Source of the DNA: Anaerolineales bacterium
GTDB taxonomy: Bacteria; Chloroflexota; Anaerolineae; Anaerolineales; E44-bin32
Reading direction: 5' to 3'
Length of the DNA stretch: 64,000 nt
Assembly (NCBI GenBank): GCA_034417075.1
Contig: DAOULU010000037.1
Coordinates: 41,915 to 105,914 of the forward strand
How positions within the stretch are numbered: the first letter of the stretch is position 1; each line of letters begins with the position of its first letter. Below are positions 1-64,000 of this stretch, piece by piece. The translations under genes were made by a program, and so were the position numbers. The notes beneath the pieces were generated by a model, which had not been told where the DNA came from, searched no databases, and saw only the letters and a list, made by a program, of their open reading frames with translations.

Positions 1-1274
1 TGTGGGCGTTCCCTCTTGTTTTAATACTCTATGTAGTTTCCTCGCAAGCTTTTATATTTAGTTATTCCGGAGCAATGTCCGAGCCATTGTTCTTTCTACT
101 TTCCATTGCGAGTATCTTCTTTCTCCAAGCATTTTTTATGTCAAATAGTAAAAAGCATTTCATAATCGCTTGTATTCTTACTAGTGCGGTTTTCCTGACT
201 CGATATATTGGGATTGCAGTTGTGTTGTCGGGTGGTTTAGCACTGTTAATTTTTTCTCGGGGCAAATTTATAGAAAGATTCAAGACCTCAGCACTTTATC
301 TTACGATTTCATCTTTTCCATTTTTACTTTTTATCGTAAGTATGTTGGCTCGTGGAGATACACCCGGAATCTATCAATCATTTGATCAATCGCTGTGGCA
401 TGAATTAAATCCGGTCAGGGTTGCGATCGCTGATGAAATATGGACCGGATTTCATTTCGATAATCTATTTCCTTGGTCTCAATATCGCTTGAAAATATTA
501 CTTATAATTTGCTGTCTTCTTGTATTGTTGTTTTTTATAGCGCGTTGTGTCCGCTTGCAGAAAAAGCGGAATGATTTCGACATTCATCGAGAATTTTTTT
601 TCCAGGGCGGGGTGATATTCGCTTCAGTAGCCACCTTTTCCGTAACCGTTATTGCGATAACGTATGTTATCGTTCGTGCTCCTCAACCAGCATTGATAGA
701 ACGGGTTCTCCTACCTATCGTCTATAGTTCCATTTTCTCCATTATTTCTTTTCTTTGTTATCTTTCAATTCATAGTAAGAAACGAAGGATCTTTTTTAAT
801 ATTCTTTTGTTATTCCTTGCCAGTAATATTATTGTTGGTAATATCCCGAGCAGTTGGAGCCTCATTCATGATTTACATGAGAAAGGATATGGATTATCAA
901 CCCCAAGCTGGCGAAGTTCAGATGTTATTGCTGCCGTGAAAGATTTACCCAATGATGTTCCATTAATTACCAACGATGCGGCTGCAATTCATTATTATAC
1001 AGGTAGGCCACCTTATGAAATTCATGAGGTGTTTAATAAATCTGCACCCGATATTCAATATAAATACGGAGATAATTTAGATGACAATCGTAATTTACTG
1101 TTTCGTAATGAAGGAGCAGCGCTCGTCTTATTCCGTAATGTGAAATGGCAGCTTTGGATATTATACGAAGATCGGACGCCCGAGATTTTGGAAACGCTGA
1201 CAACAGGTTTGTACCTCTATTATCAGGGATGGGATGGAAATATCTATTTCTATAATGAATTTCCTCCGGAGTAA
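1..1274 (+). CDS. GT-C-like (ArnT/PMT-type) polytopic membrane glycosyltransferase, 5'-truncated by the window edge
   Basis: The frame is open from the window start (WAFPLVLILYVVSSQAFIFSYSGAMSEPLF...). Many TM segments, SEPLF and TRYIG motifs, soluble C-terminus. Co-linear similarity to the ORF at 23886-25520. Confidence 0.6.
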   Translation, partial: WAFPLVLILYVVSSQAFIFSYSGAMSEPLFFLLSIASIFFLQAFFMSNSKKHFIIACILTSAVFLTRYIGIAVVLSGGLALLIFSRGKFIERFKTSALYLTISSFPFLLFIVSMLARGDTPGIYQSFDQSLWHELNPVRVAIADEIWTGFHFDNLFPWSQYRLKILLIICCLLVLLFFIARCVRLQKKRNDFDIHREFFFQGGVIFASVATFSVTVIAITYVIVRAPQPALIERVLLPIVYSSIFSIISFLCYLSIHSKKRRIFFNILLLFLASNIIVGNIPSSWSLIHDLHEKGYGLSTPSWRSSDVIAAVKDLPNDVPLITNDAAAIHYYTGRPPYEIHEVFNKSAPDIQYKYGDNLDDNRNLLFRNEGAALVLFRNVKWQLWILYEDRTPEILETLTTGLYLYYQGWDGNIYFYNEFPPE

Positions 1275-1745
1275 TCGATGAGAGCGTACTTCATTAGCAA
1301 AGTCGGCCAGAATCGTTCAGCGATTCATAGTAGATTGCCGTGCGGATCGTGCTGTATCGTGATTGTCTGATTAGATTAAGTTGCGAGGGTCGATAAATCC
1401 TTCAAGGTAAGAATTATCCGATGATCTCCTTAGAATTCGATCTTGGCTTCAGCGCAGTGTATGTGGAGCAACTTGGCCAGCTTCAATTTTGTTAGTGCAT
1501 GATGATTCTGGCGATTCTTCGAAAACGAAAAAAGCTGGTTATAGGAACCGAAATGGGCATCTAATTACGCATGGAATTTTTTATTATGAACCTGCAAACC
1601 GATTTGCGGGCAAGTAGGTGTTTCAAAAAAGATTATTTGCAGCAAATAGAAGAGAATGGAAAATGCATCATGAATGTCGAGATTATCCCTAGCAAAATGA
1701 AACCTCAACCATGCTTCGTATCGAGGCTTTCTTACAGGTTGAATC

Positions 1746-2660
1746 ATGCCTGATACGACCCTGCTCTGGGATGCCGTAAACCTTTGTGCATTATGCGGAA
1801 GTACCGTAGCTAACCATATCGAGTTTTCGGAACTAATGGATCATGGTGTAACCCTGACCTATTCGTTATGTACAAAATGTGGATTGGTATTCCAATCTCC
1901 CATGATGAGTCAAGCGTCGCTTGATCGGTTTTATGTGGAGCAGTATCGTAAAACCGTTCAGGAATCGGAGGGACCGACGGATAAAGATCTTCGCGTGCAA
2001 ACCGGACGGGCAAGGGCCTTGTCACAATTCGTTCACCGGGATGTCATTGAAATTCGGCGCCTTCTCGATATCGGCAGTTCTGCAGGTATGCTGCTGGAAA
2101 GGTTTCGGGCGGACTTCGGTTGTGAGAGTGTGGGGATCGAACCGGGTGACATTTACCGCGCCTACGCGATGGATAGAAATCTGTGTGTGTTCCCCAATCT
2201 CGAGACGCTGGAAGCGCAGGACGAAGCAGCCTTCGATCTGGTCTCGATGTCACACGTGTTGGAGCATCTCCCTGATCCGCTGGCGTATTTGATCCATCTG
2301 CGCCGGCGCTGGGTTGCTCCGGACGGATGGGTTTTAATCGAGGTCCCCAACCTGTACGGACACCAGACATTCGAACTGGCGCACCTGTATGCGTACACAG
2401 CAGCGACGCTGCGAGAGTTCTTACGGCAGGCGGGTTTCGAAGTCCTGCGGTTGCGCAGCCATGGCAGACCCCGATCCCGGCTCATCCCGTTGTATCTTAC
2501 GGCGCTTGCCCGGCCTCGTTCCGATGAATCTGCCTCGGGACGAATTCGCTCGGGGAGTTTCGGCGTTCGATCGCGCCGACGGCTGGGTATGCTCTGGCGT
2601 CGCATCGCCACAAAGTTCTTCGCCAGGTGGGCGTGGCTGCCCTGGCCTGCGCTCGAGTGA
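1746..2660 (+). CDS. Class I SAM-dependent methyltransferase with N-terminal Zn-ribbon (probable sugar O-methyltransferase)
   Basis: CxxC...CxxC (CALC, CTKC), motif I LLDIGSSAG, HVLEHLPDP, VLIEVPN. Confidence 0.8.
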   Translation: MPDTTLLWDAVNLCALCGSTVANHIEFSELMDHGVTLTYSLCTKCGLVFQSPMMSQASLDRFYVEQYRKTVQESEGPTDKDLRVQTGRARALSQFVHRDVIEIRRLLDIGSSAGMLLERFRADFGCESVGIEPGDIYRAYAMDRNLCVFPNLETLEAQDEAAFDLVSMSHVLEHLPDPLAYLIHLRRRWVAPDGWVLIEVPNLYGHQTFELAHLYAYTAATLREFLRQAGFEVLRLRSHGRPRSRLIPLYLTALARPRSDESASGRIRSGSFGVRSRRRLGMLWRRIATKFFARWAWLPWPALE

Positions 2661-2713
2661 CGGGGCGAAGAGGTCACGATCATGAATCGAGCCGAGGAAG
2701 ACCAGCTATAAAA

Positions 2714-4312
2714 ATGAATCGTAAATTCTACTTCCCCATCACACTTTCGATGTATCCCGTACTTTCACTTCTAGCGACCAACATCGCGCAGGTGGAGTTA
2801 TTGGACGCGATGCGTTCTTTGGTCGTATCCATTCTGCTCGCATGCATTGTCTATGCATTGTTCTGGATTTGGCTCCGAGATACCTTGCGCGCTGCTGTAT
2901 TATCGACATATACATTAATTCTTTTTTTCAGCTATGGACACGTTTATGCATTGATCGAGAATCTAACTCTGTTTTCATACAACATTGGTAGACATCGATA
3001 TCTGCTACTTGCGTGGGTATTGCTGTTCGTCGTCGGATTTATTTGGGTAAAGAGATCTCCACGATTTTTTATCGAGAGTAGTGGGATAATAAATATTGCT
3101 TGCATTTTCATAGTTTCGATTCCGATCCTCAGGATCATCTCATTTGAGATTGGCTCGGCCAATTCTGCTATCGGTGAAGAAAATGAAGAGCAATATGAAT
3201 TCGAAAGGGTCAATATATCGAGCGACATTAGTGTTTCAGAGATCGATACATTCCCCGATATCTATTACATCATATTGGACATGTACACTCGTGGAGATAT
3301 TCTTGAAAGCAAACTAGATTATGATAACTCCCCCTTTTTAAACAATCTCGAACAATTAGGTTTCTACGTGGCATCATGCAGCTATAGCAACTATGGAAAC
3401 ACCGTTCTCTCGCTAGGTTCAAGTTTGAATTTAGATTATTTCCAGAATCTAGTACGGGAATATAACGACACAATCAGTCCATACAAGTATGGCAAACTTG
3501 TGAAGGATAACCAGCTGCGGAATATCCTAAAAAATCTTGGCTATCAAATTATTGCTTTTGAATCAGGCTTTTCTCCTACGGAATGGGACAATGCAGACAA
3601 ATATTTAGCGCCTATAAAGAATATAGTCTTCGGTGGTTTGAATACGTTTGAAAGTATGTTTATAAGGACGACGTTGGGTGTATTCCTTTTCGAGATTCGT
3701 GACTATCTACCCGTGTATATTGCAGAAGGGTTGGACGGCGCATACTTCCAGCATCGGGAACGAATTTTATTTACACTGGATGAAATCGAAAACGTACCAA
3801 GTTTTCCCGGACCTAAATTTGTGTTTGTCCACATCCTTGCTCCTCATAACCCATTTGCATTTGGGCGAAACGGCGAGCCTGTTCGAAGAAATTTCTTCTT
3901 TACGTTGAATAAAGATAGAGATAGTGATACCTGGGATGAATTTGCTCCAGGATACATCGATCAGGTCATATTTCTAAATACACGTATGATTGGAATCATA
4001 AGGCGTATATTGGAGGTTTCAGATCCACAACCCATCATCATTATTCAAGGTGATCACGGGATACCTCGGATGTCTGAACCAGATGAAAGATTCGCGATAT
4101 TAAATGCATATTACTTCGCAGGGCTTTCGAATACGGGTTTATATTCCAACATTTCTCCCGTAAACACTTTTCGGCTCGTACTAACTAACTTATTGGGTAC
4201 GAAGTTTGACCTCTTGGATGACAAGAGTTATTACACACCTCAAGGTCATTCACCTTTGGATTTTGAAGAAATACCTGCGATTGTAAATCCATGTTTATCA
4301 GGGCAAAACTAG
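2714..4312 (+). CDS. Membrane-anchored alkaline-phosphatase/sulfatase-superfamily protein (LtaS/EptA-like fold)
   Basis: About five N-terminal TM helices, then DIYYIILDMY, YGNTVLSLGSSLN, HILAPHNPF and IQGDHG metal-site-like motifs. Start placed at ATG 2714 (MNRKFY). Confidence 0.7.
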   Translation: MNRKFYFPITLSMYPVLSLLATNIAQVELLDAMRSLVVSILLACIVYALFWIWLRDTLRAAVLSTYTLILFFSYGHVYALIENLTLFSYNIGRHRYLLLAWVLLFVVGFIWVKRSPRFFIESSGIINIACIFIVSIPILRIISFEIGSANSAIGEENEEQYEFERVNISSDISVSEIDTFPDIYYIILDMYTRGDILESKLDYDNSPFLNNLEQLGFYVASCSYSNYGNTVLSLGSSLNLDYFQNLVREYNDTISPYKYGKLVKDNQLRNILKNLGYQIIAFESGFSPTEWDNADKYLAPIKNIVFGGLNTFESMFIRTTLGVFLFEIRDYLPVYIAEGLDGAYFQHRERILFTLDEIENVPSFPGPKFVFVHILAPHNPFAFGRNGEPVRRNFFFTLNKDRDSDTWDEFAPGYIDQVIFLNTRMIGIIRRILEVSDPQPIIIIQGDHGIPRMSEPDERFAILNAYYFAGLSNTGLYSNISPVNTFRLVLTNLLGTKFDLLDDKSYYTPQGHSPLDFEEIPAIVNPCLSGQN

Positions 4313-4365
4313 AAATGGCTTTTTACTCACGACAAAGGTCATGTAAAGAGGTTGTATAACAGGCG

Positions 4366-5364
4366 ATGCGATTCTTGATAAGTGGGCTGGGCTCGATCGG
4401 CCGAAGGCATTTGAAGAATCTCACCGCTCTGGGGCAGAGCGACATCGTCTTGCACCGAACGGGTAAGAGCACGCTGCCCGACGACGAACTCGTCAGATAC
4501 CCAGCGGAAAGTGATTTGAATGCGGCGCTCGAGCGCTGGTCTCCGGATGCGGTGATCGTATCCAATCCCACCGCCTTGCATCTCAAAGTCGCAATTCCCG
4601 CTGCGCGGGCAGGCTGTTCGCTCTTGTTGGAAAAACCGATTTCCCACACGCTGGATGGCATGGACGAGCTTTGGGCAGCACTCGAGGCGGGAGGCGGAAA
4701 CGTTCTTGTCGGCTTTCAGTTCCGCTTCCATCCGGGCTTGCAGTACGTGGCTCGGCTCCTGCGTGAGCACGCCATCGGAAACCCAATCAGCGTGCGGGCG
4801 CACTGGGGTGAATACCTGCCTGGATGGCATCCCTGGGAGGATTACCGTGAGTCCTATAGCGCACGCCGCGATATGGGCGGCGGTGTCCTGCTGACGCTCT
4901 GTCACCCCTTCGATTACCTGCGTTGGTTGTTCGGCGAGGTCTCATCGTTGTTCGCATCTGCAGGGAAATTCGGGGAGCTCGATCTTGACGTCGAAGACAC
5001 GGCAGCAGTTCTGCTTTCACTTGAGGGCAATGTCCTCGGCGTGGTCTACCTCGATTACAATCAGCAGCCTGCCAGTCACTGGCTGGAAATCAGCGGCACA
5101 CGAGGCAGCATCCGTTGGGACAACGCGGACGGTGCGGTTCGCTGGTGGACCACGAAGAAGCGGGAGTGGGAAACGTATTTCCCTGCGGATGGTTTCCAAA
5201 GGAACAATTTGTTCCTGGAGGAGATGCGGCATTTTATCGACGTCGTTCGCGGTGAAGCCCAACCGCGGTGCACCCTCGAGGACGGGATCCGGGCATTGAA
5301 GATCGTTTTGGCGGCGAAACGCTCTGCAGCACAATCCGGGAAGGTGGATCTGGAAATTGGCTAA
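4366..5364 (+). CDS. Gfo/Idh/MocA-family oxidoreductase
   Basis: GLGSIGRRH, NPTALH, LLEKP, GGGVLLTLCHPFD. Confidence 0.9.
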   Translation: MRFLISGLGSIGRRHLKNLTALGQSDIVLHRTGKSTLPDDELVRYPAESDLNAALERWSPDAVIVSNPTALHLKVAIPAARAGCSLLLEKPISHTLDGMDELWAALEAGGGNVLVGFQFRFHPGLQYVARLLREHAIGNPISVRAHWGEYLPGWHPWEDYRESYSARRDMGGGVLLTLCHPFDYLRWLFGEVSSLFASAGKFGELDLDVEDTAAVLLSLEGNVLGVVYLDYNQQPASHWLEISGTRGSIRWDNADGAVRWWTTKKREWETYFPADGFQRNNLFLEEMRHFIDVVRGEAQPRCTLEDGIRALKIVLAAKRSAAQSGKVDLEIG

Positions 5365-5404
5365 GTCAACGCTGCTTGAGGAGGAAATTACGCAGAATGC
5401 CGGG

Positions 5405-5413
5405 TGTTATAAT
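5405..5413 (+). promoter_or_regulatory. Extended -10 promoter element (TGTTATAAT) upstream of the SDR-neuA-neuB genes
   Basis: Perfect TGn-TATAAT in the intergenic gap 5365-5542. Confidence 0.5.
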
Positions 5414-5542
5414 CTTCGAACTGTTTTCCAGTCGAGTAGCTTGAAAGAGCGGTTTGATGGACAGGATAAACTCATATGAATGGCTCGATGTTGAAAAAAC
5501 GAGGACAGGGGAATCAATTTGCCTCCCAGCGGGTGGTGACGA

Positions 5543-6364
5543 ATGAGTGAGTTGCCCGCATCCTTCGATCTGTCCGGGAAAGTGGCCGTCGTTACCGGTT
5601 CCGCCGGATTGCTCGGATCCGGTTTTTGCCACACACTGGCCGAAGCGGGTGCGACGGTGGTCCTGGCAGACAACAACGTCGGGGCGAACGAAAATCTGGC
5701 GGATAAGCTGGGCGAGGCAGGTTTCGCCGTTCTCGCTGTGAAATGCGACATCACCGATCCCCATTCAGTCGAAGCGCTGGTGCAGCAGACGCTGCAGCGC
5801 TATGGTCGTCTCGATATCCTGGTCAACAGCGCCGCACTGGATCCCAAATTCGACCCGGAACATCAGGACGAGCACTCCAGCAGCTTCGAGAAGTACGCGC
5901 TCGAGGATTGGAACCAGGCATTGAACGTCAACCTGACCGGGATGTTTTTGGTCACACAGGCAGTTGTCCGGCCGATGCTCGATCAGCGGGATGGCGCAAT
6001 CGTCAACATCTGTTCGACCTACGGGCTCGTGGCGCCGGATCAACGCATCTACCAGCGAGAAGGCCGAGCGCAGGGGTACAAACCGGTATATTACTCGGTC
6101 ACGAAAGCCGGGGTATTGGGTTTCACGCGCTACCTGGCGGGCTACTACGCTGGCAAGAACATCCGCGTCAACGCGCTGACGCCCGGCGGCGTGTACAACC
6201 AGCACGATGAGGCTTTTGTCGAGCAGTACGCCGCACGGACGATGTTGGGACGGATGGCAGACCGTTCGGAAATGAATTCGGCGCTGCTTTTCCTGGCGTC
6301 CGACGCTTCATCGTACATGACGGGTGCGAACTTGGTCGTCGATGGGGGTTGGACGGCATGGTGA
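5543..6364 (+). CDS. SDR oxidoreductase (PtmA/ElaC-like, NulO-cluster associated)
   Basis: TGSAGLLG, NSAA, YSVTK catalytic YxxxK, IRVNALTPGGV, NLVVDGG. Overlaps the neuA start. Confidence 0.85.
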   Translation: MSELPASFDLSGKVAVVTGSAGLLGSGFCHTLAEAGATVVLADNNVGANENLADKLGEAGFAVLAVKCDITDPHSVEALVQQTLQRYGRLDILVNSAALDPKFDPEHQDEHSSSFEKYALEDWNQALNVNLTGMFLVTQAVVRPMLDQRDGAIVNICSTYGLVAPDQRIYQREGRAQGYKPVYYSVTKAGVLGFTRYLAGYYAGKNIRVNALTPGGVYNQHDEAFVEQYAARTMLGRMADRSEMNSALLFLASDASSYMTGANLVVDGGWTAW

Positions 6365-7587
6365 ATAAAGCGGAAGTTTTAGCGATCGTCCCTGCACGGG
6401 CGGGCTCGAAATCCATACCGAAGAAGAACGTACGTCTCTTTGCCGGGCACCCTCTGCTCGCCTACAGCATCGCTGCGGGTCTGCAAGCGGAATATGTTTC
6501 GCGCGTGATCGTCTCCACGGACGACGAAGATTTTGCCGAGATCGCCCGCAGTTACGGGGCGGAAGTTCCTTTTCTGCGGCCGGCGAAGTTCGCTGGTGAT
6601 AACGTCACCGATCTGCCGGTCTTCGAGCATGCCTTGAATTGGTTGCAGGAGGAGGAAAACTACCGGCCGGATGTGGTCGTACAGCTGCGGCCGACGTCTC
6701 CCATTCGCCCGCGCGATTGTGTGGACCGGGCGGTTGAAATCTTGCTCGAAAATCCTCGGGCGGACTCCGTGCGTGGGGTCGTCCCTTCCGGCCAGAATCC
6801 GTACAAAATGTGGCGCTTGACGGACAACGGCGTCATGGAAACTCTGCTGAAGGATGCTGGCGAGGAATCCTACAACAAACCGCGTCAGGAGCTTCCATCG
6901 ACCTACTGGCAGACCGGCCACATCGACGCCATCCGCACAGAGACGATACTCGAGAAGAAATCGATAAGCGGGGATACGATCCTACCGTTGCTGCTCGATG
7001 CAAAGTACACCGTCGACATCGACACGCTCGAAGACTGGCGGCGGGCGGAATACACCTTGATGCACGGCGATCTCGAAGCAGTCTTTCCCGGCCGCAAACC
7101 GAGGCCCTTCCCTCCGACTGTAACCATGGTCGTCATGGATTTCGACGGCGTGTTGACCGACAACCGGGTCTGGGTGGATGGTGAGGGCAACGAGTGGGTG
7201 GCGGCCAATCGTGGGGACGGCTGGGGAATCGCACGTTTGAAAGAGCGTGGCGTTCAGGTCGTCGTTCTCTCGACGGAATCTCACCCTGTGGTGACTGCAC
7301 GCTGCCGCAAACTCGGCATTAATGTGAAGCAGAATCTCGCCGACAAAGCATCTGCCATGAGGGCACTGCTCGAAGAGAGCGGCGTGGATCCTGCGGAGGT
7401 GGTTTTCCTGGGGAACGATGTAAACGACGTCGCCTGTTTTCCGCTCGTGGCATGCGCACTCGCTGTCTCCGATGCCCACACTGACGCTCGTCGGGCGGCG
7501 GACCTGGTGCTCCAGAACCCCGGCGGACACGGGGCTGTGCGAGAACTCTGCGACATGGTGATCCATCAGATGGATGAGGTGTCTTGA
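6358..7587 (+). CDS. neuA: Acylneuraminate cytidylyltransferase fused to a C-terminal KdsC-like HAD phosphatase
   Basis: PARAGSKSIPKKN, QLRPTSP. C-terminal MDFDGVLTD (HAD motif I), LSTE, FLGNDVND, GGHGAVRE. Confidence 0.9.
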   Translation: MVNKAEVLAIVPARAGSKSIPKKNVRLFAGHPLLAYSIAAGLQAEYVSRVIVSTDDEDFAEIARSYGAEVPFLRPAKFAGDNVTDLPVFEHALNWLQEEENYRPDVVVQLRPTSPIRPRDCVDRAVEILLENPRADSVRGVVPSGQNPYKMWRLTDNGVMETLLKDAGEESYNKPRQELPSTYWQTGHIDAIRTETILEKKSISGDTILPLLLDAKYTVDIDTLEDWRRAEYTLMHGDLEAVFPGRKPRPFPPTVTMVVMDFDGVLTDNRVWVDGEGNEWVAANRGDGWGIARLKERGVQVVVLSTESHPVVTARCRKLGINVKQNLADKASAMRALLEESGVDPAEVVFLGNDVNDVACFPLVACALAVSDAHTDARRAADLVLQNPGGHGAVRELCDMVIHQMDEVS

Positions 7588-7588
7588 T

Positions 7589-8464
7589 ATGCCCAGAGAG
7601 ATACGGATTGGCAAGCGGCACATCGGTGAAGGTTATCCGACCTACATCGTGTCGGAAATCGGCATCAACCACAACGGCGAACTTTCCACCACCAAGGCGC
7701 TGATCGACGCCGCGAAGAATGCCGGCGTGGATGCGGTTAAATTCCAGAAGCGCACACCGGATTTATGCGTTCCTGCGGAGCAGCGGGATCAGATGCGAGA
7801 CACGCCATGGGGATATATCTCGTATCTCGATTACCGCCATCGGATTGAATTCGACGAAGAAGAATACCGCGAGATCGACTCCTATTGTAAATCTCTCGAT
7901 CTCACCTGGTTCGCCTCGGCTTGGGATGAACCTTCGGTGGATTTTCTGGAAAAGTTCGACCCCGTTTGTATCAAAATCCCTTCCGCGGCGTTGACCGACC
8001 ACGCGCTTTTAAAACACATCCGGAAAGCCGCCAAACCGGTGATCTTGTCGACCGGGATGTCCACGATGGAGCAGATTCAAGCCGCCGTCGATGTCCTGGG
8101 CACGGATGATTTACTCATCACGCACGCCACGAGTTCCTATCCCTGTGATCCGAACGATCTGAATTTGAAAGTGATCCCGGCGCTTCTGGATGCTTTTCCC
8201 TGTCCGATCGGTTATTCCGGACACGAAGTGGGCTTGGTGCCGTCTGTGGTGGCCGTGGCCATGGGCGCTTGTTTGGTCGAGCGGCACATCACGCTGGATC
8301 GGGCCATGTGGGGATCCGACCAGGCGGCTTCCGTCGAACCGGGTGGGTTTCGGCGGCTGGTCAAATACATCCGCGTCACTGAGGAAGCCCTTGGGGATGG
8401 GGTTAAACGGGTGTATGACAGTGAATTGACCTCCATGCAGAAACTGCGGCGCGTCGGTGGTTAA
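7589..8464 (+). CDS. neuB: N-acetylneuraminate/KDN-9-phosphate synthase family protein (no C-terminal SAF/AFP domain)
   Basis: EIGINHNG, VKFQKRTP, HATSSYP, IGYSGHE, VERHITLD, GSDQAAS. Ends shortly after the TIM barrel. Confidence 0.9.
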   Translation: MPREIRIGKRHIGEGYPTYIVSEIGINHNGELSTTKALIDAAKNAGVDAVKFQKRTPDLCVPAEQRDQMRDTPWGYISYLDYRHRIEFDEEEYREIDSYCKSLDLTWFASAWDEPSVDFLEKFDPVCIKIPSAALTDHALLKHIRKAAKPVILSTGMSTMEQIQAAVDVLGTDDLLITHATSSYPCDPNDLNLKVIPALLDAFPCPIGYSGHEVGLVPSVVAVAMGACLVERHITLDRAMWGSDQAASVEPGGFRRLVKYIRVTEEALGDGVKRVYDSELTSMQKLRRVGG

Positions 8465-10114
8465 ATGAGTCTTCCTTTTCGTTGGCTGCGATCGGCGGCC
8501 TTTCAACTTCGCTGTTGGATAGAATCCATTCGTCAAGGGCCAAGGCTTCGGCAATTGCGAAGCGAAATTGAAGCATCGGCGTCTGGCGATGAGAGCGACA
8601 ATCGCCCCGTGCTCTTCTTCAATGCTTCGACGCGAACGTGGGGGGTGAGTCAGAACGCGGCGTTCAGCTTGTTGGCATCCTGGGGATTTCGTTTAAGCGG
8701 TGTATCGGTCCGCTATTTAGCCTGCATGCGCGGCATGCAGCAGTGCATGCTAGGTACCAATCGTAAGCGCCTGGGTGCAGTGCCTCCGTGTAAATCCTGC
8801 ATGCGCCTCAGCAGACAAATGTATCCAGAGGATCTACTCGATAAGATCGAGGCTCCCAGCAAGGGATGGAACACACTGCCCGATTTCTCCGAACACGGGA
8901 CACTCGCATCTCTATTCGAAGTGGAATATCTCGGATTGAAAATCGGTGAACTTTGTCTGCCCTCTCTGCGCTGGGTGCTGCGTAGGCATAACATTCCCGA
9001 CACCGCGGAAATTCGTGCCTTGTACAAGAAATATCTTCGCTCTGCAATCCATGTCGCGCTGGTTTTTATACAGACCATTGAACGAACGCCACCACGAGCT
9101 GTTATCGTATTTAACGGAATCACATTCCCGGAAGCGGTCGTGCGTCAAATCGCCATCGAACGAGGAATTCCCGTTATCACCCACGAGGTGGGGGTACGAC
9201 CGTTTTCCGCTTTTTTTACTCACGGTGAAGCGACGGCGTACCCTATTGAAATAGCGGATGATTTCCGCCTAATGCCTGAAGAACATGCTCGTCTGGAAGC
9301 TCTCCTTTCCGCTCGATTCCAGGGCGATTTTTCGATGGCGGGGATCCGTTTTTGGCCAGAAATGCGCGCTTTGAGCGAAACATTGAAGGCAAAGTTGGAG
9401 AGCTATGATCAGTGTGTAGCCGTGTTTACAAACGTAATATTCGATACGAGCCAAGTGCATGCGAATGTGATTTTCGATGACATGTTTGCCTGGTTGGAGC
9501 AGGTCGTCCATTTCGCGGGGAGGCATCCTCGTACGCTGTTCGTCATCCGTGCCCATCCCGATGAACTGCGCACTGGAAAAGAAGCACATGAAACTGTCGC
9601 AGAAGTGCTCTCACAAACGAATGCTGCTGCGATGGAGAACGTGGTATTTATCCCTTCGCAAGAGTTCGTGAGTTCGTACGATTTGATTCGGCGCTCCAAA
9701 CTCGTGATGGTCTATAATTCATCCATCGGGTTGGAGGCCACACTGCTTAAGCGTGTTGTTTTGTGTGGTGGGGCTTCAAGATATTCTCGTTATCCAACGG
9801 TGTATTTTCCGGAAACGGCGCAGATATATTTCCAAATGGCAGATAAATTCATTCATGAGGACGATCCCAAACCGCCACAATCGTTCGTCGATGAGGCTGA
9901 GCGTTTCTACTACGTCCAGCATTTTCTGACTTCACTGGATTATTCACCTTATTTACGTCCCCACAAAACATTCCCGGGATACGTTACTTTCTCGGATTTT
10001 GATGTAAACATGCTGCATCCGATTCATTGCCGTGAGAATGCGATCATCGAGCGTGGCATTCAGTCCAATACGGAAATGTTTTACGATCGAAGTGATGTCA
10101 CTGTTAAAAGTTGA
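8465..10114 (+). CDS. KpsS/KpsC-like capsule-synthesis protein (candidate ulosonic-acid transferase)
   Basis: FVIRAHPDE and VYNSSIGLEA motifs typical of Capsule_synth proteins. Directly abuts neuB. Confidence 0.65.
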   Translation: MSLPFRWLRSAAFQLRCWIESIRQGPRLRQLRSEIEASASGDESDNRPVLFFNASTRTWGVSQNAAFSLLASWGFRLSGVSVRYLACMRGMQQCMLGTNRKRLGAVPPCKSCMRLSRQMYPEDLLDKIEAPSKGWNTLPDFSEHGTLASLFEVEYLGLKIGELCLPSLRWVLRRHNIPDTAEIRALYKKYLRSAIHVALVFIQTIERTPPRAVIVFNGITFPEAVVRQIAIERGIPVITHEVGVRPFSAFFTHGEATAYPIEIADDFRLMPEEHARLEALLSARFQGDFSMAGIRFWPEMRALSETLKAKLESYDQCVAVFTNVIFDTSQVHANVIFDDMFAWLEQVVHFAGRHPRTLFVIRAHPDELRTGKEAHETVAEVLSQTNAAAMENVVFIPSQEFVSSYDLIRRSKLVMVYNSSIGLEATLLKRVVLCGGASRYSRYPTVYFPETAQIYFQMADKFIHEDDPKPPQSFVDEAERFYYVQHFLTSLDYSPYLRPHKTFPGYVTFSDFDVNMLHPIHCRENAIIERGIQSNTEMFYDRSDVTVKS

Positions 10115-10212
10115 TCTGAAACGAACGGGAACGGACGGGACGTATGAGGAGCTCCGTGTGTGTTAGTATTGCTGGTCTCGTTCGCTGAAAGTACAGCATA
10201 CTGCAAGGTGAG

Positions 10213-11037
10213 ATGGCCGTGATCTCCATAAAGCAATTCATCAAAAGGATGACACCCACCGCGCTGTGGCGCCCGATTTCCAACCTGTACTGGTACTGGT
10301 ACAACCGTGGACGCCATCAGTTGGCCGCGGCGGTCAGCGTTCGCCGCCGGAAGGATGCGGGACGCTTGCGGTCGTTTCATGATCAATATTCGGGGCGGCG
10401 CTGCTTTGTGATTGGAAACGGGCCCAGCCTGCGCGAGACCGATCTGAGTTTTCTGCGCGACGAAATTACCTTCGGCGCGAATCGCCTCTATCTGAACTTT
10501 CCCGAGATGGGCTTCACGAGCACCTTTCTGGTGATCACCAACATCCTCGTCGTCGAACAATGTGCCCGCGATTTGAAGGCCTTGACCATCCCGAAGTTCA
10601 TCACCTGGCGCGCCAGAAAGTGGATGAAGGACGATGCGCGCACGATATTCCTGGATACCGATTACACCCTGCCCGAAACGTTCGCGCAGGACGTTTCCGG
10701 AAGGGTGTACGAAGGAAACACGGTGACGTACACATCGCTCCAATTAGCCTATCACATGGGGTTTTCGAAAGTGATCCTCATCGGCGTGGATCATCATTAC
10801 GACACGAAAGGTCCTGCGAATACGGTCGTGGTTTCGCAAGGGGAGGACCCCAATCACTTTCATCCCGATTATTTCGGCAAGGGCTTTCGTTGGCAGCTTC
10901 CCGATCTGGTCGGTTCCGAGCGGGCTTACAAAATGGCCGGGGAGAACTTCGCCCGAGATGGTCGAGAAATCCTCGACGCCACCATCGACGGCCGGCTGAC
11001 GATCTTCCCCAAGGTAAAATATGAAGATCTATTTTAA
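10213..11037 (+). CDS. DUF115/MAF_flag10 (MptE-like) protein, candidate NulO transferase
   Basis: CFVIGNGPSL, FGANR, GNTVTYTSLQLAYHMGFSKVILIGVDH, PNHFHPDYFG. Confidence 0.75.
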   Translation: MAVISIKQFIKRMTPTALWRPISNLYWYWYNRGRHQLAAAVSVRRRKDAGRLRSFHDQYSGRRCFVIGNGPSLRETDLSFLRDEITFGANRLYLNFPEMGFTSTFLVITNILVVEQCARDLKALTIPKFITWRARKWMKDDARTIFLDTDYTLPETFAQDVSGRVYEGNTVTYTSLQLAYHMGFSKVILIGVDHHYDTKGPANTVVVSQGEDPNHFHPDYFGKGFRWQLPDLVGSERAYKMAGENFARDGREILDATIDGRLTIFPKVKYEDLF

Positions 11038-11094
11038 CTTCGATCGTTTAACACGTCTGGCGCTCGTAAGATTTCAACCGGGGCGGGAAGCGTA

Positions 11095-12048
11095 ATGACC
11101 GAAAACCATCCGCGATGTTCGATCGTCATCCGCGCCTTTAATGAGGAGAAACATATCGGGCGTTTGCTCACCGGCATCATGCACCAGACCGCCGAAAAAG
11201 TAGAAATCGTCCTGGTCGACTCCGGCTCGCGCGACGCAACGGTGGCAATCGCTTCCCGTTATCCGGTCAAGATCGTGCACATCCGGCCCGAGGAATTTAC
11301 TTTCGGGCGTTCCCTCAATCGCGGTATCGAGCATACGACTTCGGAATTCGTCGTCATCGCCAGCGCTCACGTGTATCCCGTATTTCCGGATTGGCTGGAA
11401 AGACTGTTGGCGCCGTTCGAAAATCCACGCGTCGCAATGGTCTATGGCAAGCAGCGCGGCATTGAGTCCACTCACTTCAGCGAGCAGCAGCATTTTGCCA
11501 AGTTGTTCCCGGCTGAAAGCATCGCCGTCCAACGTCATCCGTTCTGCAACAACGCCAATTCGGTCGTTCGCCGATCGTTGTGGCTCCAGAACCGTTTCGA
11601 CGAGGAGTTGACCGGTCTGGAAGACATGGCCTGGGCAAATTGGGCCATCCAGCAGAATCACGTTTTGTCCTATGCGGCGGAGGCGGAAGTGATTCACGTG
11701 CATAATGAAACCTCACGCCAGGTTTACAACCGCTACCGGCGGGAGGCGATCGCCTTGCGGCGGATCAAAGTGGAGGAACGTTTCCACCTCGGAGATTTCC
11801 TGCGTCTATATCTCTCGAACGTGATGAGCGACGGGTGGCACGCGCTGCGTGAGCGGGTGTTCTTGAGGGAAGCGCGCGGCATTCTCAGATACCGTCTCAT
11901 GCAGTTTTGGGGTACGTATCGCGGTTTTTCGTTATCTAAGCCCGTGTCGGCTTCCATGAAGCAGGTTTTCTATTACCCGCGCGGTTTTCGTGCTGCCACC
12001 ATCAAGCCGCAGCGGGATGTAGAGCCGATCGATTATCAGAGCGTTTGA
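11095..12048 (+). CDS. GT2 glycosyltransferase
   Basis: SIVIRAFNEE, VLVDSGSRD, FCNNANS, LEDMAWA. The DXD position is degenerate (IASAH). Confidence 0.85.
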   Translation: MTENHPRCSIVIRAFNEEKHIGRLLTGIMHQTAEKVEIVLVDSGSRDATVAIASRYPVKIVHIRPEEFTFGRSLNRGIEHTTSEFVVIASAHVYPVFPDWLERLLAPFENPRVAMVYGKQRGIESTHFSEQQHFAKLFPAESIAVQRHPFCNNANSVVRRSLWLQNRFDEELTGLEDMAWANWAIQQNHVLSYAAEAEVIHVHNETSRQVYNRYRREAIALRRIKVEERFHLGDFLRLYLSNVMSDGWHALRERVFLREARGILRYRLMQFWGTYRGFSLSKPVSASMKQVFYYPRGFRAATIKPQRDVEPIDYQSV

Positions 12049-12129
12049 CGGCCGGATGACTACTCCGGCCTGGTCGTTCGCCGCCTGGGTCGATAAAATC
12101 AGGGCAGTTGAGGTTAAGGATCGCAGAAC

Positions 12130-12828
12130 ATGATGGCTGAAGAGAAAATTGTGGCCCTGGTTCCGATGCGGCATCATTCGGAACGAGTGCCCGAGAAAAA
12201 TTTCCGCCTTTTGGCCGGAAAGCCGCTCTACGCTCACATTCTCGAGACGCTGCACGCGTGTCCCGAAATTGGGCAAATTCTCGTCGATACCGACAGCCCG
12301 GTAATCGTCAGCGGGATTGCGGAACGATTTCCGGATGTTCTACTCATCGATCGCCCGGAGCACCTGCGGGCCGATGATGTGCCGATGAACGACGTGCTGC
12401 TTCATGATGTTTCGCAATGTGAGGCGGAGTTTTATCTTCAGACCCACAGCACCAATCCTTTGCTGCGTGCAAGGACCATTTCGGATGCAATTACGACCTT
12501 CAGAAAGGGTCTCCCGCAGCACGATTCGCTTTTTTCCGTTACCAGGTTGCAGACGCGTCTCTGGGACGTCGATGGAAAACCCATCAACCACGATCCGTCT
12601 GTTTTACTGCGAACACAGGACCTCACACCAGTGTACGAAGAAAATTCCTGCATATACATCTTTCAACGATCCATCTTCATCGATCGTGAGAACCGAATTG
12701 GTCACACGCCAACGATGTTCGAAATCGACGGCGAAGAAGCATGGGACATCGATGAGGAACTCGATTTCTTGATTGCGGACCGTTTGATGCAGGAACGATT
12801 ACGTTCACAATCGGAGAAGAACAAATGA
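12130..12828 (+). CDS. Second acylneuraminate/CMP-Kdo-type cytidylyltransferase
   Basis: VPMRHHSERVPEKNFR, THSTNPLL, YEENSCIYIF, WDIDEELDF. Confidence 0.85.
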   Translation: MMAEEKIVALVPMRHHSERVPEKNFRLLAGKPLYAHILETLHACPEIGQILVDTDSPVIVSGIAERFPDVLLIDRPEHLRADDVPMNDVLLHDVSQCEAEFYLQTHSTNPLLRARTISDAITTFRKGLPQHDSLFSVTRLQTRLWDVDGKPINHDPSVLLRTQDLTPVYEENSCIYIFQRSIFIDRENRIGHTPTMFEIDGEEAWDIDEELDFLIADRLMQERLRSQSEKNK

Positions 12829-13790
12829 CGATCCGCGTACTCGTATCCGCGCCCTACATGCTCCCACACCTCGATCGTTTCAGGCCGATTTTCGAACGAA
12901 GCGGCATCGAACTAGTGACCCCCGAAGTCGTTGAACGTCTCTCGGAAGAGGAGCTGCTCCAACTGGTCGGAGAGATCGATGGGGCGATTTGCGGTGATGA
13001 TCGCTTCACGCCTCGGGTGCTGCAAGCGGCCGTGCCCCGCCTGAAAGTCATCTCGAAGTGGGGAACGGGGATCGATTCGATCGACAAGCAAGCGGCGCAG
13101 CAGCTCGGCATCCGGGTTTATAACACCCCGGGCGCTTTCGCGGATCCGGTCTCGGACACCGTCATGGGCTACGTCCTCAACTTTGCCCGCCGGCTGCCTT
13201 GGATGGATCGAAACATGAAGCAGGGCAAATGGGAAAAGCTGCCGGCGAGATCGCTGCGAGAATGTGTGTTAGGCGTGGTGGGAGTGGGCAACTGCGGCAA
13301 AGCCGTACTGCGGCGAGCGCGGGGATTCGGTATGGGTTTGCTGGGGAACGACATCCTGGAAATTCCACAGGCGTTCATCGATGAGGTGGGCGTGACGATG
13401 ATGGATCTCGAAGCGTTGCTGCCCCAGGTGGATTTCCTGAGCTTGAACTGCGACCTGAATCCGACTTCGTTCCATTTGCTGACCCGGGAGCGGTTACGGC
13501 TTCTGCCCTCCACCGCCGTCGTGATCAACACCTCGCGCGGCCCGGTGATCGACGAGCAGGCGTTGGTCGAGGCGCTGCGTGAAGGATGGATCAGCGGCGC
13601 CGCATTGGACGTTTTCGAGGATGAACCCCTGGCGGCGGATCATCCGCTGCGTTCGATGGATCAGGTGATGCTGGGATCTCACAATGCAAACAGCAGTCTT
13701 GCCGCCTGGGAGCGGGTGCATAAAAATACGATCCGCAATCTCTTCGAGGGACTGGGGATTTCACCGCCGGAAGACCTGGATCGGATTTGA
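12825..13790 (+). CDS. D-isomer-specific 2-hydroxyacid dehydrogenase (phosphoglycerate dehydrogenase-like)
   Basis: KWGTGIDSID, GVVGVGNCG, INTSRG, AALDVFEDEP, LGSHNA. ATGA overlap with the upstream gene. Confidence 0.85.
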   Translation: MTIRVLVSAPYMLPHLDRFRPIFERSGIELVTPEVVERLSEEELLQLVGEIDGAICGDDRFTPRVLQAAVPRLKVISKWGTGIDSIDKQAAQQLGIRVYNTPGAFADPVSDTVMGYVLNFARRLPWMDRNMKQGKWEKLPARSLRECVLGVVGVGNCGKAVLRRARGFGMGLLGNDILEIPQAFIDEVGVTMMDLEALLPQVDFLSLNCDLNPTSFHLLTRERLRLLPSTAVVINTSRGPVIDEQALVEALREGWISGAALDVFEDEPLAADHPLRSMDQVMLGSHNANSSLAAWERVHKNTIRNLFEGLGISPPEDLDRI

Positions 13791-13819
13791 GGTGAACCGG
13801 GTATGAAAAGGAGAACCCT

Positions 13820-14566
13820 ATGAAGCGCGTGGCGATCATCACAGGCGCAGCAGGCGGTATCGGCCGGGCAACGGCAGAAACGTTCCACGCTGCCGGATAT
13901 GAAGCGGTCGGCATCGATCGCAAAGAAGTGAAAGACTTCCCGGACGACATTCGCCTGTATAAAGTCGACTCATCCTTGGAAGAAAGCGTCTCGGCGTTTG
14001 CCGTACGCATGCGCGAGCAGCATCAGAAGATCGATGTGCTGGTCAACAATGCCGCAATCCAAATCTGCAAACCCATCGTCGAGATGACGGTAGAAGAATG
14101 GGATGCCACGATGGCATCGAATCTGCGCTCGATCTTTCTCATGAGCCGCGAATTGTATCCGCTGATCAAGGCGGCAAGGGGTTCGATCGTCAACGTAAGC
14201 TCCGTCCACGCCATGGCGACGTCGAACGACATCGCCGCCTACGCGGCCAGCAAAGGCGGTATCCTGGCGCTGACCCGTGCGATGGCGCTCGAATTCGGAC
14301 TCGATGACGTGCGCGTGAATACGATCCTGCCCGGTGCGGTAGATACGCCCATGCTGCGGGACGGTATGAGCCGCGGGCATGTTTCCGGAACGCTGGAAGA
14401 GCGCATGCAAGCGTTGGCGGCAAAAACGGTTTTGGGGCGAATCGGTAAACCGGAGGAAATCGCGAAAGTCATCCTCTTCTTGGCGGATGGCGGGCAATCC
14501 GGATTCATGACCGGACAGTCACTGATTGTGGATGGCGGCGCTTCGGCAAGATTGAGCACGGAGTGA
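13820..14566 (+). CDS. SDR oxidoreductase
   Basis: TGAAGGIG, VNNAA, NVSS, YAASK, VRVNTILPG, LIVDGG. Confidence 0.9.
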   Translation: MKRVAIITGAAGGIGRATAETFHAAGYEAVGIDRKEVKDFPDDIRLYKVDSSLEESVSAFAVRMREQHQKIDVLVNNAAIQICKPIVEMTVEEWDATMASNLRSIFLMSRELYPLIKAARGSIVNVSSVHAMATSNDIAAYAASKGGILALTRAMALEFGLDDVRVNTILPGAVDTPMLRDGMSRGHVSGTLEERMQALAAKTVLGRIGKPEEIAKVILFLADGGQSGFMTGQSLIVDGGASARLSTE

Positions 14567-14599
14567 TATTGTAGAGGTTTTTTTCCTCAGGAGGTTTTA

Positions 14600-16528
14600 T
14601 TGCTACTTGGATTATTGCCCCTTGCGGGATGGATAGGCTTGGTTTTTCTACTGGAGAATCTGCAAACCGATTCGAGTTGGCGCAGGGCTTGCTTGCATGC
14701 GGGGGTCTTGTGGGGAAGCTACATCGTTTTCCTGAACGAGTTACTGAGCATCTGGAAGGCCATCACGCTCGTTGGATTGGTCATCGCCTGGTCTCTGCCA
14801 CTATTAGGCATCGCCGTGTTTCTCGTCGTGCGGGTACGGCACGGCCATGAGATTCGCCTCCCCAGTTCGGAATGGCCGAAGGGATGGTCGCAGGTTTTTC
14901 TATTTGTCGGTGTTGTCCTTATATTAATTGTCACGGGAATTCTGGCCTGGTTGTCCCCACCACAGACGTGGGACACGCTAAATTATCACATGCCAAAAGT
15001 CGCCCAATGGGCGCAAAATCAGTCCGTCCAACATTACACGACGGGGATCAAACCCCAGAACTACATGTCTCCGGGAATGGAATACGTGGTGCTTCATTTT
15101 TACATCCTGGCCGGGAGCGATCACTTGGTAACGCTGGTAAGTTGGTTCTTTGTCTTGGGCAGCATCATTGGGGTTTCTTATCTCGCTTTACGCTTCGGCC
15201 TGAGGACAACAGCACAGCTCTTCAGCATGCTGTTTACGGCCACACTTCCATTGGCCATCGTTCAAGCCTCCGGCACGATGACCGATTGCGCCGTCGCCTT
15301 CTGGATGATCGTCGTGGCAGCTGAAGCCGTTACGGTGATGAAGAATGAGGACGATATTTGGACCATCCTTATTCTCGGTTTATCGGCCGGCCTTGCCATC
15401 CTGACAAAACCCACCGGCTATGCCTTCACTTTGCCATTCACTATCCTAGTCGCAATCACACTTCTTCGACGCAGGAATTTTAAACGCTTTCTACAATCTA
15501 CCCTTCTTGCTGTTTTACTTTTCGCGCTGCTCAATGCCGGGCATCTTTACCGTAACCAATTACGCTACGGCAACCCCTTTGGACCTCCTGGCCGCATTTC
15601 CGCCTTGATCACCGATGATATCAATCTGCCTATCATCGTCTCCAACACCTTACGCAATGCGAGTCTCCATGCCGGGACACCCTCTCCCTACGTCAACAAA
15701 GGAATCTATCTGTTCGTTGAAAAGGTTCACCAACTTATCGGCGTCGATATCATGGATTCCAGAACCACGCACAGTAGACGTTATAAGGTATTTCCTCCCT
15801 CGACTCACGAAGATTTAACCTCCAACCCCTTGCACGCGTTGTTGATCTTAATCGTGTTTTTCGTTTCGATTTGGCGGAGGAAAAGCATACCCAGGGAGGT
15901 ATTCGCATACGGGCTGGCCGTGGCTTGCTCGTTTGTATTGGTGAGTTCGATGGTCCAATGGCAGCTGTACAACGCCCGCCTTCACCAGCCATTTTTCGTG
16001 ATGGCCGCGCCATGGGCGGTATTCATGCTCTACGACATCCTATCGCAGCGGTTGATAAACATCGTGGCCGTCGTTTTACTTGCGGCCTCCTGGCCGTGGC
16101 TGGTTCACATTCCCTCGCGGCCGATTATCGAGCAGCAAGGTAAATCCTACGTCGACAGTGTTTTTCACGAATCGAGATTCAACCTGTATTACGCCGACGG
16201 TGGTCATCTCAAGGTGCCGCATCTCGAGATCACGGAGCGTATTCAGGAATCGCAGTGTTCGCGGGTTGGATTGGTGCTGACGGGAAACGAGGCCGAATAC
16301 CCGATTTGGGTGCTGCTCGGTGCGCCAAAAGATGCTCCGCGGATCGAGTGGGTGATCGATGACAAGTATGTCGATGACAGCGAAGGTATGGATTTTCAGC
16401 CCTGCGCTGTAATCCTGCAGCCATGTGCGGAGGATTGGGGAATGTTTAACGGGCTGCCGCGCGTGTACGAACATAAACCGACTCATTATTGCTTATTTCT
16501 GGCCTCCGGGCTTCAAGAAAATCCGTGA
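14600..16528 (+). CDS. GT-C-like polytopic membrane glycosyltransferase
   Basis: TTG start after GAGG. Many TM helices, first-loop WDTLNYH, LTKPTG, soluble C-terminus. Confidence 0.65.
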   Translation: MLLGLLPLAGWIGLVFLLENLQTDSSWRRACLHAGVLWGSYIVFLNELLSIWKAITLVGLVIAWSLPLLGIAVFLVVRVRHGHEIRLPSSEWPKGWSQVFLFVGVVLILIVTGILAWLSPPQTWDTLNYHMPKVAQWAQNQSVQHYTTGIKPQNYMSPGMEYVVLHFYILAGSDHLVTLVSWFFVLGSIIGVSYLALRFGLRTTAQLFSMLFTATLPLAIVQASGTMTDCAVAFWMIVVAAEAVTVMKNEDDIWTILILGLSAGLAILTKPTGYAFTLPFTILVAITLLRRRNFKRFLQSTLLAVLLFALLNAGHLYRNQLRYGNPFGPPGRISALITDDINLPIIVSNTLRNASLHAGTPSPYVNKGIYLFVEKVHQLIGVDIMDSRTTHSRRYKVFPPSTHEDLTSNPLHALLILIVFFVSIWRRKSIPREVFAYGLAVACSFVLVSSMVQWQLYNARLHQPFFVMAAPWAVFMLYDILSQRLINIVAVVLLAASWPWLVHIPSRPIIEQQGKSYVDSVFHESRFNLYYADGGHLKVPHLEITERIQESQCSRVGLVLTGNEAEYPIWVLLGAPKDAPRIEWVIDDKYVDDSEGMDFQPCAVILQPCAEDWGMFNGLPRVYEHKPTHYCLFLASGLQENP

Positions 16529-16543
16529 TCGATCGACGGGCGG

Positions 16544-16552
16544 TGCTATAAT
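16544..16552 (+). promoter_or_regulatory. Extended -10 promoter element (TGCTATAAT) upstream of the GT2 at 16668
   Basis: Perfect TGn-TATAAT immediately after the upstream stop codon. Confidence 0.5.
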
Positions 16553-16667
16553 TTGTCCCTGGATGGTCGATCCCTTCGATGAATGATAATTCTATGACGT
16601 ATGGATGTTTGTTGAAGAGGCATTCGATTTCAGAGCCCTCATTGATGATATTCATGAGTTCAAGACC

Positions 16668-17675
16668 ATGATTAACCGAAGCGATTCACAACCCCTCGTT
16701 TCCATCGTTACACCATCCTTCAACCAGGCCGCATTCATAGAACAAACCCTTCTGTCGGTTCTAAACCAGGATTACCCGAATATTGAATATATCGTAATCG
16801 ATGGCGGTTCAACGGATGGCAGCCAGACGATCATCGAGCGCTATTCGGATCGATTATCGCATTGGGTGTCCGAGCCGGATCGCGGCCATCCTCATGCCGT
16901 GAACAAAGGATTTCGTCGTGCGACGGGCGAAATCCTGGCTTTTCTAAATTCGGATGATTTGTACATGGCGGGAGCCGTGAGCCAAGCAGTTGAAGCGCTG
17001 TTGGATCATCCTGAAGCCGGGATGGTTTATGCAGACGGCTACTTGGTCGATTCTCAAGGCCAATTGCTCGATCCGCATTACTACCGCACGTTCAGCCTCC
17101 TTGAATTGCTGTGTAACGAAGTGCTCTTGCAGCCTACGGTTTTTATGCGCCGAGAGATCTTCGATCGGATCGGTGGTTTGGAAGAGGAATATCCTCTCGT
17201 GTTTGATCACGTGTTGTGGATACGCTTCGCTTCAATCGCTCCCATTGTTCACGTGCCCTCTTTTTGGGCCGTTGAACGAACGCATTCGGATGCAAAGACC
17301 GCTGCACGAGCTGCAGAATTTGTGGAGGATACGGAACAGTTTCTCGCCGACGCCGAAACGCGAGTGGATTTATTTCCCATCATCGAGGAAAACCGAAATC
17401 GTGTTTACGGCAGCCTTGATGTTTATGCCGCTCGTCGGTTAATCGATTCGGGACGCTACTGGGAAGCAACGCGAAGGATTCTGCGTGCATTCCGGAGGTA
17501 TCCTTTCGTCGTCTTGCGTTATTGGTACAAGGCCGTGCAAGCTGTGTTGAGCGCGTTGGGCTTTGACGGGTTGTTCATGTGGTACCGGCGTACACGCCGC
17601 AGGATGAAATATGGTAAATATCGTATCGTTAGCAGTGATCGAGGCAGTGAATTATTGAATTGTTCAGGCAAGTAA
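16668..17675 (+). CDS. GT2 glycosyltransferase
   Basis: VSIVTPSFNQ, IDGGSTDGS, FLNSDD, LLQPTVF. Start placed at MINRSDSQP. Confidence 0.9.
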   Translation: MINRSDSQPLVSIVTPSFNQAAFIEQTLLSVLNQDYPNIEYIVIDGGSTDGSQTIIERYSDRLSHWVSEPDRGHPHAVNKGFRRATGEILAFLNSDDLYMAGAVSQAVEALLDHPEAGMVYADGYLVDSQGQLLDPHYYRTFSLLELLCNEVLLQPTVFMRREIFDRIGGLEEEYPLVFDHVLWIRFASIAPIVHVPSFWAVERTHSDAKTAARAAEFVEDTEQFLADAETRVDLFPIIEENRNRVYGSLDVYAARRLIDSGRYWEATRRILRAFRRYPFVVLRYWYKAVQAVLSALGFDGLFMWYRRTRRRMKYGKYRIVSSDRGSELLNCSGK

Positions 17676-17738
17676 CCGGTGGCGGAGTCGGCAATGGATG
17701 GCATCTCAAAACCCAACCACCGCTGAAGTCGCGCGCAA

Positions 17739-19499
17739 ATGTCGAGGAGAAAGATGGTGAATAGATTGCACCTTTCAGAAAAGGCGAACCGGCGGATAGT
17801 GGCGCTGTTTTCCATTTTATTTCTCTTGCTTCTCCTTTGGATTGCTCGCTATTGGAATTTCAAGAAATTCGGATTGTACGAGGATGATTTGACCATCATT
17901 CCCAAAGTCATGGGAATGAACGGCAGTCAATATTTCAATTTGTTAGTCGAACACTTGTCGATGCTCTACCCGCATGGGAGACCTTTGTCGAATAGTTTTG
18001 AATACACTTTTACGTTTCTCGGCGGTGGGAAGGACTTCATCGATCTGTACTTGATGGGATTTGCCATTGTATCCATCAATATATGCTTGTTCTACTGGCT
18101 CCTGAAACGGCTTTTCAACCAAAGCTTTGCCTTGATTGGCGGGATCGCCTTCGTGCTGTTTTCGGCTGACACAACCCAGGCTTTTCTCACACATTCCCAT
18201 CAGATTCATCCGTCTTTGATGTTTCTAATGCTCGGTTTTCACAGCTATCTTTCAGGCAAACGTATACTGATGTACATTTTCAGCGTGCTGGTATTGCTTA
18301 CCTACGAGACCCCATTTTTCATGTTCCTTGTTGCTCCGTTACTTAAGATGCAGTGGGATAAAAAGCTGCTGAAAGAGTTTTCGATAAATGCGGCGATTCT
18401 CGTCCTGATCATTGGCGGTATGTATGTGTTTAGATCGCAAGTTGGAGATTTTCGCAGCGTTGAAACGAGTTTCCAAAATCTTGTGGTCACGCCGATCTTG
18501 CATATGATCGAAGGTCCTGCCGTAGCGTTGGGTACATATTTTTACCGTCCCGTGCAGGCGGTATTTAATATGAATTTGGAGATAATCGTCGCTATCATTG
18601 TGGGATTTATATTGATATTCATGGTCGTCGATCGTACGGCACCCGAAGGCTGGAAGGGGGTTCAGAGTCTCATATCTTCGATTCGAAAAAAAGGTTTTCC
18701 TTCCTTAAGATATTTACTTGGCGAGAGGCGTTTTCCCTACGAGCTTCCGGGCGACCTTCAAAAATTGGCCAAATTGTTTCTAATCGGTGCAGCGCTGCTC
18801 GTTCTTGCATATCCGTTGACGTTTACCATTCGCGCCTATGCAATAAGCGGGAGGGATACACGAGTACACATCGCTGCAGTGATCGGCGCCGCCATGGTTT
18901 GGGCATGCATTGGTTGGCTGCTTCTTGCGCTCGCTGAGAGTTTTGGAAGACGGCGTATCGTAGTGACCTTGTTTTCGGTTTTATTTGCGTTCCTTGTAGG
19001 ATATGGATTTGTTATCCAAAAAGATTATATCGATGCTTGGAAATACCAACAGGAATTCTGGACCGAGTTAACCCAACTTACACCAGATGCCGGCGATGGA
19101 ACGGTCATTCTGATTGAGCCGACGGGGTTAAGAGACATGCGCCAAATTGGCGCCAACACGTGGAATTTACCCAGAGTATTGGACCAGATATTTATATATC
19201 CATCTGAGTGGGAGAATCCCCCCAGGGTGTATCGATTGATCCCTGATTGGCAGGAGAGAATCGTCAATGCCGAGGGACAATTTGTGGTCAACGCGGCGAC
19301 CGTCTTGTCTCCGGCGCCGCTTTATCGCGTTGTACCTTCAACCGACGTCATCTTCATCGAGACTTCTTCCGGGCACTTGCAGCGCAAGCAAGGACTATTG
19401 GTCCTGTCCGGTTCTTCTTACGATCTGTACCCTGCTTCATCCCCTTCAGAAACTTACGAGGAGAACATCCTCTACAATTTTCTCATCGAAAGCAATTAA
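17739..19499 (+). CDS. GT-C-like polytopic membrane protein (glycosyltransferase/polymerase)
   Basis: First-loop GLYEDD di-acidic motif, about 10 hydrophobic segments, extracytoplasmic C-terminal domain. Confidence 0.55.
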   Translation: MSRRKMVNRLHLSEKANRRIVALFSILFLLLLLWIARYWNFKKFGLYEDDLTIIPKVMGMNGSQYFNLLVEHLSMLYPHGRPLSNSFEYTFTFLGGGKDFIDLYLMGFAIVSINICLFYWLLKRLFNQSFALIGGIAFVLFSADTTQAFLTHSHQIHPSLMFLMLGFHSYLSGKRILMYIFSVLVLLTYETPFFMFLVAPLLKMQWDKKLLKEFSINAAILVLIIGGMYVFRSQVGDFRSVETSFQNLVVTPILHMIEGPAVALGTYFYRPVQAVFNMNLEIIVAIIVGFILIFMVVDRTAPEGWKGVQSLISSIRKKGFPSLRYLLGERRFPYELPGDLQKLAKLFLIGAALLVLAYPLTFTIRAYAISGRDTRVHIAAVIGAAMVWACIGWLLLALAESFGRRRIVVTLFSVLFAFLVGYGFVIQKDYIDAWKYQQEFWTELTQLTPDAGDGTVILIEPTGLRDMRQIGANTWNLPRVLDQIFIYPSEWENPPRVYRLIPDWQERIVNAEGQFVVNAATVLSPAPLYRVVPSTDVIFIETSSGHLQRKQGLLVLSGSSYDLYPASSPSETYEENILYNFLIESN

Positions 19500-19716
19500 T
19501 GATCGGTCAGGGCGATGAACGTTATTTCCTTCAGAAAGGATAATTCTTCGTCGAGGATGCTGTATTCAGCCAACAAATTTTCACCTTTACACACCGAGAG
19601 CCCTCTTGAGATACGGCGAATCGGCCAGGCTGCTGGGCATCAAGAACTTTGCTCGGCGGGCGAAACCTGCAAATACTGGGTAATCTGGTTTTTAGGATTG
19701 GAATGGTCATTCCATC

Positions 19717-20826
19717 ATGCTCGAGCCGGATAAACGTGTGAATAAAGAAGTACCTGCCGATGAAAACCTGGGAAATCCGCCCATGTCTTTGCAGCCATTG
19801 GCGGGAAAGCTGCGCATCTGGATCGGCTTTACGCTTAGTATCTTATTTCTGTATTTTGCTCTTCGAAAAGTGCCTTTATCTAGTCTTGCAGAATCGCTGG
19901 CGGATGCGGAATTTATATGGCTGGCGGCGGCGTTGGCAATTCAGATCCTCGCCCTGCTTCCCCGTGCAAAACGCTGGCTTGTGATCCTTGAACCCGAGGG
20001 CACTTTTGGGGAGGCATTTACCTCTCAAAATATAGGTTACCTATTCAACAACATCTTTCCCCTGAGAGTGGGTGAAATCGCACGTATCCTTGTGATGGCT
20101 AGAGTGTGCGGGATTCCCATCGTCAGAGTCGGAACCTCAGTCGTTCTTGAACGCGTGCTTGACGTAATCTTCGTTACTTTGGGTTTGATGATCGCACTAT
20201 CAGGAATCATGATCCCCGATGGATATCTATCGGGTGTAAGATTGCTGATCTGGCTGGTCGGCGTTGTCGTTTTGTTTTTGATTTTGTTTGTTCGCTTTTA
20301 TCCAAGATTGGATCGTCTCTTCCGTTCTCTTCTTTTGAAAATGCCCGGAAAGTTCACAGAACGGATACTGGTGTTCTGGTCGCAGGCACTGGATATTATC
20401 AAGCTTTTTTCGGACGTAAACCACACGTTACGCTTACTTGCCTGGTTTCTCGTTTCTTGGCTTTTAAGTATTGCTTTATATTGGTGTACGCTGCGTGCAT
20501 TTGTGCCCGATCCGACTATTCTCGAAGTAGTTTTAATGATAAGCATCTTGGCATTATCTTTTCTCATTCCTTCCAGTCCGGGCTATCTGGGTGTATTTCA
20601 ATTCGTCGGACAGCAGGCTCTCGTGATTCCCTTTGGATCGAAGTACAATCCGGTCACCGCTTTTGCGATCGCATTGACGGTTCATGCGACCTTCTATATA
20701 ACCACGTCATTGTTCGGCATTGTCGGCGTGGGGAGGATCGGTTTATCAATTGCGAATATCCGGAAGGAAGTTGAGGGAACTCCAATTCGGAGTGGGGACC
20801 ATGCTCGTTCTACGAGTGAAGATTGA
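19717..20826 (+). CDS. Lysylphosphatidylglycerol-synthase-TM / UPF0104 flippase-like protein
   Basis: GYLFNNIFPLRVGE, LERVLD, IPSSPGYLGVFQ family motifs. The true start may be downstream (e.g. MSLQP). Confidence 0.8.
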   Translation: MLEPDKRVNKEVPADENLGNPPMSLQPLAGKLRIWIGFTLSILFLYFALRKVPLSSLAESLADAEFIWLAAALAIQILALLPRAKRWLVILEPEGTFGEAFTSQNIGYLFNNIFPLRVGEIARILVMARVCGIPIVRVGTSVVLERVLDVIFVTLGLMIALSGIMIPDGYLSGVRLLIWLVGVVVLFLILFVRFYPRLDRLFRSLLLKMPGKFTERILVFWSQALDIIKLFSDVNHTLRLLAWFLVSWLLSIALYWCTLRAFVPDPTILEVVLMISILALSFLIPSSPGYLGVFQFVGQQALVIPFGSKYNPVTAFAIALTVHATFYITTSLFGIVGVGRIGLSIANIRKEVEGTPIRSGDHARSTSED

Positions 20827-20988
20827 ATCGAAATGATTGTGGAACCCTGTTTGACAATCGGCCTGATAGTGCGGTTTGGAAAGGTGTTAAGCAATTTGCC
20901 CAATCGGGTTAAGGTCTCCCGATAAAAAGACTCGTGGGGGCACGTTCAAGATGGCTGTTAAAAATATTTGTGGAGGCGAAAAAGAACC

Positions 20989-21822
20989 ATGCAAGCTGCA
21001 AAACCTGCCGTGACGATCGTCACGCCTTCGTATAATCAAGTCAATTATCTGGAGGATACGATCTGTTCTGTGCTCGATCAGGATTACCCCAATATCGAAT
21101 ACATCGTCATGGATGGCGGTTCGACGGACGGAAGCGTCGCGATCATCAAGAAGTATGCCGATCGCCTCGCTTATTGGGTATCAAAACCCGATGAGGGACA
21201 AACGGACGCCATCAACAATGGCTTCGCGCGGGCGACGGGGGAAATCATCACCTGGTTGAATTCGGATGATATCTATCGGCCGGGGGCGGTAGCGGAAGCG
21301 GTGGAATTTATGCAAGCCCACCCCGACATCGGTTTGGTCTATGGGGATGCGGATTACATCGATGAGAACGGTGAGATCATTGGTTGGTTCCCGTCTGCAG
21401 AGACGGATTACAAACGCCTGCGCCGAGGCTATGTTCATATCCCACAACAAGCCGCCTTCTTCCGCGCCAGCGTTTGGCGTATGGTGGGACCGCTCGATCC
21501 GAGTTTCTATTTCGCCATGGACTACGATCTTTGGGTACGCATCGCCAGTGTTTCTCCGATCCGTTACCACCCGCGCAAGTGGGCAGCTTTCCGCCTACAT
21601 GGTGATGCAAAATCACTGGCTTCTGCCGACCGCTGTTGGCCAGAGATGATCAAGGTGCACCGCAGATTTGGAGGCGGTTATTTATCCGTCATCTATTTTA
21701 AATATCTCCTGCGGCGAATTCTCGAACCGATCTTGCCGCTGCGTTTGAGGGTTCGGCTGTGGATGCAGAGTTGGGCATTGGATCGGAATTCAATCGGATC
21801 TTCAAATGCATCTTCGAATTAG
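20989..21822 (+). CDS. GT2 glycosyltransferase (paralog of 16668-17675)
   Basis: VTIVTPSYNQ, MDGGSTDGS, WLNSDD, HIPQQAAF, AMDYDLW. GGAGG upstream. Confidence 0.9.
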   Translation: MQAAKPAVTIVTPSYNQVNYLEDTICSVLDQDYPNIEYIVMDGGSTDGSVAIIKKYADRLAYWVSKPDEGQTDAINNGFARATGEIITWLNSDDIYRPGAVAEAVEFMQAHPDIGLVYGDADYIDENGEIIGWFPSAETDYKRLRRGYVHIPQQAAFFRASVWRMVGPLDPSFYFAMDYDLWVRIASVSPIRYHPRKWAAFRLHGDAKSLASADRCWPEMIKVHRRFGGGYLSVIYFKYLLRRILEPILPLRLRVRLWMQSWALDRNSIGSSNASSN

Positions 21823-21959
21823 TCTTTTCTGGGATCGGAATATCGTTTTGAAATTGCTTCGCTAATGTTTGAGTGACCGTAATCCATATCGGCTGATTTA
21901 TATAACGAACTTAATTCGAATCTTCCGCAAATAGAATTTGGCAAATCGGGAGCATAGTA

Positions 21960-23540
21960 GTGACAATAACAATTTGGCGGTCCAGAATCGAACAGGCAAT
22001 GAACAAACTAATATTGCCTCCTTGGACTGAATTGACCACGTTTGGTGTCATCGGCATTGTTTATCTTTCCAACGTACTGCGAAATGCTCAACCGATGGGT
22101 TATGCTGGTCTATATTCACTGATGACTGAGACCCTTGGGGGGCGGTGGATACCGATGCCGGATTTCGTCCCGTACTACGGATCGGGAGGTCTGCCCTTTG
22201 CATATCCGCCGGTAGGATTTTATATCGCCGATCTGTTTACAGGAGTTTTACGGATTCCTATCTTTACTTACTTGCGTTGGGCACCACCAATTTATACGTT
22301 GGTGGCCATCGTCTGTGCCTATTGGTTTTTTCAAAATCTCACGCATGATCGCTTCAAGGCTCTGATCGCGGCCTTTATAATCTCTATGGCCGAGACAATT
22401 TATGTCGATCATGCCACAGCCGCCGGGATGGTGAGGGCACTCGCATCGGTTTTTGCCTTGTGTGGCGCCACTTTCTCCCTACGTGCTTATCGTTCACGAG
22501 AACAATGGTTGAAATGGGGTCTGATTGCTGCCGTATTCCTTGCGTTGACGACAATGTCCCATCTCTCATACATGGTCTTCCTGGTGTTAGGAATTTTCCT
22601 GATGGCCTTTCTGGCTGATGGCTGGCATCTAGAGCGGTACCGCGTGCAAGCGCTTGCAGCAATCCTGGTCGGGGGATTTATCTTTGCTTCGCCTTGGTGG
22701 CTTACGATTGGTTTACGCTACGGCTTTCAGACTTTTCGTAACGCCAGCGAAACTCACGGTACATTCGGCATATTCATACGAGCAAATGGCAGCTTTCTGG
22801 GGGTTCTAAATGAGCTCTTTGTTTGGTACAAATCTCTTGGCCAATCATGGTGGCCATCTTTCTTCGTGAACGTGGCGGTGATGGCGTTTGCATATTCATG
22901 TCTAAAACGGAATTGGCTCTTGCCGACTTGGCTGATAGCTGTTATTTTCGCCATGGGTGAGTCTGAGCGATTCCAAATCATTATTGTGAGTATATTGATC
23001 GCCATATTAATAATAGACATCATTCGAAAAGCTTTTATCGAGGAAGATAATATAAGCTCTCTGAGCAGGATGGTAGCCACGGCTGTATTTCTCGTCCTTG
23101 TCGTTGGCCCATTTATGAAACAAGGTTTATCCGCAATTAAACGGATGCGCAGTTCGCTTTCGGAGGATTTATTAGCAATGACATCCTGGATTCAAAATAA
23201 CACAACCGAGGATGCATACTATCTATATCTTGGTGACGAACACGATACGCAAGAATGGCTTCCTTATCTCAGTCGACGTACTCCCCTTGTTTCTCCTTGG
23301 GGAACAGAATGGACGGGTGATTATTTGACACAGGGGGAATGGATGGAAGAGGTACGAGCCTGTGTGGCGCGACAATCCTCGCAATGCGTGTTGGACTTTC
23401 TTGAAGGATCCGGAGTAAGGACGGATCTCCTCATTATAAGAAGAGAAGATGTAAGTTTGACACAACAGTTTTCTGAACTCCCGTTGTGGGAAGTCGTCTA
23501 CAAAAATGAGGAGTATGTACTCCTCGGTCCAGAATTATGA
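21960..23540 (+). CDS. GT-C-like polytopic membrane glycosyltransferase
   Basis: PMGYAGLY, LPFAYPP, multiple TM helices, C-terminal soluble domain (EWLPYLS...WGTEW). Confidence 0.6.
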   Translation: MTITIWRSRIEQAMNKLILPPWTELTTFGVIGIVYLSNVLRNAQPMGYAGLYSLMTETLGGRWIPMPDFVPYYGSGGLPFAYPPVGFYIADLFTGVLRIPIFTYLRWAPPIYTLVAIVCAYWFFQNLTHDRFKALIAAFIISMAETIYVDHATAAGMVRALASVFALCGATFSLRAYRSREQWLKWGLIAAVFLALTTMSHLSYMVFLVLGIFLMAFLADGWHLERYRVQALAAILVGGFIFASPWWLTIGLRYGFQTFRNASETHGTFGIFIRANGSFLGVLNELFVWYKSLGQSWWPSFFVNVAVMAFAYSCLKRNWLLPTWLIAVIFAMGESERFQIIIVSILIAILIIDIIRKAFIEEDNISSLSRMVATAVFLVLVVGPFMKQGLSAIKRMRSSLSEDLLAMTSWIQNNTTEDAYYLYLGDEHDTQEWLPYLSRRTPLVSPWGTEWTGDYLTQGEWMEEVRACVARQSSQCVLDFLEGSGVRTDLLIIRREDVSLTQQFSELPLWEVVYKNEEYVLLGPEL

Positions 23541-23665
23541 AAAGGAATTTGATACTCGCTTCGGTCGTTTTCTCTTAAACGGATTCTTTATTTCTCATGG
23601 CCAACTTGGATGAAAAACAGTTTCATGAGGTTTATTCTTCGTCAATGGATGGGACAACTTCGAAG

Positions 23666-23716
23666 GCGGGGAAAGTGCTGCTCATCCTTCGCCGCGGCTT
23701 TCCCCCGCTTTCATTT
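23666..23716 (+). terminator. Candidate intrinsic terminator
   Basis: GCGGGGAAAG...CTTTCCCCCGC stem (one bulge) followed by TTTCATTT, about 125 nt after the 23540 stop. Confidence 0.4.
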
Positions 23717-23885
23717 CGGGAATCTCGGCACAGGTATTGTGATTTTTAAAATTCCCAGATGGATCCACCATCCAGGAAGAAGCAGTGAGTTTTATAACAT
23801 CATATAATTGACAACCGAAATTCTTATCCGATATGATATTTCCGGCAACATTTGATCGTTTCATTTTTTATTTTTCTTACAGAAT

Positions 23886-25520
23886 GTGGATTGGATCATG
23901 AGAATTCCCGCATTTTTTCAAATTTCACACGGCATTCGTAATTCCCTTCAACGTAACTCTGAAGTCATCTTTAATCTTCTACTTATCAGTACGGCCGCTT
24001 TCTGTGTGCTTGTCCAAATCGAAGTCACTCGCAGGCATGGGATCGGTTTGGGGAACGATTCTGTCGTCTACATCGCTGGTGCTCGAAATTGGCTGCGAGG
24101 CAACGGGTTGAGCTGGATTTCGAGTGGGGGTGAAGTGAAACCCATCACCATGTTTCCGCCGTTGTTTTCATTGCTTCTGGCAGGTTTACGTGTCTGTAAT
24201 GTCGATTTCGTTGAAGGCGCCCGCTTTATAAACATCTTCGCCTACGGCATTAACGTGGGTCTCGTCGGTCTATTTTTTTATCGAATATCGAATATCGAAA
24301 TACTTTCCTTATTGGGCGCATTCTTGTTCGCCTGTTCTCCGGGAATCGTATACCTGCACTCCTGGGGAATGACCGACGGTCTTTACCTCACCTTGAGTTT
24401 GGTAGCGATCTACTTCTCGATACTCTACGTACGAGAAGGTCGCATTCTCTGGTTGATTGCATCGGCGCTGTCTGTGAGCCTGGCTTGTTTGTTGAGGTAT
24501 GTAGGGGTTAGCCTGTATATCACGCTTGTTGTGGTCTTGTCTTTAGAAATGCTGAGAAAGAAATCCCGTGAAATCAGGAATTTGGCGATATTCACAGCAA
24601 TATCGCTCGCGCCGATTGGCTACATTTTCTATCGGAATTATCTGCTGACGAGCGCTGTCAATACCTACCGTTTCTCCGCCGAGGTACGGAACATAAAGCT
24701 TCTTGAAGATACGATCGTCACGATGTCGGACTGGTTTCTACCGGGCAGCATCGTTGAAGTTTTCAGATCCCACGTTGCACTTCTCGGCATACTTTTTTTT
24801 ATCTCTCTTCTTGTTCTCCTCGGGGGAGCGATCGTATTGATGTGGCGAATTTCGGATATTGACCGGAAGGCGAATTTTCCCAACCATTATTGGGCGATTG
24901 GGATGTTGTATTTTTGTGTCTACTTTGGAGTGATCTATCTTTCAATCACGAGAACGTTAAGCCCTCCCAACATGGGAGAAAGGATCCTTGCCCCTGCCTA
25001 CCTATCACTTCTTCTCATATTCTTTGGCTTTGCGACCTTCTTTTGGAATAAGAGGTCCTGGGTGCTGCACATAGGGCTTGTGCTCGTAATCATCCTCTTC
25101 ATCCGACAGAAATTTGCCTGGGCTAAGGGCTACCTCACGCAGGCCAGGTTCAATGGCTTGGGATATGCCAGTTTGGCGTGGAAATCTTCGGAGACGATTC
25201 AAGCTCTCCGTGAAATGGATACCGATATCATTTACACCGACAATGTTGCCGCCGTGTACATCCTGGCCGATAGGCGTGCGTACAATATTCCCCTGGAATT
25301 CAAGATACAAACTGCTGAGATCGATTTTACCGGTGAAACACCGCAAGAATTCAGGATGCGGATGGAGTCGGAAGACGCGGTTCTGGTTCTCGTTGGCGGA
25401 ATTTCAGGAATGCCCGGCGGCTATGGGAATGACGACATCAGCGAAGGGCTGACGCAGATCGCGAAATATAACGATGGGTTAATTTACGCCCATCCATCAC
25501 ACGTCCTCATTCAACCTTGA
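23886..25520 (+). CDS. GT-C-like (ArnT/PMT-type) membrane glycosyltransferase, paralog of the ORF at 1-1274
   Basis: GNDSVVY, TMFPPLFS, MTDGLY, LRYVG, GERILAP, WKSSETI motifs. Confidence 0.65.
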   Translation: MDWIMRIPAFFQISHGIRNSLQRNSEVIFNLLLISTAAFCVLVQIEVTRRHGIGLGNDSVVYIAGARNWLRGNGLSWISSGGEVKPITMFPPLFSLLLAGLRVCNVDFVEGARFINIFAYGINVGLVGLFFYRISNIEILSLLGAFLFACSPGIVYLHSWGMTDGLYLTLSLVAIYFSILYVREGRILWLIASALSVSLACLLRYVGVSLYITLVVVLSLEMLRKKSREIRNLAIFTAISLAPIGYIFYRNYLLTSAVNTYRFSAEVRNIKLLEDTIVTMSDWFLPGSIVEVFRSHVALLGILFFISLLVLLGGAIVLMWRISDIDRKANFPNHYWAIGMLYFCVYFGVIYLSITRTLSPPNMGERILAPAYLSLLLIFFGFATFFWNKRSWVLHIGLVLVIILFIRQKFAWAKGYLTQARFNGLGYASLAWKSSETIQALREMDTDIIYTDNVAAVYILADRRAYNIPLEFKIQTAEIDFTGETPQEFRMRMESEDAVLVLVGGISGMPGGYGNDDISEGLTQIAKYNDGLIYAHPSHVLIQP

Positions 25521-25915
25521 TCCACAGAAGGAACTTCACTCATTACCCAGATAGTAACTCCCACATTTCATCGTTCAAGACGAATCATAAACGGGCTTAT
25601 CATCTGGGATCGGCTGCTTTTGTACATTTGGCTCCCCTTTAATCTCTCATGGGCAGGAGTGCTGTAAGCCTCGCTTCAGCTGCAAGTGCAAAATGCTCTA
25701 TATCCGAATAGGTATACGCATTTATCGTTGTCCGTGTAGATAGTTGCGACAAATCTTATATGCTGAGAGGGCGATGGCAGGGAGAATTCTCCCGTGTGGT
25801 TGCATGTGTTACAATCCACCGTCGCGGCTGATTTTTGTCGAAATGCCCCAAGGCGAAGAAAACGTGCATTTCGAGGGAAAGAGTCCGATAATAACAACGA
25901 TAGACTGAGGTATGA

Positions 25916-27661
<1,746 letters not shown>

Positions 27662-27704
27662 AAAGCGTAATCGATCGCAGTGCGTTCGTGGATAAGAACA
27701 CAAA

Positions 27705-28814
27705 ATGTCTGCGCGAGAAATGCGAACGATGAAGAACGTCCTGGTTACAGGGGGCGCGGGATTTATCGGTTCGAATTTTGTCCGTTACTTGCTGCGTGAA
27801 GAGCCAGCTTTGAAGATCGTCAATCTCGATAAGCTCACCTATGCCGGCAGCCGGGTAAATTTACTGCACCTGAGCGATTCCCAGCGCCATCATTTCGTAC
27901 AGGGCGACATCTGCGATCAAACCTTCGTGGAAGACCTGCTGCGTGCGCACGAGATCGATACGATCGTTCACTTCGCAGCAGAATCCCACGTGGACCGTTC
28001 GATCATCGGCCCGGCAACGTTCATCCAGACGAACGTCGTCGGGACGTTTTCGCTTTTGGAAGCGGCCAGAAAAGTCTGGATCGATGAAAAGGCGCTTCCC
28101 TTGGACGCGGCTCGCTTTCACCACATTTCTACTGACGAAGTCTACGGCTCGCTCGGTCCGCGGGACGCGGCTTTCTCCGAAACAACCGCCTTTGCGCCGA
28201 ACTCGCCCTACGCGGCATCGAAGGCGGCCAGCGACCATTTGGTCCGCGCCTATACGCACACCTACGGTCTGCCGATCACGATTTCGAACTGTTCCAACAA
28301 TTACGGTCCCTACCAATTCCCCGAAAAATTGATTCCATTGACGATTTCCAACGCTTTGTCCGGAAAGCCGCTTCCGCTCTATGGGGATGGCAAGCAAATT
28401 CGCGACTGGTTGTACGTCGAGGATCACTGCGAGGCGCTCTCACTGATCCTGCGCAGCGGCCATCTGGGAGAGACGTATAATATCGGTGGCGACAACCAGC
28501 CGACCAATCTCGAGGTCGTTCGCCAATTGTGCGCGATTCTCGATGACCTGGCACCGGATACGGGTACTGTCCCGCACGATTCCCTGATTGCATTCGTCGC
28601 CGATCGTCCGGGGCACGACCGGCGTTATGCCATGAATATACAGAAGATGCAAACCGAACTAGGTTGGGAACCGAGTCGGGATCTAGAAAGTGGTTTGCGC
28701 CAGACGGTTGCCTGGTACCTGGCAAACCTGGATTGGGTTGAAGCCATCCGCAGTGGTGCGGATTATCAACGTTGGATCGAAGAGAATTACGATCGGCGAG
28801 GGGATGCAAAGTGA
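27705..28814 (+). CDS. rfbB: dTDP-glucose 4,6-dehydratase
   Basis: [59 protein letters not shown]. The start may be at 27729. Confidence 0.95.
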
Positions 28815-29686
28815 AAGGTATCATCCTGGCTGGTGGACACGGAACACGACTGCACCCGATCACGATCAGTACCAGCAAGCAGTTGCTGCCGGTGTACAAC
28901 AAGCCGATGATCTATTACCCACTTTCGATGTTGATGTTGGCCGGGATTCGAGAAATTCTCGTGATCACTTTGCCAGATCAGCAGCGACGGTTTCGGGAAT
29001 TATTGGGAGATGGAAGCAGGTGGGGTCTTGATTTTTCGTATGCTACACAAGCGGAGCCGCGAGGTCTGGGAGATGCATTTCTTGTAGGAAGTGAATTTAT
29101 CACAGGTCAGAAAGTGTGCCTGATTTTAGGAGATAATATCTTCTTTGGGCATAATTTATCCAGGACCCTGCGTCGTGCAGCGGCGCTTGATTCCGGTGCC
29201 GTGATTTTCGCCTGCGAAGTGCGTAATGCGCAGCAATATGGTGTGGTTGAATTTAACAAGCAGGGATTTGCGACGAGTATCGAGGAAAAGCCGGAGAAAC
29301 CGCGCAGCAGGTATGCTGTTCCCGGCATGTATTTTTACGATGAACGTGTGCTAGAATTTGCTTCGCAGTTGGAACCATCTTCACGTGGGGAACTCGAGAT
29401 CACGGACTTGAATCGGAAGTACATGGAAATGGATGAACTGCGCGTGGAGGTATTGGGACGTGGAGTAGTCTGGCTGGATGCAGGGACGCACGCTTCCCTT
29501 CTGCAGGCGGCCACCTTCGTGCAGACGCTGGAGGAGCGGCAGGGAAAGCTGATCTCCTGCCCGGAAGAAATTGCTTACAGGATGGGATTCATCGATCGGG
29601 AACAGCTGAGTGTATTGGCGGAAGCGATGTCGCAGAATGCATACGGGAAGTACCTGCTTCAATTGGCGGATCAAAGGAGCGAGTGA
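28811..29686 (+). CDS. rfbA: Glucose-1-phosphate thymidylyltransferase
   Basis: [50 protein letters not shown] start overlaps the rfbB stop. Confidence 0.95.
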
Positions 29687-29846
29687 ATCGTTGATACGAA
29701 ACTTTCCGTCCAGTATAAGTGGACGAATAGGTTGTGATCTTCATTGAATACTGGTAAGACCTGGATAAGCGATAATTTATCTACTCGAAGATAATGTCAT
29801 GGATAACGAGTAAATGAAAAATCTTTACTGAAACAGTCCCCAACCT

Positions 29847-29865
29847 AATTGTGAACGCCACAATT
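29847..29865. repeat. Palindrome AATTGTG-N5-CACAATT (candidate operator)
   Basis: Perfect 7-bp inverted repeat in the rfbA-wzm intergenic region. Confidence 0.4.
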
Positions 29866-30068
29866 GTTTAAAAAAATACGAAAAGGGCGTTTCCAAGTAC
29901 GGGACCGCAATGTGTGATATATACGGAGTGACAGACCCTCTTGTGGAAGATGCAATTAATTTAAATATCGGGCCTATTCATTACTTCACTGACTACGTTT
30001 TCGATGGTACTACAATATTCGATTTTAATTATTCACTTGGAAACTCACAGCATAAAATAGGTGCTTAG

Positions 30069-30938
30069 ATGAAAGGTATGTTATTCAAGAAATCCCCAGA
30101 ATCTGTAAAAGCGGATTATCTCTCAAATCCGATATATGATTCTGATTCTGCGGAAAATCGGATTTTACATGAAATCCGTGAGTTAATACGTTATCGGAAT
30201 CTTGTGGTTCAAATGGTCAAACGGGATATAACATCCCGATATAAGAGATCCTTCCTTGGTGTTGCTTGGACCTTGTTGGATCCCTTATTGACAATGCTCA
30301 TAATGGCTATTGTTTATGATGCCCTATTCAAAAGGTCGATAGAGGATTTCCCGGTTTTTTTGCTTTGCGGATTAATTGTATGGAATTATTACTCACAATC
30401 CAGTTCTCAGGCGATGAGTTCACTTATGTATCAAGGCTCACTCCTGGGACGTGTCTATTTTCCTAAGTCCGTGTTTGGTATCACTGCTGTGGGTACAGGG
30501 TTAGTTAATCTCCTCTTATCGTTGATACCGCTAGCAATATTTGTTGTTCTGTACGGCCGTCCAATTACGGCCGCGCTGGCATTTATACCTCTGGCGCTTC
30601 TCATTATTACTGCCTTCACATTAGGAGTGGGACTGCTAGTCTCATTACTGGGAGTCTATTTTGGCGATATGGTGAATATTTACAGCTTTATACTTAGATT
30701 AACCATGTTTCTTTCAGGAACTTTTTATTACATCGATTCTCTACCAGAGCGGCTCCACAAAATGATCTACCTGTTGCCGACGTATCATATGATACGGATA
30801 TTCCGTGATCCAGTGTATGAAGGCGTTTTTCCGCAATGGGATTCGATTATTTACGCAGCAACGTCGGCTTTGGTAATTTTGATAATCGGATTATGGATTT
30901 TCACTAAATTCGCCGATGGGATCGCATACAGAATTTAA
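30069..30938 (+). CDS. wzm: Polysaccharide ABC transporter permease
   Basis: RYKRSFLGVAWTLLDP, GSLLGRVYFP, about six TM helices. Confidence 0.9.
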   Translation: MKGMLFKKSPESVKADYLSNPIYDSDSAENRILHEIRELIRYRNLVVQMVKRDITSRYKRSFLGVAWTLLDPLLTMLIMAIVYDALFKRSIEDFPVFLLCGLIVWNYYSQSSSQAMSSLMYQGSLLGRVYFPKSVFGITAVGTGLVNLLLSLIPLAIFVVLYGRPITAALAFIPLALLIITAFTLGVGLLVSLLGVYFGDMVNIYSFILRLTMFLSGTFYYIDSLPERLHKMIYLLPTYHMIRIFRDPVYEGVFPQWDSIIYAATSALVILIIGLWIFTKFADGIAYRI

Positions 30939-30939
30939 T

Positions 30940-31716
30940 ATGGACGTGTTGAATTCCACACAAGGCAATAGCAATCATCCGGTAATCCTCACCGATAAAG
31001 TATCGGTGTATTATCGACTGCAACACAATAGCCCAACATCTGCGAAAGAATTTGTTATTCGGTTGATCCGGGGTGATCTAAATTCAAGCACAGTAAAAGC
31101 GCTGGATGGCGTTTCACTTCATGTTGATCAGGGTGAAATGATTGGGGTTATTGGCCGAAATGGAGCAGGTAAAAGCACACTTTTGAAAGTGATTTCGGCG
31201 ATAGTAAAACCAACAACAGGTCGGGTACGTGTTTGGGGACGTGTAACGTCATTACTCGGAGTAGGTGCTGGATTTAATAGTGAACTCACTGGTCGTGAGA
31301 ACGTGTTTTTATATTCGTCACTATTGGGTCACTCGCAACAAGAGGCGACCAGGTTAATGCCCTCGATCATTGAGTTCGCAGAACTTTCAAAATTCATTGA
31401 CGCACCCCTGCGAACATATTCGTCTGGCATGATTACGCGATTGGGATTTGCTGTGGCAATGGCCCGCCAACCTGAAATTCTACTGATAGACGAAGTCCTA
31501 GGTGTTGGAGATGAATTGTTTAAATCGAAGTGCCGAGAGCGATTTCATGCTTACCGTTCTCGAGGGACTACGGTCATTCTTGTTTCACACAGCCTGCGTG
31601 AGATCGAAACTATCTGCCAAAGAGCTTTATGGCTTCATGAAGGTAAGCTGATGCGAATAGGTGAGACGAAAGAGGTTGCCGGCCATTATCGAAGATTTTT
31701 AGAGGGATCCCCTTGA
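30940..31716 (+). CDS. wzt: Polysaccharide ABC transporter ATP-binding subunit, no C-terminal carbohydrate-binding domain
   Basis: GRNGAGKST, LTGRENV, YSSGMITRLGF, LLIDEVLGVGD, VSH. Ends just after the NBD. Confidence 0.9.
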   Translation: MDVLNSTQGNSNHPVILTDKVSVYYRLQHNSPTSAKEFVIRLIRGDLNSSTVKALDGVSLHVDQGEMIGVIGRNGAGKSTLLKVISAIVKPTTGRVRVWGRVTSLLGVGAGFNSELTGRENVFLYSSLLGHSQQEATRLMPSIIEFAELSKFIDAPLRTYSSGMITRLGFAVAMARQPEILLIDEVLGVGDELFKSKCRERFHAYRSRGTTVILVSHSLREIETICQRALWLHEGKLMRIGETKEVAGHYRRFLEGSP

Positions 31717-31875
31717 TAGATACGTCTTACCCCCACAACTATAGTATCTGACACCATCGTTATAAATCCTATCTACTCTTCAAACATACATGATTTTTCA
31801 GGTAAGTGAGGATTTACTTGGAATGTGTACATAAAGCAACTTGTGATGAAGTTGTAGAAAGCCGTTTCACGATCT

Positions 31876-32853
31876 TCAATTGAGGTTGTCTATTTTTTCC
31901 ATGTCGGCAATTGTCATGATCTGAATCAATTCCTCGAAGTTAACTTGTGGTGACCAGCCCAATTCATTATGTGCTTTCGTTGCATCCCCTCGCAGTTCGA
32001 TCTTTTCCGATGGGCGGTAGAATCTATCGTCGATGGCTACATGATCTTCCCAATTTAATCCAGCAATGGCAAATGATTGTGTGACCAATTCGCGGACGGA
32101 GTGTGTTTTACCAGTAGCAAGAACGTAATCATCTGGTTTATCTTGCTGCAGCATCAACCACATTGCATGCACATACTCCGGTGCGTATCCCCAATCCCGC
32201 CGAGCGTCAAGATTCCCCAGCTGGAGTGTTTCCATCAACCCAGCCTTAATTCTTGCAACTGAACTGGTAACTTTTCGAGTGACGTATTCAAAGCCACGCC
32301 GCTCAGATTCGTGGTTGAACATTATTCCTGAGCAGGCGAAGACACCCGATTCCTCCCTGTAATTTCGGGTTAAATGAAAGCCGACCAGTTTTGATATCCC
32401 GTATGGTGATCGTGGGTTAAGCGCGGTGCCCTCGTTCTGAGGGACAACTCTGGGTCTGCCGAACATTTCGCTAGATGCAGCGAAAAAGAAACGACACTCA
32501 GGTGCTCTTTCCTTTATTGTCGAGAGTATGATTTGTGCGCTGGTAATATTGTTGTGAATGGTCGTGAATTCATGATCGAATGAATAGGATACAAAACTCT
32601 GCGCGGCTAGATGGTAGCATTCAGTAGGTTTAACCTGGTCCACAACATGGAAGATATTGGCGAAATTTTCAATGGACGCCGTATGCAATTGGATGTGTTC
32701 GAGTACAGGTTGGATTCTCCATAGGTGGTGTGCTGGATCTTCCAATGCAACACGGCGAATTATTCCGTGCACCTCGTACCCTTTCGATAAAAGGAGTTCG
32801 GTTAAGTAGGATCCGTCCTGACCAGCTATGCCTGTTATCAACGCTTTCTTCAT
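31876..32853 (-). CDS. gmd: GDP-mannose 4,6-dehydratase
   Basis: KALITGIAGQDGSYL, HLAAQSFV, ASSEMFG, PRSPYGISK, FNHESERRG, LGNLDARRDWG. Confidence 0.95.
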   Translation of the reverse strand: MKKALITGIAGQDGSYLTELLLSKGYEVHGIIRRVALEDPAHHLWRIQPVLEHIQLHTASIENFANIFHVVDQVKPTECYHLAAQSFVSYSFDHEFTTIHNNITSAQIILSTIKERAPECRFFFAASSEMFGRPRVVPQNEGTALNPRSPYGISKLVGFHLTRNYREESGVFACSGIMFNHESERRGFEYVTRKVTSSVARIKAGLMETLQLGNLDARRDWGYAPEYVHAMWLMLQQDKPDDYVLATGKTHSVRELVTQSFAIAGLNWEDHVAIDDRFYRPSEKIELRGDATKAHNELGWSPQVNFEELIQIMTIADMEKIDNLN

Positions 32854-32972
32854 GTCCACGTTCCATTATTGATATTGATGTAGGGGTTGGGTCTACATTA
32901 TCCTGTTTTGGGTCAGTTAGGGATGAAACGTATTTTTCTTTCTCACTTGATCTCCTCTAAAACCAACAGGAA

Positions 32973-33434
32973 TTAGATAATTAAGTAATAAATAAGATCA
33001 TCTACGTCTTCATCTGGTTCATTTCGAACAAAACCCATACTTTCGTATAAGTGCTTGGCAATGGTATTCCTTGGGTTTACTTTTAACATCATTTTAATCG
33101 CCCCACGATATCTACAAATGGATTTTGATATCTCAATTGAGCATTTACCTAACCCCAAGCCTCGATGTGTCTCCGAAATTACAACGCCGTAAGCTGGGAC
33201 ATTAAATCCCTCATCCCACCCTCGCAGCATGAAGAAACCGACAAGTTCGTCTTCCAGGAAGAATCCTTGAAACACATCCTTTTGACGATTCTGAAGAATT
33301 GATACGATGGAGTTTTCTGTAAATTCGAAGGGCGTGAAATATTGAAGGTACTCGGGAGATTGTGATTGAAGCATCGACGAGAGCGCCGCGGCGTCTTCCG
33401 ATTTCAACGGCCGCATACTGAGCGCACTGTTCAT
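32973..33434 (-). CDS. GNAT N-acyltransferase
   Basis: HRGLGLG acyl-CoA motif, NTIAKHLYESMGF. TAATG overlap with the aminotransferase. Confidence 0.8.
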   Translation of the reverse strand: MNSALSMRPLKSEDAAALSSMLQSQSPEYLQYFTPFEFTENSIVSILQNRQKDVFQGFFLEDELVGFFMLRGWDEGFNVPAYGVVISETHRGLGLGKCSIEISKSICRYRGAIKMMLKVNPRNTIAKHLYESMGFVRNEPDEDVDDLIYYLII

Positions 33435-34567
33435 TATCGGCGGTCATTTCTCGGATTAGGATCCGATTGTAGACAGTTGATTATCGTTTCGCATACGTAA
33501 CCAATGTCATCATTCGATAGTGTCGCTGCTGAGGGTAGATTGATGCCCCGAGCTGCAACATCCGTGGCGATTGGGAATTGCGCATTTTTTTCTGCCCCTT
33601 GTTCGTACGGAGGAAGCTTGTGCATGGGGTGAAAAAAAGGTCGGGTTTCAATTCCTTTCGACGCGAGTTGAACCATTACTTCATCTCGATCAATGCCTGA
33701 AGGTAGGCACACTGAATAAAGCCAATATACGTTTTTTGCCCAAGGTTCTTCATGAGGAAGCAGCAAGCCGCTGCCTTGGAGGCAATTAACATAGGCATTG
33801 GCGATCTCGCGCCTGCGCATGACAAACCAGTCCAGTCGTTCGAGTTGGGCCAATCCAATAGCGGCTTGTAGATTGGTAATTCGATAGTTGTAGCCAATGA
33901 CGGGAAACCAGTAGCGCTGATGCGGATCCATCCCCTGACCACGAAGGAGGCGAATCTTAGCTGCGAGTTCCCCGGAATTGGTTGTGATCATACCACCTTC
34001 GCCAGTCGTTATGATCTTGTTGCCATAAAAACTAAAGGTGGCCGCGTCGCTTACGTTACCAACGCGTTTCCCGAAACATTCGGCGCCGTGAGCTTCTGCG
34101 GCGTCTTCAAGGAGGGATAAGCCATGATCCTTGGCCAGTTTACAAAGCGTTTCCATTTCTGCAGGGTGGCCATACAAATGAACCGCAATAATAGCTTTGG
34201 TACTGTTCGTAATGCGCGCGGAAACATCTTGAGGGTCGACAGTCCATGTTTTAGGATTGATATCGGCAAACACTGGTTTGGCACCTGTGTAGGTAACAGC
34301 ATTTGCTGTGGCCACATAGGTGAGATCGGGAACGATCACTTCGTCTCCCGGGCCAATACCAAATCCAAGAAGTGCGACATGAAGTGCAGCGGTCCCACTG
34401 CTGACTGCAATTGCGTGTCCGGTTCCACAATACCTGGCAAACTCTTCTTCGAAAAGATCAATGTACTTGCCACTGCCAGATATCCAGTTCGAATCGAGAC
34501 AGTCGAGGAGATATTTTTTTTCGTTCCCGTCAAGTAGCGGTTCGGCTAGAGGAATCTTGAATGTCAT
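33434..34567 (-). CDS. per: DegT/DnrJ/EryC1/StrS aminotransferase, GDP-perosamine synthase-like
   Basis: AVHLYG, EDAAEAHG, SFYGNKIITTGEGGM, IGYNYRITNLQAAIGLAQLE. Clustered with gmd. Confidence 0.85.
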   Translation of the reverse strand: MTFKIPLAEPLLDGNEKKYLLDCLDSNWISGSGKYIDLFEEEFARYCGTGHAIAVSSGTAALHVALLGFGIGPGDEVIVPDLTYVATANAVTYTGAKPVFADINPKTWTVDPQDVSARITNSTKAIIAVHLYGHPAEMETLCKLAKDHGLSLLEDAAEAHGAECFGKRVGNVSDAATFSFYGNKIITTGEGGMITTNSGELAAKIRLLRGQGMDPHQRYWFPVIGYNYRITNLQAAIGLAQLERLDWFVMRRREIANAYVNCLQGSGLLLPHEEPWAKNVYWLYSVCLPSGIDRDEVMVQLASKGIETRPFFHPMHKLPPYEQGAEKNAQFPIATDVAARGINLPSAATLSNDDIGYVCETIINCLQSDPNPRNDRR

Positions 34568-34674
34568 GAAATAATTTTTCTGTTGATTGTCAACTGCACT
34601 AATGCCGTTTGGATTGATTCAGTACAACAGTTTACGACACTGGGTATTGAATCGGCAAGTAAAGAGATGATTGG

Positions 34675-35928
34675 TCACTTTAGAACGGAATTAAACACAC
34701 TAACATATTTCTTTGCAACGTCGTCCCAAGTAGGGCGAACGTCGTGCATTGCTCGAAGTGCTGAGTCCTTGTAGGTTGGATAATTCTCAAGCATGTCGTG
34801 CAACGCGAGCAAGATCGAATCGATAGACAACGGATCGAACCATGCAATTTTTGCGCTTCGATCTGCAAGGTGTTCTCGAAGCACCGGGATATCTGCACAA
34901 AGAACGGGTATACCGAGACTTAATGCTTCTTCTACGGGATAACTTCCACCCCCCTCTGCCAATGTTGGCATGATCAGCGCGGTTGCATTTTTCAACAAGG
35001 AGACGGCTACGACGTCTTCGACGTATCCGAGAGCAAAATAATCATTCCCGTGGTGGAGTCCAATTCGTTTCACCAAACCCACGAGACGATCCTGCTGTGT
35101 TTCGATGTTCGCCTCGAGCGGCCAATCATCGCGGAGAATATGTATCCCTTCCCCGATGAAGACGAGAGGGATTTCCTGACGGCGTTCGAATTGAGCCCAA
35201 GCGGTTAAAAGCGTGTAATGATTCTTGTGGGCGGTGATGTTCCCTGGAAAGAGAATATAGCGTTCGGGAATATCTTTGGGGAACGCGTCAGATAGTTCGT
35301 CATCCGAATGGGGTTTGAGAGTAGAGATGGCGTGATGGATTACGATCGTGGATTCGCAGAAATCTCCAAAGTGCTTGATGAGCAGGTTCTTAGTTGCCTC
35401 GGATGATACGATCACGCGATCAGCGTTCCGAAGCCATGTGTTCGCACGATGCCATTCCTTGTTCGTGTTCGCGCCACCGAGTAGTTCAGGGAATTCAAAG
35501 TAAGTTGCATCCTGGAAGGTGCAAACGATGGGCTTGTTCAAGGCTGAATACTTCAGCAGGTGGGGCCAAAATACGTATACGATATCGACATCCTTTGCTA
35601 AACGTCGTATTTGTTCGCTGTAAACTCGATCGAGGATTTTCGGTTCGATTCGCCAGCGAAGTGACAATTTGAGCCGCTGACTTCCTTTTATGCCAAAAAT
35701 AGACGTGTTCTTTCTCAGCCAGGATTGTACGAAATTTGGTTTGAGCTCAATGATCTCTATCGATGAATTGCTCCCGGCATTCAGATCGTGCAGGCTGAAG
35801 AAATCTGGGGGGACGGCTAGTTTCAGTGATCTAACATCGGAGAGCTGAGCGATTGCGGGTACAAGCCGAGAAAGTAAACCATAACCCCCTCCGAGATTGA
35901 TAAATGGGGACCATACGAGGATTCTCAT
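34675..35928 (-). CDS. GT4 glycosyltransferase
   Basis: TFQDATY, FPGNITAHKNH, PTLAEGGGSYPVEEA, GIPVLCADIP. Confidence 0.85.
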   Translation of the reverse strand: MRILVWSPFINLGGGYGLLSRLVPAIAQLSDVRSLKLAVPPDFFSLHDLNAGSNSSIEIIELKPNFVQSWLRKNTSIFGIKGSQRLKLSLRWRIEPKILDRVYSEQIRRLAKDVDIVYVFWPHLLKYSALNKPIVCTFQDATYFEFPELLGGANTNKEWHRANTWLRNADRVIVSSEATKNLLIKHFGDFCESTIVIHHAISTLKPHSDDELSDAFPKDIPERYILFPGNITAHKNHYTLLTAWAQFERRQEIPLVFIGEGIHILRDDWPLEANIETQQDRLVGLVKRIGLHHGNDYFALGYVEDVVAVSLLKNATALIMPTLAEGGGSYPVEEALSLGIPVLCADIPVLREHLADRSAKIAWFDPLSIDSILLALHDMLENYPTYKDSALRAMHDVRPTWDDVAKKYVSVFNSVLK

Positions 35929-36121
35929 AAAATCTGAACCATCATACTTATTTTATACATTGAATTTTTGGCACATTTATATCGATGCGCAGACATAGCT
36001 TAGGGATAATGCTTCCGTTCTAGCAAGGGTATTATAATTTAAGTATGCATCCACACAGTTGAACAAGTTTATCCGGCATGGATATCGATTTTTATTATAA
36101 AGCTCCTGTATAAATTACAAT

Positions 36122-37450
36122 TCATTCTACGTCAATGAGTTTGGCTATCTCATCTACAATAAATTCAACCAATTCCGGTGAAATAATATCTGCTCTTAGG
36201 TCAAATAACTGTTTGGCCATAGAGTCAACCAGATCGAGGACCGGCTTGTTGTATCTTGTCACTTCAATAAAGTCAATAATCTTTTCGCAGTATTCCGAAG
36301 TCTTAAAAGCGTTCTTGGCGAAACGCAAGCCTCGTCGCCCTAATGTTCGTCGCAACGTTTCGTTTTTACATAATTGCTGGAGAGACTTTTCCAGTTCATT
36401 GCAATCGTTCACTTTCTCAACTACGTTGTCGGGAAATTCGTCATAGTATCCGTGTTTCCATACTATTACTGGTTTTCCAATAAAGAGCGCTTCAAGCAGA
36501 CTCCAGGAACTTTCACCGAAGTGCGGGTTCCGGATATTGATAATGATGTCACTCCGCTGCATTTGCTCGTACAGGATTTCATCGGGCTGATAGCCAAGTA
36601 AATGGACAGACTCCTGGAGTCTATAATTCTCGATCAACGATATTATGCGTTCTACATACGGGGTTCGATGGGAGTAACTTCCAACGATGTTATAGAGAAC
36701 GTTTTCTCGAAGAAATTGATTTCGACCGATTGCATCGACTGTCTCTGCGATCATCTTGTTGGGATTAATCACACCATAGGTAAGTAGGCGGATTTTATTA
36801 TGAGGGCTTACATCTGCTGAAGATGTCGCATTGATATTAATTTGAGAAATGCGTGGTTCGGGGAAATCGATTTGGATGACAGGAACATTTGCGATTTTTA
36901 CAAGAGCGTTTTTTGAATACTTAGAGTGGACAACGATACCATAAGCGCTAAATACAGCCGATTTCGCCATGTGAAATTCCAACATCGTTGGCTTGTCCCA
37001 GACAGGCCCGGCCGTACGATCAAGGATTCGTTGAGCGAGTTGATTTCCCTTTTCTCCATGTGAAAATGTCGCTTCGTTTATATAACCTTTTGCATCGTGT
37101 AGATGATCTAGGTAGTACGAGGCGAAGAAATGATGCATAACCAAGTCATGAAGGATGACGATCCCTGGATTTTTAATGGCGGTTTCATATATGGTTTTAT
37201 GAAAATTGATATTGTCACCAAGATTGTAAATCAGCGAGTCGTATGTTTTCAGCATTTGATCGAGACTGCGTTTTTTCGTCTTTTGTAGGAAACATAATTC
37301 AACATCCGTAAGCCATGCATCTTTATGGCTGATCAAATCCGAAGCGAATACGGTAATTTCATGACTTTTAGTGAGTCTTTCGACAACGCTCGAGCTGCAT
37401 TGACCGATAGCGCTTTTTTTCGAAAAAGGAGTGAACCACGCGATTCTCAT
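36122..37450 (-). CDS. GT4 glycosyltransferase
   Basis: MRIAWFTPF start (ATGA overlap), ILHDLVMHHF, GESSWSLLEALFIGKP. Confidence 0.8.
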   Translation of the reverse strand: MRIAWFTPFSKKSAIGQCSSSVVERLTKSHEITVFASDLISHKDAWLTDVELCFLQKTKKRSLDQMLKTYDSLIYNLGDNINFHKTIYETAIKNPGIVILHDLVMHHFFASYYLDHLHDAKGYINEATFSHGEKGNQLAQRILDRTAGPVWDKPTMLEFHMAKSAVFSAYGIVVHSKYSKNALVKIANVPVIQIDFPEPRISQININATSSADVSPHNKIRLLTYGVINPNKMIAETVDAIGRNQFLRENVLYNIVGSYSHRTPYVERIISLIENYRLQESVHLLGYQPDEILYEQMQRSDIIINIRNPHFGESSWSLLEALFIGKPVIVWKHGYYDEFPDNVVEKVNDCNELEKSLQQLCKNETLRRTLGRRGLRFAKNAFKTSEYCEKIIDFIEVTRYNKPVLDLVDSMAKQLFDLRADIISPELVEFIVDEIAKLIDVE

Positions 37451-38487
37451 TTGATTAAATTCCCGATGACATGGTCCCAATCGACTTTATGTTGGTGAAG
37501 AGATAAATTCGCCGCTTCACCCATTCGTTTCATCATTTTCCGATTGGCCCATAGTCTTTCCATGCTTTCGGCGAGTGCTTGTGCGGAGGGTTCGGTCACA
37601 AGCCCGTTTTCTCCGTCCACAACAAATTCGGTTGGTCCTCCCGAATCGACGAATGTAATCACCGGTTTATTGGCATGAAAAGCTTCTATCGTGACGTAGC
37701 CATAGTCCTCATCGTAAGGAATAAAGACTGCGGCGAAAGCATTTGACATCCATTTAGCTTTTTCTTCTTCTGAGACCCAGCCCAGTAATTCTACCTTGTC
37801 TGATAGATTGTAATGCTGGATTACGTTCTTGAGATGATTTGAATAAGGGCTGTCGTCAATATAACCAGCGATAACCAGTTTGAACTTCGACTTTACGAAA
37901 CGCATAGCCTCAATGGCGATATGCTGGCGTTTTGAAGCAACAAGCCTGCTTGGAAAGAAGAAATAGTCGGAAGAATCACCCGCTTGATAAAGCTCAGGTT
38001 GCAGAAGTGGTGGATACAAGACATCGTTTACCCGAATCTGGTTATAGCGCTCGAGTCTATAAGCGACAGTCTTAGAAATGGTGTAAATCTCACGTGCCTC
38101 GTGAAGATGAATATCGTCGGCACGTTGGATCATGTTGCGAATCCGTTCCCCTTCGGGATTACTGGGCAACTCCTGGTATTGCGTTCCCCATAAATCGTAG
38201 GCTTGTCGGAATTGGTGGAGGAGCCATATTTTCTTGTTGTTGCTAGGAATGACATATGCTGGAAATTTCAATGCGATTACCAGGTCGGGTTCGGCAACAC
38301 GGATATTGAAGAGTCTGTAGGCCAGTAAGTGTTCGAGGATCTTCTGGGAGGGATACCATTTGAAGGGGATTTTCACGACTGTCGATCGATGACCGTATTC
38401 GAGTAGCTTTACGTTAAGCGTATTCGCCAGATACTCTGCACCGCCCTGGACAAAGGGCTCTTGTACATTGAGAATGATGATTCTCAT
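37447..38487 (-). CDS. GT4 glycosyltransferase
   Basis: MRIIILNVQEPFVQGGAE, SRLVASKRQ, YDEDYGYVTIEAF. ATGA overlap. Confidence 0.85.
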   Translation of the reverse strand: MRIIILNVQEPFVQGGAEYLANTLNVKLLEYGHRSTVVKIPFKWYPSQKILEHLLAYRLFNIRVAEPDLVIALKFPAYVIPSNNKKIWLLHQFRQAYDLWGTQYQELPSNPEGERIRNMIQRADDIHLHEAREIYTISKTVAYRLERYNQIRVNDVLYPPLLQPELYQAGDSSDYFFFPSRLVASKRQHIAIEAMRFVKSKFKLVIAGYIDDSPYSNHLKNVIQHYNLSDKVELLGWVSEEEKAKWMSNAFAAVFIPYDEDYGYVTIEAFHANKPVITFVDSGGPTEFVVDGENGLVTEPSAQALAESMERLWANRKMMKRMGEAANLSLHQHKVDWDHVIGNLIK

Positions 38488-39533
38488 CCCAGCAGCCCTT
38501 CGATGACGTGATCCCAATGGATGTTGTGCAGATCTAATGTCTTGAATGCGTTATTACCCAATTCATATATTTGATTTTTATCCACCCACAACTTGTCCAT
38601 TGAGGCGGCCAAAGCTTCTGCAGATGAGTCGCAGACAAAGCCGTTGAAACCGTGTCGAATGATTTCGTTCGTGCCACCAGAGTCCTGAAAAGTGATCACC
38701 GGTTTCTTCGAATGAAAAGCCTCGAGCGTAGAATAGCCATACGAATCTTCATTGTATGGAATGTAGATCGCTGCATAACAATTGGCCGTCAGGGTTGCTT
38801 TCTCTCCTTCCGGAATCCATCCGAGGAGTCTGACTTTGTCATGTAACTCCCATTTGGCGACCATGTTTTCGAGTTCATCTTTGTAGGAATCCAGATCAGG
38901 AGCACCGATAAGCAGTAATTTGAAATTCGATTTCACATATCTCATCGCTTCGATCGCAACGTTTTGTCGCTTAATAGGCGTTAGGCGACTGGCATAGAGA
39001 AAGTAGTTGCCACTTTCACCATTGTAAAAAAGATCAGGGTTGGGATGGGGGGGATAGAGGATACCATCGGCATTAATTGCATTAAATTCTTCCAGCCGTC
39101 CGGCTACAGTTTTTGAGTTGGTAAATATCTTTCGCGCTTCCCTGAGGTACTTTGTGTCGGATTGAATCAGGGCTTGGCGAAATTCTAATCCCTCGGGTGT
39201 GTTTGGTATGTCTTGGAATCGTGTCCCCCACAAATCGTAAGCGCCTCGGTGGTGATGGATAAACCAGGCTACTTTATTCGGATGGGGTAATGCATAGGAT
39301 GGGTATCGAATCGTGATCAGTCTGTCGATGGGGGAGCCGGCAGCCGCACTCAGATCGAGGTTCCGAATGGCCAACGTCTGTGCGGGAAGGTCACGCCAGT
39401 AGGAAGTTAAGGGTATGTAAACCAAGTCGACTTGATGGCCACGACTGGAAAACTGTTTGGCCAAGCTGTCGCATATCATGGTTCCACCCCCCTTGATGAA
39501 GGGGACATGGGTGGTGGCGATGAGTATCCTAAT
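38484..39533 (-). CDS. GT4 glycosyltransferase, tandem paralog of 37447-38487, probable ATT start
   Basis: SRLTPIKRQ, YNEDSYGYSTLEAF. The conserved N-terminus (RILIATTHVPFIKGG) lies upstream of the first ATG at 39479, and GGAGG is 6 nt before ATT 39533. Confidence 0.8.
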   Translation of the reverse strand: MRILIATTHVPFIKGGGTMICDSLAKQFSSRGHQVDLVYIPLTSYWRDLPAQTLAIRNLDLSAAAGSPIDRLITIRYPSYALPHPNKVAWFIHHHRGAYDLWGTRFQDIPNTPEGLEFRQALIQSDTKYLREARKIFTNSKTVAGRLEEFNAINADGILYPPHPNPDLFYNGESGNYFLYASRLTPIKRQNVAIEAMRYVKSNFKLLLIGAPDLDSYKDELENMVAKWELHDKVRLLGWIPEGEKATLTANCYAAIYIPYNEDSYGYSTLEAFHSKKPVITFQDSGGTNEIIRHGFNGFVCDSSAEALAASMDKLWVDKNQIYELGNNAFKTLDLHNIHWDHVIEGLLG

Positions 39534-39580
39534 TTGCAGCCTCCGTCAGGAATTCATACGAGATTATTCGCTTTCCCATA

Positions 39581-40831
39581 TCATGCGGGATGTATCTTTA
39601 TCCACTCGAAAGCAACACCAAGATAACGTAAGCCTTTGTCAACGGATCCAGTTGAGTTTGGTAAGGTGGTTCTATTTACCTGGAATATAAATTTAGTTAG
39701 AAACTTGCCTTTCATTAGTACCTCTTTCGGTATTATGCCATGATAAAGAATTTCACCGTTCACTTCATTACGAATGATATCTATTCGGGATCCATTGGCG
39801 GTTAAGGATAGGCTATCAAGGATGTCTTTCGACATATAGAGCCGTATTTTGAACAAAATCTTAACATCCGAATCCTTATGAAGCGGGAAAAAAAGTGATG
39901 ATTTTGTCCCTGGTCCGGTCCACACCCAACGGTTCTCGTTTACTACTTCTGGCACATGCCATCCGTTTCCAGGAATTGGTTCTTCGAAGTAGTATTCGAT
40001 AGTCCTTTGAGTACCGTGATTTAACTGAGGGTGATTGTTTTCGTAGTTATTTAGTAGAAGTGTATCCATCATTTGTAAATAGCGTTCATCAAATAATTCT
40101 TCCGCATATTGATAAAGTTCGACATCCAGCGAGTTAAGTTCGATAAGATGTTGAACAATAGTATCTGGTAATTCAGTTTGGTTTAATTTTTCTTCCGATA
40201 CATTAACTTTTGGAATCTGAAGTACGGGTAATAAATTAAATGTGAAGGCCAGAAGGTCGAAAGACTCTTTGATTCTTTCAACCAGACCAACAAATGTAAA
40301 GTCAGATAATCGTTTCTTTGCCAAGCCGATATCGACATCGTCTATTAACTCACGAGCATGCTTGATATCTTGTAATGATTTTATTTCTATATCGAATTTT
40401 GATCCGATAAATCGTGTCTGTAAATTCTTAAAATGACCAATGTAATTTGTATCTAGTAACATTTCTGAAATGCTGTTTATTTTGATTCCCCCCCCCTTTT
40501 CAGAATCATTTAAGAGATGCCTCGAAATTTGCTTATACTGAGAGATTGATCTTTCAATAGGTTTTCTCAACATGGTAATAAAGAACGGTTTCTTGGGGAG
40601 CAACTTATTGATTTCATAAAATACATGGCCTGTAAGTACTTTATAACTACTCAAGTTAATCGGCGTTTCAGGTAACTCATACCAACGAAGGACTTCGCTT
40701 ACATGCGAAGAACCATAGTAACCCATTAACAACTTCCGTAACGTCATACCAGCCGTCTTGGGAATGTGAATGAAACAAATTTGGTCATTCTCTATGAGTG
40801 TGTGGTTTATAGAATTCTTGTTCTCATTCAT
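39581..40831 (-). CDS. Sulfotransferase (Sulfotransfer_2-like) with an extra C-terminal domain
   Basis: FIHIPKTAGMT (5'-PSB loop), MLRKPIERSISQY (3'-PB motif), LNSLDVELY. About 130-aa beta-rich C-terminal extension. Confidence 0.8.
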   Translation of the reverse strand: MNENKNSINHTLIENDQICFIHIPKTAGMTLRKLLMGYYGSSHVSEVLRWYELPETPINLSSYKVLTGHVFYEINKLLPKKPFFITMLRKPIERSISQYKQISRHLLNDSEKGGGIKINSISEMLLDTNYIGHFKNLQTRFIGSKFDIEIKSLQDIKHARELIDDVDIGLAKKRLSDFTFVGLVERIKESFDLLAFTFNLLPVLQIPKVNVSEEKLNQTELPDTIVQHLIELNSLDVELYQYAEELFDERYLQMMDTLLLNNYENNHPQLNHGTQRTIEYYFEEPIPGNGWHVPEVVNENRWVWTGPGTKSSLFFPLHKDSDVKILFKIRLYMSKDILDSLSLTANGSRIDIIRNEVNGEILYHGIIPKEVLMKGKFLTKFIFQVNRTTLPNSTGSVDKGLRYLGVAFEWIKIHPA

Positions 40832-40924
40832 GAAGTCCCACCATCATCCCGACACTAGTTTCCTAGGATTTAGTAGACCTGGAGTTAGCAGGATAATCGC
40901 GTGAAATCTTTCGAACAAACCGAT

Positions 40925-42274
40925 TTATCCTTTCGTCCCCATCAAAGCATACGTCTGGTAGTGCAATATCCATTCGCTTTCGCTTATTGGACCTTGAGTG
41001 GGTATCGGATTCTGGTAAAAAGCCTGAATATTGTGAAATCCATGATGCATCATTAGAACGACTAGTAAATCCTTGGGAATCGGCTGATGATGAGATGGGT
41101 CGAGGTAGTACGAGCGGAAATTGTCGAGGCAATAGGTGTTCACACTCTCGAGTAAAATAAAACCATCTTTCATTATTTTGGAATGGGCCAGCTTAATGAA
41201 ATCCAGGAGATACTGAAAAGGAAAATGCTCTATGACCTGAAAAGCGGTAATACCCAGCAGGTCTTCGTCGGGAAGTTTCTGAAGGAATTCGACCGCACCC
41301 GAGTGATGCACCTCGAAGTTTTCCGTTTGAAGTTTTTTAACATGACTTTCATTGGCATCTATCCCGACTGCTTTAATTCCTTGTTTATGAAGAAGTTTCA
41401 GGAACTCTCCCCGTCCGCAGCCGACATCGAGGATGGATTTAACTTCGTTACCGGGTTGCAGTTTTAAAGCATCAAGGTAAAGTGCTTGGCGGCGTGTAAT
41501 GAGTTCATCGGATCCTCGAAATACCTGTTCGATCGCTAGTTCCAATCGATCTGTTTCGTTCGTACTACCAGCTGCCTGATCCAGAAATTCTCTCAGCATT
41601 GCATATTCATGTTCCAGATTGGCCAGGGATACATGAAATTCGGTTTTATAGAACTCTGGCAATTCAACTTGCTTCGTTTGAGTTTGGAACTTGTCACTGA
41701 GGGCTCGGAGTGTTTCATCGTATTCATTCAAACGTGATTTCACTTCAGACAATCCAGCTTCTTGTTGAAAGATGCCTCTTTCCAATATTTTAGCTTGATC
41801 TTCTAGAGCCGACTCCAAAGCGGCATAAGTATTAACGAGTCGTTTCATCTCACCACCGAGGTCTTCCATGTTCTTGAGCGATGATTGACTCTGCATTTGT
41901 AAATCAGCTACCTTATCATCCAACTTCGTTAGGTGATCCCTGAGTTCTTGAATATTCGCTTGTACTGTATTGTGGACTTCATAAGTAGTCGCCAGGTTGT
42001 GCATGGCGATGTCTTGAATTCGGTAAAATCGTTGCGGTAATAAGATACATCGAACGATCCATTTTGTGATTGATCCAACAATGGGGATTCTTTTTACGAA
42101 TTCTTTAAAGGATACGAATGTCTTTAACCGACGAAATTCAACTTGGCTTTGTGGCTTCGTTTCAGTTCGTTCGCTTTCGTTAACCTCAAATAAGCTCAAC
42201 CTGGACAACCGGTCATGGATTCTCCGTTTTATGTGCTCAGATTTGATCTTGTTGTCTGTATCGAGATTGTCCAT
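40925..42274 (-). CDS. Class I SAM methyltransferase with a long N-terminal coiled coil (WbdD-like chain-capping candidate)
   Basis: Heptad-rich helical region over roughly aa 95-240, then LDVGCGRGEF, FQVIEH, YLDPSH. Confidence 0.8.
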   Translation of the reverse strand: MDNLDTDNKIKSEHIKRRIHDRLSRLSLFEVNESERTETKPQSQVEFRRLKTFVSFKEFVKRIPIVGSITKWIVRCILLPQRFYRIQDIAMHNLATTYEVHNTVQANIQELRDHLTKLDDKVADLQMQSQSSLKNMEDLGGEMKRLVNTYAALESALEDQAKILERGIFQQEAGLSEVKSRLNEYDETLRALSDKFQTQTKQVELPEFYKTEFHVSLANLEHEYAMLREFLDQAAGSTNETDRLELAIEQVFRGSDELITRRQALYLDALKLQPGNEVKSILDVGCGRGEFLKLLHKQGIKAVGIDANESHVKKLQTENFEVHHSGAVEFLQKLPDEDLLGITAFQVIEHFPFQYLLDFIKLAHSKIMKDGFILLESVNTYCLDNFRSYYLDPSHHQPIPKDLLVVLMMHHGFHNIQAFYQNPIPTQGPISESEWILHYQTYALMGTKG

Positions 42275-42581
42275 ATTCTTTATATACTCGTATTGTTACG
42301 TACCGTAAAGCTGGTTTTCTTCGATTGTAGCGATATTTATCACGTCGCCAAATCTGGCTCGAATAAACCTGACAGTCGAAGTGGTTGCTTCTTATCAACA
42401 TTTAACTTTGGCTGAACGAGGCGTTCAACTTTAAATGTGTATATTATAGTAGATGCTCAGGATAAACCAAGATTGGGCTAAATCTGTTTATCAAGATTTT
42501 TTCATCGTACGCGTCTCTCAGGTTTCTAAGGGAGGGAAGTTCTTGTTTACAAACGATAATATACTTTTACTGTGATACGTT

Positions 42582-43727
42582 ATGAAAGAAGTCCTTCTAC
42601 TTTCGGGCAATAAGTTGGACGTCGGCGGTGTTGAAGCATACCTGCTTTCTTTGATCCGTCATGGTAATTCGGCAGGTTTTTGCTGGACTGTTGCCGGATG
42701 TTTTTCGAATCGTTTCTCGAATGTCCTCCGGGAACAGGGAACAAAACTACAGAATTGGCGTTCTGGCTTCCCAATTGATATTGGTGCCATTTTATCTTTG
42801 AGAGACGTCCTTGAACAAGCGGAGGTGGAGCTCCTTCATGTTCAAGACCTGCGCAGCAGTATTACTGGTGGCCTCGCGGCACGATCATTGAACATTCCTG
42901 TGGTGCGTACAATCCACATGCCCGAGTTCTACACTTCAGGGTTGGACACCTTGCGCTCTCGTCTGCGGCGCAGGTACTACATTTTGCTCGAAAGACTAAC
43001 CAATCATTGGTTGATGCATCGGGTCATTTTTGTATCCAATCGCATCCTCGATCAGGCAGTCCAACTGCATCTTGCACCATTAGAACGCAGTGAAGTTATT
43101 CCAAATGGGATTGAGCTAACCCATCAAAAACCCGTAAAACCACGCAGCGAAATTCGACAGTCGCTAGATACGCCGGAAAATGCAATTGTGCTTATATACG
43201 TTGGCAGGCTAGAGTTCCAAAAAGGAGTAGATATACTCCTTCATGCACTTTCTGATTTAGCAGCAGAAATCCCACATGAAGTGTGGATCATCGGTGACGG
43301 TTCACTTCGTTCGGAACTGGAATCTTTATCAAAAGATTTACATCTGGAAACCAGAATCCACTTCCTGGGACAACGAGAAGACGTGCCCGATTTGTTGGCA
43401 GCTTCTGATGTCTTTGTCCTACCCTCGCGCTATGAAGGTATGCCAATTGCCTTGTTGGAGGCCATGGGATCTGGCTTACCTTGTATCGTCACGGATGTTG
43501 GAGAGAATGGCGTAATCGTTCGAAGGGCAAATTGTGGATATGTGATTCCGCCTGGAGAAGTCGATAGGCTTTCTGATAAATTGAGGGAGTTAATGAGCTC
43601 TTCGGAGTTGCGGATGGAGATGTCAACTGCCGCTCGATTTGCTGTGAACGAATATACCGATGTCGAGATGGCAGCACGAACATATGCAATCTACAATTCT
43701 ATATTGGCAGTTTCCGGTGTCGGTTAA
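42582..43727 (+). CDS. GT4 glycosyltransferase
   Basis: DVGGVE, IPNGI, VGRLEFQKG, LPSRYEGMPIALLEAM. Confidence 0.9.
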   Translation: MKEVLLLSGNKLDVGGVEAYLLSLIRHGNSAGFCWTVAGCFSNRFSNVLREQGTKLQNWRSGFPIDIGAILSLRDVLEQAEVELLHVQDLRSSITGGLAARSLNIPVVRTIHMPEFYTSGLDTLRSRLRRRYYILLERLTNHWLMHRVIFVSNRILDQAVQLHLAPLERSEVIPNGIELTHQKPVKPRSEIRQSLDTPENAIVLIYVGRLEFQKGVDILLHALSDLAAEIPHEVWIIGDGSLRSELESLSKDLHLETRIHFLGQREDVPDLLAASDVFVLPSRYEGMPIALLEAMGSGLPCIVTDVGENGVIVRRANCGYVIPPGEVDRLSDKLRELMSSSELRMEMSTAARFAVNEYTDVEMAARTYAIYNSILAVSGVG

Positions 43728-43800
43728 TTGGGTTTACCTCGATATTAACGCGGAAAATGAATTTTCATCTCCTCCAGAATGAGTACAATCATTGGATATT

Positions 43801-44937
43801 ATGCGTATCGTCATACTTCGATCCAATCCGGTTTCTCCGGATCCTCGTGTTGAGAAGACCGCGCGTGCATTAGCAAATATCGCCAAGCGCGTAGTTGTAT
43901 TGGGGTGGGATCGAACGGCTGAAATACGTTCACCTCAAATACTTGATTATGGCATGCTGGAATTGCTTCCCATTCGAGCACCGTTTGGTCGAGGTCTGGG
44001 TAACTTTCCACAGCTGTTACGGTGGCAGTGGGGATTGCTGCGCTGGTTGATCCGGCATCGAGAGGAATTCGATATCATTCATGCCTGCGATTTCGATACA
44101 ATCTTGCCATCATTGCTCGTCCGACTCTTGTGGCATAAGAAAGTGGTTTACGACATCTTCGATTTCTATGCGGATCATCTGAGAAACACACCTCGTTGGA
44201 TAAAACGACTCATCCGGCGTGTGGACCTTTGGGCAATCGGTCATGTCGATGCCGTAATCCTTGTTGACGAATCGCGAAAAGAACAAATAAAAGGGGCAAA
44301 GTCTCCCCGCATAATTGTTATCAACAACACACCCGAAGATGCATTAATCCCTGAGCAAGTTTTATCCAGGAAACAAGCTGATGAGCAATCCTTTCGAATT
44401 GTGTACGTCGGACTTATGAATCTCGAACGCGGCCTTGTGGAGTTATTAGAGGTGATCGAACGTCATCCCATCTGGAGATTGGATTTGGCGGGTTTTGGGG
44501 GTGATGAAAACATCATATGTTCTAGAGCTCGTGAAATACAGAATGTTCGATTCCACGGGAGGATTCAGTATCAACAGGCGATTTCGTTAATGGGATCGGC
44601 AGATGTTTTCGTCGCTTTGTACGATCCAAGTATTACCAATCATCGCTTCGCCAGTCCCAATAAACTTTTCGAGGCAATGATGCTTGGTAAACCGATAATT
44701 GTCGCAAGCGGCACAAGCATGGATCGAATCGTTCAACAAGAAGGATGTGGGATGATCGTTCAATATGGAGATGTTGATGCGCTTGATGAAGCGTTAACAG
44801 ATCTTGCACGGGATGAGTCCTTGAGGTTTCAATTGGGCGAAGCTGGACGATATGCATACAAGCATAAATATCATTGGAATTTGATGCGTGAGAGGCTGAT
44901 TAATTTATATCAGGAACTGGCGTCGATTCGAGCGTAA
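43801..44937 (+). CDS. GT4 glycosyltransferase
   Basis: DPRVEK, IHACDFDT, VYDIFD, ASPNKLFEAM. Confidence 0.85.
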   Translation: MRIVILRSNPVSPDPRVEKTARALANIAKRVVVLGWDRTAEIRSPQILDYGMLELLPIRAPFGRGLGNFPQLLRWQWGLLRWLIRHREEFDIIHACDFDTILPSLLVRLLWHKKVVYDIFDFYADHLRNTPRWIKRLIRRVDLWAIGHVDAVILVDESRKEQIKGAKSPRIIVINNTPEDALIPEQVLSRKQADEQSFRIVYVGLMNLERGLVELLEVIERHPIWRLDLAGFGGDENIICSRAREIQNVRFHGRIQYQQAISLMGSADVFVALYDPSITNHRFASPNKLFEAMMLGKPIIVASGTSMDRIVQQEGCGMIVQYGDVDALDEALTDLARDESLRFQLGEAGRYAYKHKYHWNLMRERLINLYQELASIRA

Positions 44938-44963
44938 GTTAGGAACGATGATGGCTTGGGATT

Positions 44964-46130
44964 ATGTTCACTGGCAAGCGAGAGAACCCTGTGGGTAGAA
45001 ATCAAAAGATTCTGCTTGTAGCGAATACCGATTGGTATCTCTATAATTTCCGGCTCTCCTTGGCGAAAATGCTAAGAGAGGAAGGCTTTGAAGTTGTATT
45101 GATCTCTCCACCGGGTGCATATTCACATTTATTTCAAGGTGAAGGCTTTCGCTGGCTTTCTGTTCCGATGTCACGGCGAGGGATTTTTCCTCCTTCCGAG
45201 TTCATGACATATAAGCATCTAAAGTCGATTTACCAGCAGGAAAACCCCAAGCTTGTCCATCACCATACAATCAAACCGAATATATACGGGACACTTGCAG
45301 CGCGTGCGGTTGCTGTGCCTGCAATTGTTGTTTCAGTTACAGGATTAGGGTATGTCTTCATCAGTCAAGGCATAGCAGGGAAAATGCTTTCGAAAATAAT
45401 CAAACCCACCTATCGTTATTGTCTTGATTCATCCAATGTCGAAGTTATTTTTGAAAATAGTGGAGATTATGAATTCTTTATTCAAGAACAAATAACCAAC
45501 GCGAAGCAGTCAACAATTATCGAGGGAGTTGGGGTAAATCTGGATCTATATCGACCGTCAAAGGAACCAGATGGGGTGCCGATCGTCATGCTGGCAGGTC
45601 GTATGTTATGGGATAAAGGCGTAGGTGAGTTCGTTGAGAGTGCAAAAATACTCAAGGACCGCGGTGTAGAGGCTCGGTTTGTCCTTGTTGGTGGTCCTGA
45701 TCCCGGCAACCCGTCGATGATTTCCCTGCATCAGTTGGAGCAATGGTCACAGGCTGGTGTGGTTGAGTGGTGGGGTTTTCGAGAAAATATGCCTGAGATC
45801 ATTCAAAAGAGTCATATTGTTGTCCTTCCGTCGATAGCAGAAGGGGTACCTACAGTGTTGCTTGAAGCATCGGCATCTGGGAGACCGGTTATCGCGAGTG
45901 ACATTCCTGGATGCGGAGATATTGTTAAGGATGGAAAAACCGGATTCCTTGTTGAAGTAAGAAACGTCGAAGCCTTGGCAGATAAAATCGAGATACTGCT
46001 GGGAAAAAAGAGACTTAGAGAGATGCTGGGCAAGGCAGGACGGGTTTGGATGGAGCAGCGATTTGACGAAGATTTGATCAATCGCAGAACACTTGAGATT
46101 TACAACAGTGCTATGTCTGGTAAATCGTAA
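44964..46130 (+). CDS. GT4 glycosyltransferase (PglA/CapM-like)
   Basis: NFRLSL, HTIKPNIYG, GRMLWDKG, LPSIAEGVPTVLLEA, DIPGC. Confidence 0.9.
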   Translation: MFTGKRENPVGRNQKILLVANTDWYLYNFRLSLAKMLREEGFEVVLISPPGAYSHLFQGEGFRWLSVPMSRRGIFPPSEFMTYKHLKSIYQQENPKLVHHHTIKPNIYGTLAARAVAVPAIVVSVTGLGYVFISQGIAGKMLSKIIKPTYRYCLDSSNVEVIFENSGDYEFFIQEQITNAKQSTIIEGVGVNLDLYRPSKEPDGVPIVMLAGRMLWDKGVGEFVESAKILKDRGVEARFVLVGGPDPGNPSMISLHQLEQWSQAGVVEWWGFRENMPEIIQKSHIVVLPSIAEGVPTVLLEASASGRPVIASDIPGCGDIVKDGKTGFLVEVRNVEALADKIEILLGKKRLREMLGKAGRVWMEQRFDEDLINRRTLEIYNSAMSGKS

Positions 46131-46260
46131 GGTGCGATTTTAAGCAGCAGGTCGACATTCTGACTGAAATTATTAATTCAGACAAGATAGGGAAGTGGGT
46201 TTCGAACGCGTAAGATCAAATCGTTTACAATAGGTGATGTTGTCGCGCTTCGGAATCAAG

Positions 46261-46292
46261 AATATTGTGGCAGAGTTCCATTCCACAATATT
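46261..46292. repeat. Perfect 10-bp inverted repeat AATATTGTGG-N12-CCACAATATT (terminator or operator)
   Basis: Seen directly in the intergenic gap before the wzz-like gene. Confidence 0.55.
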
Positions 46293-46326
46293 ATTTAGTT
46301 GGACAAACAACTGTTAAGAGGGAAGG

Positions 46327-47124
46327 ATGAAGTCCGAAGAAGATGTAAGTGCCGATTTTATGATCCGGCGTATACAACACAGATGGCATGTAATTCTTCT
46401 CGTCGGCTTTCTGGGTGCTCTCATTGGTCTTTGTACCAGTGAATTAAAACGACCAAGATACAAAGCTAAAGCTTTAATGGGAATTAATATCCAGTACGGC
46501 GTAATCGACCCGTTGGAACTCGTCGTAGAGGATCGCTCTCTGAACCAGGTTGCGGAAGTCACCCTGGCAGATGGTACGTTGATGCAGATCCTGGACAACG
46601 TCTCGCAGGCTGTGCGGCAGGAACAAGGTTGGAACGATCCTGCAGATTTACGAAAGGTTGTACGGCTGGATCGAGGACTCTCCGATTGGGGTTTCGTGGT
46701 TATACTTTCCGATCCTGCCCTCGCCGCCCAGATATCCAACTTGTGGATGGAAATCAGTCTCACGGAATTAGAACGAGCTCAAGATCACGCCTGGCAGGCT
46801 GTGGCGCTTATGGGCGACGATCCCTTCCATTTGGAATGCGATCAGTTCCTACTGACTTCTGTGCCTACCGAAACCTACGCTTGGCGTTGTGATCTTGACC
46901 CTATTACACTGGATTCGGAAGCTCTCAGTGGTGAATTGCGGACCGAGATCGATCTTAGTCGAGGAATCCTGCCCGTATTTTCCTTCGAAGCACTGAGGGC
47001 GGCGGATGTGCCGCAGACGCCGGTGCTCTATGGCCGGGGCGTGATGCTGCTGTCCGGTGCTTTTATCGGTTTATTTGCGGGCCTGTGGTTCATTCTCGTT
47101 TTCCCTCGCAAACGCTCAGGATAA
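46327..47124 (+). CDS. Wzz-like chain-length determinant / polysaccharide co-polymerase
   Basis: N-terminal TM followed by YKAKALM; C-terminal Pro + GxxxG TM (PVLYGRGVMLLSGAFIGLFAG). Confidence 0.6.
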   Translation: MKSEEDVSADFMIRRIQHRWHVILLVGFLGALIGLCTSELKRPRYKAKALMGINIQYGVIDPLELVVEDRSLNQVAEVTLADGTLMQILDNVSQAVRQEQGWNDPADLRKVVRLDRGLSDWGFVVILSDPALAAQISNLWMEISLTELERAQDHAWQAVALMGDDPFHLECDQFLLTSVPTETYAWRCDLDPITLDSEALSGELRTEIDLSRGILPVFSFEALRAADVPQTPVLYGRGVMLLSGAFIGLFAGLWFILVFPRKRSG

Positions 47125-47143
47125 TCCGGCGCGCCAAAGGGAT

Positions 47144-48706
47144 GTGGTTGTGATTGAAATACTGGGCAAGCATTATTCGCTCTCTCGTGTCTATGAAAGC
47201 ACGACTTCCGCGTTGTGGTATGCGTTGCTCGTGACTGTCCCGATAACGAGTTTCCCCATAATCGCCAAACTAGCCGGAGGCAGCCAGGTTAGTCCGTTGG
47301 CCGGCGCGCCGCTCTTTCTCCTAGTGTTGCTTTGGCTAATTCCCCGCTTCTTAAAAAGGCGGACATTGCCTGCTCTGTCCATTCCACTTTTGTTTTTTAT
47401 ATCTCTTGCACTGCTTTCAATTTGTGCTTCGTTCTTCATCGGAATTCAGCCTTCATTCGGCAATACGCCACTCTCGAGATCTTTTCGCGGCTTTGCGACG
47501 CTGCTTGTGGGTGGCGCCTTTTACTTCGTGGCGGCTCAAGTTCCGGAATCCAGAGATAAAATCCGTAAAAGTCTGCGGTGGCTTTATTTCGGGGCTGCTA
47601 TTGCTCTGTTTTGGTCGACGATGCAAACGGTCTACGTCTTGAATAACATGCGCTTGAATGTCACCAACCCGACTGAAGTCCCCCTTTGGATGAACACCAT
47701 TCACCGGCAATTTTCGACCCGCAGTTTGTTCTCCCGCCGGGTGACAGGCATGGCCTTCGAACCTTCGTGGCTAGCCGACCAACTCGTCATCCTTTATTTA
47801 CCGCTCTGGCTTGCGAGCGTCTTCCAACGCTGCTCCGTGTTCTCGCGAAAGAAACGCATCCTCAGCGTCGAATTCGGTTTGGTAATCTGGGGATCCCTGA
47901 TTCTCTTTATGTCTCAATCGAGGATCGGTTTTTTGAGTTATTTTGCCATCATCGGCGTCTTGGGATTTCTTGTCTTTCTGGCGTTTGAACGGTTGTGGCT
48001 GGAACGGCGAGCGCGTCGACGGGAGGCAAAGGGCAAGGATCCTCCAAACGTACGCCAAGTGCGGCTTTGGCGGATATTAGCCTGGTCGGCGCTCATCACC
48101 ATTCTTGTGTGCATCATTTTAATCGTCGCATTGGTGCTCGTACGCCTCGATCCGCGCTACGCCCGCATGTTCGATAATTGGTTCGCCGATGATTTGCTCA
48201 AGAACGAGGACCCGGTGTATGTGATCGCCAACCAACTCATGTATGCCGAGCGAGTAGCGTACTGGGATGTCGGTTACAAAACCTTCGCCCAACATCCATT
48301 GCTCGGCGTCGGCATTGGCAACACGGGCTTTTTCTTTCTCGAAAATGTGCCCGTGTTCGGTTCTCGCTTGCCGGAGTTGATTTCCATCATCAACGGTTAT
48401 TCCGAATTTCCAAACACGAAGAGCCTTTGGATTCGCCTGTTGGCGGAGACGGGCATCGCAGGGTTTCTGACCTTCTTGATCTGGTTGGGATTGCACGCTG
48501 GCGCGGCGAGAAATCTGTACAAAATCCGAAGGGGCGTGCTCTCGACTCTGGGATTGGCGGGTCTGTTGATGCTGCTTTCACAGTTTTTCGAAGGCTTCAG
48601 CCTGGAAACCTTTGCGTTGCCTCAACTGTGGGTCTTCTTGGGGTTGATTGCAAGCGCCCATTCGCTACGGTTGGATGATCCAGAGAGCGGATCGGCGATT
48701 TCATGA
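47144..48706 (+). CDS. O-antigen ligase/polymerase (WaaL/Wzy-family) membrane protein
   Basis: FEPSWLA, SQSRIG, ERVAYW, HPLLGVGIGN, LLAETGIAG. Start uncertain (GTG 47144 or 47150). Confidence 0.8.
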   Translation: MVVIEILGKHYSLSRVYESTTSALWYALLVTVPITSFPIIAKLAGGSQVSPLAGAPLFLLVLLWLIPRFLKRRTLPALSIPLLFFISLALLSICASFFIGIQPSFGNTPLSRSFRGFATLLVGGAFYFVAAQVPESRDKIRKSLRWLYFGAAIALFWSTMQTVYVLNNMRLNVTNPTEVPLWMNTIHRQFSTRSLFSRRVTGMAFEPSWLADQLVILYLPLWLASVFQRCSVFSRKKRILSVEFGLVIWGSLILFMSQSRIGFLSYFAIIGVLGFLVFLAFERLWLERRARRREAKGKDPPNVRQVRLWRILAWSALITILVCIILIVALVLVRLDPRYARMFDNWFADDLLKNEDPVYVIANQLMYAERVAYWDVGYKTFAQHPLLGVGIGNTGFFFLENVPVFGSRLPELISIINGYSEFPNTKSLWIRLLAETGIAGFLTFLIWLGLHAGAARNLYKIRRGVLSTLGLAGLLMLLSQFFEGFSLETFALPQLWVFLGLIASAHSLRLDDPESGSAIS

Positions 48707-49707
48707 ATCCCGAAGTCTCTATAATCGTGCCCTGTTACAACGAGGAGGATACGATTTTCTCGTTGCTTGATGCGATTTACGGCCAATCCTTCGATCGAAG
48801 CGCATTGGAAGTCGTCATATCTGATGGCATGTCGACGGATAACACACGGGTGCGAATCGAGGAATTCATATCTGGGCACACCGATCTTCTTATTCGCGTC
48901 GTCGAAAACAAAAAGCGGAAGATTCCTGCGGGCTTGAATCGCGCCATCGAAAACGCCAGGGGTGATATACTCGTTCGCCTCGATGCTCACTCGGCACCCG
49001 ATCGGGAATACATCGCACGCTGCGTAGCTGCGATCGAGCGTACGAGTGCCGCAAACGTCGGCGGGATTTGGGAAATCAGGTCTTCCAGAGATCATTGGGT
49101 GTCGCGATCGATCGCGACCGCCGCAGCCCACCCATTGGGTGCCGGTGGCGCACGCTACCGCAGCGGAGGGAAGGCAGGAGAGGTGGACACGGTGCCATTT
49201 GGTGCGTTCCCCCGTCGTTGGATAGAGAAAGTCGGCCCTTTCGATGAAGACCTGGAGACGAACGAGGATTATGAATACAATGTGCGTTTGAGACGAGCCG
49301 GAGGTGTGGTCTATTTCGATCCCGAGATTCGGTCGATCTATTACGCTCGTCCGGATTTTATCTCACTGGGAAGACAGTACGCCCGCTATGGCTATTGGAA
49401 AGCACGCATGCTGTTGCGATATCCGTCATCTATTCGCTTGCGTCAGGCAATTCCCCCTATGTTTGTCAGCGCTGTCATCGTCTTGGGATTACTCGGCTTC
49501 ATCCTTAAACCGGCTTGGTGGATATTGGCCGGCGTGTTGGGAACTTACTTCGTCACAACCTGCATCGCCGGATGCATCTCGGCGCTCCAAGAAAAAAATC
49601 TTGGACTCGTGGTTGGTTTGCCGCTCGCTTTGTGGACGATGCATTTTTGTTGGGGCGGCTCCTTTATTTGGGGTATGCTTAACCATTGGGGAAGGAGACG
49701 CATTTGA
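48703..49707 (+). CDS. GT2 glycosyltransferase (ExoA-like)
   Basis: IIVPCYNEE, DGMSTD, VRLDAHS, DTVPFGAF, TNEDYEYN, C-terminal TMs. Confidence 0.85.
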   Translation: MNPEVSIIVPCYNEEDTIFSLLDAIYGQSFDRSALEVVISDGMSTDNTRVRIEEFISGHTDLLIRVVENKKRKIPAGLNRAIENARGDILVRLDAHSAPDREYIARCVAAIERTSAANVGGIWEIRSSRDHWVSRSIATAAAHPLGAGGARYRSGGKAGEVDTVPFGAFPRRWIEKVGPFDEDLETNEDYEYNVRLRRAGGVVYFDPEIRSIYYARPDFISLGRQYARYGYWKARMLLRYPSSIRLRQAIPPMFVSAVIVLGLLGFILKPAWWILAGVLGTYFVTTCIAGCISALQEKNLGLVVGLPLALWTMHFCWGGSFIWGMLNHWGRRRI

Positions 49708-51119
49708 CTGCCCAGGAATCGCGAAGACGTCATCGTGGGTTGCGCACGGAAGAGCGCCGCGCCATATTGATATTCGGGGATTTGCTCGCCTCTTCACTGG
49801 CGACGTTTTTCGCACTGACGTTGTGGGCTCAATTTGATTGGCTCGGATTTTCCTGGGATTTCATCGTTGAACGCGCTTCCTGGTTCATCTTGCTGCCTCC
49901 GATTTGGGTTTTGTTGATGACCAATCTCTACAACATGCAGCGAGCCGGATCGTGGCGAGAGACGATTCGAGGGGTTTTGATCGCCGCGGCGGGTGGGGTG
50001 ATTCTCTACCTGGTCGTTTATTTTTCATCCCAACCCGGATCTCTGCCACGGCGTGGTGTACTCTACTTTCTCGGTTTGGCGGTCGGCTTAACGCTTCTAT
50101 GGCGATGGATGTATTTACGGGTTTTCACCGCCCCGGCGTTCCTGCGGCGTATTCTCATCGTTGGCGCGGGCAATGCCGGTCGCACGCTGTACAGCGCAAT
50201 AAAAAGCATCGAAACCCCTCCGTTTCATACCCTGGGGTTCGTGGACGATGATGCAGATAAACAGGGTACGGAGATCGAAGGATTGCGTGTCATGGGGAAT
50301 CACGCCAGCTTGCTCGAATTGATCGACGGCCAAGCGGCAACCGATCTAGTCGTCGCTATTCAGGGACCGATGTCGGGTGAGATGTTCCAGGCGTTGCTGG
50401 ATGCACAGGAGCATGGCATCCAGATCACGCGCATGCCGGTTGCTTACGAGGAATTATTGGAGCGCTTGCCCATTCATCATCTGGAATCGGATTGGTTGCT
50501 GCGGTCATTTGTAGATGAGTTAAGTGTCTCCAGTTTTTACTTGCTCATTAAACGGCTGATCGATATCGCCGGGGGTCTGGTGGGGATCATCGTTTTTTGT
50601 CTCTCGTACCCCTGGGTGGCGCTAGCCATTCTCGTGGAGAGCGGCCGGCCGATTCTCTTCACGCAGGAACGCTCGGGTCAGGGTGGACGCCCTTTCAATC
50701 TCCTGAAATATCGAACTATGTTCCAGGATGCTGAAGCCGACGGGGTGGCGCGCTGGGCGAATGAGGGCGATCCACGGACGACACGTGTCGGCATCGTTCT
50801 ACGTAAAACCCACCTGGATGAATTTCCGCAGTTCCTGAACGTGTTGCTCGGGGATATGAGCCTGGTCGGGCCTCGCCCCGAACGCCCCGAATTAATCGCC
50901 GAGTTGGAGAAACAGATTCCTTTCTATCGGGCTCGCCTACTTGTAAAACCGGGCATCGGGGGCTGGGCTCAAGTTAATGGCGGGAAGTTGGCTTCATTGG
51001 AGGGTTCGGCCGAAAAACTGGAATTCGACCTGTACTACATAAAACATCGCAGCGTGCTGTTGGATTTGTGGATCATTTTGCGTACGATCGGCTCAATCGT
51101 TGGCTTTAAAGGAGTGTAA
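49704..51119 (+). CDS. Priming polyprenyl-phosphate glycosylphosphotransferase (WcaJ/WbaP-type, large)
   Basis: KRLIDI, KYRTM, LDEFPQFLNVLLGDMSLVGPRPE, GWAQVNG, DLYYIK. TTG start overlaps the upstream stop. Confidence 0.9.
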   Translation: MTAQESRRRHRGLRTEERRAILIFGDLLASSLATFFALTLWAQFDWLGFSWDFIVERASWFILLPPIWVLLMTNLYNMQRAGSWRETIRGVLIAAAGGVILYLVVYFSSQPGSLPRRGVLYFLGLAVGLTLLWRWMYLRVFTAPAFLRRILIVGAGNAGRTLYSAIKSIETPPFHTLGFVDDDADKQGTEIEGLRVMGNHASLLELIDGQAATDLVVAIQGPMSGEMFQALLDAQEHGIQITRMPVAYEELLERLPIHHLESDWLLRSFVDELSVSSFYLLIKRLIDIAGGLVGIIVFCLSYPWVALAILVESGRPILFTQERSGQGGRPFNLLKYRTMFQDAEADGVARWANEGDPRTTRVGIVLRKTHLDEFPQFLNVLLGDMSLVGPRPERPELIAELEKQIPFYRARLLVKPGIGGWAQVNGGKLASLEGSAEKLEFDLYYIKHRSVLLDLWIILRTIGSIVGFKGV

Positions 51120-51120
51120 T

Positions 51121-52047
51121 TTGACGCTTTCGTTGGTAACCGGCGGCGCGGGTTTCATCGGATCCCATCTGGTACAGGCATTACTCGAAGAGGGGGATAC
51201 GGTCCGCGTCTTGGACGATCTCTCCACGGGAGTTAAAGAGAATCTCGAGGGGCTTGCCGTTGAACTGATTGTGGGGGACATCCGGGACGAGCGTCTCGTG
51301 CGTGAAGCATGTGACGGAGCAGAGCGTGTGTTTCATCTGGCGGCTCTTGCATCCGTAGCCGCCTCGATGAGTGTCCCGCTTCAATATTATGACGTCAATC
51401 TTCTGGGTTCGGTGAACGTCCTACGTGCGGCCGTCGATTCAGGAGCGTCGCGTGTGGTCCTCGCCTCTTCAGCCGCCGTGTACGGGAATACTGACGGAAT
51501 AGTGCACGAAGACACGGAGAAGCACCCGCTTTCTCCCTACGCGGATGCCAAGTTGGCGATGGAAAGCGCAGCGCGCACGTTTTCGTCTGCCTACGGATTG
51601 CCTGCCGTCGCGTTGCGTTTCTTCAACGTCTACGGTCCCAAACAATCCCCCGACTCGCCTTATGCGGCAGTGATTCCGCTTTTCATCCAGGCCATGCTGA
51701 ACGGCGAAGCCATAAAGATCGAAGGCGATGGGAAACAAACCAGGGATTTTGTATTCGTTCGCGACGTCGTGCGTGCCTTGTTGCTCGCGGCATCACGGGA
51801 GGAAGCGATCGGCGGTGTCTTCAATGTGGGCGGCGGACGTTCGATCACCATCCTCGAACTGGCCCAAACCTTGCAGCGAATCTTTCCAGAAGCGCCGCCT
51901 CCGATCCATGTGGAACCGCGAGATGGAGATATTCGCTTTTCCGAAGCGAGTATTGAGCGTATTCGGACGGCGTTGGAATATCGCCCGAATACCGACTTGA
52001 TCGAAGGCTTACAAATCACGGTACAATGGTTCCGAAATAAGGAGTAA
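51121..52047 (+). CDS. NAD-dependent epimerase/dehydratase (UDP-Glc/GlcNAc 4-epimerase-like)
   Basis: [39 protein letters not shown]. Confidence 0.85.
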   Translation: MTLSLVTGGAGFIGSHLVQALLEEGDTVRVLDDLSTGVKENLEGLAVELIVGDIRDERLVREACDGAERVFHLAALASVAASMSVPLQYYDVNLLGSVNVLRAAVDSGASRVVLASSAAVYGNTDGIVHEDTEKHPLSPYADAKLAMESAARTFSSAYGLPAVALRFFNVYGPKQSPDSPYAAVIPLFIQAMLNGEAIKIEGDGKQTRDFVFVRDVVRALLLAASREEAIGGVFNVGGGRSITILELAQTLQRIFPEAPPPIHVEPRDGDIRFSEASIERIRTALEYRPNTDLIEGLQITVQWFRNKE

Positions 52048-52056
52048 AAATAGTAT

Positions 52057-53958
52057 ATGCGGCCTAAGCCGATTCTGCAGATTCGCAATCGATATTTACT
52101 CGCTGTTGACTTGTTCTTAATCGTCACCTCGGTTCTGGCCAGCTTCGCCCTGCGCCTCGAATTGGGAGCTGCGTTCATGAATTACCTCCCTTCGGCCTGG
52201 ATCATGGTGATTGCTGCTTTGGTGATCAAACCGACGGTTTATTATCTTTTCGGTCTGTACCGGCGGTATTGGGTGTACGCAAGCATCCGCGAGATGCGTC
52301 TGATCCTTTTCGCCACACTGAGCGCTTCGGCGAGCGTGGCCATCGTGGTTTTGCTGGTCGCCTCGGCCGGTGGTATGCCCAAGGGATTTCCACGTTCTGT
52401 GATCGGCATCGATTGGCTTCTGTCGTTATTCAGCGTTGGTGGCTTGCGTATCATCGTGCGCGTGCTCAGTGAAAGCGGACAAGTGAGTCAAAAAACGGAC
52501 GGTTTGGCAGGCGCCAAACGGGTCGTTATCGTAGGCGCGGGCGACGCCGGCGTGCTCGTCGTGCGTGAAATGCAACGCAACCCTCAACTGCATATGCTGC
52601 CTGTCGCATTCGTCGATGATGATACGGAGAAAATCGATAAGGAGATTCACGGCGTTCCAGTAGCGGGGCGGCTTGGAGAGTTGCTGTCCGTTGTGGAAAA
52701 ATACTACGCGCACGAAGTTGTGATTTCCATCCCCACGGCGCCCGGACATGTGGTACGCCTGGTCACCCATCTGTGCCGCTCGAGGGACATCCCCTTTCGC
52801 ACGATGCCGGGCATGTATGAACTAATCGGCGGCAGCTTGAGTGTCAGCCGTTTGCGTGACGTCGACATCAGCGACTTGCTGCGGCGCGAGCCCGTGTGGA
52901 TCGACGACGATTCGCCCACTCGGGTGCTGCGCGGTAAACGGATTTTAGTGACCGGCGCAGGAGGCTCGATCGGCCTGGAACTTTGCCGCCAAATCGCCCG
53001 CTGGGGACCAGCGCAGCTGGCGCTGCTGGGGCACGGAGAAAACAGCATCTTCGATGCCTTACTCGAGCTTCGCGAGGATCATCCCAACCTGCCGCTCGTT
53101 CCCATCATCGCCGATATACGCGACGTCGATCGCATGCACGACGTTCTCTCGAGTTTCCGCCCCGAAGCGATCTTTCACGCCGCAGCACACAAGCACGTGC
53201 CCTTGATGGAGCTGAATATCGAGGAAGCCGTTACCAACAATGTCTTGGGAACGAAAAGCGTCGTTGAGGCGGCATTGGCCTGCGGAACTGAACGATTGGT
53301 GCTCATCTCCACGGACAAAGCCGTACAGCCGAAGAGCGTGATGGGCGCGACGAAACGCATGGCGGAAATGATCGTACGCGATGCCGCAGACCGGAGCGGA
53401 CGGCCGTTTGTCTCGGTGCGTTTCGGCAACGTTTTGGGCAGTCGGGGCAGCATCGTGCCCATTTTCAAACGCCAGATTGCGCACGGTGGGCCGGTGACGA
53501 TCACACATCCGGAAATGCGGCGTTATTTTATGACCATCCCCGAAGCGGTCCACCTCGTACTGCAAGCGGCCGGTATGGGAATCGGGGGGGAGCTGTTCGT
53601 GCTGCGTATGGGCGATCAGGTGCGTATTCTCGATTTGGCCGAGGATCTGATCCGACTATCCGGATTTAAACCCGGCGAAGATATCGAGATCGTTTTCACC
53701 GGCATTCGACCGGGCGAAAAACTCAGTGAATCGCTTTGGGACGACGGTCTGGATTACCAACCTACCGAGCATGCGGATATCGTTTGTCTGGAAGAGAATG
53801 GTCAGCTCCTTGGGGAAGCGCTCGATGCCGCAATCGACGAATTGATACGACTGGCACACGAAGGTGACAAGGAGGCCATCCTCGGCCTGCTCAATGAACG
53901 CGTGCCAGGGAGCATCCTCGGTCAGGCACCTCCTCCGGATTTGACATCTGTTTTATAA
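52057..53958 (+). CDS. capD: CapD/PglF/WbpM-family UDP-GlcNAc 4,6-dehydratase
   Basis: Four N-terminal TMs, TGAGGSIG, HAAAHKHVP, STDKAV, MGATKR, RFGNVLGSRGS, GIRPGEKL. Confidence 0.9.
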   Translation: MRPKPILQIRNRYLLAVDLFLIVTSVLASFALRLELGAAFMNYLPSAWIMVIAALVIKPTVYYLFGLYRRYWVYASIREMRLILFATLSASASVAIVVLLVASAGGMPKGFPRSVIGIDWLLSLFSVGGLRIIVRVLSESGQVSQKTDGLAGAKRVVIVGAGDAGVLVVREMQRNPQLHMLPVAFVDDDTEKIDKEIHGVPVAGRLGELLSVVEKYYAHEVVISIPTAPGHVVRLVTHLCRSRDIPFRTMPGMYELIGGSLSVSRLRDVDISDLLRREPVWIDDDSPTRVLRGKRILVTGAGGSIGLELCRQIARWGPAQLALLGHGENSIFDALLELREDHPNLPLVPIIADIRDVDRMHDVLSSFRPEAIFHAAAHKHVPLMELNIEEAVTNNVLGTKSVVEAALACGTERLVLISTDKAVQPKSVMGATKRMAEMIVRDAADRSGRPFVSVRFGNVLGSRGSIVPIFKRQIAHGGPVTITHPEMRRYFMTIPEAVHLVLQAAGMGIGGELFVLRMGDQVRILDLAEDLIRLSGFKPGEDIEIVFTGIRPGEKLSESLWDDGLDYQPTEHADIVCLEENGQLLGEALDAAIDELIRLAHEGDKEAILGLLNERVPGSILGQAPPPDLTSVL

Positions 53959-54124
53959 CCGGGTTGTGAAATCCCATCTGTGATTACCAACTTGGATGCG
54001 AATAACCTGGTGCCGCGAGCTGCGACGAGTTCAACGGTGTTCAGCATCGTTTTTATGAGGAGACTTCATTCGCGCGCGTACGTCTGCCCACAGAAACGCA
54101 TTAGCCGTACGGTTTCACAGAACG

Positions 54125-54574
54125 CTATTCGGATACTTCGGTTGGGGTTGAAGTAGGCGGCGCTACTGTATCCGTGGCCGTGGGAGGTTGGGTCGAAGTC
54201 GGTGTGTCGCTGGGAACCGGTGTCAGTGTCACTGTGGGAGTTTCCGTATCGAGGATGAAGGGCGTGATACTCTGTGTCTCTGTGAAGACGGGCGTGAAAC
54301 TCGGTGTGTGGCTGGGGGGCACGAACCCGGTGTTCGTGATCGTGGGAGTCTGTGTGATGGTGGGCGATTCGGGTGAAGTAAGTGGGGTACGGACCTGTGG
54401 GGTCTCGGATGGAGGCATGCTGGTAGGAGATTGCGTTGGTGTGAATCGACTCGGTGCTTGCCGGAGCGCGGTAAATCCCGCACAGTAGCAGGGAATCGTC
54501 ATCAGGACGATCACGGTCAGCAGCGCATAACGTCGTTTTTTGCTATCTTGCAGTACTTCTGTGATAAGTTCCAT
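54125..54574 (-). CDS. Pro/Thr/Ser-rich, mucin-like membrane-anchored protein
   Basis: KKRR + hydrophobic helix ending IPCYCAG, then about 110 aa of T/P/S low-complexity sequence. Confidence 0.7.
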   Translation of the reverse strand: MELITEVLQDSKKRRYALLTVIVLMTIPCYCAGFTALRQAPSRFTPTQSPTSMPPSETPQVRTPLTSPESPTITQTPTITNTGFVPPSHTPSFTPVFTETQSITPFILDTETPTVTLTPVPSDTPTSTQPPTATDTVAPPTSTPTEVSE

Positions 54575-54743
54575 ACCCGCTCGATCATATCAAGGATGCG
54601 GTGATGCAGCAAGCATCGTTTTTTCATCCACGGAGTTATACCGCCGGCGCTTGAAATTCAATTACGTGTTTCTCAGGATAGAATCATGACTAGTCATTCT
54701 GAGCGTATAATCTTTATATACGGAAATAAGTTAGGTATCCACG

Positions 54744-57065
54744 ATGACGGTAGAAGTGCACTCGAGACCTCGATTTGAATTCTTCACTTTGATACTGCTT
54801 GTCATCATGCTCAGTATATCTGCGTGGTCTTTGCTGATTGCAAATTGGACGGATGATCTGGGGCTCATCGCCACGGTCGTCCAGTTGGCGGTGATTACAG
54901 GCTTGGTCCTGGCACGCAGTGTGTTCTCAGGCAGGGTGGCAACATTGTTCGCTACAGTATACGGCGTATTCATCACCGGGTGGCAGATCGCGCGGACCCT
55001 CGATCCGAGTTTGAATTGGCGAGACAAGCTCGTGAGCATCGGGGAACGAATCGGAACTTTCGTCAACGTGGTTGCGAATGGTCAAACGAATCGTGATGCG
55101 ATGATATTCGTTTTGATCATGGCAGTCTTGTTTTGGATTTTCGGCGTATTGGCTGGCTGGTCATTATTTCGTCGGGGAGAGGTTTGGGGAGCGATCATTC
55201 CATGCGGTGTTGTCGTATTCACAAATGCGTATTTTTATAGTGGGGAAGCTGCGGTCAACGCTACTGCAGCGGTTTATTGGTTTATTGCGTTGCTGCTCAT
55301 CGTCCGTTCCGAGATCAATCAACGCAGCAGTATTTGGCGTTCATTGCGCGCAAGTGTACCGACAGAAACCGGGTTCTTCGTTAATCGCACGGGGGCTTTT
55401 CTGGCTTTGGCATTGGTCTTGGCGGCATGGATTGCACCAGCTTTCTCGAAATATGATAGCCTGGCGGATTTTTGGGATGCGCTGACCGCCCCTCTCATTG
55501 CAACGCGTGATCGCGTCGGTGAATTGTTGGGTGACTTACAGGGTTCAGTTCGTATAAGTGCTGAGCTTTACCCCGAAGTCCTGAATCTGGCAGCGGGAAC
55601 CGAAGTAGAAGACCTGCCGGTACTGCAGGCAATTCCCCAGCGTCTTCCTAAGAACGCTGGGCGGTTTTATTGGCGTTCGCGCATTTACGATCGTTACGAA
55701 GACGGCAGTTGGTCTTATTCTTACGCGGCTTTCATACCGTTCGATCCAACATTTGGTGACCTCCAGTTTCTCAGCTACTCAGCGCGAGAGAGAATCGATG
55801 TCGAGTTAAAACCGCTTCGAGACTCGATGACGTTGCTTTACCTTCCCTCCCAACCACTTTGGGTCAACCGTGGGGCGCAGATTGAGGTGAGAGCAATCGA
55901 GAGCGCTGCCGTCGATCTGTCGAGCATCACGGCCGATGAGCCGATCATGCGCGGGGAGACGTATCGCGCGGTGGCTTCGGTGGCAACACCGACTGCTTTA
56001 GAACTGCGCACTGCTGGGACGGATTATCCGGATTGGGTCACCACCTATTATTTACAGATCCCAGATACGATTACAGACCGGACGATGCTATTGGCGCAGC
56101 CTATCACGCAAGGACAAAACACACCGTACGATCGGGCCGTGGCGATCACAGCTTGGTTGCGTGAAAACATCACCTACAGTCGCCAGATCGAGGCGCCGCC
56201 ATCCGATGTCGAACCACTGGATTGGTTCCTTTTCGACTATCGCATCGGATTCTGTAACTATTATGCCAGCGCCGAGGTGATCATGTTGCGGTCGTTGGGA
56301 ATTCCGGCACGCTTGGCGGCCGGCTATGCACGGGGCATGTACGATGCGGAGCAGCGTGCCTATACCGCGATGGCCAAAGATTCCCATGCCTGGCCGGAAG
56401 TTTTCTTCCCCGGCATTGGTTGGGTGGAATTCGAGCCGACGACCGAGCAGGATGCGCTTCTCCGTCCTTCGCAGGTGTCGGCGGGCGACCTGACGGGTCG
56501 AGATTTTTTAAGGCCGGGAGAATTAAGTGAAGGCCGCAGTGTCGAACCGTCCTTGAATGATTCTGTCGGTCAAAGTCCAACTGCTGAGGAAGGAAACGCT
56601 CCCAAGTCGAGGATCGGAATTTTCTTTGTGGTCCTCGGTATCGTTTCACTGGGGTTGATAGTTGCTTATTGGCTCTACGTTCATCCGCAAGCTCGGATCG
56701 TTGCACGACGAATCCTTAACAGGAGCCTCAATCGTGTTGGTTTTGAGGACACAGTAGATCTCCTTGACTCGCGAATCGAAACAACGCCCACGGGAAAGAT
56801 ATATCGCCGCTGGAGTAAATTACTTCAACATACGGGTGTACCTGTGGACCCGACTCAGACACCCCACGAACGGGCAGAGTGTCTTGCTGCTGCGTTGCCC
56901 GAATTGACCACCCATGGGTGGACGATCGTGGGAGCCTATACGCAGGAGCGCTTTGGTAATAAAGCCATCGCAACGGATCCTGTCCAACGTGCCTGGCGTG
57001 CATCATGGCCGCGATTGTTACACGCTTGGCTACGCCGGCTCATCGATGCCTTGATCAAGAAATAA
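54744..57065 (+). CDS. TgpA-like membrane transglutaminase-domain protein (DUF3488 + transglutaminase + DUF4129-like)
   Basis: N-terminal TMs, GFCNYYASA (Cys), SHAWPEV (His), WVEFEPT, late TM and TPHE motif. Confidence 0.85.
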   Translation: MTVEVHSRPRFEFFTLILLVIMLSISAWSLLIANWTDDLGLIATVVQLAVITGLVLARSVFSGRVATLFATVYGVFITGWQIARTLDPSLNWRDKLVSIGERIGTFVNVVANGQTNRDAMIFVLIMAVLFWIFGVLAGWSLFRRGEVWGAIIPCGVVVFTNAYFYSGEAAVNATAAVYWFIALLLIVRSEINQRSSIWRSLRASVPTETGFFVNRTGAFLALALVLAAWIAPAFSKYDSLADFWDALTAPLIATRDRVGELLGDLQGSVRISAELYPEVLNLAAGTEVEDLPVLQAIPQRLPKNAGRFYWRSRIYDRYEDGSWSYSYAAFIPFDPTFGDLQFLSYSARERIDVELKPLRDSMTLLYLPSQPLWVNRGAQIEVRAIESAAVDLSSITADEPIMRGETYRAVASVATPTALELRTAGTDYPDWVTTYYLQIPDTITDRTMLLAQPITQGQNTPYDRAVAITAWLRENITYSRQIEAPPSDVEPLDWFLFDYRIGFCNYYASAEVIMLRSLGIPARLAAGYARGMYDAEQRAYTAMAKDSHAWPEVFFPGIGWVEFEPTTEQDALLRPSQVSAGDLTGRDFLRPGELSEGRSVEPSLNDSVGQSPTAEEGNAPKSRIGIFFVVLGIVSLGLIVAYWLYVHPQARIVARRILNRSLNRVGFEDTVDLLDSRIETTPTGKIYRRWSKLLQHTGVPVDPTQTPHERAECLAAALPELTTHGWTIVGAYTQERFGNKAIATDPVQRAWRASWPRLLHAWLRRLIDALIKK

Positions 57066-57237
57066 ATGCCCGTCAAACAACCTAGACACCACGAGACACA
57101 AGTGCGGGAATCTCTTTCAGATCGGGATGTAAGTTGGTCGATCGTCGACTCGAGATGTAATCAAGTACGATTGTGTGTCCATCTTGGCTGACATATAATC
57201 GGCTGGAATAATATTTAGAGGTTAGGGGAGATACGCT

Positions 57238-58971
57238 GTGAGTACGACTACAGTTCGTCCTGGTCTTGGCGATCATTTATTACGCATCAGCCGTAAAGCA
57301 GAAGAAATAAGGAACAAACTCGAGCGTTACCGGGAGACCTTGCAGCGCGCCCGGCTCGATTTGCCGATCGGTGTGCTCGATCAGTTACAACAAATGAGCA
57401 GCACGCTGGTTGAATTGCAGAAAGAAGCGGAGGATCACGAACAAGAACGGCGCAACCTTCAAGCACTCTCGGAAATCGGCCAGGTCGTCAACTCATCCTT
57501 GGATTTACAAACCGTTTTGAACGAGGTGATGGATACCATCATCCGGCTCACGGGGGCAGAACGTGCTTTCTTGATGATGCGCGACGAGAACAGCGGAGAA
57601 ATGGAAACACTCGTTGCGAGGAACTGGGAACGGATGTCGCTGGACGAAGGGGAGATCCAGGTCAGCGATACGATCGTTGGGCAAGTGGCGACCGGTGGTG
57701 ATGCTGTGTTAACGACCAACGCGCAGACCGATCCGCGCTTCGATAAACAAGAAAGCATCGTTTCCTATTCATTACGTTCGATCCTCTGTGTGCCTTTGAA
57801 GGTGAAGGGCAAACTCATCGGCGTCATCTACGCCGATAACCGCGCCCGCGAAGGATTATTTAAAGAAAAGGAACGCAAACTCTTGATGGACTTTGCCAAT
57901 CAAGCGGCGGCCGCGCTTGAAAATGCGCGCCTGTTCGATTCTGTTAAACGCAGTCTGGATGAAGTGTCGGAACTTAAAAACTTGATGGAAGATGTGTTCA
58001 ATTCCATTGTTAGTGGCGTGCTCACGTCCGATATCGAGGACGCCATCACATTATGCAATCGGGCCGCAGAAAATATCTTGTCTACAACCCGGGAGGTGCT
58101 CCTCGGGACCTCTTTGCGGCAACAATTGGCATCTCTTTCGGATGACCTGTCCACGAAGATCGAGCAGGTCGAGAAAAAGGATAAACGGTTTCGTGGCCTG
58201 GAAGTCCATACACAGATTGAAGATCGTGGGGAAGTGGAATTGAGCCTCAATCTTTCTCCCCTAAAGACGGCAGAAGATGCCACTCGCGGCGTGGCCATCG
58301 TATTGGATGACCTGACTGAGAAACGTCGCCTGGAGGCGCAACGGCGCCTTTTCGAACGTATGGTATCGCCGGCGGTGATCGATCAACTCGATCCGGATGC
58401 GCTCCAGCTCGGAGGTCACCGGACACAGATCACGACGTTTTTCGCCGACATCCGCGGATTCACGGCCTTCAGTGAGAAGGAAAAACCGGAAACTCTGATG
58501 ACGGTACTCAATCGTTTTCTGGCAGCGGCAGCAGAAGCTATACTGCGTGAAGAGGGCACGATCGACAAATTCATGGGCGATGAGGTGATGGCGTGGTTCA
58601 ATGCGCCGATGCCTCAGAAGGATCACACCTTGCGAGCGGTACGCTCGGCGATCGCCTTGAAATCTTCCGTCGAAGCATTACATCAAGAACTGTCGAAAGA
58701 TGTGCGTCTTTCCTTTGGAATCGGCATTCATGCCGGTGAAGCTTTACTCGGACTTGTCGGAACGCAGCGGCGGGTGGAATACACGGCGATTGGCGATTGC
58801 GTCAACACGGCCAAGCGGCTGCAGGAAAACGCCGCAGCCGGACAAATTCTCATCAGCCGCAAGACGGCAAAACCTATCCTCAAGTCGATCGAGGTAGTAG
58901 AACTTCCGCCCGTCGTGGCGGAAGGAAAAGAAAAGCCGATTGAGGTCTACGAAGTCGTCGGATTGAATTAA
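57238..58971 (+). CDS. Soluble class III adenylate cyclase with coiled coil, GAF and PAS-like domains
   Basis: LRSILCVPL/IYADNR (GAF), FADIRGFT, IDKFMGD, YTAIGDCVNTAKRLQ. The K and T residues point to ATP specificity. Confidence 0.9.
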   Translation: MSTTTVRPGLGDHLLRISRKAEEIRNKLERYRETLQRARLDLPIGVLDQLQQMSSTLVELQKEAEDHEQERRNLQALSEIGQVVNSSLDLQTVLNEVMDTIIRLTGAERAFLMMRDENSGEMETLVARNWERMSLDEGEIQVSDTIVGQVATGGDAVLTTNAQTDPRFDKQESIVSYSLRSILCVPLKVKGKLIGVIYADNRAREGLFKEKERKLLMDFANQAAAALENARLFDSVKRSLDEVSELKNLMEDVFNSIVSGVLTSDIEDAITLCNRAAENILSTTREVLLGTSLRQQLASLSDDLSTKIEQVEKKDKRFRGLEVHTQIEDRGEVELSLNLSPLKTAEDATRGVAIVLDDLTEKRRLEAQRRLFERMVSPAVIDQLDPDALQLGGHRTQITTFFADIRGFTAFSEKEKPETLMTVLNRFLAAAAEAILREEGTIDKFMGDEVMAWFNAPMPQKDHTLRAVRSAIALKSSVEALHQELSKDVRLSFGIGIHAGEALLGLVGTQRRVEYTAIGDCVNTAKRLQENAAAGQILISRKTAKPILKSIEVVELPPVVAEGKEKPIEVYEVVGLN

Positions 58972-59933
58972 CCGAACAAATCGTCGTAGGCGAAGAGTGC
59001 CGGCGTTCCGCCAGTGTGCCAGAAGAGGATGGTTTCATCAGCGGAGAACTTGCCGCTGCGGATGAGATCCAACATACCGCCCGCAGCACGGCCGGTGTAA
59101 ACGGGATCCAGCATTATCCCTTCCGTGCGGGCGAAGGTCATTATCGCTTGACGTTCGAGATCGCCGAGAACGCCGTACCCTTCTCCGATATAATCGTCCC
59201 AAACATCCACGTCTTTCGGGTCAATCTCTTTAGGTTCTCCTAGCAGATCGCAGATTTGCGGAGCCAATTCCGCAATCGTTCTTTTCAATGGTGCGGCTTT
59301 TGGATCGACGCTGATGCCGCTGATCTTTATCTTACAATCGGCCATTCTGGCTCCGGCAATCAAGCCGGCCTGTGTGCCGCCGGAGGAAGAGGCTAGTACG
59401 ATGCGGTCGACGTGGACGTCTTGTGAAAGGAATTCCAGCATCGCTGCAGCGTAGGCGCTTGCGCCGAGTGGATTAGAACCACCATAGGGAATGCGGTACG
59501 GGCGGCGGCCATCGCCCCAAGCCGCATCGAAAGTCTGTTGGAGCGTCTCATCGGGGTCGGCGCCTTCAGTCCACACGATATCCGCGTTCAGCAGACGATC
59601 CAGTAGCAAATTCGCAGTCCAGCGTTCGGCAGGGCTGCCGGTGAGGACGAGGATGCAATCGAAGCCGAACCGGGCTGCGGCGGCTGCGGTTTGGCGGCAG
59701 TGATTCGATTGCGCGGCGCCTCGCGTGATCAGTGTACGTGCGCCGTGAGCTTGTGCGTCGGCAACAAGGAACTCGAGTTTGCGAGTCTTGTTGCCCCCGA
59801 ATGCCAACCCCGTCTGATCGTCGCGCTTGATCCACAATGTGGGACCGCCGAGGGACGCGCTCAGGCGCGGTAAAGGTTCGATTGGAGTCGGCAAATGGGC
59901 GAATTTCAAGCGAGGTAGAGCTGGGGCATTCAT
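58968..59933 (-). CDS. D-cysteine desulfhydrase family PLP enzyme
   Basis: KRDD...GGNKTRKLEF, QSNHCRQTA, LDPVYTG and HTGG (Thr/Thr pattern, not the Glu/Leu of ACC deaminase). Confidence 0.85.
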   Translation of the reverse strand: MNAPALPRLKFAHLPTPIEPLPRLSASLGGPTLWIKRDDQTGLAFGGNKTRKLEFLVADAQAHGARTLITRGAAQSNHCRQTAAAAARFGFDCILVLTGSPAERWTANLLLDRLLNADIVWTEGADPDETLQQTFDAAWGDGRRPYRIPYGGSNPLGASAYAAAMLEFLSQDVHVDRIVLASSSGGTQAGLIAGARMADCKIKISGISVDPKAAPLKRTIAELAPQICDLLGEPKEIDPKDVDVWDDYIGEGYGVLGDLERQAIMTFARTEGIMLDPVYTGRAAGGMLDLIRSGKFSADETILFWHTGGTPALFAYDDLFG

Positions 59934-59985
59934 TATCTACATCCTTTTCGAAAACGTCGTAGGAGTGCCGCGAGACGAGGGTTTT

Positions 59986-61104
59986 TCAACCGTCGATGTT
60001 CTGCTTCGTCTTGCGAACGCCGCGCATGCGCATCAGATCGAGTATTTTCGGCTTGAATACTATGTACAACCAATAGGGAAACGGTCTCGTAACGTAGTCC
60101 CAAGCGCCCAGAGAACACACGAACTGAGCCCCGAAGCCCGATTTGAATCGGTACAAACCCCAAAGGGGATCATGCGTATCGAGCGTCTCCGGTGCGCCCC
60201 AGAAGTCGTATTTAATACAGCCTTGTTCCTTCGCCCATCGAATCGCCTCCCATTGCAGCAGATAATTGGGCATTTTCTTGCGATGCAGCTCGCGGGACAT
60301 ACCGTACATATACAGCGCGGTGTTCGCATAACGATATACGATGACCGCTGCGACTGGTGTATCGTCTACCTGGGCGATGAAAGGCTGGGCCAACCCGGCG
60401 CGGATGAAACTTCCCCAAACGTCGTGGTAGTAGGCGGGATTTCGAATGGCAAATCCATCCCGGATGGATGTCTCTGCATACATTTGGTAGAGCAGGTCGA
60501 AATCGTTGATGTCCCCCTGACGTACGGAAACCCCTCTCCGCTGCGCGAGGCGGATGTTGTAACGGGTTTTTTGTTTCATGTTCGAAAGCAAAGTATCCTC
60601 GGCATTGGACAGGTCGAGGAGAAACGTGTTGCGGAATTGGATTTGTTCGGCAGAAGAGCGCCAACCATGCTTCTCCAGTGAACCTAGGCTACTCATACCC
60701 GCAGGATGTTCCACGAACGTTTCAGGGGCGTTCGCTTCGCTGAAGGAAAGTGGAAAATCGGGATCGATTTTAAGGAACACGGATTTCTGGTTCACCGTGA
60801 AACGCCCTAGGTCTTCGAGCACCCGCGATCGTGTCGCAGGTTCGGACCACGGTAATGCGGGACCGCGAGGGCAATAGAGAATCGAGAAACGTCTGCCGAT
60901 TCCGGGCAGCGGGAGATTGCGCTGCAAGATTTGGGCTGCTGCAAGCGGCGTTCCGCGCGTATCTTTCCACAGCAGACGATGCGCCTCCCAGCCGTATTTG
61001 CTTTTGAATTCTCCCCATTCCCAGGACTGAAGCAGATGGGCGCTGGGAAGAGAAGTCACCGCTGTGTTCCATTGGGTTCGGTCAGATATCGATTCCGGCG
61101 GCAT
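59986..61104 (-). CDS. FemAB/FemX-family tRNA-dependent aminoacyl transferase
   Basis: LLQSWEWGEFK, YCPRGP, FLKIDP, KTRYNIRLA, LLQWEAI, FKSGFG. Confidence 0.9.
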   Translation of the reverse strand: MPPESISDRTQWNTAVTSLPSAHLLQSWEWGEFKSKYGWEAHRLLWKDTRGTPLAAAQILQRNLPLPGIGRRFSILYCPRGPALPWSEPATRSRVLEDLGRFTVNQKSVFLKIDPDFPLSFSEANAPETFVEHPAGMSSLGSLEKHGWRSSAEQIQFRNTFLLDLSNAEDTLLSNMKQKTRYNIRLAQRRGVSVRQGDINDFDLLYQMYAETSIRDGFAIRNPAYYHDVWGSFIRAGLAQPFIAQVDDTPVAAVIVYRYANTALYMYGMSRELHRKKMPNYLLQWEAIRWAKEQGCIKYDFWGAPETLDTHDPLWGLYRFKSGFGAQFVCSLGAWDYVTRPFPYWLYIVFKPKILDLMRMRGVRKTKQNIDG

Positions 61105-61113
61105 CGTTCATTC

Positions 61114-62133
61114 TCATCCGTTGCTTCTGGTCGTCCAGGTGCGGTAGAGCCAATAAAGCCAGGAGATGCGAGGACGATCCCAGGCGCCAATGGAGTGGAC
61201 CAGGTTTCCTCCAAAGCCTCGCTTGAAGCGGTAGACACCCCATAACCCGTCGTTGCGGTGCATGAAATTAGATTCCAAGGTTTCCCGGTCTTCGTTGGGG
61301 ACACCCCACAGATCGTACTGGGCACAGCCACGCTGACGCGCCCATTGAATTGCCTGCCATTGCAGAAGATACGTCGGCATGCGGCTGCGATGCAAATCCG
61401 TCGACGCGCCATAGAGATACCAGGCGCGGTTACCGCGTGCGAAAACCATGATCGCCGCAATCGGTTGACCTCCATACTCTGAGACGAAGAGCTCGCAGGC
61501 GCCGGATGGATGAAAAAGATCGTATGCTCGCCGGTAGTACGCGGGAACATGAACCCCAAAATCGTCGCGCTGTGCAGTTGTCTGCATCATACGCCCGAAT
61601 GCTTCCAGATCGTCCCATGGACGAACGCTGACCCCCTTCCTGGAAGCCAGACGTATGTTGTAGCGTGTTTTCTGATGCATGCGCGCCAGAATCTCGTCCT
61701 CTTCGGCGCGCAGATCGACCACGAGTGTTGTTGCCGGTTGAATGAGATGCGTGCTGAGACGAAACCCGTTTTCACGCAGTCTGGTTTGCAGCGCCGGATC
61801 GATATCTTCATCGGGCTCGATCTTGAGCGCGATCGAACGCTTTTGCCTGCACAATGTATCCAATTCGGGAAGGAGCGACGGCAGCCAGTTGCCCAGTGGA
61901 CCTTTGGGCACGTAGGCCAAGGTGAATCCCAATGGCAGGCGACGGAAGAGGACTTGTGCGCCGCATCCTTCTCCCAGAATGCGTCCAACGTCCCAGCCAT
62001 ATGCATTTTTAAGGGAACCCCATTGCGGCGTTTGCAGTAAATGCGCCTCTGGCTGAGTGTGGAGATAGGTTTCCCATTCCTCGGACGTACATAGGGGCGA
62101 CACGTCGGCATTATACCATCGTGGTGTCTTCAC
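61114..62133 (-). CDS. Second FemAB/FemX-family protein
   Basis: LLQTPQWG, YVPKGP, LKIEP, KTRYNIRLA, LLQWQAI, FKRGFG. The start may be the GTG about 30 nt downstream. Confidence 0.9.
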   Translation of the reverse strand: MKTPRWYNADVSPLCTSEEWETYLHTQPEAHLLQTPQWGSLKNAYGWDVGRILGEGCGAQVLFRRLPLGFTLAYVPKGPLGNWLPSLLPELDTLCRQKRSIALKIEPDEDIDPALQTRLRENGFRLSTHLIQPATTLVVDLRAEEDEILARMHQKTRYNIRLASRKGVSVRPWDDLEAFGRMMQTTAQRDDFGVHVPAYYRRAYDLFHPSGACELFVSEYGGQPIAAIMVFARGNRAWYLYGASTDLHRSRMPTYLLQWQAIQWARQRGCAQYDLWGVPNEDRETLESNFMHRNDGLWGVYRFKRGFGGNLVHSIGAWDRPRISWLYWLYRTWTTRSNG

Positions 62134-62329
62134 ATTCGGCTTTCACATGCAGGACCGTTCCGGAGATTTGGAAAAGGAGTTCCCGGTGTAAGTGAGTTAC
62201 ATCAACATTCATCGATAGTCATGCGCCTTTACTGTAAACGACGAACGTGATAAGCTATGTCCAGTTTAATTGAAGAGAAAGCCCCGAATGTATGTCGCGG
62301 TGGGCTGGTATTGGGAGGAGTGAGCGTCG

Positions 62330-62686
62330 ATGCTCAAACCCTGGGTTTTCTTGGGTATCTTGTTGATCGTTGGTCTGATACTGCCGGGTGTTGCCATCAT
62401 CGCCAATTGGATTCTTTCGCCGAAAAAACCTAACCCGATCAAGCAGTCAATTTACGAATGTGGCATTGAGACTTTTGGGGAAACGTACGTTCAACTCAAG
62501 GGTCAATACTATATTTTTGCACTCATGTTTTTAGTTTTCGACATCGAAGCCGTTTTTCTGTTTCCATGGGCTGTGGCTTACGACAAGCTGAATTTGTACA
62601 TGGTTCTAGAGGGGGTTCTCTTTATCTTCATCCTTACTGCCGGGTTGGTGTATGCCTGGCGTAAAGGCGCTTTGGAGTGGTTTTAA
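62330..62686 (+). CDS. nuoA: NADH-quinone oxidoreductase subunit A
   Basis: YECG, FLVFDIEAVFLFPW, YAWRKGALEW. GGAGG upstream. Confidence 0.95.
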   Translation: MLKPWVFLGILLIVGLILPGVAIIANWILSPKKPNPIKQSIYECGIETFGETYVQLKGQYYIFALMFLVFDIEAVFLFPWAVAYDKLNLYMVLEGVLFIFILTAGLVYAWRKGALEWF

Positions 62687-62815
62687 AACCCGAGGCGACC
62701 AGATGGTGGCTGATGGAAGCAACACATCAGCCATTTCGTTTTGTATGATTTCTGCGACTCGGAATTCTTAGGTCCTTTGGCGAGTCACTTTGGTTTGGAT
62801 GCGTAGGAGCGAGGC

Positions 62816-64000
62816 ATGCCATTTGACATCAACGATCCATTCGTATGGTTTGGAGAATGGTTTCGTGGACTGCTCGAAAATCTTGGTTTAGCGCCTGGCG
62901 CTGTCGAGTTTATACAAAATCTTCTAGGTGCATTTGTGTTGGGCACCGTCGCCCTGGTTGCCACATTCCTTCTCATTTGGGCGGAGCGAAAAATCATCGC
63001 TCGAATACAGGATCGTCTTGGACCAAACCGAGTCGGACCCTTCGGCATTTTTCAGACGTTTGCAGACGCCCTTAAGCTAGTTACTAAGGAATTGATCACT
63101 CCCACTGGGGCGGATATCGTTCCGTACAACCTGGCGCCGCTACTGGCAGTCATGTCGGTGGTGGGTGTCTGGGCGGTCATTCCATTGGCGCCTCGTTTAA
63201 CAGGCTCGGACATTAATGTGGGTGTACTGTACGCCGTCTCGATTGGCGCAGTGGGCACGCTGGGTATCATGTTGGCCGGGATGTCCTCCAATAATAAATA
63301 CGCCTTACTGGGCGCATTCCGTACGGTCGCGCAAATGCTTTCCTACGCCATACCGATGGTCTTAGCGCTGCTCGTACCCGTGTTGCTCGCCGGATCGATG
63401 GGCATGGTGCAAATTACCGAAGCGCAGCACTCCTATTGGTTCATACTGCTTGCGCCCTTCGCTGCCCTGATCTTCTTCGTCAGCTCGATCGCCGAGGTGG
63501 GACGCGCCCCGTTCGACTTGTTGGAGGCGGAATCGGAGATCGTCGCCGGATTCAATATCGAATATTCCGGACTTCGTTTCGGCATGTTCTTTGTGGCTGA
63601 ATTCCTGCACGCCTTCACCATCTCTGCGCTCACCACGACCTTGTTTTTAGGTGGGTGGCAAGGACCGGGTGCCATTGAATTTCCTTTGTTGGGTTTGCTC
63701 TACTTCTTCGTCAAAACCGCAGTAGTCTACTTCGTCGTCATCTGGATTCGGGGGTCATTCCCTCGTGTCCGCATTGACCAGATGAACAGCCTCAACTGGA
63801 AACTCTTTACGCCGATCGCATTGGCCGGCTTGATTTTCACAGCCGTGGCGGAGAAATTGGTCACCGAATTCTCGCTCAATCGGATGCTCGTGCATCTTGG
63901 GAGCAATCTCTTGTTGTTCGTGATCGTGCTGATCGCATTACGCAGCTACGCGCACACCAGGAGGCGTGAACTGGAAGGTTTGGCGCTTCGTGGTTCCGAT
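62816..64000 (+). CDS. nuoH: NADH-quinone oxidoreductase subunit H, runs off the window end (absent from the ORF track)
   Basis: Manual translation from ATG 62816: WAERKIIARIQDRLGPNRVGP, ADALKL, SNNKYALLG, GRAPFDLLEAESEIVAG, EYSG, PRVRIDQ. No stop before 64000. Confidence 0.95.
   Translation, partial: MPFDINDPFVWFGEWFRGLLENLGLAPGAVEFIQNLLGAFVLGTVALVATFLLIWAERKIIARIQDRLGPNRVGPFGIFQTFADALKLVTKELITPTGADIVPYNLAPLLAVMSVVGVWAVIPLAPRLTGSDINVGVLYAVSIGAVGTLGIMLAGMSSNNKYALLGAFRTVAQMLSYAIPMVLALLVPVLLAGSMGMVQITEAQHSYWFILLAPFAALIFFVSSIAEVGRAPFDLLEAESEIVAGFNIEYSGLRFGMFFVAEFLHAFTISALTTTLFLGGWQGPGAIEFPLLGLLYFFVKTAVVYFVVIWIRGSFPRVRIDQMNSLNWKLFTPIALAGLIFTAVAEKLVTEFSLNRMLVHLGSNLLLFVIVLIALRSYAHTRRRELEGLALRGSD

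Follow-up and report, generated by a model that had tools for sequence, protein, structure and literature searches.

Gene organisation of the locus

Four genes encoding a Gfo/Idh/MocA oxidoreductase (Gfo), a short-chain dehydrogenase (SDR1), a NeuA-HAD fusion protein and a NeuB-family synthase lie at positions 4366-8464 of the window, i.e. the whole 64-kb stretch of DNA from an uncultured Anaerolineales bacterium that was analysed (Table 1). This arrangement had been described in the initial annotation and was confirmed; the genes are co-directional and their ends touch or overlap. SDR1 indeed overlaps neuA, by 16 nt from the ORF start at 6349 and by 7 nt from 6358, the start given by the gene caller (409 aa) and probably the true one. 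The synthase probably starts at M6, which gives the length found in all relatives. The four genes form the core of a longer glycan operon with ten or more genes in the same direction, in which gene ends abut or overlap and terminator signals above chance level were not found. The initial frame of four genes was too narrow. It left out another Ela-like trio (CTP2, a 2-hydroxyacid dehydrogenase and SDR2) and two candidates for ulosonic-acid transferases, which also belong to the conserved unit.

Table 1 Features of the glycan operon and its upstream neighbour (window coordinates).
Feature	Length	Position	Strand	Domain or model
Membrane protein, sulfatase/LTA-synthase-like domain (weak)		2627..4312	+	PF00884, E 3e-4, below cut-off
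Gfo/Idh/MocA oxidoreductase (Gfo)	332 aa	4366..5364	+	PF01408, PF02894, PF22725; E 4e-22 to 2e-12
SDR1, classical SDR	273 aa	5543..6364	+	adh_short_C2, E 6e-52
NeuA-HAD, full ORF		6349-7587		CTP_transf_3 + KdsC-like HAD
NeuA domain of NeuA-HAD (CMP-ulosonic acid synthetase)		6349..7083	+	PF02348, E 1e-18
KdsC-like HAD domain, C-terminal part of NeuA-HAD		7111..7587	+	KdsC and KDN-9-P phosphatase models
SAF-less NeuB-family synthase	291 aa	7589..8464 (ORF opens 7574)	+	PF03102, E 1e-78
Capsule_synth (KpsS/KpsC-like) protein		8465..10114	+	PF05159, E 7e-8, above cut-off
MptE-like/DUF115 protein		10213..11037	+	PF01973, E 7e-12
GT2 glycosyltransferase		11095..12048	+	PF00535, E 3e-24
CTP2, second NeuA/PseF-like cytidylyltransferase	232 aa	12130..12828	+	PF02348, E 2e-25
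D-2-hydroxyacid dehydrogenase family protein		12825..13790	+	PF02826, PF00389
SDR2, second short-chain dehydrogenase	248 aa	13820..14566	+	PF13561, E 1e-54

The Capsule_synth gene begins one base past the neuB stop codon. Its product, a candidate CMP-ulosonic acid transferase, weakly matched the BFO_1060 glycosyltransferase family, and a search by sequence found no PDB relative. The second candidate transferase is the MptE-like/DUF115 protein, whose domain is that of Maf-type nonulosonic acid transferases and whose gene accompanies the second trio in relatives. The GT2 glycosyltransferase is kept at 50-58% identity in relatives. CTP2 matched 9t4z ('PpNeuA', 3e-13) and 6ifd (2e-11) in the PDB. 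The 2-hydroxyacid dehydrogenase gene overlaps CTP2 by 4 nt and its product is nearest to, but far below the cut-offs of, the glyoxylate reductase and PGDH models; together with SDR2, which is only 24-37% identical to SDR1-type enzymes, it co-occurs with CTP2 in relatives. The membrane protein encoded directly upstream of Gfo has 33-38% identical homologues in four related loci and possibly belongs to the polymer assembly machinery.

A Pfam scan of every ORF of at least 180 aa in the window revealed neither a UDP-GlcNAc 2-epimerase (NeuC/LegG) nor a PseB/C/G/H/I or LegB/H/I set, in line with the initial reading; neuC, leg and pse genes were likewise missing from three relatives with Pfam calls. 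A LegC-family-like DegT aminotransferase gene (33434-34567, minus strand, 25 kb away) scored 374 bits, short of the 420 required by its model. It was rejected as a leg gene, since the adjoining GDP-mannose 4,6-dehydratase gene suggests a perosamine pair.

NeuB is related to NANS and Kdn-9-P synthase

The synthase has the GYSGHE, ERHITLD and KFQK motifs noted before, and Pfam calls showed it to be free of a SAF domain. It scored below the cut-offs of the NeuB_NnaB and PseI NCBIfam models. The best reference was human NANS (194 bits, 36% identity); Leptospira 6ncs, the Kdn-9-P synthase of Prymnesium parvum, SpsE, PseI and Neisseria meningitidis NeuB gave at most 134 bits. A NeuB phylogeny had been set beforehand as a check. 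In a neighbour-joining tree built on some 290 columns and just seven references from outside the family, five of them of the non-phosphate type and BT1714 and Campylobacter jejuni LegI not among them, the NeuB family clustered with NANS and the Prymnesium synthase in 188 of 200 bootstraps (94%), i.e. the synthase is NANS/Kdn-9-P-synthase-like and not NeuB/LegI/PseI-like. An assignment as classical NeuB, LegI or PseI was rejected on the grounds of this clade and the sub-cut-off scores. Among the references, KFQK, SGH and G(S/T)D(H/Q)(A/S)AS(L/V)EP are common only to the family, NANS and the P. parvum synthase, and the family has Ala or Ser at the position of E134 in N. meningitidis NeuB, where NANS has Asp. 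The P. parvum enzyme is strictly specific for Man-6-P (PMC6200933). A phosphorylated, Kdn-type route is well supported by the NeuB clade, the signature motifs and the catalytic motifs of the HAD domain described below; the lack of NeuC among the scanned ORFs and the frequent HAD homologues of related loci agree with it.

The NeuA-HAD fusion protein

The NeuA domain reached 170 bits with the PseF model (cut-off 206) and matched 9ftb and 6ifd (both 2e-31) and the N-domain of murine CMAS (1qwj, 2e-16). The HAD domain matched the KdsC and KDN-9-P phosphatase models with 1e-32 to 2e-23, each below cut-off, and the BT1713 equivalog model with 83 bits (cut-off 180). Its PDB matches were 3mmz (7e-40), KdsC entries (~1e-23), BT1713 (3e81, 3e-20) and the C-domain of murine CMAS (3ewi, 3e-18). 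With both halves of murine CMAS matched, the likeness to CMAS claimed for the fusion was borne out. The DxD motif was present as stated (DFDGVLTD), and motifs I-IV (DFDGVLTD, STE, DK, GNDVND) are kept in all fused relatives. Of 83 related loci, 70 contain a HAD homologue, which in 58 is within 400 nt of neuB. We propose that the domain is a candidate nonulosonate-9-phosphate phosphatase.

Motif IV (GNDVND) carries an Asn in place of the Mg ligand Asp125 of Escherichia coli KdsC, and the HAD-homologous C-terminal domain of murine CMAS is catalytically inactive; both observations speak against HAD activity. The same GNDVND variant is found in 3mmz, presumably a Streptomyces avermitilis protein.

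SDR1 and Gfo as putative redox enzymes

The best curated family for SDR1 was NF006619/PRK09186 (201 bits, where the cut-off is 255), which is listed only as 'oxidoreductase' and corresponds to the PtmA-type model ('flagellin modification protein A'); SDR1 scored equally well against FabG. Its joint-best PDB match, 6uh2, shares a 13-residue loop insert with it, and SDR1 thereby has an elongated substrate loop like that of ElaC. Among 50 orthologues, conservation of Y184/K188 and of Asp43, which follows beta2, is 95% or higher, and orthologues with 45-67% identity adjoin this NeuB clade across many phyla. In Gfo, the EKP lysine K90 and the histidine H180 correspond to K91 and H181 of ElaA, and an acidic residue after beta2 is absent (HRTGKS). 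Its best PDB matches were 2glx (1,5-anhydro-D-fructose reductase), presumably an NADPH-dependent reductase, and 3ezy. The cofactor motifs suggest that SDR1 oxidises and Gfo reduces, an assignment of cofactors and step order that follows sequence rules of thumb. Therefore, we propose SDR1 as an NAD+-dependent dehydrogenase making a keto intermediate and Gfo as the NADPH-type ketoreductase half of a tailoring pair; probably, Gfo re-reduces the keto intermediate to an epimer.

Conservation and cluster architectures

The module can be described as kept in every assessable Anaerolineae locus, with counts that vary by gene. Of 21 Anaerolineae-clade loci, 19 have SDR1 and the other two are truncated by a contig edge. 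Gfo is present in all 12 whose upstream flank reaches 9.9 kb or more, there with more than 440 bits except in L012, whose Gfo gene is broken into two parts. Capsule_synth orthologues occur in 17 and CTP2 in 12 of the 21 loci. Across many phyla, the NeuB family is found in three architectures: NeuA-HAD and NeuB alone, NeuA-HAD and NeuB with SDR and Gfo as in the window, and NeuA-HAD/NeuB with SDR, a class-III aminotransferase and transketolase. The NeuB subclade linked to SDR received 83% bootstrap support. Basal members such as Microbacterium have no SDR1, and SDR1 was not found in the actinobacterial loci examined (the family occurs in Microbacterium, Nesterenkonia and Nonomuraea); the redox enzymes are thus dispensable for CMP-sugar synthesis, which does not reveal their own role.

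The conserved add-on of the NeuB clade is the SDR and not the SDR and Gfo pair. The epimerising redox pair of the initial annotation therefore held in part: Gfo accompanies SDR1 in all long-flank Anaerolineae-clade loci, but across the clade only the SDR is a conserved partner. A keto intermediate is implied by the sister architecture, where the SDR gene has the class-III aminotransferase gene on one side and HAD/NeuB on the other. Since the SDR pairs with this aminotransferase in other phyla, the probable keto intermediate would have two fates or more, of which the redox pair represents one.

Proposed pathway and alternatives

From domain content, NeuB clade membership, intact catalytic motifs and conserved synteny, all observed directly, we infer a pathway with its substrates and products, order of redox steps and transferases. 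NeuB would condense a hexose 6-phosphate, of which Man-6-P is the likeliest, with PEP to a 9-phospho-nonulosonate (Kdn-9-P), the HAD domain would take off the 9-phosphate and the NeuA domain would form the CMP-sugar. SDR1, with its NAD-type Asp, would oxidise one secondary hydroxyl to a ketone, which Gfo would reduce from the opposite face to an epimer of Kdn; by analogy with Ela, the epimerised carbon may be C8. Free sugar, 9-phosphate and CMP-sugar are candidate substrates of the redox steps, and the KpsS/C-like and/or MptE-like transferases would install the product. A phosphorylated nonulosonate pathway with epimerisation by SDR1 and Gfo is the best explanation of the locus, with about an even chance of being correct. 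A new nonulosonic acid as product is plausible but unproven; if epimerisation occurs, the surface sugar of this bacterium may be an undescribed isomer.

A plain CMP-Kdn or CMP-Neu5Ac pathway, with Gfo and SDR1 acting on another polymer sugar or an unrelated substrate, would fit the basal members, which use NeuA-HAD and NeuB only, and the many further sugar-modifying genes in the window. Besides, Gfo and SDR1 are not neighbours in every locus; in some relatives the genes are up to 8.7 kb apart, so a shared substrate is not required. We nevertheless consider this pathway unlikely, since SDR1 overlaps neuA in the window, its orthologue occurs in the same loci as the NeuB subclade across phyla and adjoins HAD/NeuB in the loci examined, and the NeuB tree follows SDR presence. 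Alternatively, Gfo and SDR1 could epimerise or oxidise the hexose 6-phosphate before condensation; NeuB would then take a non-manno hexose-6-P and give a stereoisomer set at C5-C8. NtdC is a Gfo/Idh/MocA enzyme acting on Glc-6-P, and the type II clusters, which have a split transketolase and HAD, recall the early AHBA steps with their oxidoreductase, aminotransferase, HAD and split-transketolase logic. Yet the active-site motifs of NeuB are identical without SDR, with SDR and Gfo and with SDR and aminotransferase, and types II and III differ by fixed residues at only 2 of 291 positions. This is hard to reconcile with three aldose substrates and favours tailoring after condensation, which makes remodelling of the hexose quite improbable.

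A product other than an epimer, i.e. a final keto-nonulosonic acid or, with Gfo as oxidase, a further oxidised sugar such as a lactone or dicarboxylic (ulosaric) acid, appears slightly less probable still. The order and direction assigned to the two redox steps are provisional, and CTP2, the 2-hydroxyacid dehydrogenase and SDR2 bring further redox chemistry to the locus, but ElaABC, the closest precedent, is tied to an epimer by glycan structure and 2glx, to which Gfo has its best PDB match, is an NADPH-dependent reductase. That leg or pse genes elsewhere in the genome feed a legionaminic- or pseudaminic-type pathway is very improbable. Leg clusters provided the first described trios of Gfo, SDR and CMP-transferase, and the relative L001 encodes another NeuB nearby, with a SAF domain, but this one has its own cytidylyltransferase and dehydratase, no leg or pse gene is among the window's ORFs of at least 180 aa, NeuA carries a dedicated phosphatase as a fused domain and the window NeuB does not cluster with PseI/SpsE.

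Comparison with known systems

Like vertebrate NANS, the NeuB of the window has KFQK, GYSGHE and ERHITLD...GSDxxASxEP, and NeuA-HAD has the two-domain layout of vertebrate CMAS. Unlike the vertebrate route, NeuB has no SAF/AFP domain, the phosphatase domain is fused to NeuA instead of being a separate NANP, a GNE-like source of ManNAc-6-P is not in sight and redox enzymes are added. BT1714/BT1713 of Bacteroides thetaiotaomicron and the Kdn pathway of P. parvum, with Kdn-9-P synthase and CMP-Kdn synthetase, follow the same logic of hexose-6-P and PEP, KdsC-type phosphatase and CMP activation, but have no SDR or Gfo partner. The P. parvum synthase is SAF-less with SGH and a Ser at the E134 position, as in the window family, but only 31% identical to the window NeuB.

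The redox enzymes are closest to ElaABC of Acinetobacter baumannii KL49, a trio of Gfo/Idh/MocA enzyme, elongated-loop SDR and CMP-transferase with homologues in Vibrio vulnificus and in PtmF/PtmA/PtmB of Campylobacter. The Ela/Ptm likeness noted initially is corroborated by the nearest PDB relatives 3EZY, 6IFD and 6UH2, which are those that phased ElaA, ElaB and ElaC, and the catalytic K/H and Y/K residues are at positions matching Gfo and SDR1. The Ela context is legionaminic (lga genes, a 5,7-diacetamido sugar), whereas the window has no leg genes and a phosphate-type synthase, and the published redox order is the reverse of that suggested for SDR1 and Gfo; this precedent is based on genetics, crystal structures and docking, not on enzymology. 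Oxidised intermediates in the tailoring of ulosonic acids are known from Shewanella Kdo8N, made with the oxidase KdnB and the aminotransferase KdnA. This is the closest analogue of the sister clusters with SDR and aminotransferase, but differs in the families (Fe-ADH and sugar aminotransferase), in the eight-carbon sugar and in the oxidation of the terminal carbon. Finally, a Kdn polymer free of phosphate is documented for the monoderm wall of Streptomyces and other actinomycetes, in the form of Kdn-containing teichulosonic acids, and the same NeuB family is found in Actinomycetota; a link between these genes and the Streptomyces polymer is hypothetical.

Gene organisation of the locus

The initial annotation had described four plus-strand genes, encoding a Gfo/Idh/MocA oxidoreductase (Gfo), a short-chain dehydrogenase (SDR1), a cytidylyltransferase fused to a KdsC-like phosphatase (NeuA-HAD) and a NeuB synthase. 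All four were recovered, and every motif quoted for them (GYSGHE, ERHITLD, KFQK and DFDGVLTD) was found, but six further genes on the same strand had been missed (see table). The SDR1 stop falls past the neuA start, as noted before, and the gene 3' of neuB opens one base past the neuB stop. A promoter and terminator scan of positions 2400-16800 gave counts no higher than in shuffled sequence and no informative site within the block. The source genome was viewed through the window, in which all ORFs of at least 180 aa were scanned with Pfam; among these, neither a UDP-GlcNAc 2-epimerase nor a recognisable leg or pse set was present, in agreement with the reported lack of neuC, leg and pse genes.

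Features of the window and of related loci, and occurrence of the window genes in 21 distinct Anaerolineae-clade loci
Feature	Position	Strand	Basis	Anaerolineae-clade loci
Gfo/Idh/MocA oxidoreductase (Gfo), 332 aa, first of four genes in 4366-8464	4366-5364	+	ORF listing and profile scan	14/21; 12/12 with at least 9.9 kb upstream
Classical SDR (SDR1), 273 aa	5543-6364	+	ORF listing and profile scan	19/21; both gaps are contig ends
CTP_transf_3 cytidylyltransferase/KdsC-like HAD fusion (NeuA-HAD), 409-412 aa	6349-7587	+	ORF listing and profile scan	NeuA 20/21; HAD 21/21
HAD motif IV, GNDVND	7450-7470
NeuB-domain protein without SAF, 291 aa	7589-8464	+	start as in all relatives and in the public gene call
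PSAALTD, NeuB residues 132-138	7970-7990
Capsule_synth (KpsS/KpsC-like) protein	downstream of neuB	+	profile scan	17/21
MptE-like/DUF115 protein	within 10213-14566	+	profile scan
GT2 glycosyltransferase	within 10213-14566	+	profile scan
Second NeuA/PseF-like cytidylyltransferase	within 10213-14566	+	profile scan	12/21
D-2-hydroxyacid dehydrogenase	within 10213-14566	+	profile scan
Second SDR	within 10213-14566	+	profile scan
Fused ATP sulfurylase/APS kinase and Sulfotransfer_2 protein	25916-27661 and 39581-40831	minus
GDP-mannose 4,6-dehydratase and DegT aminotransferase	31876-34567	minus
Aminotransferase of this pair	33434-34567	minus
FemAB pair	59986-62133
SAF-containing NeuB and neighbours, locus L001	L001:508-3484
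Type II cluster, example	L033:4491-11672
Type II cluster, annotated Methylomagnum plasmid	NZ_AP019784, 163-173 kb
Lipid genes beyond the type II cluster, Methylomagnum plasmid	L085:10501-13563
Gfo-domain ORF and DUF6716 protein, Microbacterium	L064:6613-8505, 10321-12189

By its annotation, the locus carries two sets of a cytidylyltransferase with two oxidoreductases, and two candidate ulosonic-acid transferases. A PDB search with the Capsule_synth-like protein as query gave no match. The second set resembles the ElaABC trio of Acinetobacter baumannii KL49 (Gfo/Idh/MocA protein, CMP-transferase and SDR, in a legionaminic acid setting) and, together with the MptE-like/DUF115 and GT2 genes, recurs as a block in about 12 of the 21 related Anaerolineae loci. 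Two CMP-transferases stand beside a single NeuB in the window; one possibility is that the same precursor is also turned into a second isomer.

Nearly all genes of the window are surface-glycan genes (GT2, GT4, ABC-2 exporter, Wzy-like, Bac_transf and PglF-like), and a FemAB pair is also encoded. The GC content is a mosaic, with 0.40-0.47 at 1-4 kb and 30-46 kb and 0.52-0.58 at 4-16 kb and 48-62 kb. A fused ATP sulfurylase/APS kinase and a Sulfotransfer_2 protein in the same large glycan region suggest a sulfated polysaccharide. The one lookalike, an aminotransferase 25 kb away that scored best against the LegC family (374 bits versus a cut-off of 420), was considered as a hidden leg gene and rejected, its neighbour being Gmd and not LegB. 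Since a LegC-like aminotransferase is paired here with a GDP-mannose 4,6-dehydratase, the two genes probably serve GDP-perosamine synthesis and not a leg pathway.

NeuB groups with phosphate-dependent synthases

PF03102 is the sole domain of NeuB, whose chain stops about 10 residues past the barrel, without the C-terminal SAF domain that in NeuB/NnaB gives Arg314 to the sugar site. The protein scored below the cut-offs of the NeuB/NnaB equivalog TIGR03569 (257.2 versus 399.65 bits) and of the PseI model TIGR03586 (210.9 versus 340.25 bits). Its closest BLASTP reference was human NANS (36% identity, 194 bits), and the others, Leptospira 6ncs, the Kdn-9-P synthase of Prymnesium parvum, SpsE, PseI and N. 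meningitidis NeuB, reached 122-134 bits. The human and N. meningitidis reference sequences were confirmed to be exact; that of the P. parvum enzyme, which is Man-6-P-specific and SAF-less, was taken from the supplement of its description (PMC6200933).

In a neighbour-joining (NJ) tree of 49 sequences with few references and 200 bootstraps, the NeuB family was monophyletic in 93.5% of replicates and fell together with human NANS and the P. parvum enzyme in 188 of 200 (94%). N. meningitidis NeuB, SpsE, PseI, Leptospira 6ncs and the SAF-containing paralogue of a related locus were outside this group, and PseI 8h2c stood apart from the window NeuB. The tree, of the kind called for in the initial annotation but without BT1714, Campylobacter jejuni LegI, ElaA, ElaC, PtmA and PtmF, favours the phosphorylated route that had been proposed from the window alone. 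A signature defined here from few sequences, consisting of KFQK, (Y/F)SGH and G(S/T)D(H/Q)(A/S)AS(L/V)EP, was confined to the window family, NANS and the P. parvum enzyme (0/5 other references), the SGH of the phosphate-type synthases being SDH in the other references. The SAF-less Leptospira NeuB (6ncs) was rejected as a member of the same family, since it lacks the signature and lies outside the clade.

The position of N. meningitidis NeuB E134, classed as potentially catalytic (PMC8208679), is Ala in the window NeuB and Ser in five aligned close relatives (PSASLTD). The family-wide consensus concurs, and the whole family has Ala or Ser instead of an acidic residue, then a conserved LTD. Among the references, the position is Asp in NANS and Ser in the P. 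parvum enzyme.

More than 8000 NeuB relatives are present in the database. The best 120 of these were 72-88% identical, nearly all 289-298 aa long and mostly of exactly 291 aa, and, where named, came from Anaerolineae or Anaerolineales MAGs. The exact window protein was also found in an NCBI record and a Logan assembly.

The NeuA-HAD fusion

The NeuA domain matched 6ifd, 9ftb and the N-domain of murine CMAS (1qwj) in the PDB; the HAD domain matched 3mmz (7e-40), many KdsC structures, BT1713 of B. thetaiotaomicron (3e81) and the C-domain of murine CMAS (3ewi). With both halves matching murine CMAS structures, the CMAS-like architecture described earlier is real. The HAD domain scored below all three cut-offs considered (TIGR01670, 96.2 versus 106.95 bits; NF058599, 83.1 versus 180; NF007019, 110.2 versus 208). 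Its motifs I-III are canonical and motif IV reads GNDVND where GDxxxD is expected, which puts Asn in place of Asp125, an Mg ligand in E. coli KdsC. All NeuA-fused relatives, across phyla, have this variant without exception, as does 3mmz; stand-alone HADs beside the same NeuB family retain GDD. Such strict conservation argues for a function of the fused HAD, a putative phosphatase.

Distribution and cluster architectures

One genome per GTDB species was scanned on the basis of a signature, which gave 80 loci with NeuB proteins 53-75% identical. They belong to Chloroflexota, Planctomycetota, Gemmatimonadota, Bacteroidota, Ignavibacteriota, Chlorobiota, Myxococcota, Acidobacteriota, Actinomycetota, Verrucomicrobiota, Melainabacteria, a CPR lineage, Methylococcaceae and an archaeon, and Methylomagnum, Hymenobacter and Nonomuraea came in addition from two plasmids and one genome-sized record of a plasmid collection. 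All loci were translated and searched with the window proteins and Pfam, which revealed three architectures.

Type I comprises NeuA-HAD and NeuB alone and was found in Microbacterium, Nesterenkonia and some Acidobacteriota and Myxococcota. Type II (L025-L058, L068-L073 and L085; NeuB 55-62% identical) starts with CTP_transf_3 and a conserved protein of about 350 aa, continues with a split transketolase, a class-III aminotransferase and an SDR that shares 45-52% identity with SDR1, and ends, usually after a stand-alone HAD, with NeuB and a fatty-acid-hydroxylase-family protein. Its hosts are Hymenobacter, Mucilaginibacter, Puia, Ignavibacteria, Polyangiaceae and Methylococcaceae, and the order is retained on the annotated Methylomagnum plasmid NZ_AP019784. 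We found no published description of this cluster, which, by its gene content, looks like an amino-ulosonic acid route independent of nucleotide-hexosamines. Type III, with Gfo, SDR1, NeuA-HAD and NeuB, occurs in the window, other Anaerolineae, a Pirellulales MAG and two Bacteroidota, in one of which SDR1 was undetected. In the NJ tree, the SDR-associated types II and III formed one NeuB clade (83% bootstrap) nested among type-I-like loci; Anaerolineae and Pirellulales type III loci formed a clade (86.5%), and both Bacteroidota type III loci were at the base of the type II clade.

Several loci carry additional genes. On the Methylomagnum plasmid L085, an LplT gene and genes for a GNAT N-acyltransferase and a lysophospholipid acyltransferase come after the type II cluster, a hint at an aminolipid. 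Type II clusters as general aminolipid loci were rejected, since these genes are absent from all other loci, those of type II included, apart from an LplT homologue in a short Methylococcaceae contig (L044). In Microbacterium L064, NeuA-HAD is directly preceded by a distant ORF with a Gfo/Idh/MocA domain, and a gene for a DUF6716 "putative glycosyltransferase" is found downstream of NeuB, so some seemingly plain type I clusters may also have a redox step. Three loci (L009, L010 and L012) have a further NeuB paralogue of the phosphate type, which shares 55-57% identity with the window NeuB and is encoded upstream of the main neuB at a distance of about 3.7-6.5 kb. These loci and L061, whose sole NeuB falls with the paralogues in the tree, also encode an additional HAD-less NeuA directly upstream of NeuA-HAD; the genes of the four loci point to duplicated pathways within one locus. 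In L001, a NeuB with a SAF domain is encoded about 7 kb upstream of the cluster with the phosphate-type synthase, along with a cytidylyltransferase of its own, a GT4 and an epimerase/dehydratase, so that two nonulosonic acid pathways lie next to each other. L022, a 2.6-kb contig binned as "Porphyromonadaceae" whose NeuB is nested in the Anaerolineales clade, is probably mis-binned.

SDR1 and Gfo resemble the Ela oxidoreductases

An 8-epi-legionaminic acid capsule requires three proteins, the Gfo/Idh/MocA enzyme ElaA (K91 and H181), the CTP-transferase ElaB and the SDR ElaC, which has an elongated loop, Y168 and K172; their structures were phased with 3EZY, 6IFD and 6UH2, and crystals were obtained of ElaA only with NADP+ and of ElaC with NAD+ (PMC13656337). 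The window likewise combines, in one locus, a Gfo with catalytic Lys and His (K90 and H180), an SDR with Y184, K188 and a 13-residue insert common to 6uh2, and an adjacent CMP-transferase. Among the PDB matches of Gfo, NeuA and SDR1, the entries 3EZY, 6IFD and 6UH2 rank first or close to first; at the sequence level, the likeness is one of shared nearest PDB relatives, and no Ela entry came up when the PDB was searched with the Gfo and SDR1 sequences. Unlike in the Ela setting, leg genes are absent beside this NeuB, both in the window and in the related loci L001-L003. SDR1 remained below the cut-off of the PtmA-type model NF006619/PRK09186 (201.2 versus 255 bits), which was still the best of 224 SDR models.

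The Asp following beta2 is invariant in SDR1 and, by assignment rules that are heuristics, suggests NAD+ as cofactor. Gfo has HRTGKS after beta2, and its top PDB relative is 2glx, an NADPH-dependent sugar ketoreductase. The SDR is also the constant partner, and in type II it is found next to an aminotransferase, an enzyme in need of a carbonyl; most simply read, the SDR would be the oxidising enzyme. Together with the cofactors in the ElaA and ElaC crystals, these features argue for oxidation by SDR1 and reduction by Gfo, an inferred order that would run opposite to the published Ela scheme.

Proposed pathway and alternatives

In the pathway that we propose, NeuB would condense PEP with a hexose-6-phosphate, the HAD domain would dephosphorylate the product and the NeuA domain would then activate it with CMP. 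These steps follow established knowledge of the NANS/Kdn pathway combined with the evidence for NeuB, HAD and NeuA presented here. Man-6-P is preferred over ManNAc-6-P for the sole reason that no nearby gene could supply the latter. SDR1 would oxidise the nonulosonate, in its free, 9-phosphorylated or CMP-linked form, to a keto intermediate with NAD+, and Gfo would re-reduce it. Taken together, we tentatively read the loci as a previously unrecognised, NANS-like and SAF-less family of nonulosonate-9-phosphate synthases in many phyla, whose common product, probably Kdn, may be diversified via a keto intermediate formed by a dedicated SDR. Re-reduction by Gfo in Anaerolineae, some Planctomycetota and some Bacteroidota would give an undescribed Kdn epimer, and a class-III aminotransferase in many Bacteroidota, Ignavibacteriota, Myxococcota and Methylococcaceae an amino-nonulosonic acid made without UDP- or GDP-hexosamines.

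Other readings were weighed against the same data. Plain Kdn or Neu5Ac might be the product and the redox enzymes unrelated to it, as would suit the type I clusters, in which NeuA-HAD and NeuB stand alone; with the SDR in the same loci as this NeuB subclade across phyla, we regard this as unlikely. There is a small chance that the hexose-6-phosphate is remodelled ahead of condensation. Here the synthase itself is informative: 88 of 291 NeuB positions, all active-site motifs among them, are invariant across types I-III, and two positions only show fixed differences between types II and III. A NeuB so alike in all types suggests one aldose substrate everywhere and, hence, tailoring after condensation. 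An end product other than an epimer has a slighter chance; the top PDB relative of Gfo, a reductase, speaks against it. Supply from a Leg or Pse pathway encoded elsewhere is hardly credible, as judged from the window and its related loci: the NeuB tree and the fusion of the phosphatase to NeuA speak against it, as does L001, where the SAF-type NeuB next to the cluster has a cytidylyltransferase and a dehydratase of its own.

Significance and comparison with known systems

Nonulosonic acids are usually predicted through neuB/legI/pseI phylogeny, and to our knowledge the stereoisomers described so far are few and come almost entirely from pathogens. The locus would place an "animal-type" phosphate-dependent route, coupled to modular tailoring, in abundant environmental bacteria, among them Anaerolineae of sludge and sediment, Bacteroidota, Ignavibacteriota, Actinomycetota and Myxococcota. 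A new Kdn epimer would expand the chemical space of sialic-acid-like sugars, bring new CMP-sugar donors and transferases to hand and allow two-enzyme epimerisation of the Ela type, as yet unproven, to be tested on a simpler sugar without N-acyl groups; if the product is plain Kdn, the finding shrinks to a known pathway in a new bacterial clade. Since several carriers are cultured (Hymenobacter, Microbacterium, Methylomagnum and Nonomuraea), the question is directly testable.

In the open-access literature, nothing was found on nonulosonic acid biosynthesis in Anaerolineae or Chloroflexi. Kdn polymers are contained in the walls of Streptomyces. SAF-less NeuBs of environmental bacteria were noted earlier without an assigned function, and no bacterial sequence was found inside the eukaryotic NanS branch (PMC8208679). 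By curated cut-offs, the window proteins fall outside the NeuB/NnaB, PseI, KdsC, BT1713 and PtmA equivalog families. The Ela system is defined by its Leg context, which the window system lacks. Judged by its genes, the latter would work like the phosphate-dependent pathways of vertebrates, B. thetaiotaomicron and Prymnesium, with an Ela-like tailoring cassette added; the pathway logic is known already, and what is new is the combination, the clade and, possibly, the product.

What the first reader, a model, noticed from the sequence alone, without database searches (positions are those of the whole stretch)
11095..14566. Orphan CMP-activation cassette (GT2, cytidylyltransferase, D-2-hydroxyacid dehydrogenase, SDR) with no synthase
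Seen: a second NeuA/KdsB-type enzyme translationally coupled (ATGA) to a 2-hydroxyacid dehydrogenase, then an SDR. No second NeuB, KdsA or aldolase is in the window. Known: this cytidylyltransferase family activates the anomeric OH of 2-keto acids. Inference: a PEP-independent route in which the SDR oxidises an aldose or polyol, the 2-hydroxyacid dehydrogenase makes a 2-keto-aldonate, and CMP activates it. That would give a non-3-deoxy ulosonic acid donor. Alternatively, the cassette further remodels the NeuB product. I know of no characterised pathway with exactly this trio.
Basis: inference. Interest (0 to 1): 0.7.

Follow-up and report, generated by a model that had tools for sequence, protein, structure and literature searches.

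The report
Synthase-less CMP-sugar-acid cassette, widely conserved
Four adjacent genes, conserved in hundreds of Anaerolineae species and on plasmids of cultured marine bacteria, seem to build and attach a CMP-activated sugar acid with no gene for the usual carbon-carbon bond-forming synthase, which points to an undescribed route to this class of cell-surface sugars.

Summary
GT2 (11095-12048), a NeuA/KdsB-fold cytidylyltransferase "CT2" (12130-12828), a D-2-hydroxyacid dehydrogenase "HADH_B" (12825-13790, ATGA overlap with CT2) and a classical SDR "SDR2" (13820-14566) form one operon-like block. The only NeuB/KdsA/aldolase gene in the 64 kb window, or in the roughly 9 kb of flanking contig examined, is the upstream NeuB (7574-8464).

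The block recurs. At least 580 GTDB species genomes, the 80 best all Chloroflexota and mostly Anaerolineae, carry CT2 orthologues, nearly always followed by HADH_B, SDR2 and an MptE-like (Maf-type) transferase. Related GT2-CT-HADH_B cassettes lie on plasmids of cultured Thalassovita, Sulfitobacter and Gemmobacter.

CT2 belongs to an uncharacterised clade of about 270 clusters. Elsewhere this clade is linked, and sometimes fused, to pyruvate aldolases (HpcH/HpaI, or DmpG-like) plus a HAD phosphatase and a different HADH subfamily. In the aldolase-free form, CT is found naturally fused to HADH_B, to SDR2 or to GT2. Two Roseobacter versions add an SDR plus SMP-30 lactonase pair.

HADH_B is not a plain SerA. 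It is unproven; remodelling of the NeuB product is the main rival. I found no literature on this cassette.

The parts
11095..12048 (+). GT2-family glycosyltransferase (317 aa), first gene of the cassette
   Evidence: Pfam PF00535, 86 bits; no NCBIfam model reaches its cut-off. It lies directly upstream of CT2 in 32 of 72 Anaerolineae loci, and also in L148, L163, L165 and the Thalassovita, Sulfitobacter and Gemmobacter plasmids at 40-60% identity. Natural GT2-CT and CT-GT2 fusions exist: P0342, P0479, P0347.
12130..12828 (+). CT2: cytidylyltransferase of the NeuA/KdsB fold, in a distinct uncharacterised clade; predicted CMP-ulosonic-acid synthetase
   Evidence: PF02348, 90 bits. Below every equivalog cut-off: PseF 72 against 205.7, KdsB at most 33 against 193-281. 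The AF2 model (pLDDT 86.9) best matches CMP-Neu5Ac, CMP-Kdn and CMP-Pse synthetases, TM 0.72-0.80 at 19-26% identity. R14, S17, K23, N24 and D206-x-D208 align with catalytic residues of N. meningitidis CSS. The clade motifs LQTHSTNPLL, FSVTRxQxR and NHxP...EENSxxY are shared with aldolase-linked relatives but not with NeuA1.
12825..13790 (+). HADH_B: D-isomer-specific 2-hydroxyacid dehydrogenase of a cassette-specific subfamily, translationally coupled to CT2
   Evidence: PF02826 and PF00389. ATGA overlap with CT2. Best PDB match is 1wwk, a short PGDH, at 1.6e-59; the catalytic Arg/Glu/His are kept. Signature: C-GDD, ISKWGTG, V[AS]D, PHNxNSS, EPLxxxSPL. This signature is shared by all aldolase-free cassettes and differs from PGDH and from HADH_A. 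At least 12 cluster representatives are fusions with CT.
13820..14566 (+). SDR2: classical short-chain dehydrogenase (248 aa)
   Evidence: adh_short_C2, 186 bits. The NCBIfam matches are generic (SDR, BudC, aldose and glucose 1-dehydrogenase) and all below cut-off. Best PDB match is BacC, 5itv. Present in 52 of 57 Anaerolineae loci with at least 6 kb downstream. The Roseobacter plasmid SDRs paired with an SMP-30 lactonase are closer to SDR2 (36-39%) than to SDR1. Eleven CT-SDR2 fusion clusters.
10213..11037 (+). MptE-like (Maf-type) protein, candidate transferase for the CT2 product
   Evidence: PF01973, 46 bits against a 34.6 cut-off. It follows SDR2 in 47 of 57 Anaerolineae loci, whereas here it precedes GT2. 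It is 39% identical to the MptE-like gene that sits between CT and the aldolase in L091. Several MptE-like genes flank the Roseobacter cassettes. Maf proteins transfer nonulosonic acids and Kdo (PMC11339370). No PDB sequence match.
14600..16528 (+). Conserved 642-aa protein of unknown function, possibly a GT-C membrane glycosyltransferase, downstream partner of the cassette
   Evidence: No Pfam family in my scan; a weak PMT_2 hit is on record for the contig's gene call. Orthologues lie after HADH_B or SDR2 in L007-L010, L139, L172 and L175 at 47-77% identity.
4366..10114 (+). Neighbouring module 1: GFO/IDH/MocA (4366-5364), PtmA-like SDR (5543-6364), NeuA-KdsC fusion (6349-7587), short NeuB (7574-8464) and a Capsule_synth/BFO_1060-like transferase (8465-10114). 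It is a separate, self-sufficient CMP-nonulosonate branch.
   Evidence: Pfam and NCBIfam. It has the same composition as the ElaA/ElaC/ElaB CMP-legionaminic acid C8-epimerase module (PMC13656337). It is upstream of the cassette in 29 of 46 loci, with CapS at the locus edge in 5 more, but absent within 9-10 kb in 12.

Best explanation
The four genes are the aldolase-free ('type B') form of a widespread, uncharacterised pathway that makes and installs a second CMP-activated 2-ulosonic (alpha-keto sugar) acid on a cell-surface glycan. This branch is separate from the NeuB/NeuA branch next door.

Proposed steps:
1. SDR2 oxidises a preformed sugar at C1 to the lactone, which opens to the aldonic acid. 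Opening is spontaneous here. Roseobacter relatives have an SMP-30 lactonase for it, and some type B relatives have a PF04199 hydrolase that may do the same job.
2. HADH_B oxidises the 2-hydroxy acid to the 2-oxo acid, which cyclises.
3. CT2 joins CMP to the anomeric C2 hydroxyl.
4. The MptE-like (Maf-type) protein, the GT2, or both, transfer the residue. The downstream membrane proteins assemble the polymer.

Shown: gene content, domain families, the fold of CT2 and the conservation of its nucleotide/Mg residues, conservation of the cassette, fusions, absence of a synthase from the locus, and HADH_B as a distinct non-SerA subfamily.

Inferred: every substrate, the order of steps 1 and 2, and the identity of the transferase.
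For: 1. Functional unit. CT2-HADH_B-SDR2 is kept in nearly every sufficiently long locus of 80 Chloroflexota (mostly Anaerolineae) species genomes: HADH_B in 71 of 74, SDR2 in 52 of 57, MptE-like in 47 of 57. GT2-CT-HADH_B(-SDR2) also occurs in distant metagenome loci L148, L163 and L165 and on Thalassovita, Sulfitobacter, Gemmobacter and Pararhizobium plasmids.

2. Fusions. CT-HADH_B (at least 12 clusters), CT-SDR2 (11) and GT2-CT (3) occur as single polypeptides. These enzymes therefore act on neighbouring steps.

3. Chemistry. The reaction typical of the 2-HADH family is 2-hydroxy acid to 2-oxo acid (own knowledge; formate and phosphite dehydrogenases are the known exceptions). A CMP-ulosonate has no oxidisable C2-H. 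HADH_B should therefore act before CT2 and produce the 2-oxo acid that CT2 needs (inference). This fits the ATGA coupling.

4. Lactonase. Two Roseobacter plasmids carry an SDR2-like SDR and an SMP-30/gluconolactonase; in Thalassovita the two genes overlap by 4 nt. This is the same pair as aldose dehydrogenase and lactonase (XylB/XylC) in oxidative pentose catabolism (own knowledge). L148, L163 and L116 have a PF04199 hydrolase beside the CT.

5. No synthase is needed in cis. No aldolase, NeuB or KdsA lies within about 8-10 kb in L043, L077, L053, L148, L165 or the Sulfitobacter and Gemmobacter loci. 12 of 46 Anaerolineae loci have no NeuB or CapS upstream. Aldolase orthologues are rare in Anaerolineae: about 10 clusters at 76% identity or more, against more than 120 CT2 clusters at 61% or more and at least 580 species.

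6. Independent of NeuB. Anaerolineae bacterium SM23_63 has the NeuB module and, in the same locus, an aldolase-based set feeding a CT of this clade. The cassette is also equally conserved beside two different NeuB types.

7. HADH_B is not SerA.

8. CT2 has the CMP-sialate synthetase fold and its nucleotide/Mg residues.
Against: - No substrate is known for any protein of this clade.
- In most relatives (24 of 28 informative loci) the same CT clade is linked to a pyruvate aldolase, and in P0345 it is fused to a second, unrelated pyruvate aldolase type. This implies a 3-deoxy (4-hydroxy-2-oxo) acid. Sugar-pocket motifs are conserved between aldolase-linked and aldolase-free CTs. A 3-hydroxy 2-keto-aldonate product would therefore require either that the aldolases use hydroxypyruvate or that the CTs tolerate both.
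- The window and all Anaerolineae loci lack a lactonase.
- SDR2 has no specific similarity to aldose 1-dehydrogenases.
- HADH_B persists next to a complete aldolase set in SM23_63-type loci, where an aldonate oxidase would seem redundant.
- A PEP-dependent synthase module is adjacent in most Anaerolineae and in Thalassovita (kpsF-kdsB-kdsA-SDR-SMP30).
- 2-HADH enzymes usually run in the reductive direction in vivo (own knowledge).
Confidence: 0.4

Rival explanations
1. The cassette remodels the product of the neighbouring PEP-dependent synthase. Free KDN-like acid from NeuB plus the KdsC domain (Kdo from KdsA in Proteobacteria) is converted by SDR2 and HADH_B through oxidation and reduction (epimerisation or a keto intermediate). 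This would parallel ElaA/ElaC acting on CMP-legionaminic acid. CT2 then activates the new isomer and the MptE-like enzyme transfers it.
For: A NeuB module lies within 10 kb upstream in 29 of 46 Anaerolineae loci, with CapS at the locus edge in 5 more. In Thalassovita the SDR and lactonase sit in one run with kpsF-kdsB-kdsA. There is a precedent for a cytidylyltransferase with two NAD(P) oxidoreductases, ElaABC (PMC13656337). The CT clade's usual aldolase partners imply a 3-deoxy acid, which NeuB or KdsA also makes. All Proteobacteria carrying the cassette make Kdo anyway (own knowledge).
Against: A 2-HADH has no obvious substrate on a 3-deoxy-2-ulosonic acid except reducing its C2 keto group, which would destroy the CT substrate (inference). 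A second cytidylyltransferase would be unnecessary if tailoring took place on the CMP-sugar. SM23_63 and L090 carry both a NeuB module and a separate aldolase set for this CT clade, so the two branches are independent there. 12 of 46 loci, and also L148, L165, Sulfitobacter and Gemmobacter, lack an adjacent synthase. The cassette is unchanged beside two different NeuB types.
Confidence: 0.22
2. The pathway is the ordinary aldolase-based one of this CT clade: pyruvate plus an aldehyde or aldose phosphate, then a phosphatase, tailoring and CMP activation. In Anaerolineae the aldolase and phosphatase are simply encoded elsewhere in the genome.
For: 24 of 28 informative CT-clade loci carry an HpcH aldolase, 25 of 28 carry a 2-HADH, and most carry a HAD. 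CT-aldolase, HAD-CT and DmpG-like-aldolase-CT fusions exist. CT pocket motifs are conserved between the two cassette types. The hybrid SM23_63 locus shows that HADH_B can work alongside the aldolase set.
Against: Only 1 of 80 Chloroflexota loci (L062, probably Dehalococcoidia) has the aldolase within 10 kb. The approximately 73 kb of the window's contig that I examined holds none. Aldolase orthologues named as Anaerolineae are few and fall to cross-phylum identity levels after about 10 clusters. Type B also replaces HADH_A with HADH_B and the extended SDR with a classical SDR; this looks like a different route, not a scattered one.
Confidence: 0.12
3. HADH_B, with or without SDR2, does not build the sugar. 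It makes a small hydroxy acid (D-glycerate or D-lactate from hydroxypyruvate or pyruvate) that decorates the glycan, while CT2 activates an ulosonic acid obtained from elsewhere.
For: HADH_B scores best against glyoxylate/hydroxypyruvate reductase and PGDH models. Glyceroyl- and glycerate-type substituents on nonulosonic acids are known in Tannerella and Campylobacter (own knowledge). The locus is rich in decorating enzymes: methyltransferases, sulfotransferases and sulfatase-like transferases.
Against: The locus has no ligase, acyltransferase or kinase to attach such an acid. CT-HADH_B fusions and the ATGA coupling argue for consecutive steps.
Confidence: 0.08

Closest known systems
CMP-sialic acid, CMP-Kdn, CMP-Pse and CMP-Kdo synthetases (NeuA, PseF, LegF, KdsB; Pfam PF02348)
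   Same: Same fold: the AF2 model aligns with 6ifd, 9t4z, 1eyr, 9ftc and 1h6j at TM 0.70-0.80. Same P-loop Arg/Lys and D-x-D metal site. Same genomic role next to glycosyltransferases.
   Different: Only 19-26% identical to any solved member and 26% to the NeuA in the same locus. It fails all NCBIfam equivalog cut-offs. It has its own motif set (QTHSTNPLL, FSVTRxQxR, EENSxxY). The Arg aligned with the meningococcal carboxylate-binding Arg165 is not conserved in the clade. The clade is never linked to its own NeuB or KdsA; it is linked to pyruvate aldolases or to HADH_B plus an SDR.
ElaA/ElaB/ElaC (also PtmF/PtmA/PtmB): cytidylyltransferase plus GFO/IDH/MocA oxidase plus SDR reductase for C8 epimerisation of CMP-legionaminic acid (PMC13656337)
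   Same: A trio of one CTP_transf_3 enzyme and two NAD(P)-dependent oxidoreductases of different folds in a surface-glycan locus. The window's upstream trio at 4366-7587 has exactly this composition.
   Different: In the cassette the GFO/IDH/MocA enzyme is replaced by a 2-hydroxyacid dehydrogenase, whose chemistry needs a free 2-hydroxy or 2-oxo acid and cannot act on a CMP-ketoside. The Ela pathway starts from a NeuB-type synthase (LgaD, the V. vulnificus Nab2 homologue); this cassette has none.
Kdo pathway: KdsD isomerase, KdsA synthase, KdsC phosphatase, KdsB cytidylyltransferase
   Same: The aldolase-linked relatives of the cassette mirror it step by step: a SIS isomerase (in SM23_63), a C-C bond-forming enzyme, a HAD phosphatase and a cytidylyltransferase.
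   Different: Class II pyruvate aldolases (HpcH/HpaI or DmpG-like) replace the PEP-dependent KdsA, so these relatives are PEP-independent. A 2-HADH is almost always added. The window's version has no C-C bond-forming step at all.
Oxidative (non-phosphorylative) sugar pathways: SDR aldose 1-dehydrogenase plus SMP-30 lactonase (for example Caulobacter XylB/XylC), and 2-ketogluconate reductases of the 2-HADH family (TkrA/GhrB, 9m0t)
   Same: The enzyme families are those needed for aldose to lactone to aldonate to 2-keto-aldonate. An SDR plus SMP-30 pair accompanies the Roseobacter cassettes. A 2-ketogluconate reductase is among the better PDB matches of HADH_B, at 6e-43.
   Different: Those pathways are catabolic and end in dehydratases or kinases, not in CMP activation. 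The window has no lactonase. SDR2 is not specifically similar to known aldose dehydrogenases.
Bcs1/TarI-TarJ: reductase plus cytidylyltransferase for CDP-ribitol (own knowledge)
   Same: A dehydrogenase/reductase is fused or coupled to a cytidylyltransferase, so that the redox product is activated at once. The CT-SDR2 and CT-HADH_B fusions have this logic.
   Different: A different cytidylyltransferase family (IspD-like), a phosphate nucleophile giving a CDP-alditol, and no carboxylic acid.

Membership tests
CMP-ulosonic acid synthetase superfamily (Pfam CTP_transf_3, PF02348) | Sequence match to the family model above the gathering score | tested here: met
   90.3 bits against a cut-off of 22.6, covering 205 of 217 model positions.
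CMP-ulosonic acid synthetase superfamily (Pfam CTP_transf_3, PF02348) | NeuA/KdsB fold with an inserted dimerisation subdomain | tested here: met
   AF2 model with pLDDT 86.9 and pTM 0.85. The top 27 Foldseek PDB matches are all CMP-Neu5Ac, CMP-Kdn, CMP-Pse or CMP-Kdo synthetases or an unassigned cytidylyltransferase (3oam), at E 1e-20 to 1e-13 and TM 0.64-0.80.
CMP-ulosonic acid synthetase superfamily (Pfam CTP_transf_3, PF02348) | CTP-binding P-loop Arg/Lys and the D-x-D metal site | tested here: met
   R14, S17, K23, N24 and D206/D208 are invariant in 24 orthologues. They align with R12, S15, K21, N22 and D209/D211 of N. meningitidis CSS.
CMP-ulosonic acid synthetase superfamily (Pfam CTP_transf_3, PF02348) | CTP-dependent formation of a CMP-ketoside from a 2-ulosonic acid | not testable with these tools
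   Needs an enzyme assay.
Specific equivalogs: PseF, KdsB | Score above the NCBIfam equivalog cut-off | tested here: not met
   PseF 72 bits against 205.7; KdsB models 24-33 bits against 193-281. 19-26% identity to solved NeuA, Kdn, Pse and Kdo enzymes.
D-3-phosphoglycerate dehydrogenase (SerA) | Score above the PGDH equivalog cut-off | tested here: not met
   TIGR01327: 180 bits against 454. PRK11790: 128 against 404.
D-3-phosphoglycerate dehydrogenase (SerA) | Anion (phosphate)-binding Arg-Ser motif and Arg of the 'RAG' loop | tested here: not met
   HADH_B has C-GDD where 1wwk has VRSK, and S-K-W-G where 1wwk has A-R-A-G. This holds in at least 95% of 79 orthologues. The assignment of these motifs to phosphate binding rests on my own knowledge of PGDH structures.
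D-isomer-specific 2-hydroxyacid dehydrogenase family | Both domains, and the catalytic Arg-Glu-His triad | tested here: met
   PF02826 at 177 bits and PF00389 at 61 bits. NTSRG, DVFE-EP and PHN align with the catalytic residues of 1wwk and the glyoxylate reductases.
ElaABC/PtmFAB-type CMP-nonulosonate epimerase module | CTP_transf_3 plus a GFO/IDH/MocA oxidoreductase plus an SDR, downstream of a NeuB-type synthase | tested here: not met
   The cassette has a 2-HADH in place of GFO/IDH/MocA and no synthase of its own. The neighbouring trio at 4366-7587 does fit.
PEP-dependent ulosonic acid pathways (NeuB/KdsA type) | A dedicated PEP-condensing synthase linked to the cytidylyltransferase | tested here: not met
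   None in the cassette. Across 28 informative loci of the CT clade, NeuB was found in 0 and an HpcH aldolase in 24.
Aldolase-linked ('type A') cassette of the same CT clade | HpcH/HpaI aldolase, HADH_A, HAD phosphatase and an extended SDR next to the CT | tested here: not met
   No aldolase or free-standing HAD in the window or its flanks. The window's HADH is 31-35% identical to HADH_A members, which share 39-54% among themselves.
Oxidative aldose front end (aldose 1-dehydrogenase plus lactonase) | An SDR dehydrogenase paired with a lactonase | tested here: inconclusive
   The SDR is present. There is no lactonase in the window or in any Anaerolineae locus, but an SMP-30 lactonase lies with an SDR2-like SDR on two Roseobacter plasmids.
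Maf/MptE-like glycosyltransferases (PF01973) | MptE-like domain above the gathering score, encoded next to a CMP-sugar synthetase | tested here: met
   46 bits against 34.6. It is linked to the CT clade in both cassette types. Transferase activity was not tested.

The most novel reading that the evidence does not exclude
The cassette makes a new class of nucleotide sugar: a CMP-activated non-3-deoxy 2-ulosonic acid (a 2-keto-aldonic acid such as a hex-2-ulosonate). It would be formed without any C-C bond formation, by aldose to aldonate to 2-keto-aldonate oxidation. The sister aldolase cassettes would reach the same class of acid by condensing hydroxypyruvate (from the PGDH-like HADH_A plus the HAD phosphatase) with an aldehyde. 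Such residues would then be common but overlooked acid-labile components of the envelopes of Anaerolineae, roseobacters and some archaea.
Probability: 0.3. Interest if true: 0.85.

Novelty: new variant of a known kind. Interest (0 to 1): 0.66.

Why it matters
All characterised CMP-activated sugar acids (Kdo, sialic, legionaminic and pseudaminic acids, KDN) are built by PEP-dependent KdsA/NeuB synthases. This cytidylyltransferase clade has about 270 clusters at 50% identity, and at least 580 GTDB species genomes carry a close relative. It is never tied to its own PEP-dependent synthase. It is tied either to pyruvate aldolases or, as here, to two dehydrogenases only.

Either version would be an undescribed, PEP-independent route to an alpha-keto sugar donor, and probably to one or more undescribed surface sugars. 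The organisms concerned are abundant in wastewater sludge, sediments and marine plankton (own knowledge).

The question is directly testable. The same cassette sits on plasmids of cultured Thalassovita gelatinovora, Sulfitobacter sp. D7 and Gemmobacter fulvus, and in the genome of cultured Bellilinea caldifistulae GOMI-1 (and in an Anaerolinea thermophila MAG). Natural CT-HADH and CT-SDR fusion proteins offer ready-made two-step enzymes for assays.

Tried and rejected
- **Plain SerA.** Rejected: HADH_B is below the PGDH cut-offs, lacks the anion motif and is locked into the glycan operon.
- **The aldolase replaces NeuB as an alternative synthase for one shared pathway.** Rejected: Anaerolineae bacterium SM23_63 and L090 carry both.
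- **A variable NeuB type proves independence of the cassette.** Weakened: both NeuB types lack amino-sugar genes nearby and may make similar KDN-like acids.
- **Carboxylate-binding Arg161 as proof of a keto-acid substrate.** Dropped: the residue is Gln in the Roseobacter CTs and Pro in L090.
- **Gln104 equivalence with meningococcal Gln104.** Left out: HMMER and MAFFT align this loop differently.
- **Literature.** Searches for the trio, for an aldolase plus cytidylyltransferase, and for Anaerolineae nonulosonic acids found nothing relevant. The only chemical precedent found for a six-carbon 2-ulosonic acid in a glycan is the 4-deoxy-2-hexulosonic acid of E. coli K3, whose genes were still unassigned as of the 2023 paper I read.
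- **E. coli and Enterobacter plasmid matches** (30-32% identity). These belong to a different cytidylyltransferase lineage, one that sits beside a NeuB-family gene.
- **Sequence search of the MptE-like protein against the PDB.** Nothing found.
- **NCBIfam.** No specific model for any type A protein.
- **Promoter and terminator scan of 4000-17800.** No more sites than in shuffled sequence and no clear intergenic signal.
- **Look-up of the leftmost window ORF.** Failed because the gene starts outside the window.
- **One Pfam call** failed on a wrong reading frame.

Full report
**1. What is in the window**

The stretch 11095-14566 holds four co-directional ORFs at exactly the coordinates given:
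- a GT2 glycosyltransferase (317 aa);
- a CTP_transf_3 cytidylyltransferase, called CT2 here (232 aa);
- a D-isomer-specific 2-hydroxyacid dehydrogenase, called HADH_B here (321 aa);
- a classical short-chain dehydrogenase, called SDR2 here (248 aa).

All four are well above Pfam gathering scores. The CT2 stop and the HADH_B start overlap as ATGA at 12825-12828. The other gaps are 29-81 bp. The gene calls on the source contig (Logan SRR14802572_16118, 107.5 kb) give the same four products.

The block lies inside a surface-glycan region of about 55 kb. Directly upstream are:
- a GFO/IDH/MocA oxidoreductase (4366-5364);
- a PtmA-like SDR (5543-6364);
- a NeuA-KdsC fusion (6349-7587);
- a short NeuB without a SAF domain (7574-8464);
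- a Capsule_synth/BFO_1060-like transferase (8465-10114);
- an MptE-like protein (10213-11037).

Downstream are a 642-aa protein of unknown function, further GT2s, an LPG_synthase_TM protein and a PMT_2 protein. I put 51 large ORFs of the window through Pfam. There is no second NeuB, no KdsA and no aldolase. tblastn with an HpcH aldolase found nothing in the window. The extra 5.6 kb and 3.6 kb of the contig on either side also hold none.

**2. The cytidylyltransferase**

CT2 is 26% identical to the NeuA in the same locus. It falls far below every NCBIfam equivalog cut-off: PseF 72 bits against 205.7, KdsB at most 33 bits against 193 or more.

An AlphaFold2 model built on 24 orthologues (pLDDT 86.9) is most similar to:
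- CMP-Neu5Ac synthetases (6ifd, 1eyr, 1qwj);
- a CMP-Kdn synthetase (9t4z);
- a CMP-Pse synthetase (9ftc);
- less closely, KdsB.

TM-scores are 0.70-0.80 at 16-26% identity. The P-loop residues R14, S17, K23 and N24 and the D206-x-D208 metal site are invariant. They align with the catalytic residues of the meningococcal enzyme. CT2 therefore has the fold and nucleotide/Mg residues of a CMP-ulosonate synthetase, but belongs to none of the characterised groups. A full HMMER scan of 1.84 billion cluster representatives found 270 clusters at E 1e-30 or better.

**3. How widely the cassette occurs**

I scanned one genome per GTDB species. At least 580 stretches encode a close relative. The 80 best are all Chloroflexota, most labelled Anaerolineae or Anaerolineales. 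They include cultured Bellilinea caldifistulae GOMI-1 and an Anaerolinea thermophila MAG. Counts below are from tblastn with the window's proteins.

| Loci considered | Feature | Count |
|---|---|---|
| at least 1.2 kb downstream of CT2 (74) | HADH_B follows CT2 | 71 |
| same 74 | HADH_B within 200 bp | 49 |
| at least 6 kb downstream (57) | SDR2 present | 52 |
| same 57 | MptE-like gene present | 47 |
| at least 1.2 kb upstream (72) | GT2 directly upstream | 32 |
| at least 9 kb upstream (46) | NeuB module inside the locus | 29 |
| same 46 | only its CapS gene, at the locus edge | 5 |
| same 46 | neither | 12 |

Where HADH_B is not adjacent to CT2, sulfatase-like membrane genes are usually inserted between them. 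In L043 the operon starts at CT2, after tRNA and rRNA modification genes on the other strand. In L053 it follows a histidine kinase. Only one of the 80 loci (L062) has an aldolase.

**4. The sister cassette with an aldolase**

In L062 a CT that is 64% identical to CT2 is followed by an HpcH/HpaI aldolase, a 2-HADH, a HAD phosphatase and an extended SDR. I followed that aldolase into other genomes. I then surveyed metagenome contigs with a CT profile. This 'type A' arrangement turns out to be the common one for the clade.

Of 28 loci with at least 3 kb on both sides:
- 24 have the aldolase;
- 25 have a 2-HADH;
- most have a HAD and an extended SDR or a GFO enzyme, and many a PF04199 'cyclase' hydrolase;
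- none has a NeuB.

Type A occurs in:
- Methanococcoides, next to AglB/STT3;
- Candidatus Desulfaltia, as CT, MptE-like, aldolase, methyltransferase, HADH, epimerase, cyclase, HAD;
- Dehalococcoidia;
- a plasmid of cultured Acuticoccus.

Type A CTs are about 50% identical to CT2. They share the clade-specific motifs PM[RK]xHSERVPxKN, LQTHSTNPLL, DSLFSVTRxQxR, NHxPxxLLxTQxLxPxxEENSxxY and DIDE, which NeuA1 lacks. The two cassette types therefore probably activate the same or closely similar acids.

Their dehydrogenases differ. Type A HADHs ('HADH_A') are 39-54% identical to each other but only 31-35% to the window's enzyme.

| Feature | HADH_A | HADH_B |
|---|---|---|
| First loop | AG.E | GDD |
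| Gly-rich loop | SR.G.G | [KR]WG.G.D |
| Next motif | VAEL | V[AS]D |
| C-terminal motif | EPY..GPL | EPLxxxSPL |
| His motif | H.G.Y | HN..N[ST] |

**5. Type B outside Chloroflexota, and hybrids**

Aldolase-free cassettes with HADH_B also occur elsewhere:
- metagenome loci L148 and L163: GT2, PF04199 hydrolase, CT, HADH_B, SDR2, MptE-like;
- metagenome locus L165: GT2, CT, HADH_B, SDR2;
- plasmids of cultured Alphaproteobacteria, described next.

Thalassovita gelatinovora pAge77 carries rfbCBDA, kpsF, kdsB, kdsA, an SDR, an SMP-30/gluconolactonase (overlapping the SDR by 4 nt) and an MptE-like gene. A few genes later come GT2, CT, HADH_B, GalE and two MptE-like genes. Sulfitobacter sp. D7 p4SUD7 has an SMP-30 protein, the SDR (on the opposite strand), and GT2, CT, HADH_B, GalE and an MptE-like gene. 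Gemmobacter fulvus p5 has an MptE-like gene, GT2, CT, HADH_B and another MptE-like gene. The plasmid SDRs are closer to SDR2 (36-39%) than to the window's other SDR.

A hybrid exists in Anaerolineae bacterium SM23_63 (L172, and also L139 and L175). It is collinear with the window from the methyltransferase through GFO, SDR1, NeuA-KdsC, NeuB and CapS to the MptE-like gene. Next it carries an HpcH aldolase, HADH_A, a GFO enzyme, a methyltransferase, a SIS_2 isomerase and a HAD. Then come a CT (55% identical to CT2 in L139) and HADH_B (65-67%). It has no GT2 and no SDR2. Two conclusions follow. The NeuB branch and the branch of this CT clade are independent, because both are complete in one locus. 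The aldolase set looks like a pyruvate-dependent copy of the Kdo pathway (isomerase, condensing enzyme, phosphatase, cytidylyltransferase).

Orthologues of this aldolase are rare in Anaerolineae. There are about 10 clusters at 76% identity or more, and below that the matches are at cross-phylum levels. CT2, by contrast, has more than 120 clusters at 61% or more and at least 580 species. This argues against a hidden aldolase elsewhere in typical type B genomes, though it does not exclude an unrelated aldolase family.

**6. Fusions**

38 of the 150 best cluster representatives are 300 aa or longer. Most of them are CT fusions:
- CT-HADH_B in at least 11 clusters, plus one HADH_B-CT;
- CT-SDR2 in 11;
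- GT2-CT or CT-GT2 in 3;
- CT-HpcH aldolase in 1;
- HAD-CT in 1;
- P0345, a DmpG/HMGL-type 'putative aldolase' (best PDB match 3dxi, 2e-41) fused to a CT.

They also show that two unrelated pyruvate aldolase families have been recruited to this CT clade.

**7. How it most likely works**

What follows is inference.

The reaction typical of the 2-HADH family is interconversion of a 2-hydroxy acid and a 2-oxo acid (own knowledge). A CMP-ketoside has no hydrogen on C2. HADH_B should therefore act on the free acid, before CT2. The simplest role that explains its coupling and fusion to CT is to create the 2-oxo group that CT2 then activates.

SDR2 would supply the 2-hydroxy acid by oxidising an aldose to its lactone. 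The SDR plus SMP-30 lactonase pair in the Roseobacter cassettes is the classical aldose dehydrogenase and lactonase pair. The PF04199 hydrolase in L148, L163 and L116 could play the lactonase role there.

It uses only the canonical chemistry of each family, and it explains why type B needs no synthase. I give it 0.40.

Its main difficulty is that the same CT clade is normally fed by pyruvate aldolases. Their products are 3-deoxy, and the CT pocket motifs are conserved between the two types. The two could be reconciled if the aldolases use hydroxypyruvate, made by the PGDH-like HADH_A and the HAD from 3-phosphoglycerate. That would also explain why a 2-HADH is nearly universal in type A. It is speculation, and the DmpG-like fusion does not favour it.

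The rivals are:
- remodelling of the NeuB or KdsA product by oxidation and reduction, as ElaA/ElaC do on CMP-legionaminic acid (PMC13656337): 0.22;
- an aldolase encoded elsewhere: 0.12;
- HADH_B making a glycerate or lactate substituent: 0.08.

The remainder is for routes I have not thought of.

**8. Comparison with what is known, and novelty**

The upstream trio (GFO/IDH/MocA, SDR, NeuA) with NeuB is an ordinary ElaABC/PtmFAB-type module with a KDN-like, phosphatase-coupled synthase. The cassette of the finding is not a member of that family, because a 2-HADH replaces the GFO enzyme and it has no synthase. It is not a member of the Kdo or NulO PEP-dependent pathways. Its dehydrogenase is not a SerA.

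It is a member of the CTP_transf_3 superfamily at fold and catalytic-residue level only. Eight full-text literature searches, six of them aimed at the trio, its aldolase-linked relatives or Anaerolineae nonulosonic acids, found nothing on either. NCBIfam has no specific model for any component.

I class it as a new variant of a known kind: CMP-activated alpha-keto sugar acid pathways. There is a realistic chance, about 0.3, that the product is a new class of donor.

**9. Verdict**

The finding is real, non-trivial and far more widespread than a single window suggests. The 'orphan, synthase-less CMP-activation cassette' is right. The PEP-independent reading is right for the clade as a whole: pyruvate aldolases in type A, no condensing enzyme in type B. 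The specific redox route is the best available hypothesis but is untested. Cultured hosts and natural bifunctional fusions make it directly testable. Interest 0.66.

Noticed in passing
window 4366-8464: The upstream GFO/IDH/MocA, PtmA-like SDR and NeuA trio has the same composition as ElaA/ElaC/ElaB, the CMP-legionaminic acid C8 epimerase module. Here it is combined with a NeuA-KdsC phosphatase fusion and a short NeuB without a SAF domain. That suggests a KDN-like acid made from a sugar phosphate and then epimerised as the CMP-sugar.
   Followed up: partly
L184 916-1677 (about 4.0-4.7 kb left of window position 1, same contig): A third CTP_transf_3 gene (253 aa, about 20-29% identical to CT2-clade CTs and NeuA1 over partial alignments). 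It follows a Peptidase_M28/DUF4910/DUF2172 protein and precedes a GT2, a methyltransferase and a PIG-L deacetylase. The locus therefore encodes three cytidylyltransferases of this family.
   Followed up: partly
window 25916-27661, 39581-40831 (-); L005 108-1901 and 8121-8996: A fused ATP-sulfurylase/APS kinase and sulfotransferases lie in the same glycan region, and also in related loci. The polymer is probably sulfated.
   Followed up: no
window 2627-4312; L050, L070, L081, L031: Sulfatase-like (LtaS/EptA-type) membrane proteins of about 530-560 aa. In some relatives up to five or six tandem paralogues are inserted between CT2, HADH_B and SDR2, splitting the cassette.
   Followed up: no
window 30069-53958: A second, partly divergently oriented polysaccharide locus. 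It holds an ABC-2 transporter pair, a DegT aminotransferase, a GNAT, six GT4 glycosyltransferases, Wzy_C, Bac_transf and Polysacc_synt_2. Part of it has lower G+C (0.40-0.47) than the ulosonate region (0.52-0.58).
   Followed up: no
L062 14056-18463: In a Chloroflexota MAG whose aldolase is 89% identical to one from a Dehalococcoidia MAG, the type A cassette is followed by LicD, a PEP mutase fused to a CTP_transf_like domain, a TPP decarboxylase and an Fe-ADH. This is a phosphonate (2-HEP/AEP-type) decoration pathway.
   Followed up: no
L089 14191-16647: In Methanococcoides the aldolase-type cassette lies beside AglB (STT3). This suggests that the unknown CMP-sugar acid enters an archaeal N-glycan.
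   Followed up: no
L178 (E. coli plasmid NZ_CP145673.1, record 46806-49716): A kps-type capsule cluster on an IncX1/IncY plasmid carries a 'hypothetical' cytidylyltransferase (30% identical to CT2), an inositol monophosphatase-family protein and a 514-aa NeuB-family protein. This is a different, also unassigned, ulosonate module.
   Followed up: no
P0013 (alignment, columns 140-200): One CT2 orthologue (297 aa) contains an internal tandem duplication of about 65 residues spanning the QTHSTNPLL motif. It is probably an assembly or gene-call artefact.
   Followed up: no
window 59986-62133 (-): Two adjacent FemAB-family genes, next to a PALP enzyme and a GAF-PAS-nucleotide cyclase. They are unrelated to the glycan locus.
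   Followed up: no

Follow-up and report, generated by a model that had tools for sequence, protein, structure and literature searches.

A surface-glycan cluster pairing a ruler-like methyltransferase and a sulfotransferase with a bare ABC exporter in an Anaerolineales bacterium

The locus described here is a surface-glycan cluster that combines a ruler-like methyltransferase, a sulfotransferase and a bare exporter, a variant of textbook chain-length control. It lies in a stretch of 64,000 nt (the window) of contig DAOULU010000037.1 (GCA_034417075.1) from an Anaerolineales bacterium. Our preferred reading, held tentatively and at a little short of even confidence, is that the cluster makes a sulfated surface glycan that contains (N-acyl)perosamine and probably ends in a methyl group, by an ABC-transporter-dependent route in which a WbdD-like ruler would act and export would proceed without cap reading, in a host apparently without LPS or an outer membrane.

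The exporter consists of Wzm, a 289-aa ABC-2 permease (positions 30069..30938, + strand; Pfam ABC2_membrane, E 3e-18; NCBIfam galactan_ABC_perm-like match below cut-off), and Wzt (30916..31716, +). As the preliminary description had it, Wzt ends after its nucleotide-binding domain, matching Pfam ABC_tran alone (NCBIfam TagH/Wzt-like matches are below their cut-offs) and carrying no carbohydrate-binding module (CBM); counted from the first ATG, however, it has 266 aa rather than about 258. Since only 160 bp separate the Wzt stop from the convergent gmd gene, there is no room for a CBM remnant. Profile searches found no Wzt_C (PF14524) in the 64-kb window and no stand-alone Wzt_C in the whole genome; the single genome-wide Wzt_C match is weak (E 5e-6, below cut-off) and lies inside a separate 437-aa Wzt.

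The convergent minus-strand operon begins with a 449-aa methyltransferase (42274-40925), followed by a 416-aa PAPS sulfotransferase (40831-39581) with a beta-rich C-terminal domain; Pfam and AlphaFold2 bear out the preliminary description on this order and on the coiled-coil-like character of the first protein. While the source gene call for the methyltransferase begins at M91 (359 aa, P0070), we favor the 449-aa form because homologues conserve the N terminus, where R18 is invariant. The protein starts with a basic helix (residues 6-26; 42197..42259, −; AlphaFold2) bearing the conserved motif E-x-I-x-R-R-I (alignment A2), which may have a docking or membrane-proximal role. There follow a long, coiled-coil-like spacer (residues 64-196; 41687..42085, −), modeled by AlphaFold2 as a single helix of 133 residues with pLDDT about 77-86 over residues 90-190, and a confidently modeled class I SAM methyltransferase domain (residues 240-449; 40928..41557, −; Pfam Methyltransf_23 at residues 261-417, E 6.1e-16). 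In the model, the coiled-coil-like region therefore precedes the catalytic domain. The helix start (residues 65-86) is amphipathic, with a hydrophobic moment of 0.60 at residues 68-85. The helix region weakly matches SMC and other coiled-coil proteins, and its heptad score exceeds the 95th percentile of shuffles at about residues 100-135 and 155-205, although this home-made, unvalidated score missed probable coiled coils in other proteins; the monomer model and the weak matches together suggest a coiled coil. Within the catalytic domain, the motif D283-G285-C286-G287-R288-G289 is invariant (alignment A2), and the best structural match is 3dli (profile E 7.8e-62; Foldseek E 2.1e-20, TMt 0.82), an uncharacterised archaeal enzyme. 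WbdD was matched neither in the PDB sequence search (E <= 0.01) nor among the Foldseek matches listed. The predicted succession of amphipathic segment, ~133-residue helix and catalytic domain is that of a ruler-type terminator in reversed order, and the protein may have capping and ruler functions.

WbdD of Escherichia coli O9a/O8 and Klebsiella O3/O5 likewise joins a SAM methyltransferase to a long helical spacer with an amphipathic far end, in an ABC-transporter glycan cluster; its helix is of the same order of length as the 133 residues predicted here (about 20 nm if straight). Unlike WbdD, the window's enzyme runs from anchor through helix to methyltransferase, has no kinase domain, and carries a methyltransferase domain not detectably close to that of WbdD; its cognate Wzt lacks a CBM, and its host probably lacks LPS. 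In the preferred mechanism, the 449-aa protein would oligomerise via its ~133-residue helix, and the amphipathic helix start and basic N-terminal helix would form the membrane or polymerase end, leaving the catalytic domain as much as about 20 nm away. The enzyme would methylate only chains grown to that length, whereupon extension would stop; such a ruler would resemble WbdD with its parts in reverse order.

At least 929 relatives belong to this methyltransferase family, on whose members we found no biochemical data in the literature; 15 of 120 among the relatives listed (of 929) carry the JGI name "O-antigen chain-terminating methyltransferase", an automatic label from one source only. The catalytic domain is always C-terminal, behind either GT4 modules or a spacer whose length varies (in 21 homologues, from 141 to 214 aa); WbdD/WbbB have the mirror-image layout. 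The preliminary description presented the coiled coil before the methyltransferase as a reversal of WbdD; the AlphaFold2 model agrees, but the arrangement is not specific to this locus, and judging from the sequences the terminator order is reversed in the family as a whole. Some members place the methyltransferase C-terminal to GT4 modules in 763-1218 aa proteins adjoining Wzm/Wzt, and fusions joined through a spacer lie beside Wzm/Wzt in loci L168, L169, L175, L176, and L100. These fusions recall WbbB of Klebsiella O12 and ORF6 of Klebsiella O7; the available text of PMC11231755 describes terminator, coiled coil, and GT modules in a single polypeptide, and a CBM-like Ig domain on the ORF6-O7 terminator. 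WbbB/ORF6-O7, however, have their terminator at the N terminus and their GTs at the C terminus, the reverse of the relatives studied here; the window's methyltransferase is itself stand-alone, and its operon's CBM-like module sits on the sulfotransferase instead.

Of 17 sampled family loci with a Wzt nearby, 10 carry Wzt_C on that Wzt, a link between the family and capped-glycan systems, and the other 7 have a Wzt without Wzt_C. The variant termination and export logic first proposed for this locus is in keeping with the ruler-like anatomy and the CBM-less Wzt, but a bare Wzt beside this family recurs. Stand-alone members of ≥380 aa near a Wzt were beside a Wzt_C-bearing one in 8 of 8 sampled loci; the window is the exception, and its pairing of methyltransferase and bare Wzt may therefore be incomplete or work differently. 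Also counting against our preferred reading is a published statement, as worded in the part of the source available, that all terminated O-polysaccharide examples studied have a CBM attached to the transporter nucleotide-binding domain.

The sulfotransferase catalytic domain (residues 13-260; 40052..40795, −; Pfam Sulfotransfer_2 at residues 14-243, E 1.5e-9) resembles heparan sulfate 2-O-/6-O-sulfotransferases (3f5f, 5t03), which are polysaccharide O-sulfotransferases, in fold (Z 18-20) and in PAPS-binding stretches. Profile A1 matched 6-O-sulfotransferase 5t03 at E 2.5e-28; VIA-align gave Z 19.6 (5t03) and 18.1 (3f5f); the 5'-PSB-like HIPKTAG and 3'-PB-like MLRKPIERSIS align to 6-OST; and H22, K25, H69, R89, and S97 are invariant in 21 sulfotransferase sequences. 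With this fold and these motifs, the enzyme would O-sulfate the polymer. Unlike the animal enzymes, it is bacterial and cytoplasmic and has an appended jelly roll. A bifunctional ATP sulfurylase/APS kinase of 581 aa (25916..27661, +; Pfam PUA_2, ATP-sulfurylase E 1.9e-82, APS_kinase E 1.2e-65) is the cluster's PAPS synthase and probably the sulfotransferase's donor supply; genome searches found the only APS_kinase match in this gene and the only Sulfotransfer_2 gene also inside this cluster. The C-terminal domain (residues 275-416; 39584..40009, −; AlphaFold2 beta-rich, pLDDT about 90), modeled against CBMs as the preliminary description had suggested, is by that model a jelly roll resembling CBM22/35/6 at Z 8-10: VIA-align gave 2w5f Z 9.9, CBM35 2w46 Z 9.3, and CBM22 4xuo Z 9.2, and Foldseek returned CBM35 and CBM6 matches. 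No Pfam family matched it. In the preferred mechanism, the cluster's PAPS synthase would feed the enzyme, and the jelly roll would hold it on the polymer during O-sulfation.

Export without cap reading would follow from a Wzm/Wzt lacking a CBM, as for the CBM-less Wzt of Klebsiella O1/O2, whose chains, according to the available text of PMC11231755, are exported with or without terminal pyruvate. Like that Wzt, the window's is a nucleotide-binding domain alone beside a possible chain-end modifier; unlike the window, Klebsiella O1/O2 have no coiled-coil terminator and set chain length by export-synthesis coupling. In O1 the terminal pyruvate is not required for export. The window's own bare Wzt also fits an account that we consider unlikely, if still worth weighing, in which methyltransferase and sulfotransferase simply decorate internal repeat residues, the helix only oligomerises or scaffolds, and length follows from synthesis-export coupling. 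Chain length of the Klebsiella O2a type is set by the transporter-to-synthesis ratio, as PMC11231755 describes in its available part; the dedicated PAPS synthase suggests stoichiometric sulfation, as do sulfotransferase paralogues arranged in tandem at the related loci L010, L014, and L015; and the methyltransferase domain has a generic class I fold. Locus L168, a same-order relative, bears on both readings. There, a fragment of the sulfotransferase's jelly-roll domain (interrupted by the contig end), a GT4-methyltransferase fusion, Wzm, and a 268-aa Wzt stand in one row, in favor of the preferred pathway. Its helix, however, spans only about 30 residues from the conserved motif to the methyltransferase; the long ruler is therefore not conserved, which counts against the ruler reading and for decoration. 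What decoration alone accommodates poorly is a long and variable spacer with conserved end motifs on one side and the catalytic domain on the other, together with two hallmarks of terminators in published systems: recurrent fusion of the methyltransferase distal to GT4 modules, and the Wzt_C-bearing transporters beside the family.

The preliminary description also raised sulfate as a terminal cap. This found no support here; the PAPS synthase and the tandem paralogues fit bulk sulfation at least as well. That sulfate and methyl jointly form the terminal group (for example, a methylated/sulfated terminal sugar, compare methyl-phosphate), with export again independent of cap reading, seems improbable to us. 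The two genes open the operon side by side, and in relatives a jelly-roll sulfotransferase is fused to enzymes of known terminal-modifier types, namely a class I methyltransferase (P0005, P0315) or a polysaccharide pyruvyl transferase (P0272). But the methyltransferases of P0005 and P0315 fall outside the window's family (hhalign 12% and 94%, over the SAM-binding core only), no ruler belongs to the sulfotransferase itself, its closest structural relatives sulfate along chains, and our literature searches listed no paper on a sulfotransferase terminator.

Recognition in trans, suggested at the outset to compensate for the missing Wzt CBM, would have the jelly roll bind the finished chain end, sulfated and/or methylated, and pass the chain to Wzm/Wzt. 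The neighborhoods lean that way: of the 21 loci that carry the sulfotransferase-plus-jelly-roll gene, 10 have it immediately next to Wzm/Wzt genes, in 8 of these Wzt lacks a C-terminal extension, and the pairing with a short Wzt spans three Wzt clades (the window with L168, two ammonia-oxidising archaea, and six cyanobacteria). Where the sulfotransferase lacks a jelly roll, a Wzt_C-bearing Wzt is nearby in 5 of 7 loci. Pairing in only 3 of 4 independent clades carries no statistical weight, however, L007 and L015 combine the jelly roll with a Wzt_C-like Wzt, and hhalign detected no homology between the domain and Wzt_C (probability 0.5%). Its 4193 relatives occur on many glycan enzymes in 1-5 copies each, and also on Wzy_C (ligase-like), PMT_2/GT-C-like, radical SAM, kinase, and SH3 proteins, some of which probably place it outside the cytoplasm; with ligase-like and GT-C-like membrane proteins among its carriers, it looks more like a substrate-targeting module than a dedicated cap reader. 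We regard recognition in trans as very doubtful.

That the methyltransferase instead serves the 437-aa Wzt with its Wzt_C-like tail, making its place beside the bare Wzt incidental, is highly improbable: that Wzt is on the same contig and the 8-of-8 pattern would suit it, but it lies 44 kb upstream on the other strand in a different operon, its cluster holds three methyltransferase genes of its own, and in L168 the methyltransferase is immediately upstream of a short Wzt 52% identical to that of the window.

The remaining genes fit a surface-glycan pathway as we would reconstruct it. A polyprenol carrier would be primed by a WbaP-like phosphotransferase, for which the candidate is a polyprenyl-phosphate sugar-phosphate transferase (49686..51119, +; Pfam Bac_transf E 2.1e-60, with CoA_binding_3); in the cyanobacterial loci L009 and L046, too, a Bac_transf-type gene adjoins the Wzm/Wzt/sulfotransferase module. 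Chains would be extended in the cytoplasm by GT4 enzymes, of which four genes (34675-35928, 36122-37480, 37447-38517, and 38484-39479, −; Pfam Glycos_transf_1/Glyco_trans_1_4) lie in the minus-strand group and three (42582-43727, 43792-44937, and 44964-46130, +; Pfam) in a divergent operon (42582..46130). Sugar would come from Gmd, a GDP-mannose 4,6-dehydratase (31876..32859, −; Pfam GDP_Man_Dehyd E 1.1e-112; TIGR01472 gmd E 1.7e-110), a 377-aa GDP-perosamine synthase-like aminotransferase (33434..34567, −; Pfam DegT_DnrJ_EryC1 E 1.3e-128; PDB perosamine synthetase 3bn1/3dr4/3dr7, E about 2e-121), and a 153-aa GNAT N-acetyltransferase (32973..33434, −; Pfam Acetyltransf_1 E 6.9e-11; weak PDB matches only), a candidate perosamine N-acylase because its gene sits between per and gmd. 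An NDP-sugar 4,6-dehydratase-like gene (27705-28814, +; Pfam GDP_Man_Dehyd/Epimerase) and a nucleotidyltransferase gene (28772-29686, +; Pfam NTP_transferase) are further candidates for sugar-nucleotide supply.

A search of the genome, which is 94% complete, detected neither LpxC nor Omp85; an LPS O-antigen is therefore an unlikely product, and the O8/O9a LPS frame of the preliminary description is probably the wrong cell-envelope context. In support of our preferred reading, the gene set here matches that of published S-layer glycan clusters: the window shares a WbaP-like initiator, Wzm/Wzt, GTs, a methyltransferase, and a Wzy_C-domain transferase with the S-layer glycan (slg) cluster of Geobacillus stearothermophilus NRS 2004/3a, a bacterium without LPS whose cluster methyltransferase is proposed as a chain capper; the available text of PMC2943079 describes WsaE with its methyltransferase N-terminal and fused to GTs, unlike the window's, and describes no sulfation. 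Cluster-encoded sulfotransferases acting on a bacterial polysaccharide are found for the cyanobacterial sulfated exopolysaccharide synechan (xss; PMC8205485, available part). The window's module, by contrast, is tied to Wzm/Wzt and is present outside cyanobacteria. Synechan is made by a Wzx/Wzy route. In the Anaerolineales host, apparently devoid of LPS and an outer membrane, export would be followed by transfer of the glycan to an acceptor by a Wzy_C-type enzyme, the candidate ligase or O-oligosaccharyltransferase being a 549-aa membrane protein (47057..48706, +; Pfam Wzy_C E 2.5e-12).

The arrangement noted in the preliminary description, a methyltransferase (MTase) and a sulfotransferase with an additional C-terminal domain facing a Wzt that lacks a carbohydrate-binding module (CBM), was confirmed as a whole. 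The glycan island that holds these genes is very large. On the plus strand, a fused ATP sulfurylase/APS kinase (25916-27661) and two sugar-nucleotide genes (27705-29686), all assigned with Pfam, precede wzm (30069-30938; ABC2_membrane) and wzt (30916-31716; ABC_tran). Convergent to wzt, a minus-strand operon running from 42274 to 31876 encodes, in order, the MTase, the sulfotransferase, four GT4 proteins, an aminotransferase, a GNAT protein, and Gmd; a divergent plus-strand operon encodes three GT4 proteins, a Wzy_C-domain membrane protein, a GT2 protein, a WbaP-like phosphotransferase, and further sugar-nucleotide enzymes (Pfam). The aminotransferase matches solved perosamine synthetases in the PDB (E about 2e-121), so the sugar supplied is GDP-perosamine, probably N-acylated. 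The only APS kinase and the only Sulfotransfer_2 match found by profile searches of the whole genome both fall inside the cluster, which therefore pairs the maker of PAPS with its user. A promoter/terminator scan of 29600-42700 was uninformative (fewer sites than in shuffled sequence). The island also holds five large ORFs (526-642 aa) with no Pfam match at E ≤ 1e-5 (14600-16528, 17739-19499, 21960-23540, 23886-25520, and 2627-4312), and two adjacent FemAB-family genes (59986-62133, minus strand) fit a peptidoglycan with peptide cross-bridges.

The permease and ATPase, whose genes overlap by 23 bp within a glycan cluster, constitute a Wzm/Wzt ABC-2 glycan exporter; the best NCBIfam matches, which were TagH/Wzt-like, fell below the cut-offs. 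The absence of a cap-reading domain from this Wzt, claimed earlier, held up: the 266-aa protein matches ABC_tran only, no Wzt_C (PF14524, the cap-reading CBM that ends other Wzt proteins) was found in the window, and a whole-genome search found no stand-alone copy. Only 160 bp separate the wzt stop from gmd, the convergent gene, so no remnant of CBM coding sequence can lie concealed in between.

Three Wzm/Wzt pairs lie on the contig, with the window's in the middle; a broad ABC_tran search helped point to the third. The upstream pair (L002:16126-18408, 44 kb upstream) includes a Wzt of 437 aa whose tail resembles Wzt_C (E = 1.4e-5, below the cut-off). Next to it come a 571-aa protein carrying a Capsule_synth domain of the KpsC/KpsS type and nonulosonic-acid genes; two NeuB genes with CMP-sugar transferases nearby occupy window positions 6349-12828, where a second Capsule_synth protein is encoded at 8465-10114. 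This cluster looks like a classical CBM-bearing transporter with a terminal sugar of the ulosonic-acid type. In the third pair (L167:9068-15994, about 30 kb past the window end), Wzt has 271 aa and no CBM; downstream are a GT4 gene, a gene for a 1,001-aa protein (N-terminal polysaccharide pyruvyl transferase, C-terminal GT4), another GT4 gene, and a subtilase gene with an SLH domain, possibly a system for a pyruvylated cell-wall polymer in which a terminator is fused to a GT.

Neither LpxC nor Omp85 was found in the genome, which is 94% complete, while control genomes matched as expected; LPS and an outer membrane of the classical type are probably absent from this organism. Given this and the S-layer-like gene set, "O-antigen" is probably the wrong word for the window's glycan. 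S-layer glycan (slg) clusters, as excerpted from PMC2943079, combine a WbaP-like initiator, Wzm/Wzt, GTs, an MTase, and a Wzy_C protein, as the window does, and by this analogy its gene set appears to fit an slg-type ABC-transporter pathway of LPS-less bacteria.

The source annotation calls the MTase as a 359-aa protein starting at M91; the 449-aa reading (40925-42274, minus strand) is better because the 90 residues upstream of M91 are conserved among homologues. In Pfam, Methyltransf_23 covers residues 261-417 (E = 6.1e-16), and no kinase domain is detected in the protein; the SAM motif, D-x-G-C-G-R-G, is invariant across 21 aligned sequences. The AlphaFold2 model (21 homologues as input; mean pLDDT, 74) comprises a helix at residues 6-26, a disordered linker, a single unbroken helix at 64-196 (pLDDT about 77-86 over residues 90-190), a low-confidence linker, and a confident MTase domain at 240-449. 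The view that the coiled coil precedes the MTase, reversing the WbdD order of N-terminal catalytic domain, coiled coil, and C-terminal membrane helix, was thus borne out by both Pfam and AlphaFold2. The helix region gave weak matches to SMC, Beclin-1, and designed coiled coils. A heptad score exceeded the 95th percentile of shuffles at residues about 100-135 and 155-205, but this score is home-made and unvalidated and found little in related multidomain proteins with an evident spacer, so it lends only minor support.

The protein begins with a basic helix conserved among homologues and continues with an amphipathic segment, the long helix, and the MTase domain. Within the N-terminal 137 residues, the most amphipathic stretch is formed by the first turns of the long helix (residues 68-85 have a hydrophobic moment of 0.60 and a mean hydrophobicity of about 0; the amphipathic peak spans 65-86). 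Together with a 19-residue hydropathy maximum of only 1.2, this points to a surface-seeking rather than a transmembrane helix. As modeled, an extended coiled coil would set the catalytic domain apart from the membrane-proximal end.

Within the length band searched, the MTase has 929 relatives at E ≤ 0.001, the best full-length ones having 87-99% coverage and E values of 2.1e-73 to 1e-35. Of the 120 relatives listed, 15 carry the JGI name "O-antigen chain-terminating methyltransferase," which is an automatic label. The 21-sequence alignment conserves an N-terminal motif, a proline-containing motif opening the long helix, a pre-MTase stretch (L-R-G-S...R-Q..Y-L-P), and the SAM motif; invariant columns include R18, R253, G254, and R262. 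Judged by full-length similarity, including the N-terminal motif, the window's protein belongs to this JGI-named family of C-terminal MTases. The spacer between conserved motifs carries many indels and varies from 141 to 214 residues among the 21 sequences. The MTase domain is closest to the uncharacterized archaeal MTase 3dli (profile search, E = 7.8e-62; Foldseek, E = 2.1e-20, TMt 0.82). No WbdD entry occurs among the 45 PDB sequences retrieved by the MTase profile at E ≤ 0.01, in which 3dli ranked first, or among the Foldseek matches listed for the model. Elsewhere the same domain forms the C terminus of 763- to 1,218-aa proteins that have GT4 modules upstream and adjoin Wzm/Wzt. Such fusions mirror WbbB and Klebsiella O7 ORF6, which, according to excerpts of PMC11231755, carry the terminator at the N terminus and the GTs at the C terminus.

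Which type of Wzt accompanies this family varies. A Wzt gene lay within the examined DNA in 9 of 80 metagenome loci carrying the MTase family. Among 401 sampled genomes of the window's phylum, 12, including the window's own and G310, an unpublished genome, had an MTase match at E ≤ 1e-40; 10 neighborhoods from these 12 were examined (G310 excluded), and 8 contained a Wzt gene. ORF lengths in the compared loci were assigned by our own longest-ORF caller, which may overestimate them. Pfam recovered Wzt_C in 17 of 18 long-tailed Wzt proteins (14 above the cut-off), the remaining one, from L175, having a fused class I MTase instead. Counted by locus, Wzt_C is present in 10 of the 17 MTase-family loci with Wzt nearby and absent from 7. 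All eight stand-alone family members of at least 380 aa sit beside a Wzt_C-bearing Wzt (L125, L141, L149, L156, L170, L172, L174, and L177); the seven loci without Wzt_C have either GT4-fused MTases (L100, L168, L175, and L176) or short forms (L123, L124, and L173). The window, with its 449-aa stand-alone MTase and bare Wzt, is the exception in this small sample. L175 and L176 are two genomes of one genus in the window's phylum, in both of which Wzt adjoins a GT4...MTase fusion. The L175 Wzt (L175:11366-13009; 547 aa) has a C-terminal class I MTase domain in place of a CBM, and in its nucleotide-binding domain it shares 83% identity with the 271-aa bare Wzt of L176 (L176:8314-9129).

The nearest analogue is L168, a same-order relative with this gene row: the last part of a sulfotransferase-jelly-roll gene, truncated at the contig end, followed by a 763-aa fusion (GT4, the conserved motif, a short helix, and MTase), Wzm, and a Wzt of 268 aa. 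Compared with the window's proteins, the Wzt is 52% identical, the Wzm 44%, and the MTase domain 38%. Ahead of the L168 MTase the helix has only about 30 residues, which means that a long ruler is not conserved.

The sulfotransferase (39581-40831, minus strand; 416 aa) has two parts. Its catalytic region matches Sulfotransfer_2 (38.8 bits against a Pfam cut-off of 22), and a 21-sequence profile matches heparan sulfate 6-O-sulfotransferase (E = 2.5e-28), whose corresponding stretches align with its HIPKTAG and MLRKPIERSIS. The model superimposes on 5t03 (Z = 19.6, rmsd 3.6 Å over 224 residues) and on 3f5f (Z = 18.1). H22, K25, H69, R89, and S97 are invariant in the 21 sequences; K25, H69, R89, and S97 presumably contribute to 5'-phosphosulfate/3'-phosphate binding, as in other sulfotransferases. 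We assign residues 13-260 as a predicted PAPS-dependent carbohydrate O-sulfotransferase with a heparan sulfate 2-O/6-O-like fold.

Residues 275-416 are beta-rich (AlphaFold2 pLDDT, about 90). Compared with CBMs, as the preliminary description had proposed, this C-domain proved to have a jelly-roll, CBM-like fold (Z = 8.2-9.9): it matches 2w5f residues 34-180 (Z = 9.9, rmsd 2.9 Å, 119 residues), CBM35 2w46 (Z = 9.3), CBM22 4xuo (Z = 9.2), and CBM6, -27, -29, -36, and -4 modules (Z = 8.2-8.8), with 107-126 residues aligned across all CBM matches. Foldseek returned CBM35 and CBM6 (E about 1e-4 to 1e-3). The Z scores are only modestly above the tool's quoted background of 7-8 and so establish fold rather than function. 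At E ≤ 10 the domain still has no match in Pfam, PF14524 included, and no solved Wzt_C is among the structural matches listed for it. No kinship with Wzt_C was detected: when 21 C-domains were compared by hhalign with 14 long-Wzt tails, including that of the genome's own upstream Wzt, the probability was 0.5% (the L175 tail, from a later tail set, turned out to be an MTase, not a CBM).

A profile of ten jelly-roll domains run on 1.84 billion representative proteins retrieved 4,193 proteins at E ≤ 0.001 and 1,457 at E ≤ 1e-10, with one to five copies each. Among the 45 top matches, Pfam assigned sulfotransferase families to 9 (one also with pyruvyl transferase), Wzy_C to 2, radical SAM/SPASM to 2, and PMT_2, GT4, protein kinase, SH3_3, and class I MTase to 1 each; 27 had no family. 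Because many glycan-handling enzymes carry it, the jelly roll is most simply seen as a putative substrate-binding module. In a same-order genome, a jelly roll ends a 631-aa polytopic membrane protein on its own (L084:399-2294); the domain is thus not confined to cytoplasmic sulfotransferases, and its carriers probably occur on both sides of the membrane. Sulfotransferase-MTase fusions were considered as an argument for a functional link and set aside as weak, the fused MTases being generic class I enzymes rather than members of the window's family.

The sulfotransferase profile was used to fetch 79 genome loci, 21 of which have the two-domain form and one more a split form. Wzt lies within the examined DNA in 10 of the 21, and in all 10 the sulfotransferase gene adjoins the wzm-wzt pair. 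The Wzt is bare (245-294 aa) in eight: those of ammonia-oxidizing archaea (L004 and L014) and cyanobacteria (L009, L010, L019, L023, L024, and L046), the cyanobacterial loci sharing the window's Wzy_C protein, WbaP-like transferase, and GT4 companions. The other two, L007 and L015, have weak Wzt_C-like tails. Sulfotransferases without a jelly roll lie near a Wzt_C-bearing Wzt in five loci and near a bare one in two. We rejected treating loci as independent counts, as the eight short-Wzt/jelly-roll loci make up only two clades besides the window's. In a tree of 37 Wzt sequences, bare-Wzt/jelly-roll loci form three clades (window plus L168, archaea, and cyanobacteria) and CBM-bearing ones form one, and a count of three to one carries no statistical weight. 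Three or four tandem sulfotransferase paralogues, some bearing a further C-terminal domain of roughly 150 aa, lie beside Wzm/Wzt in L010 (cyanobacterial), L014 (archaeal), and L015 (uncultured bacterium).

Excerpts of PMC11231755 place terminators at a coiled-coil ruler's distal end and the CBM, in all terminated O-polysaccharide examples, on the transporter's nucleotide-binding domain; a CBM on the terminator is described there only for Klebsiella O7 ORF6, and the CBM-less Klebsiella O1/O2 transporter exports chains with or without terminal pyruvate. The window differs from the systems in these excerpts in joining a ruler-type MTase to a bare Wzt and in carrying its CBM-like module on the sulfotransferase. 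Our literature search found no paper on a chain-terminating methyltransferase; the census of Mann, Kimber, and Whitfield (2019, Glycobiology) may already describe C-terminal terminators and CBM-less capped systems.

We tentatively favor a sulfated, methyl-terminated perosamine surface glycan, with a mirror-image ruler terminator, a CBM-assisted sulfotransferase, and export without cap reading. The MTase and sulfotransferase may instead serve plain internal decoration, which we consider unlikely. The window's MTase shares with WbdD-type terminators a SAM-dependent MTase and a predicted coiled coil, and differs from them in its reversed order and its CBM-less partner Wzt. A combined methyl-plus-sulfate cap seems distinctly improbable; no paper on sulfotransferase terminators was among those listed by the literature search, and the 2019 census may list such variants. 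We are slightly more doubtful that a cap is read in trans by the jelly roll; the sulfotransferase gene adjoins wzm-wzt in all 10 two-domain loci with a Wzt in the examined DNA, and complex prediction for Wzt and the sulfotransferase scored 0.00 ("no answer"), which speaks neither for nor against binding. That the MTase serves the upstream CBM-bearing transporter on the same contig is hardly credible, since the L168 gene row ties the MTase and sulfotransferase to the bare transporter type and not to the genome's CBM-bearing Wzt.

The accepted picture of capped glycans exported by ABC transporters comes from a few enterobacterial O-antigens, with an N-terminal catalytic domain, a coiled-coil ruler, and a CBM-bearing Wzt. 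The wider value of the locus lies in family-level patterns that depart from this picture: a large MTase family of mirror-image build; its presence beside CBM-less transporters in a sizeable minority of loci; and a widespread, unannotated CBM-like module on sulfotransferases genetically tied to bare transporters in three phyla. The Wzm/bare-Wzt/sulfotransferase-jelly-roll module is common to the window's bacterium, cyanobacteria, and ammonia-oxidizing archaea. We give little credence to a bolder proposal, in which the jelly roll would found a new carbohydrate-binding family replacing the transporter CBM, and sulfation, here with ruler-timed methylation, would be an export license read in trans within this conserved module. 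To our knowledge, bacterial and archaeal polysaccharide sulfation has been little studied outside cyanobacteria. If the ruler and capping roles are true, chain length would be controlled by a molecular ruler with no need for cap-gated export; should the jelly roll bind glycan, it would be a candidate for a new CBM family and offer a way into polysaccharide sulfation in bacteria and archaea.
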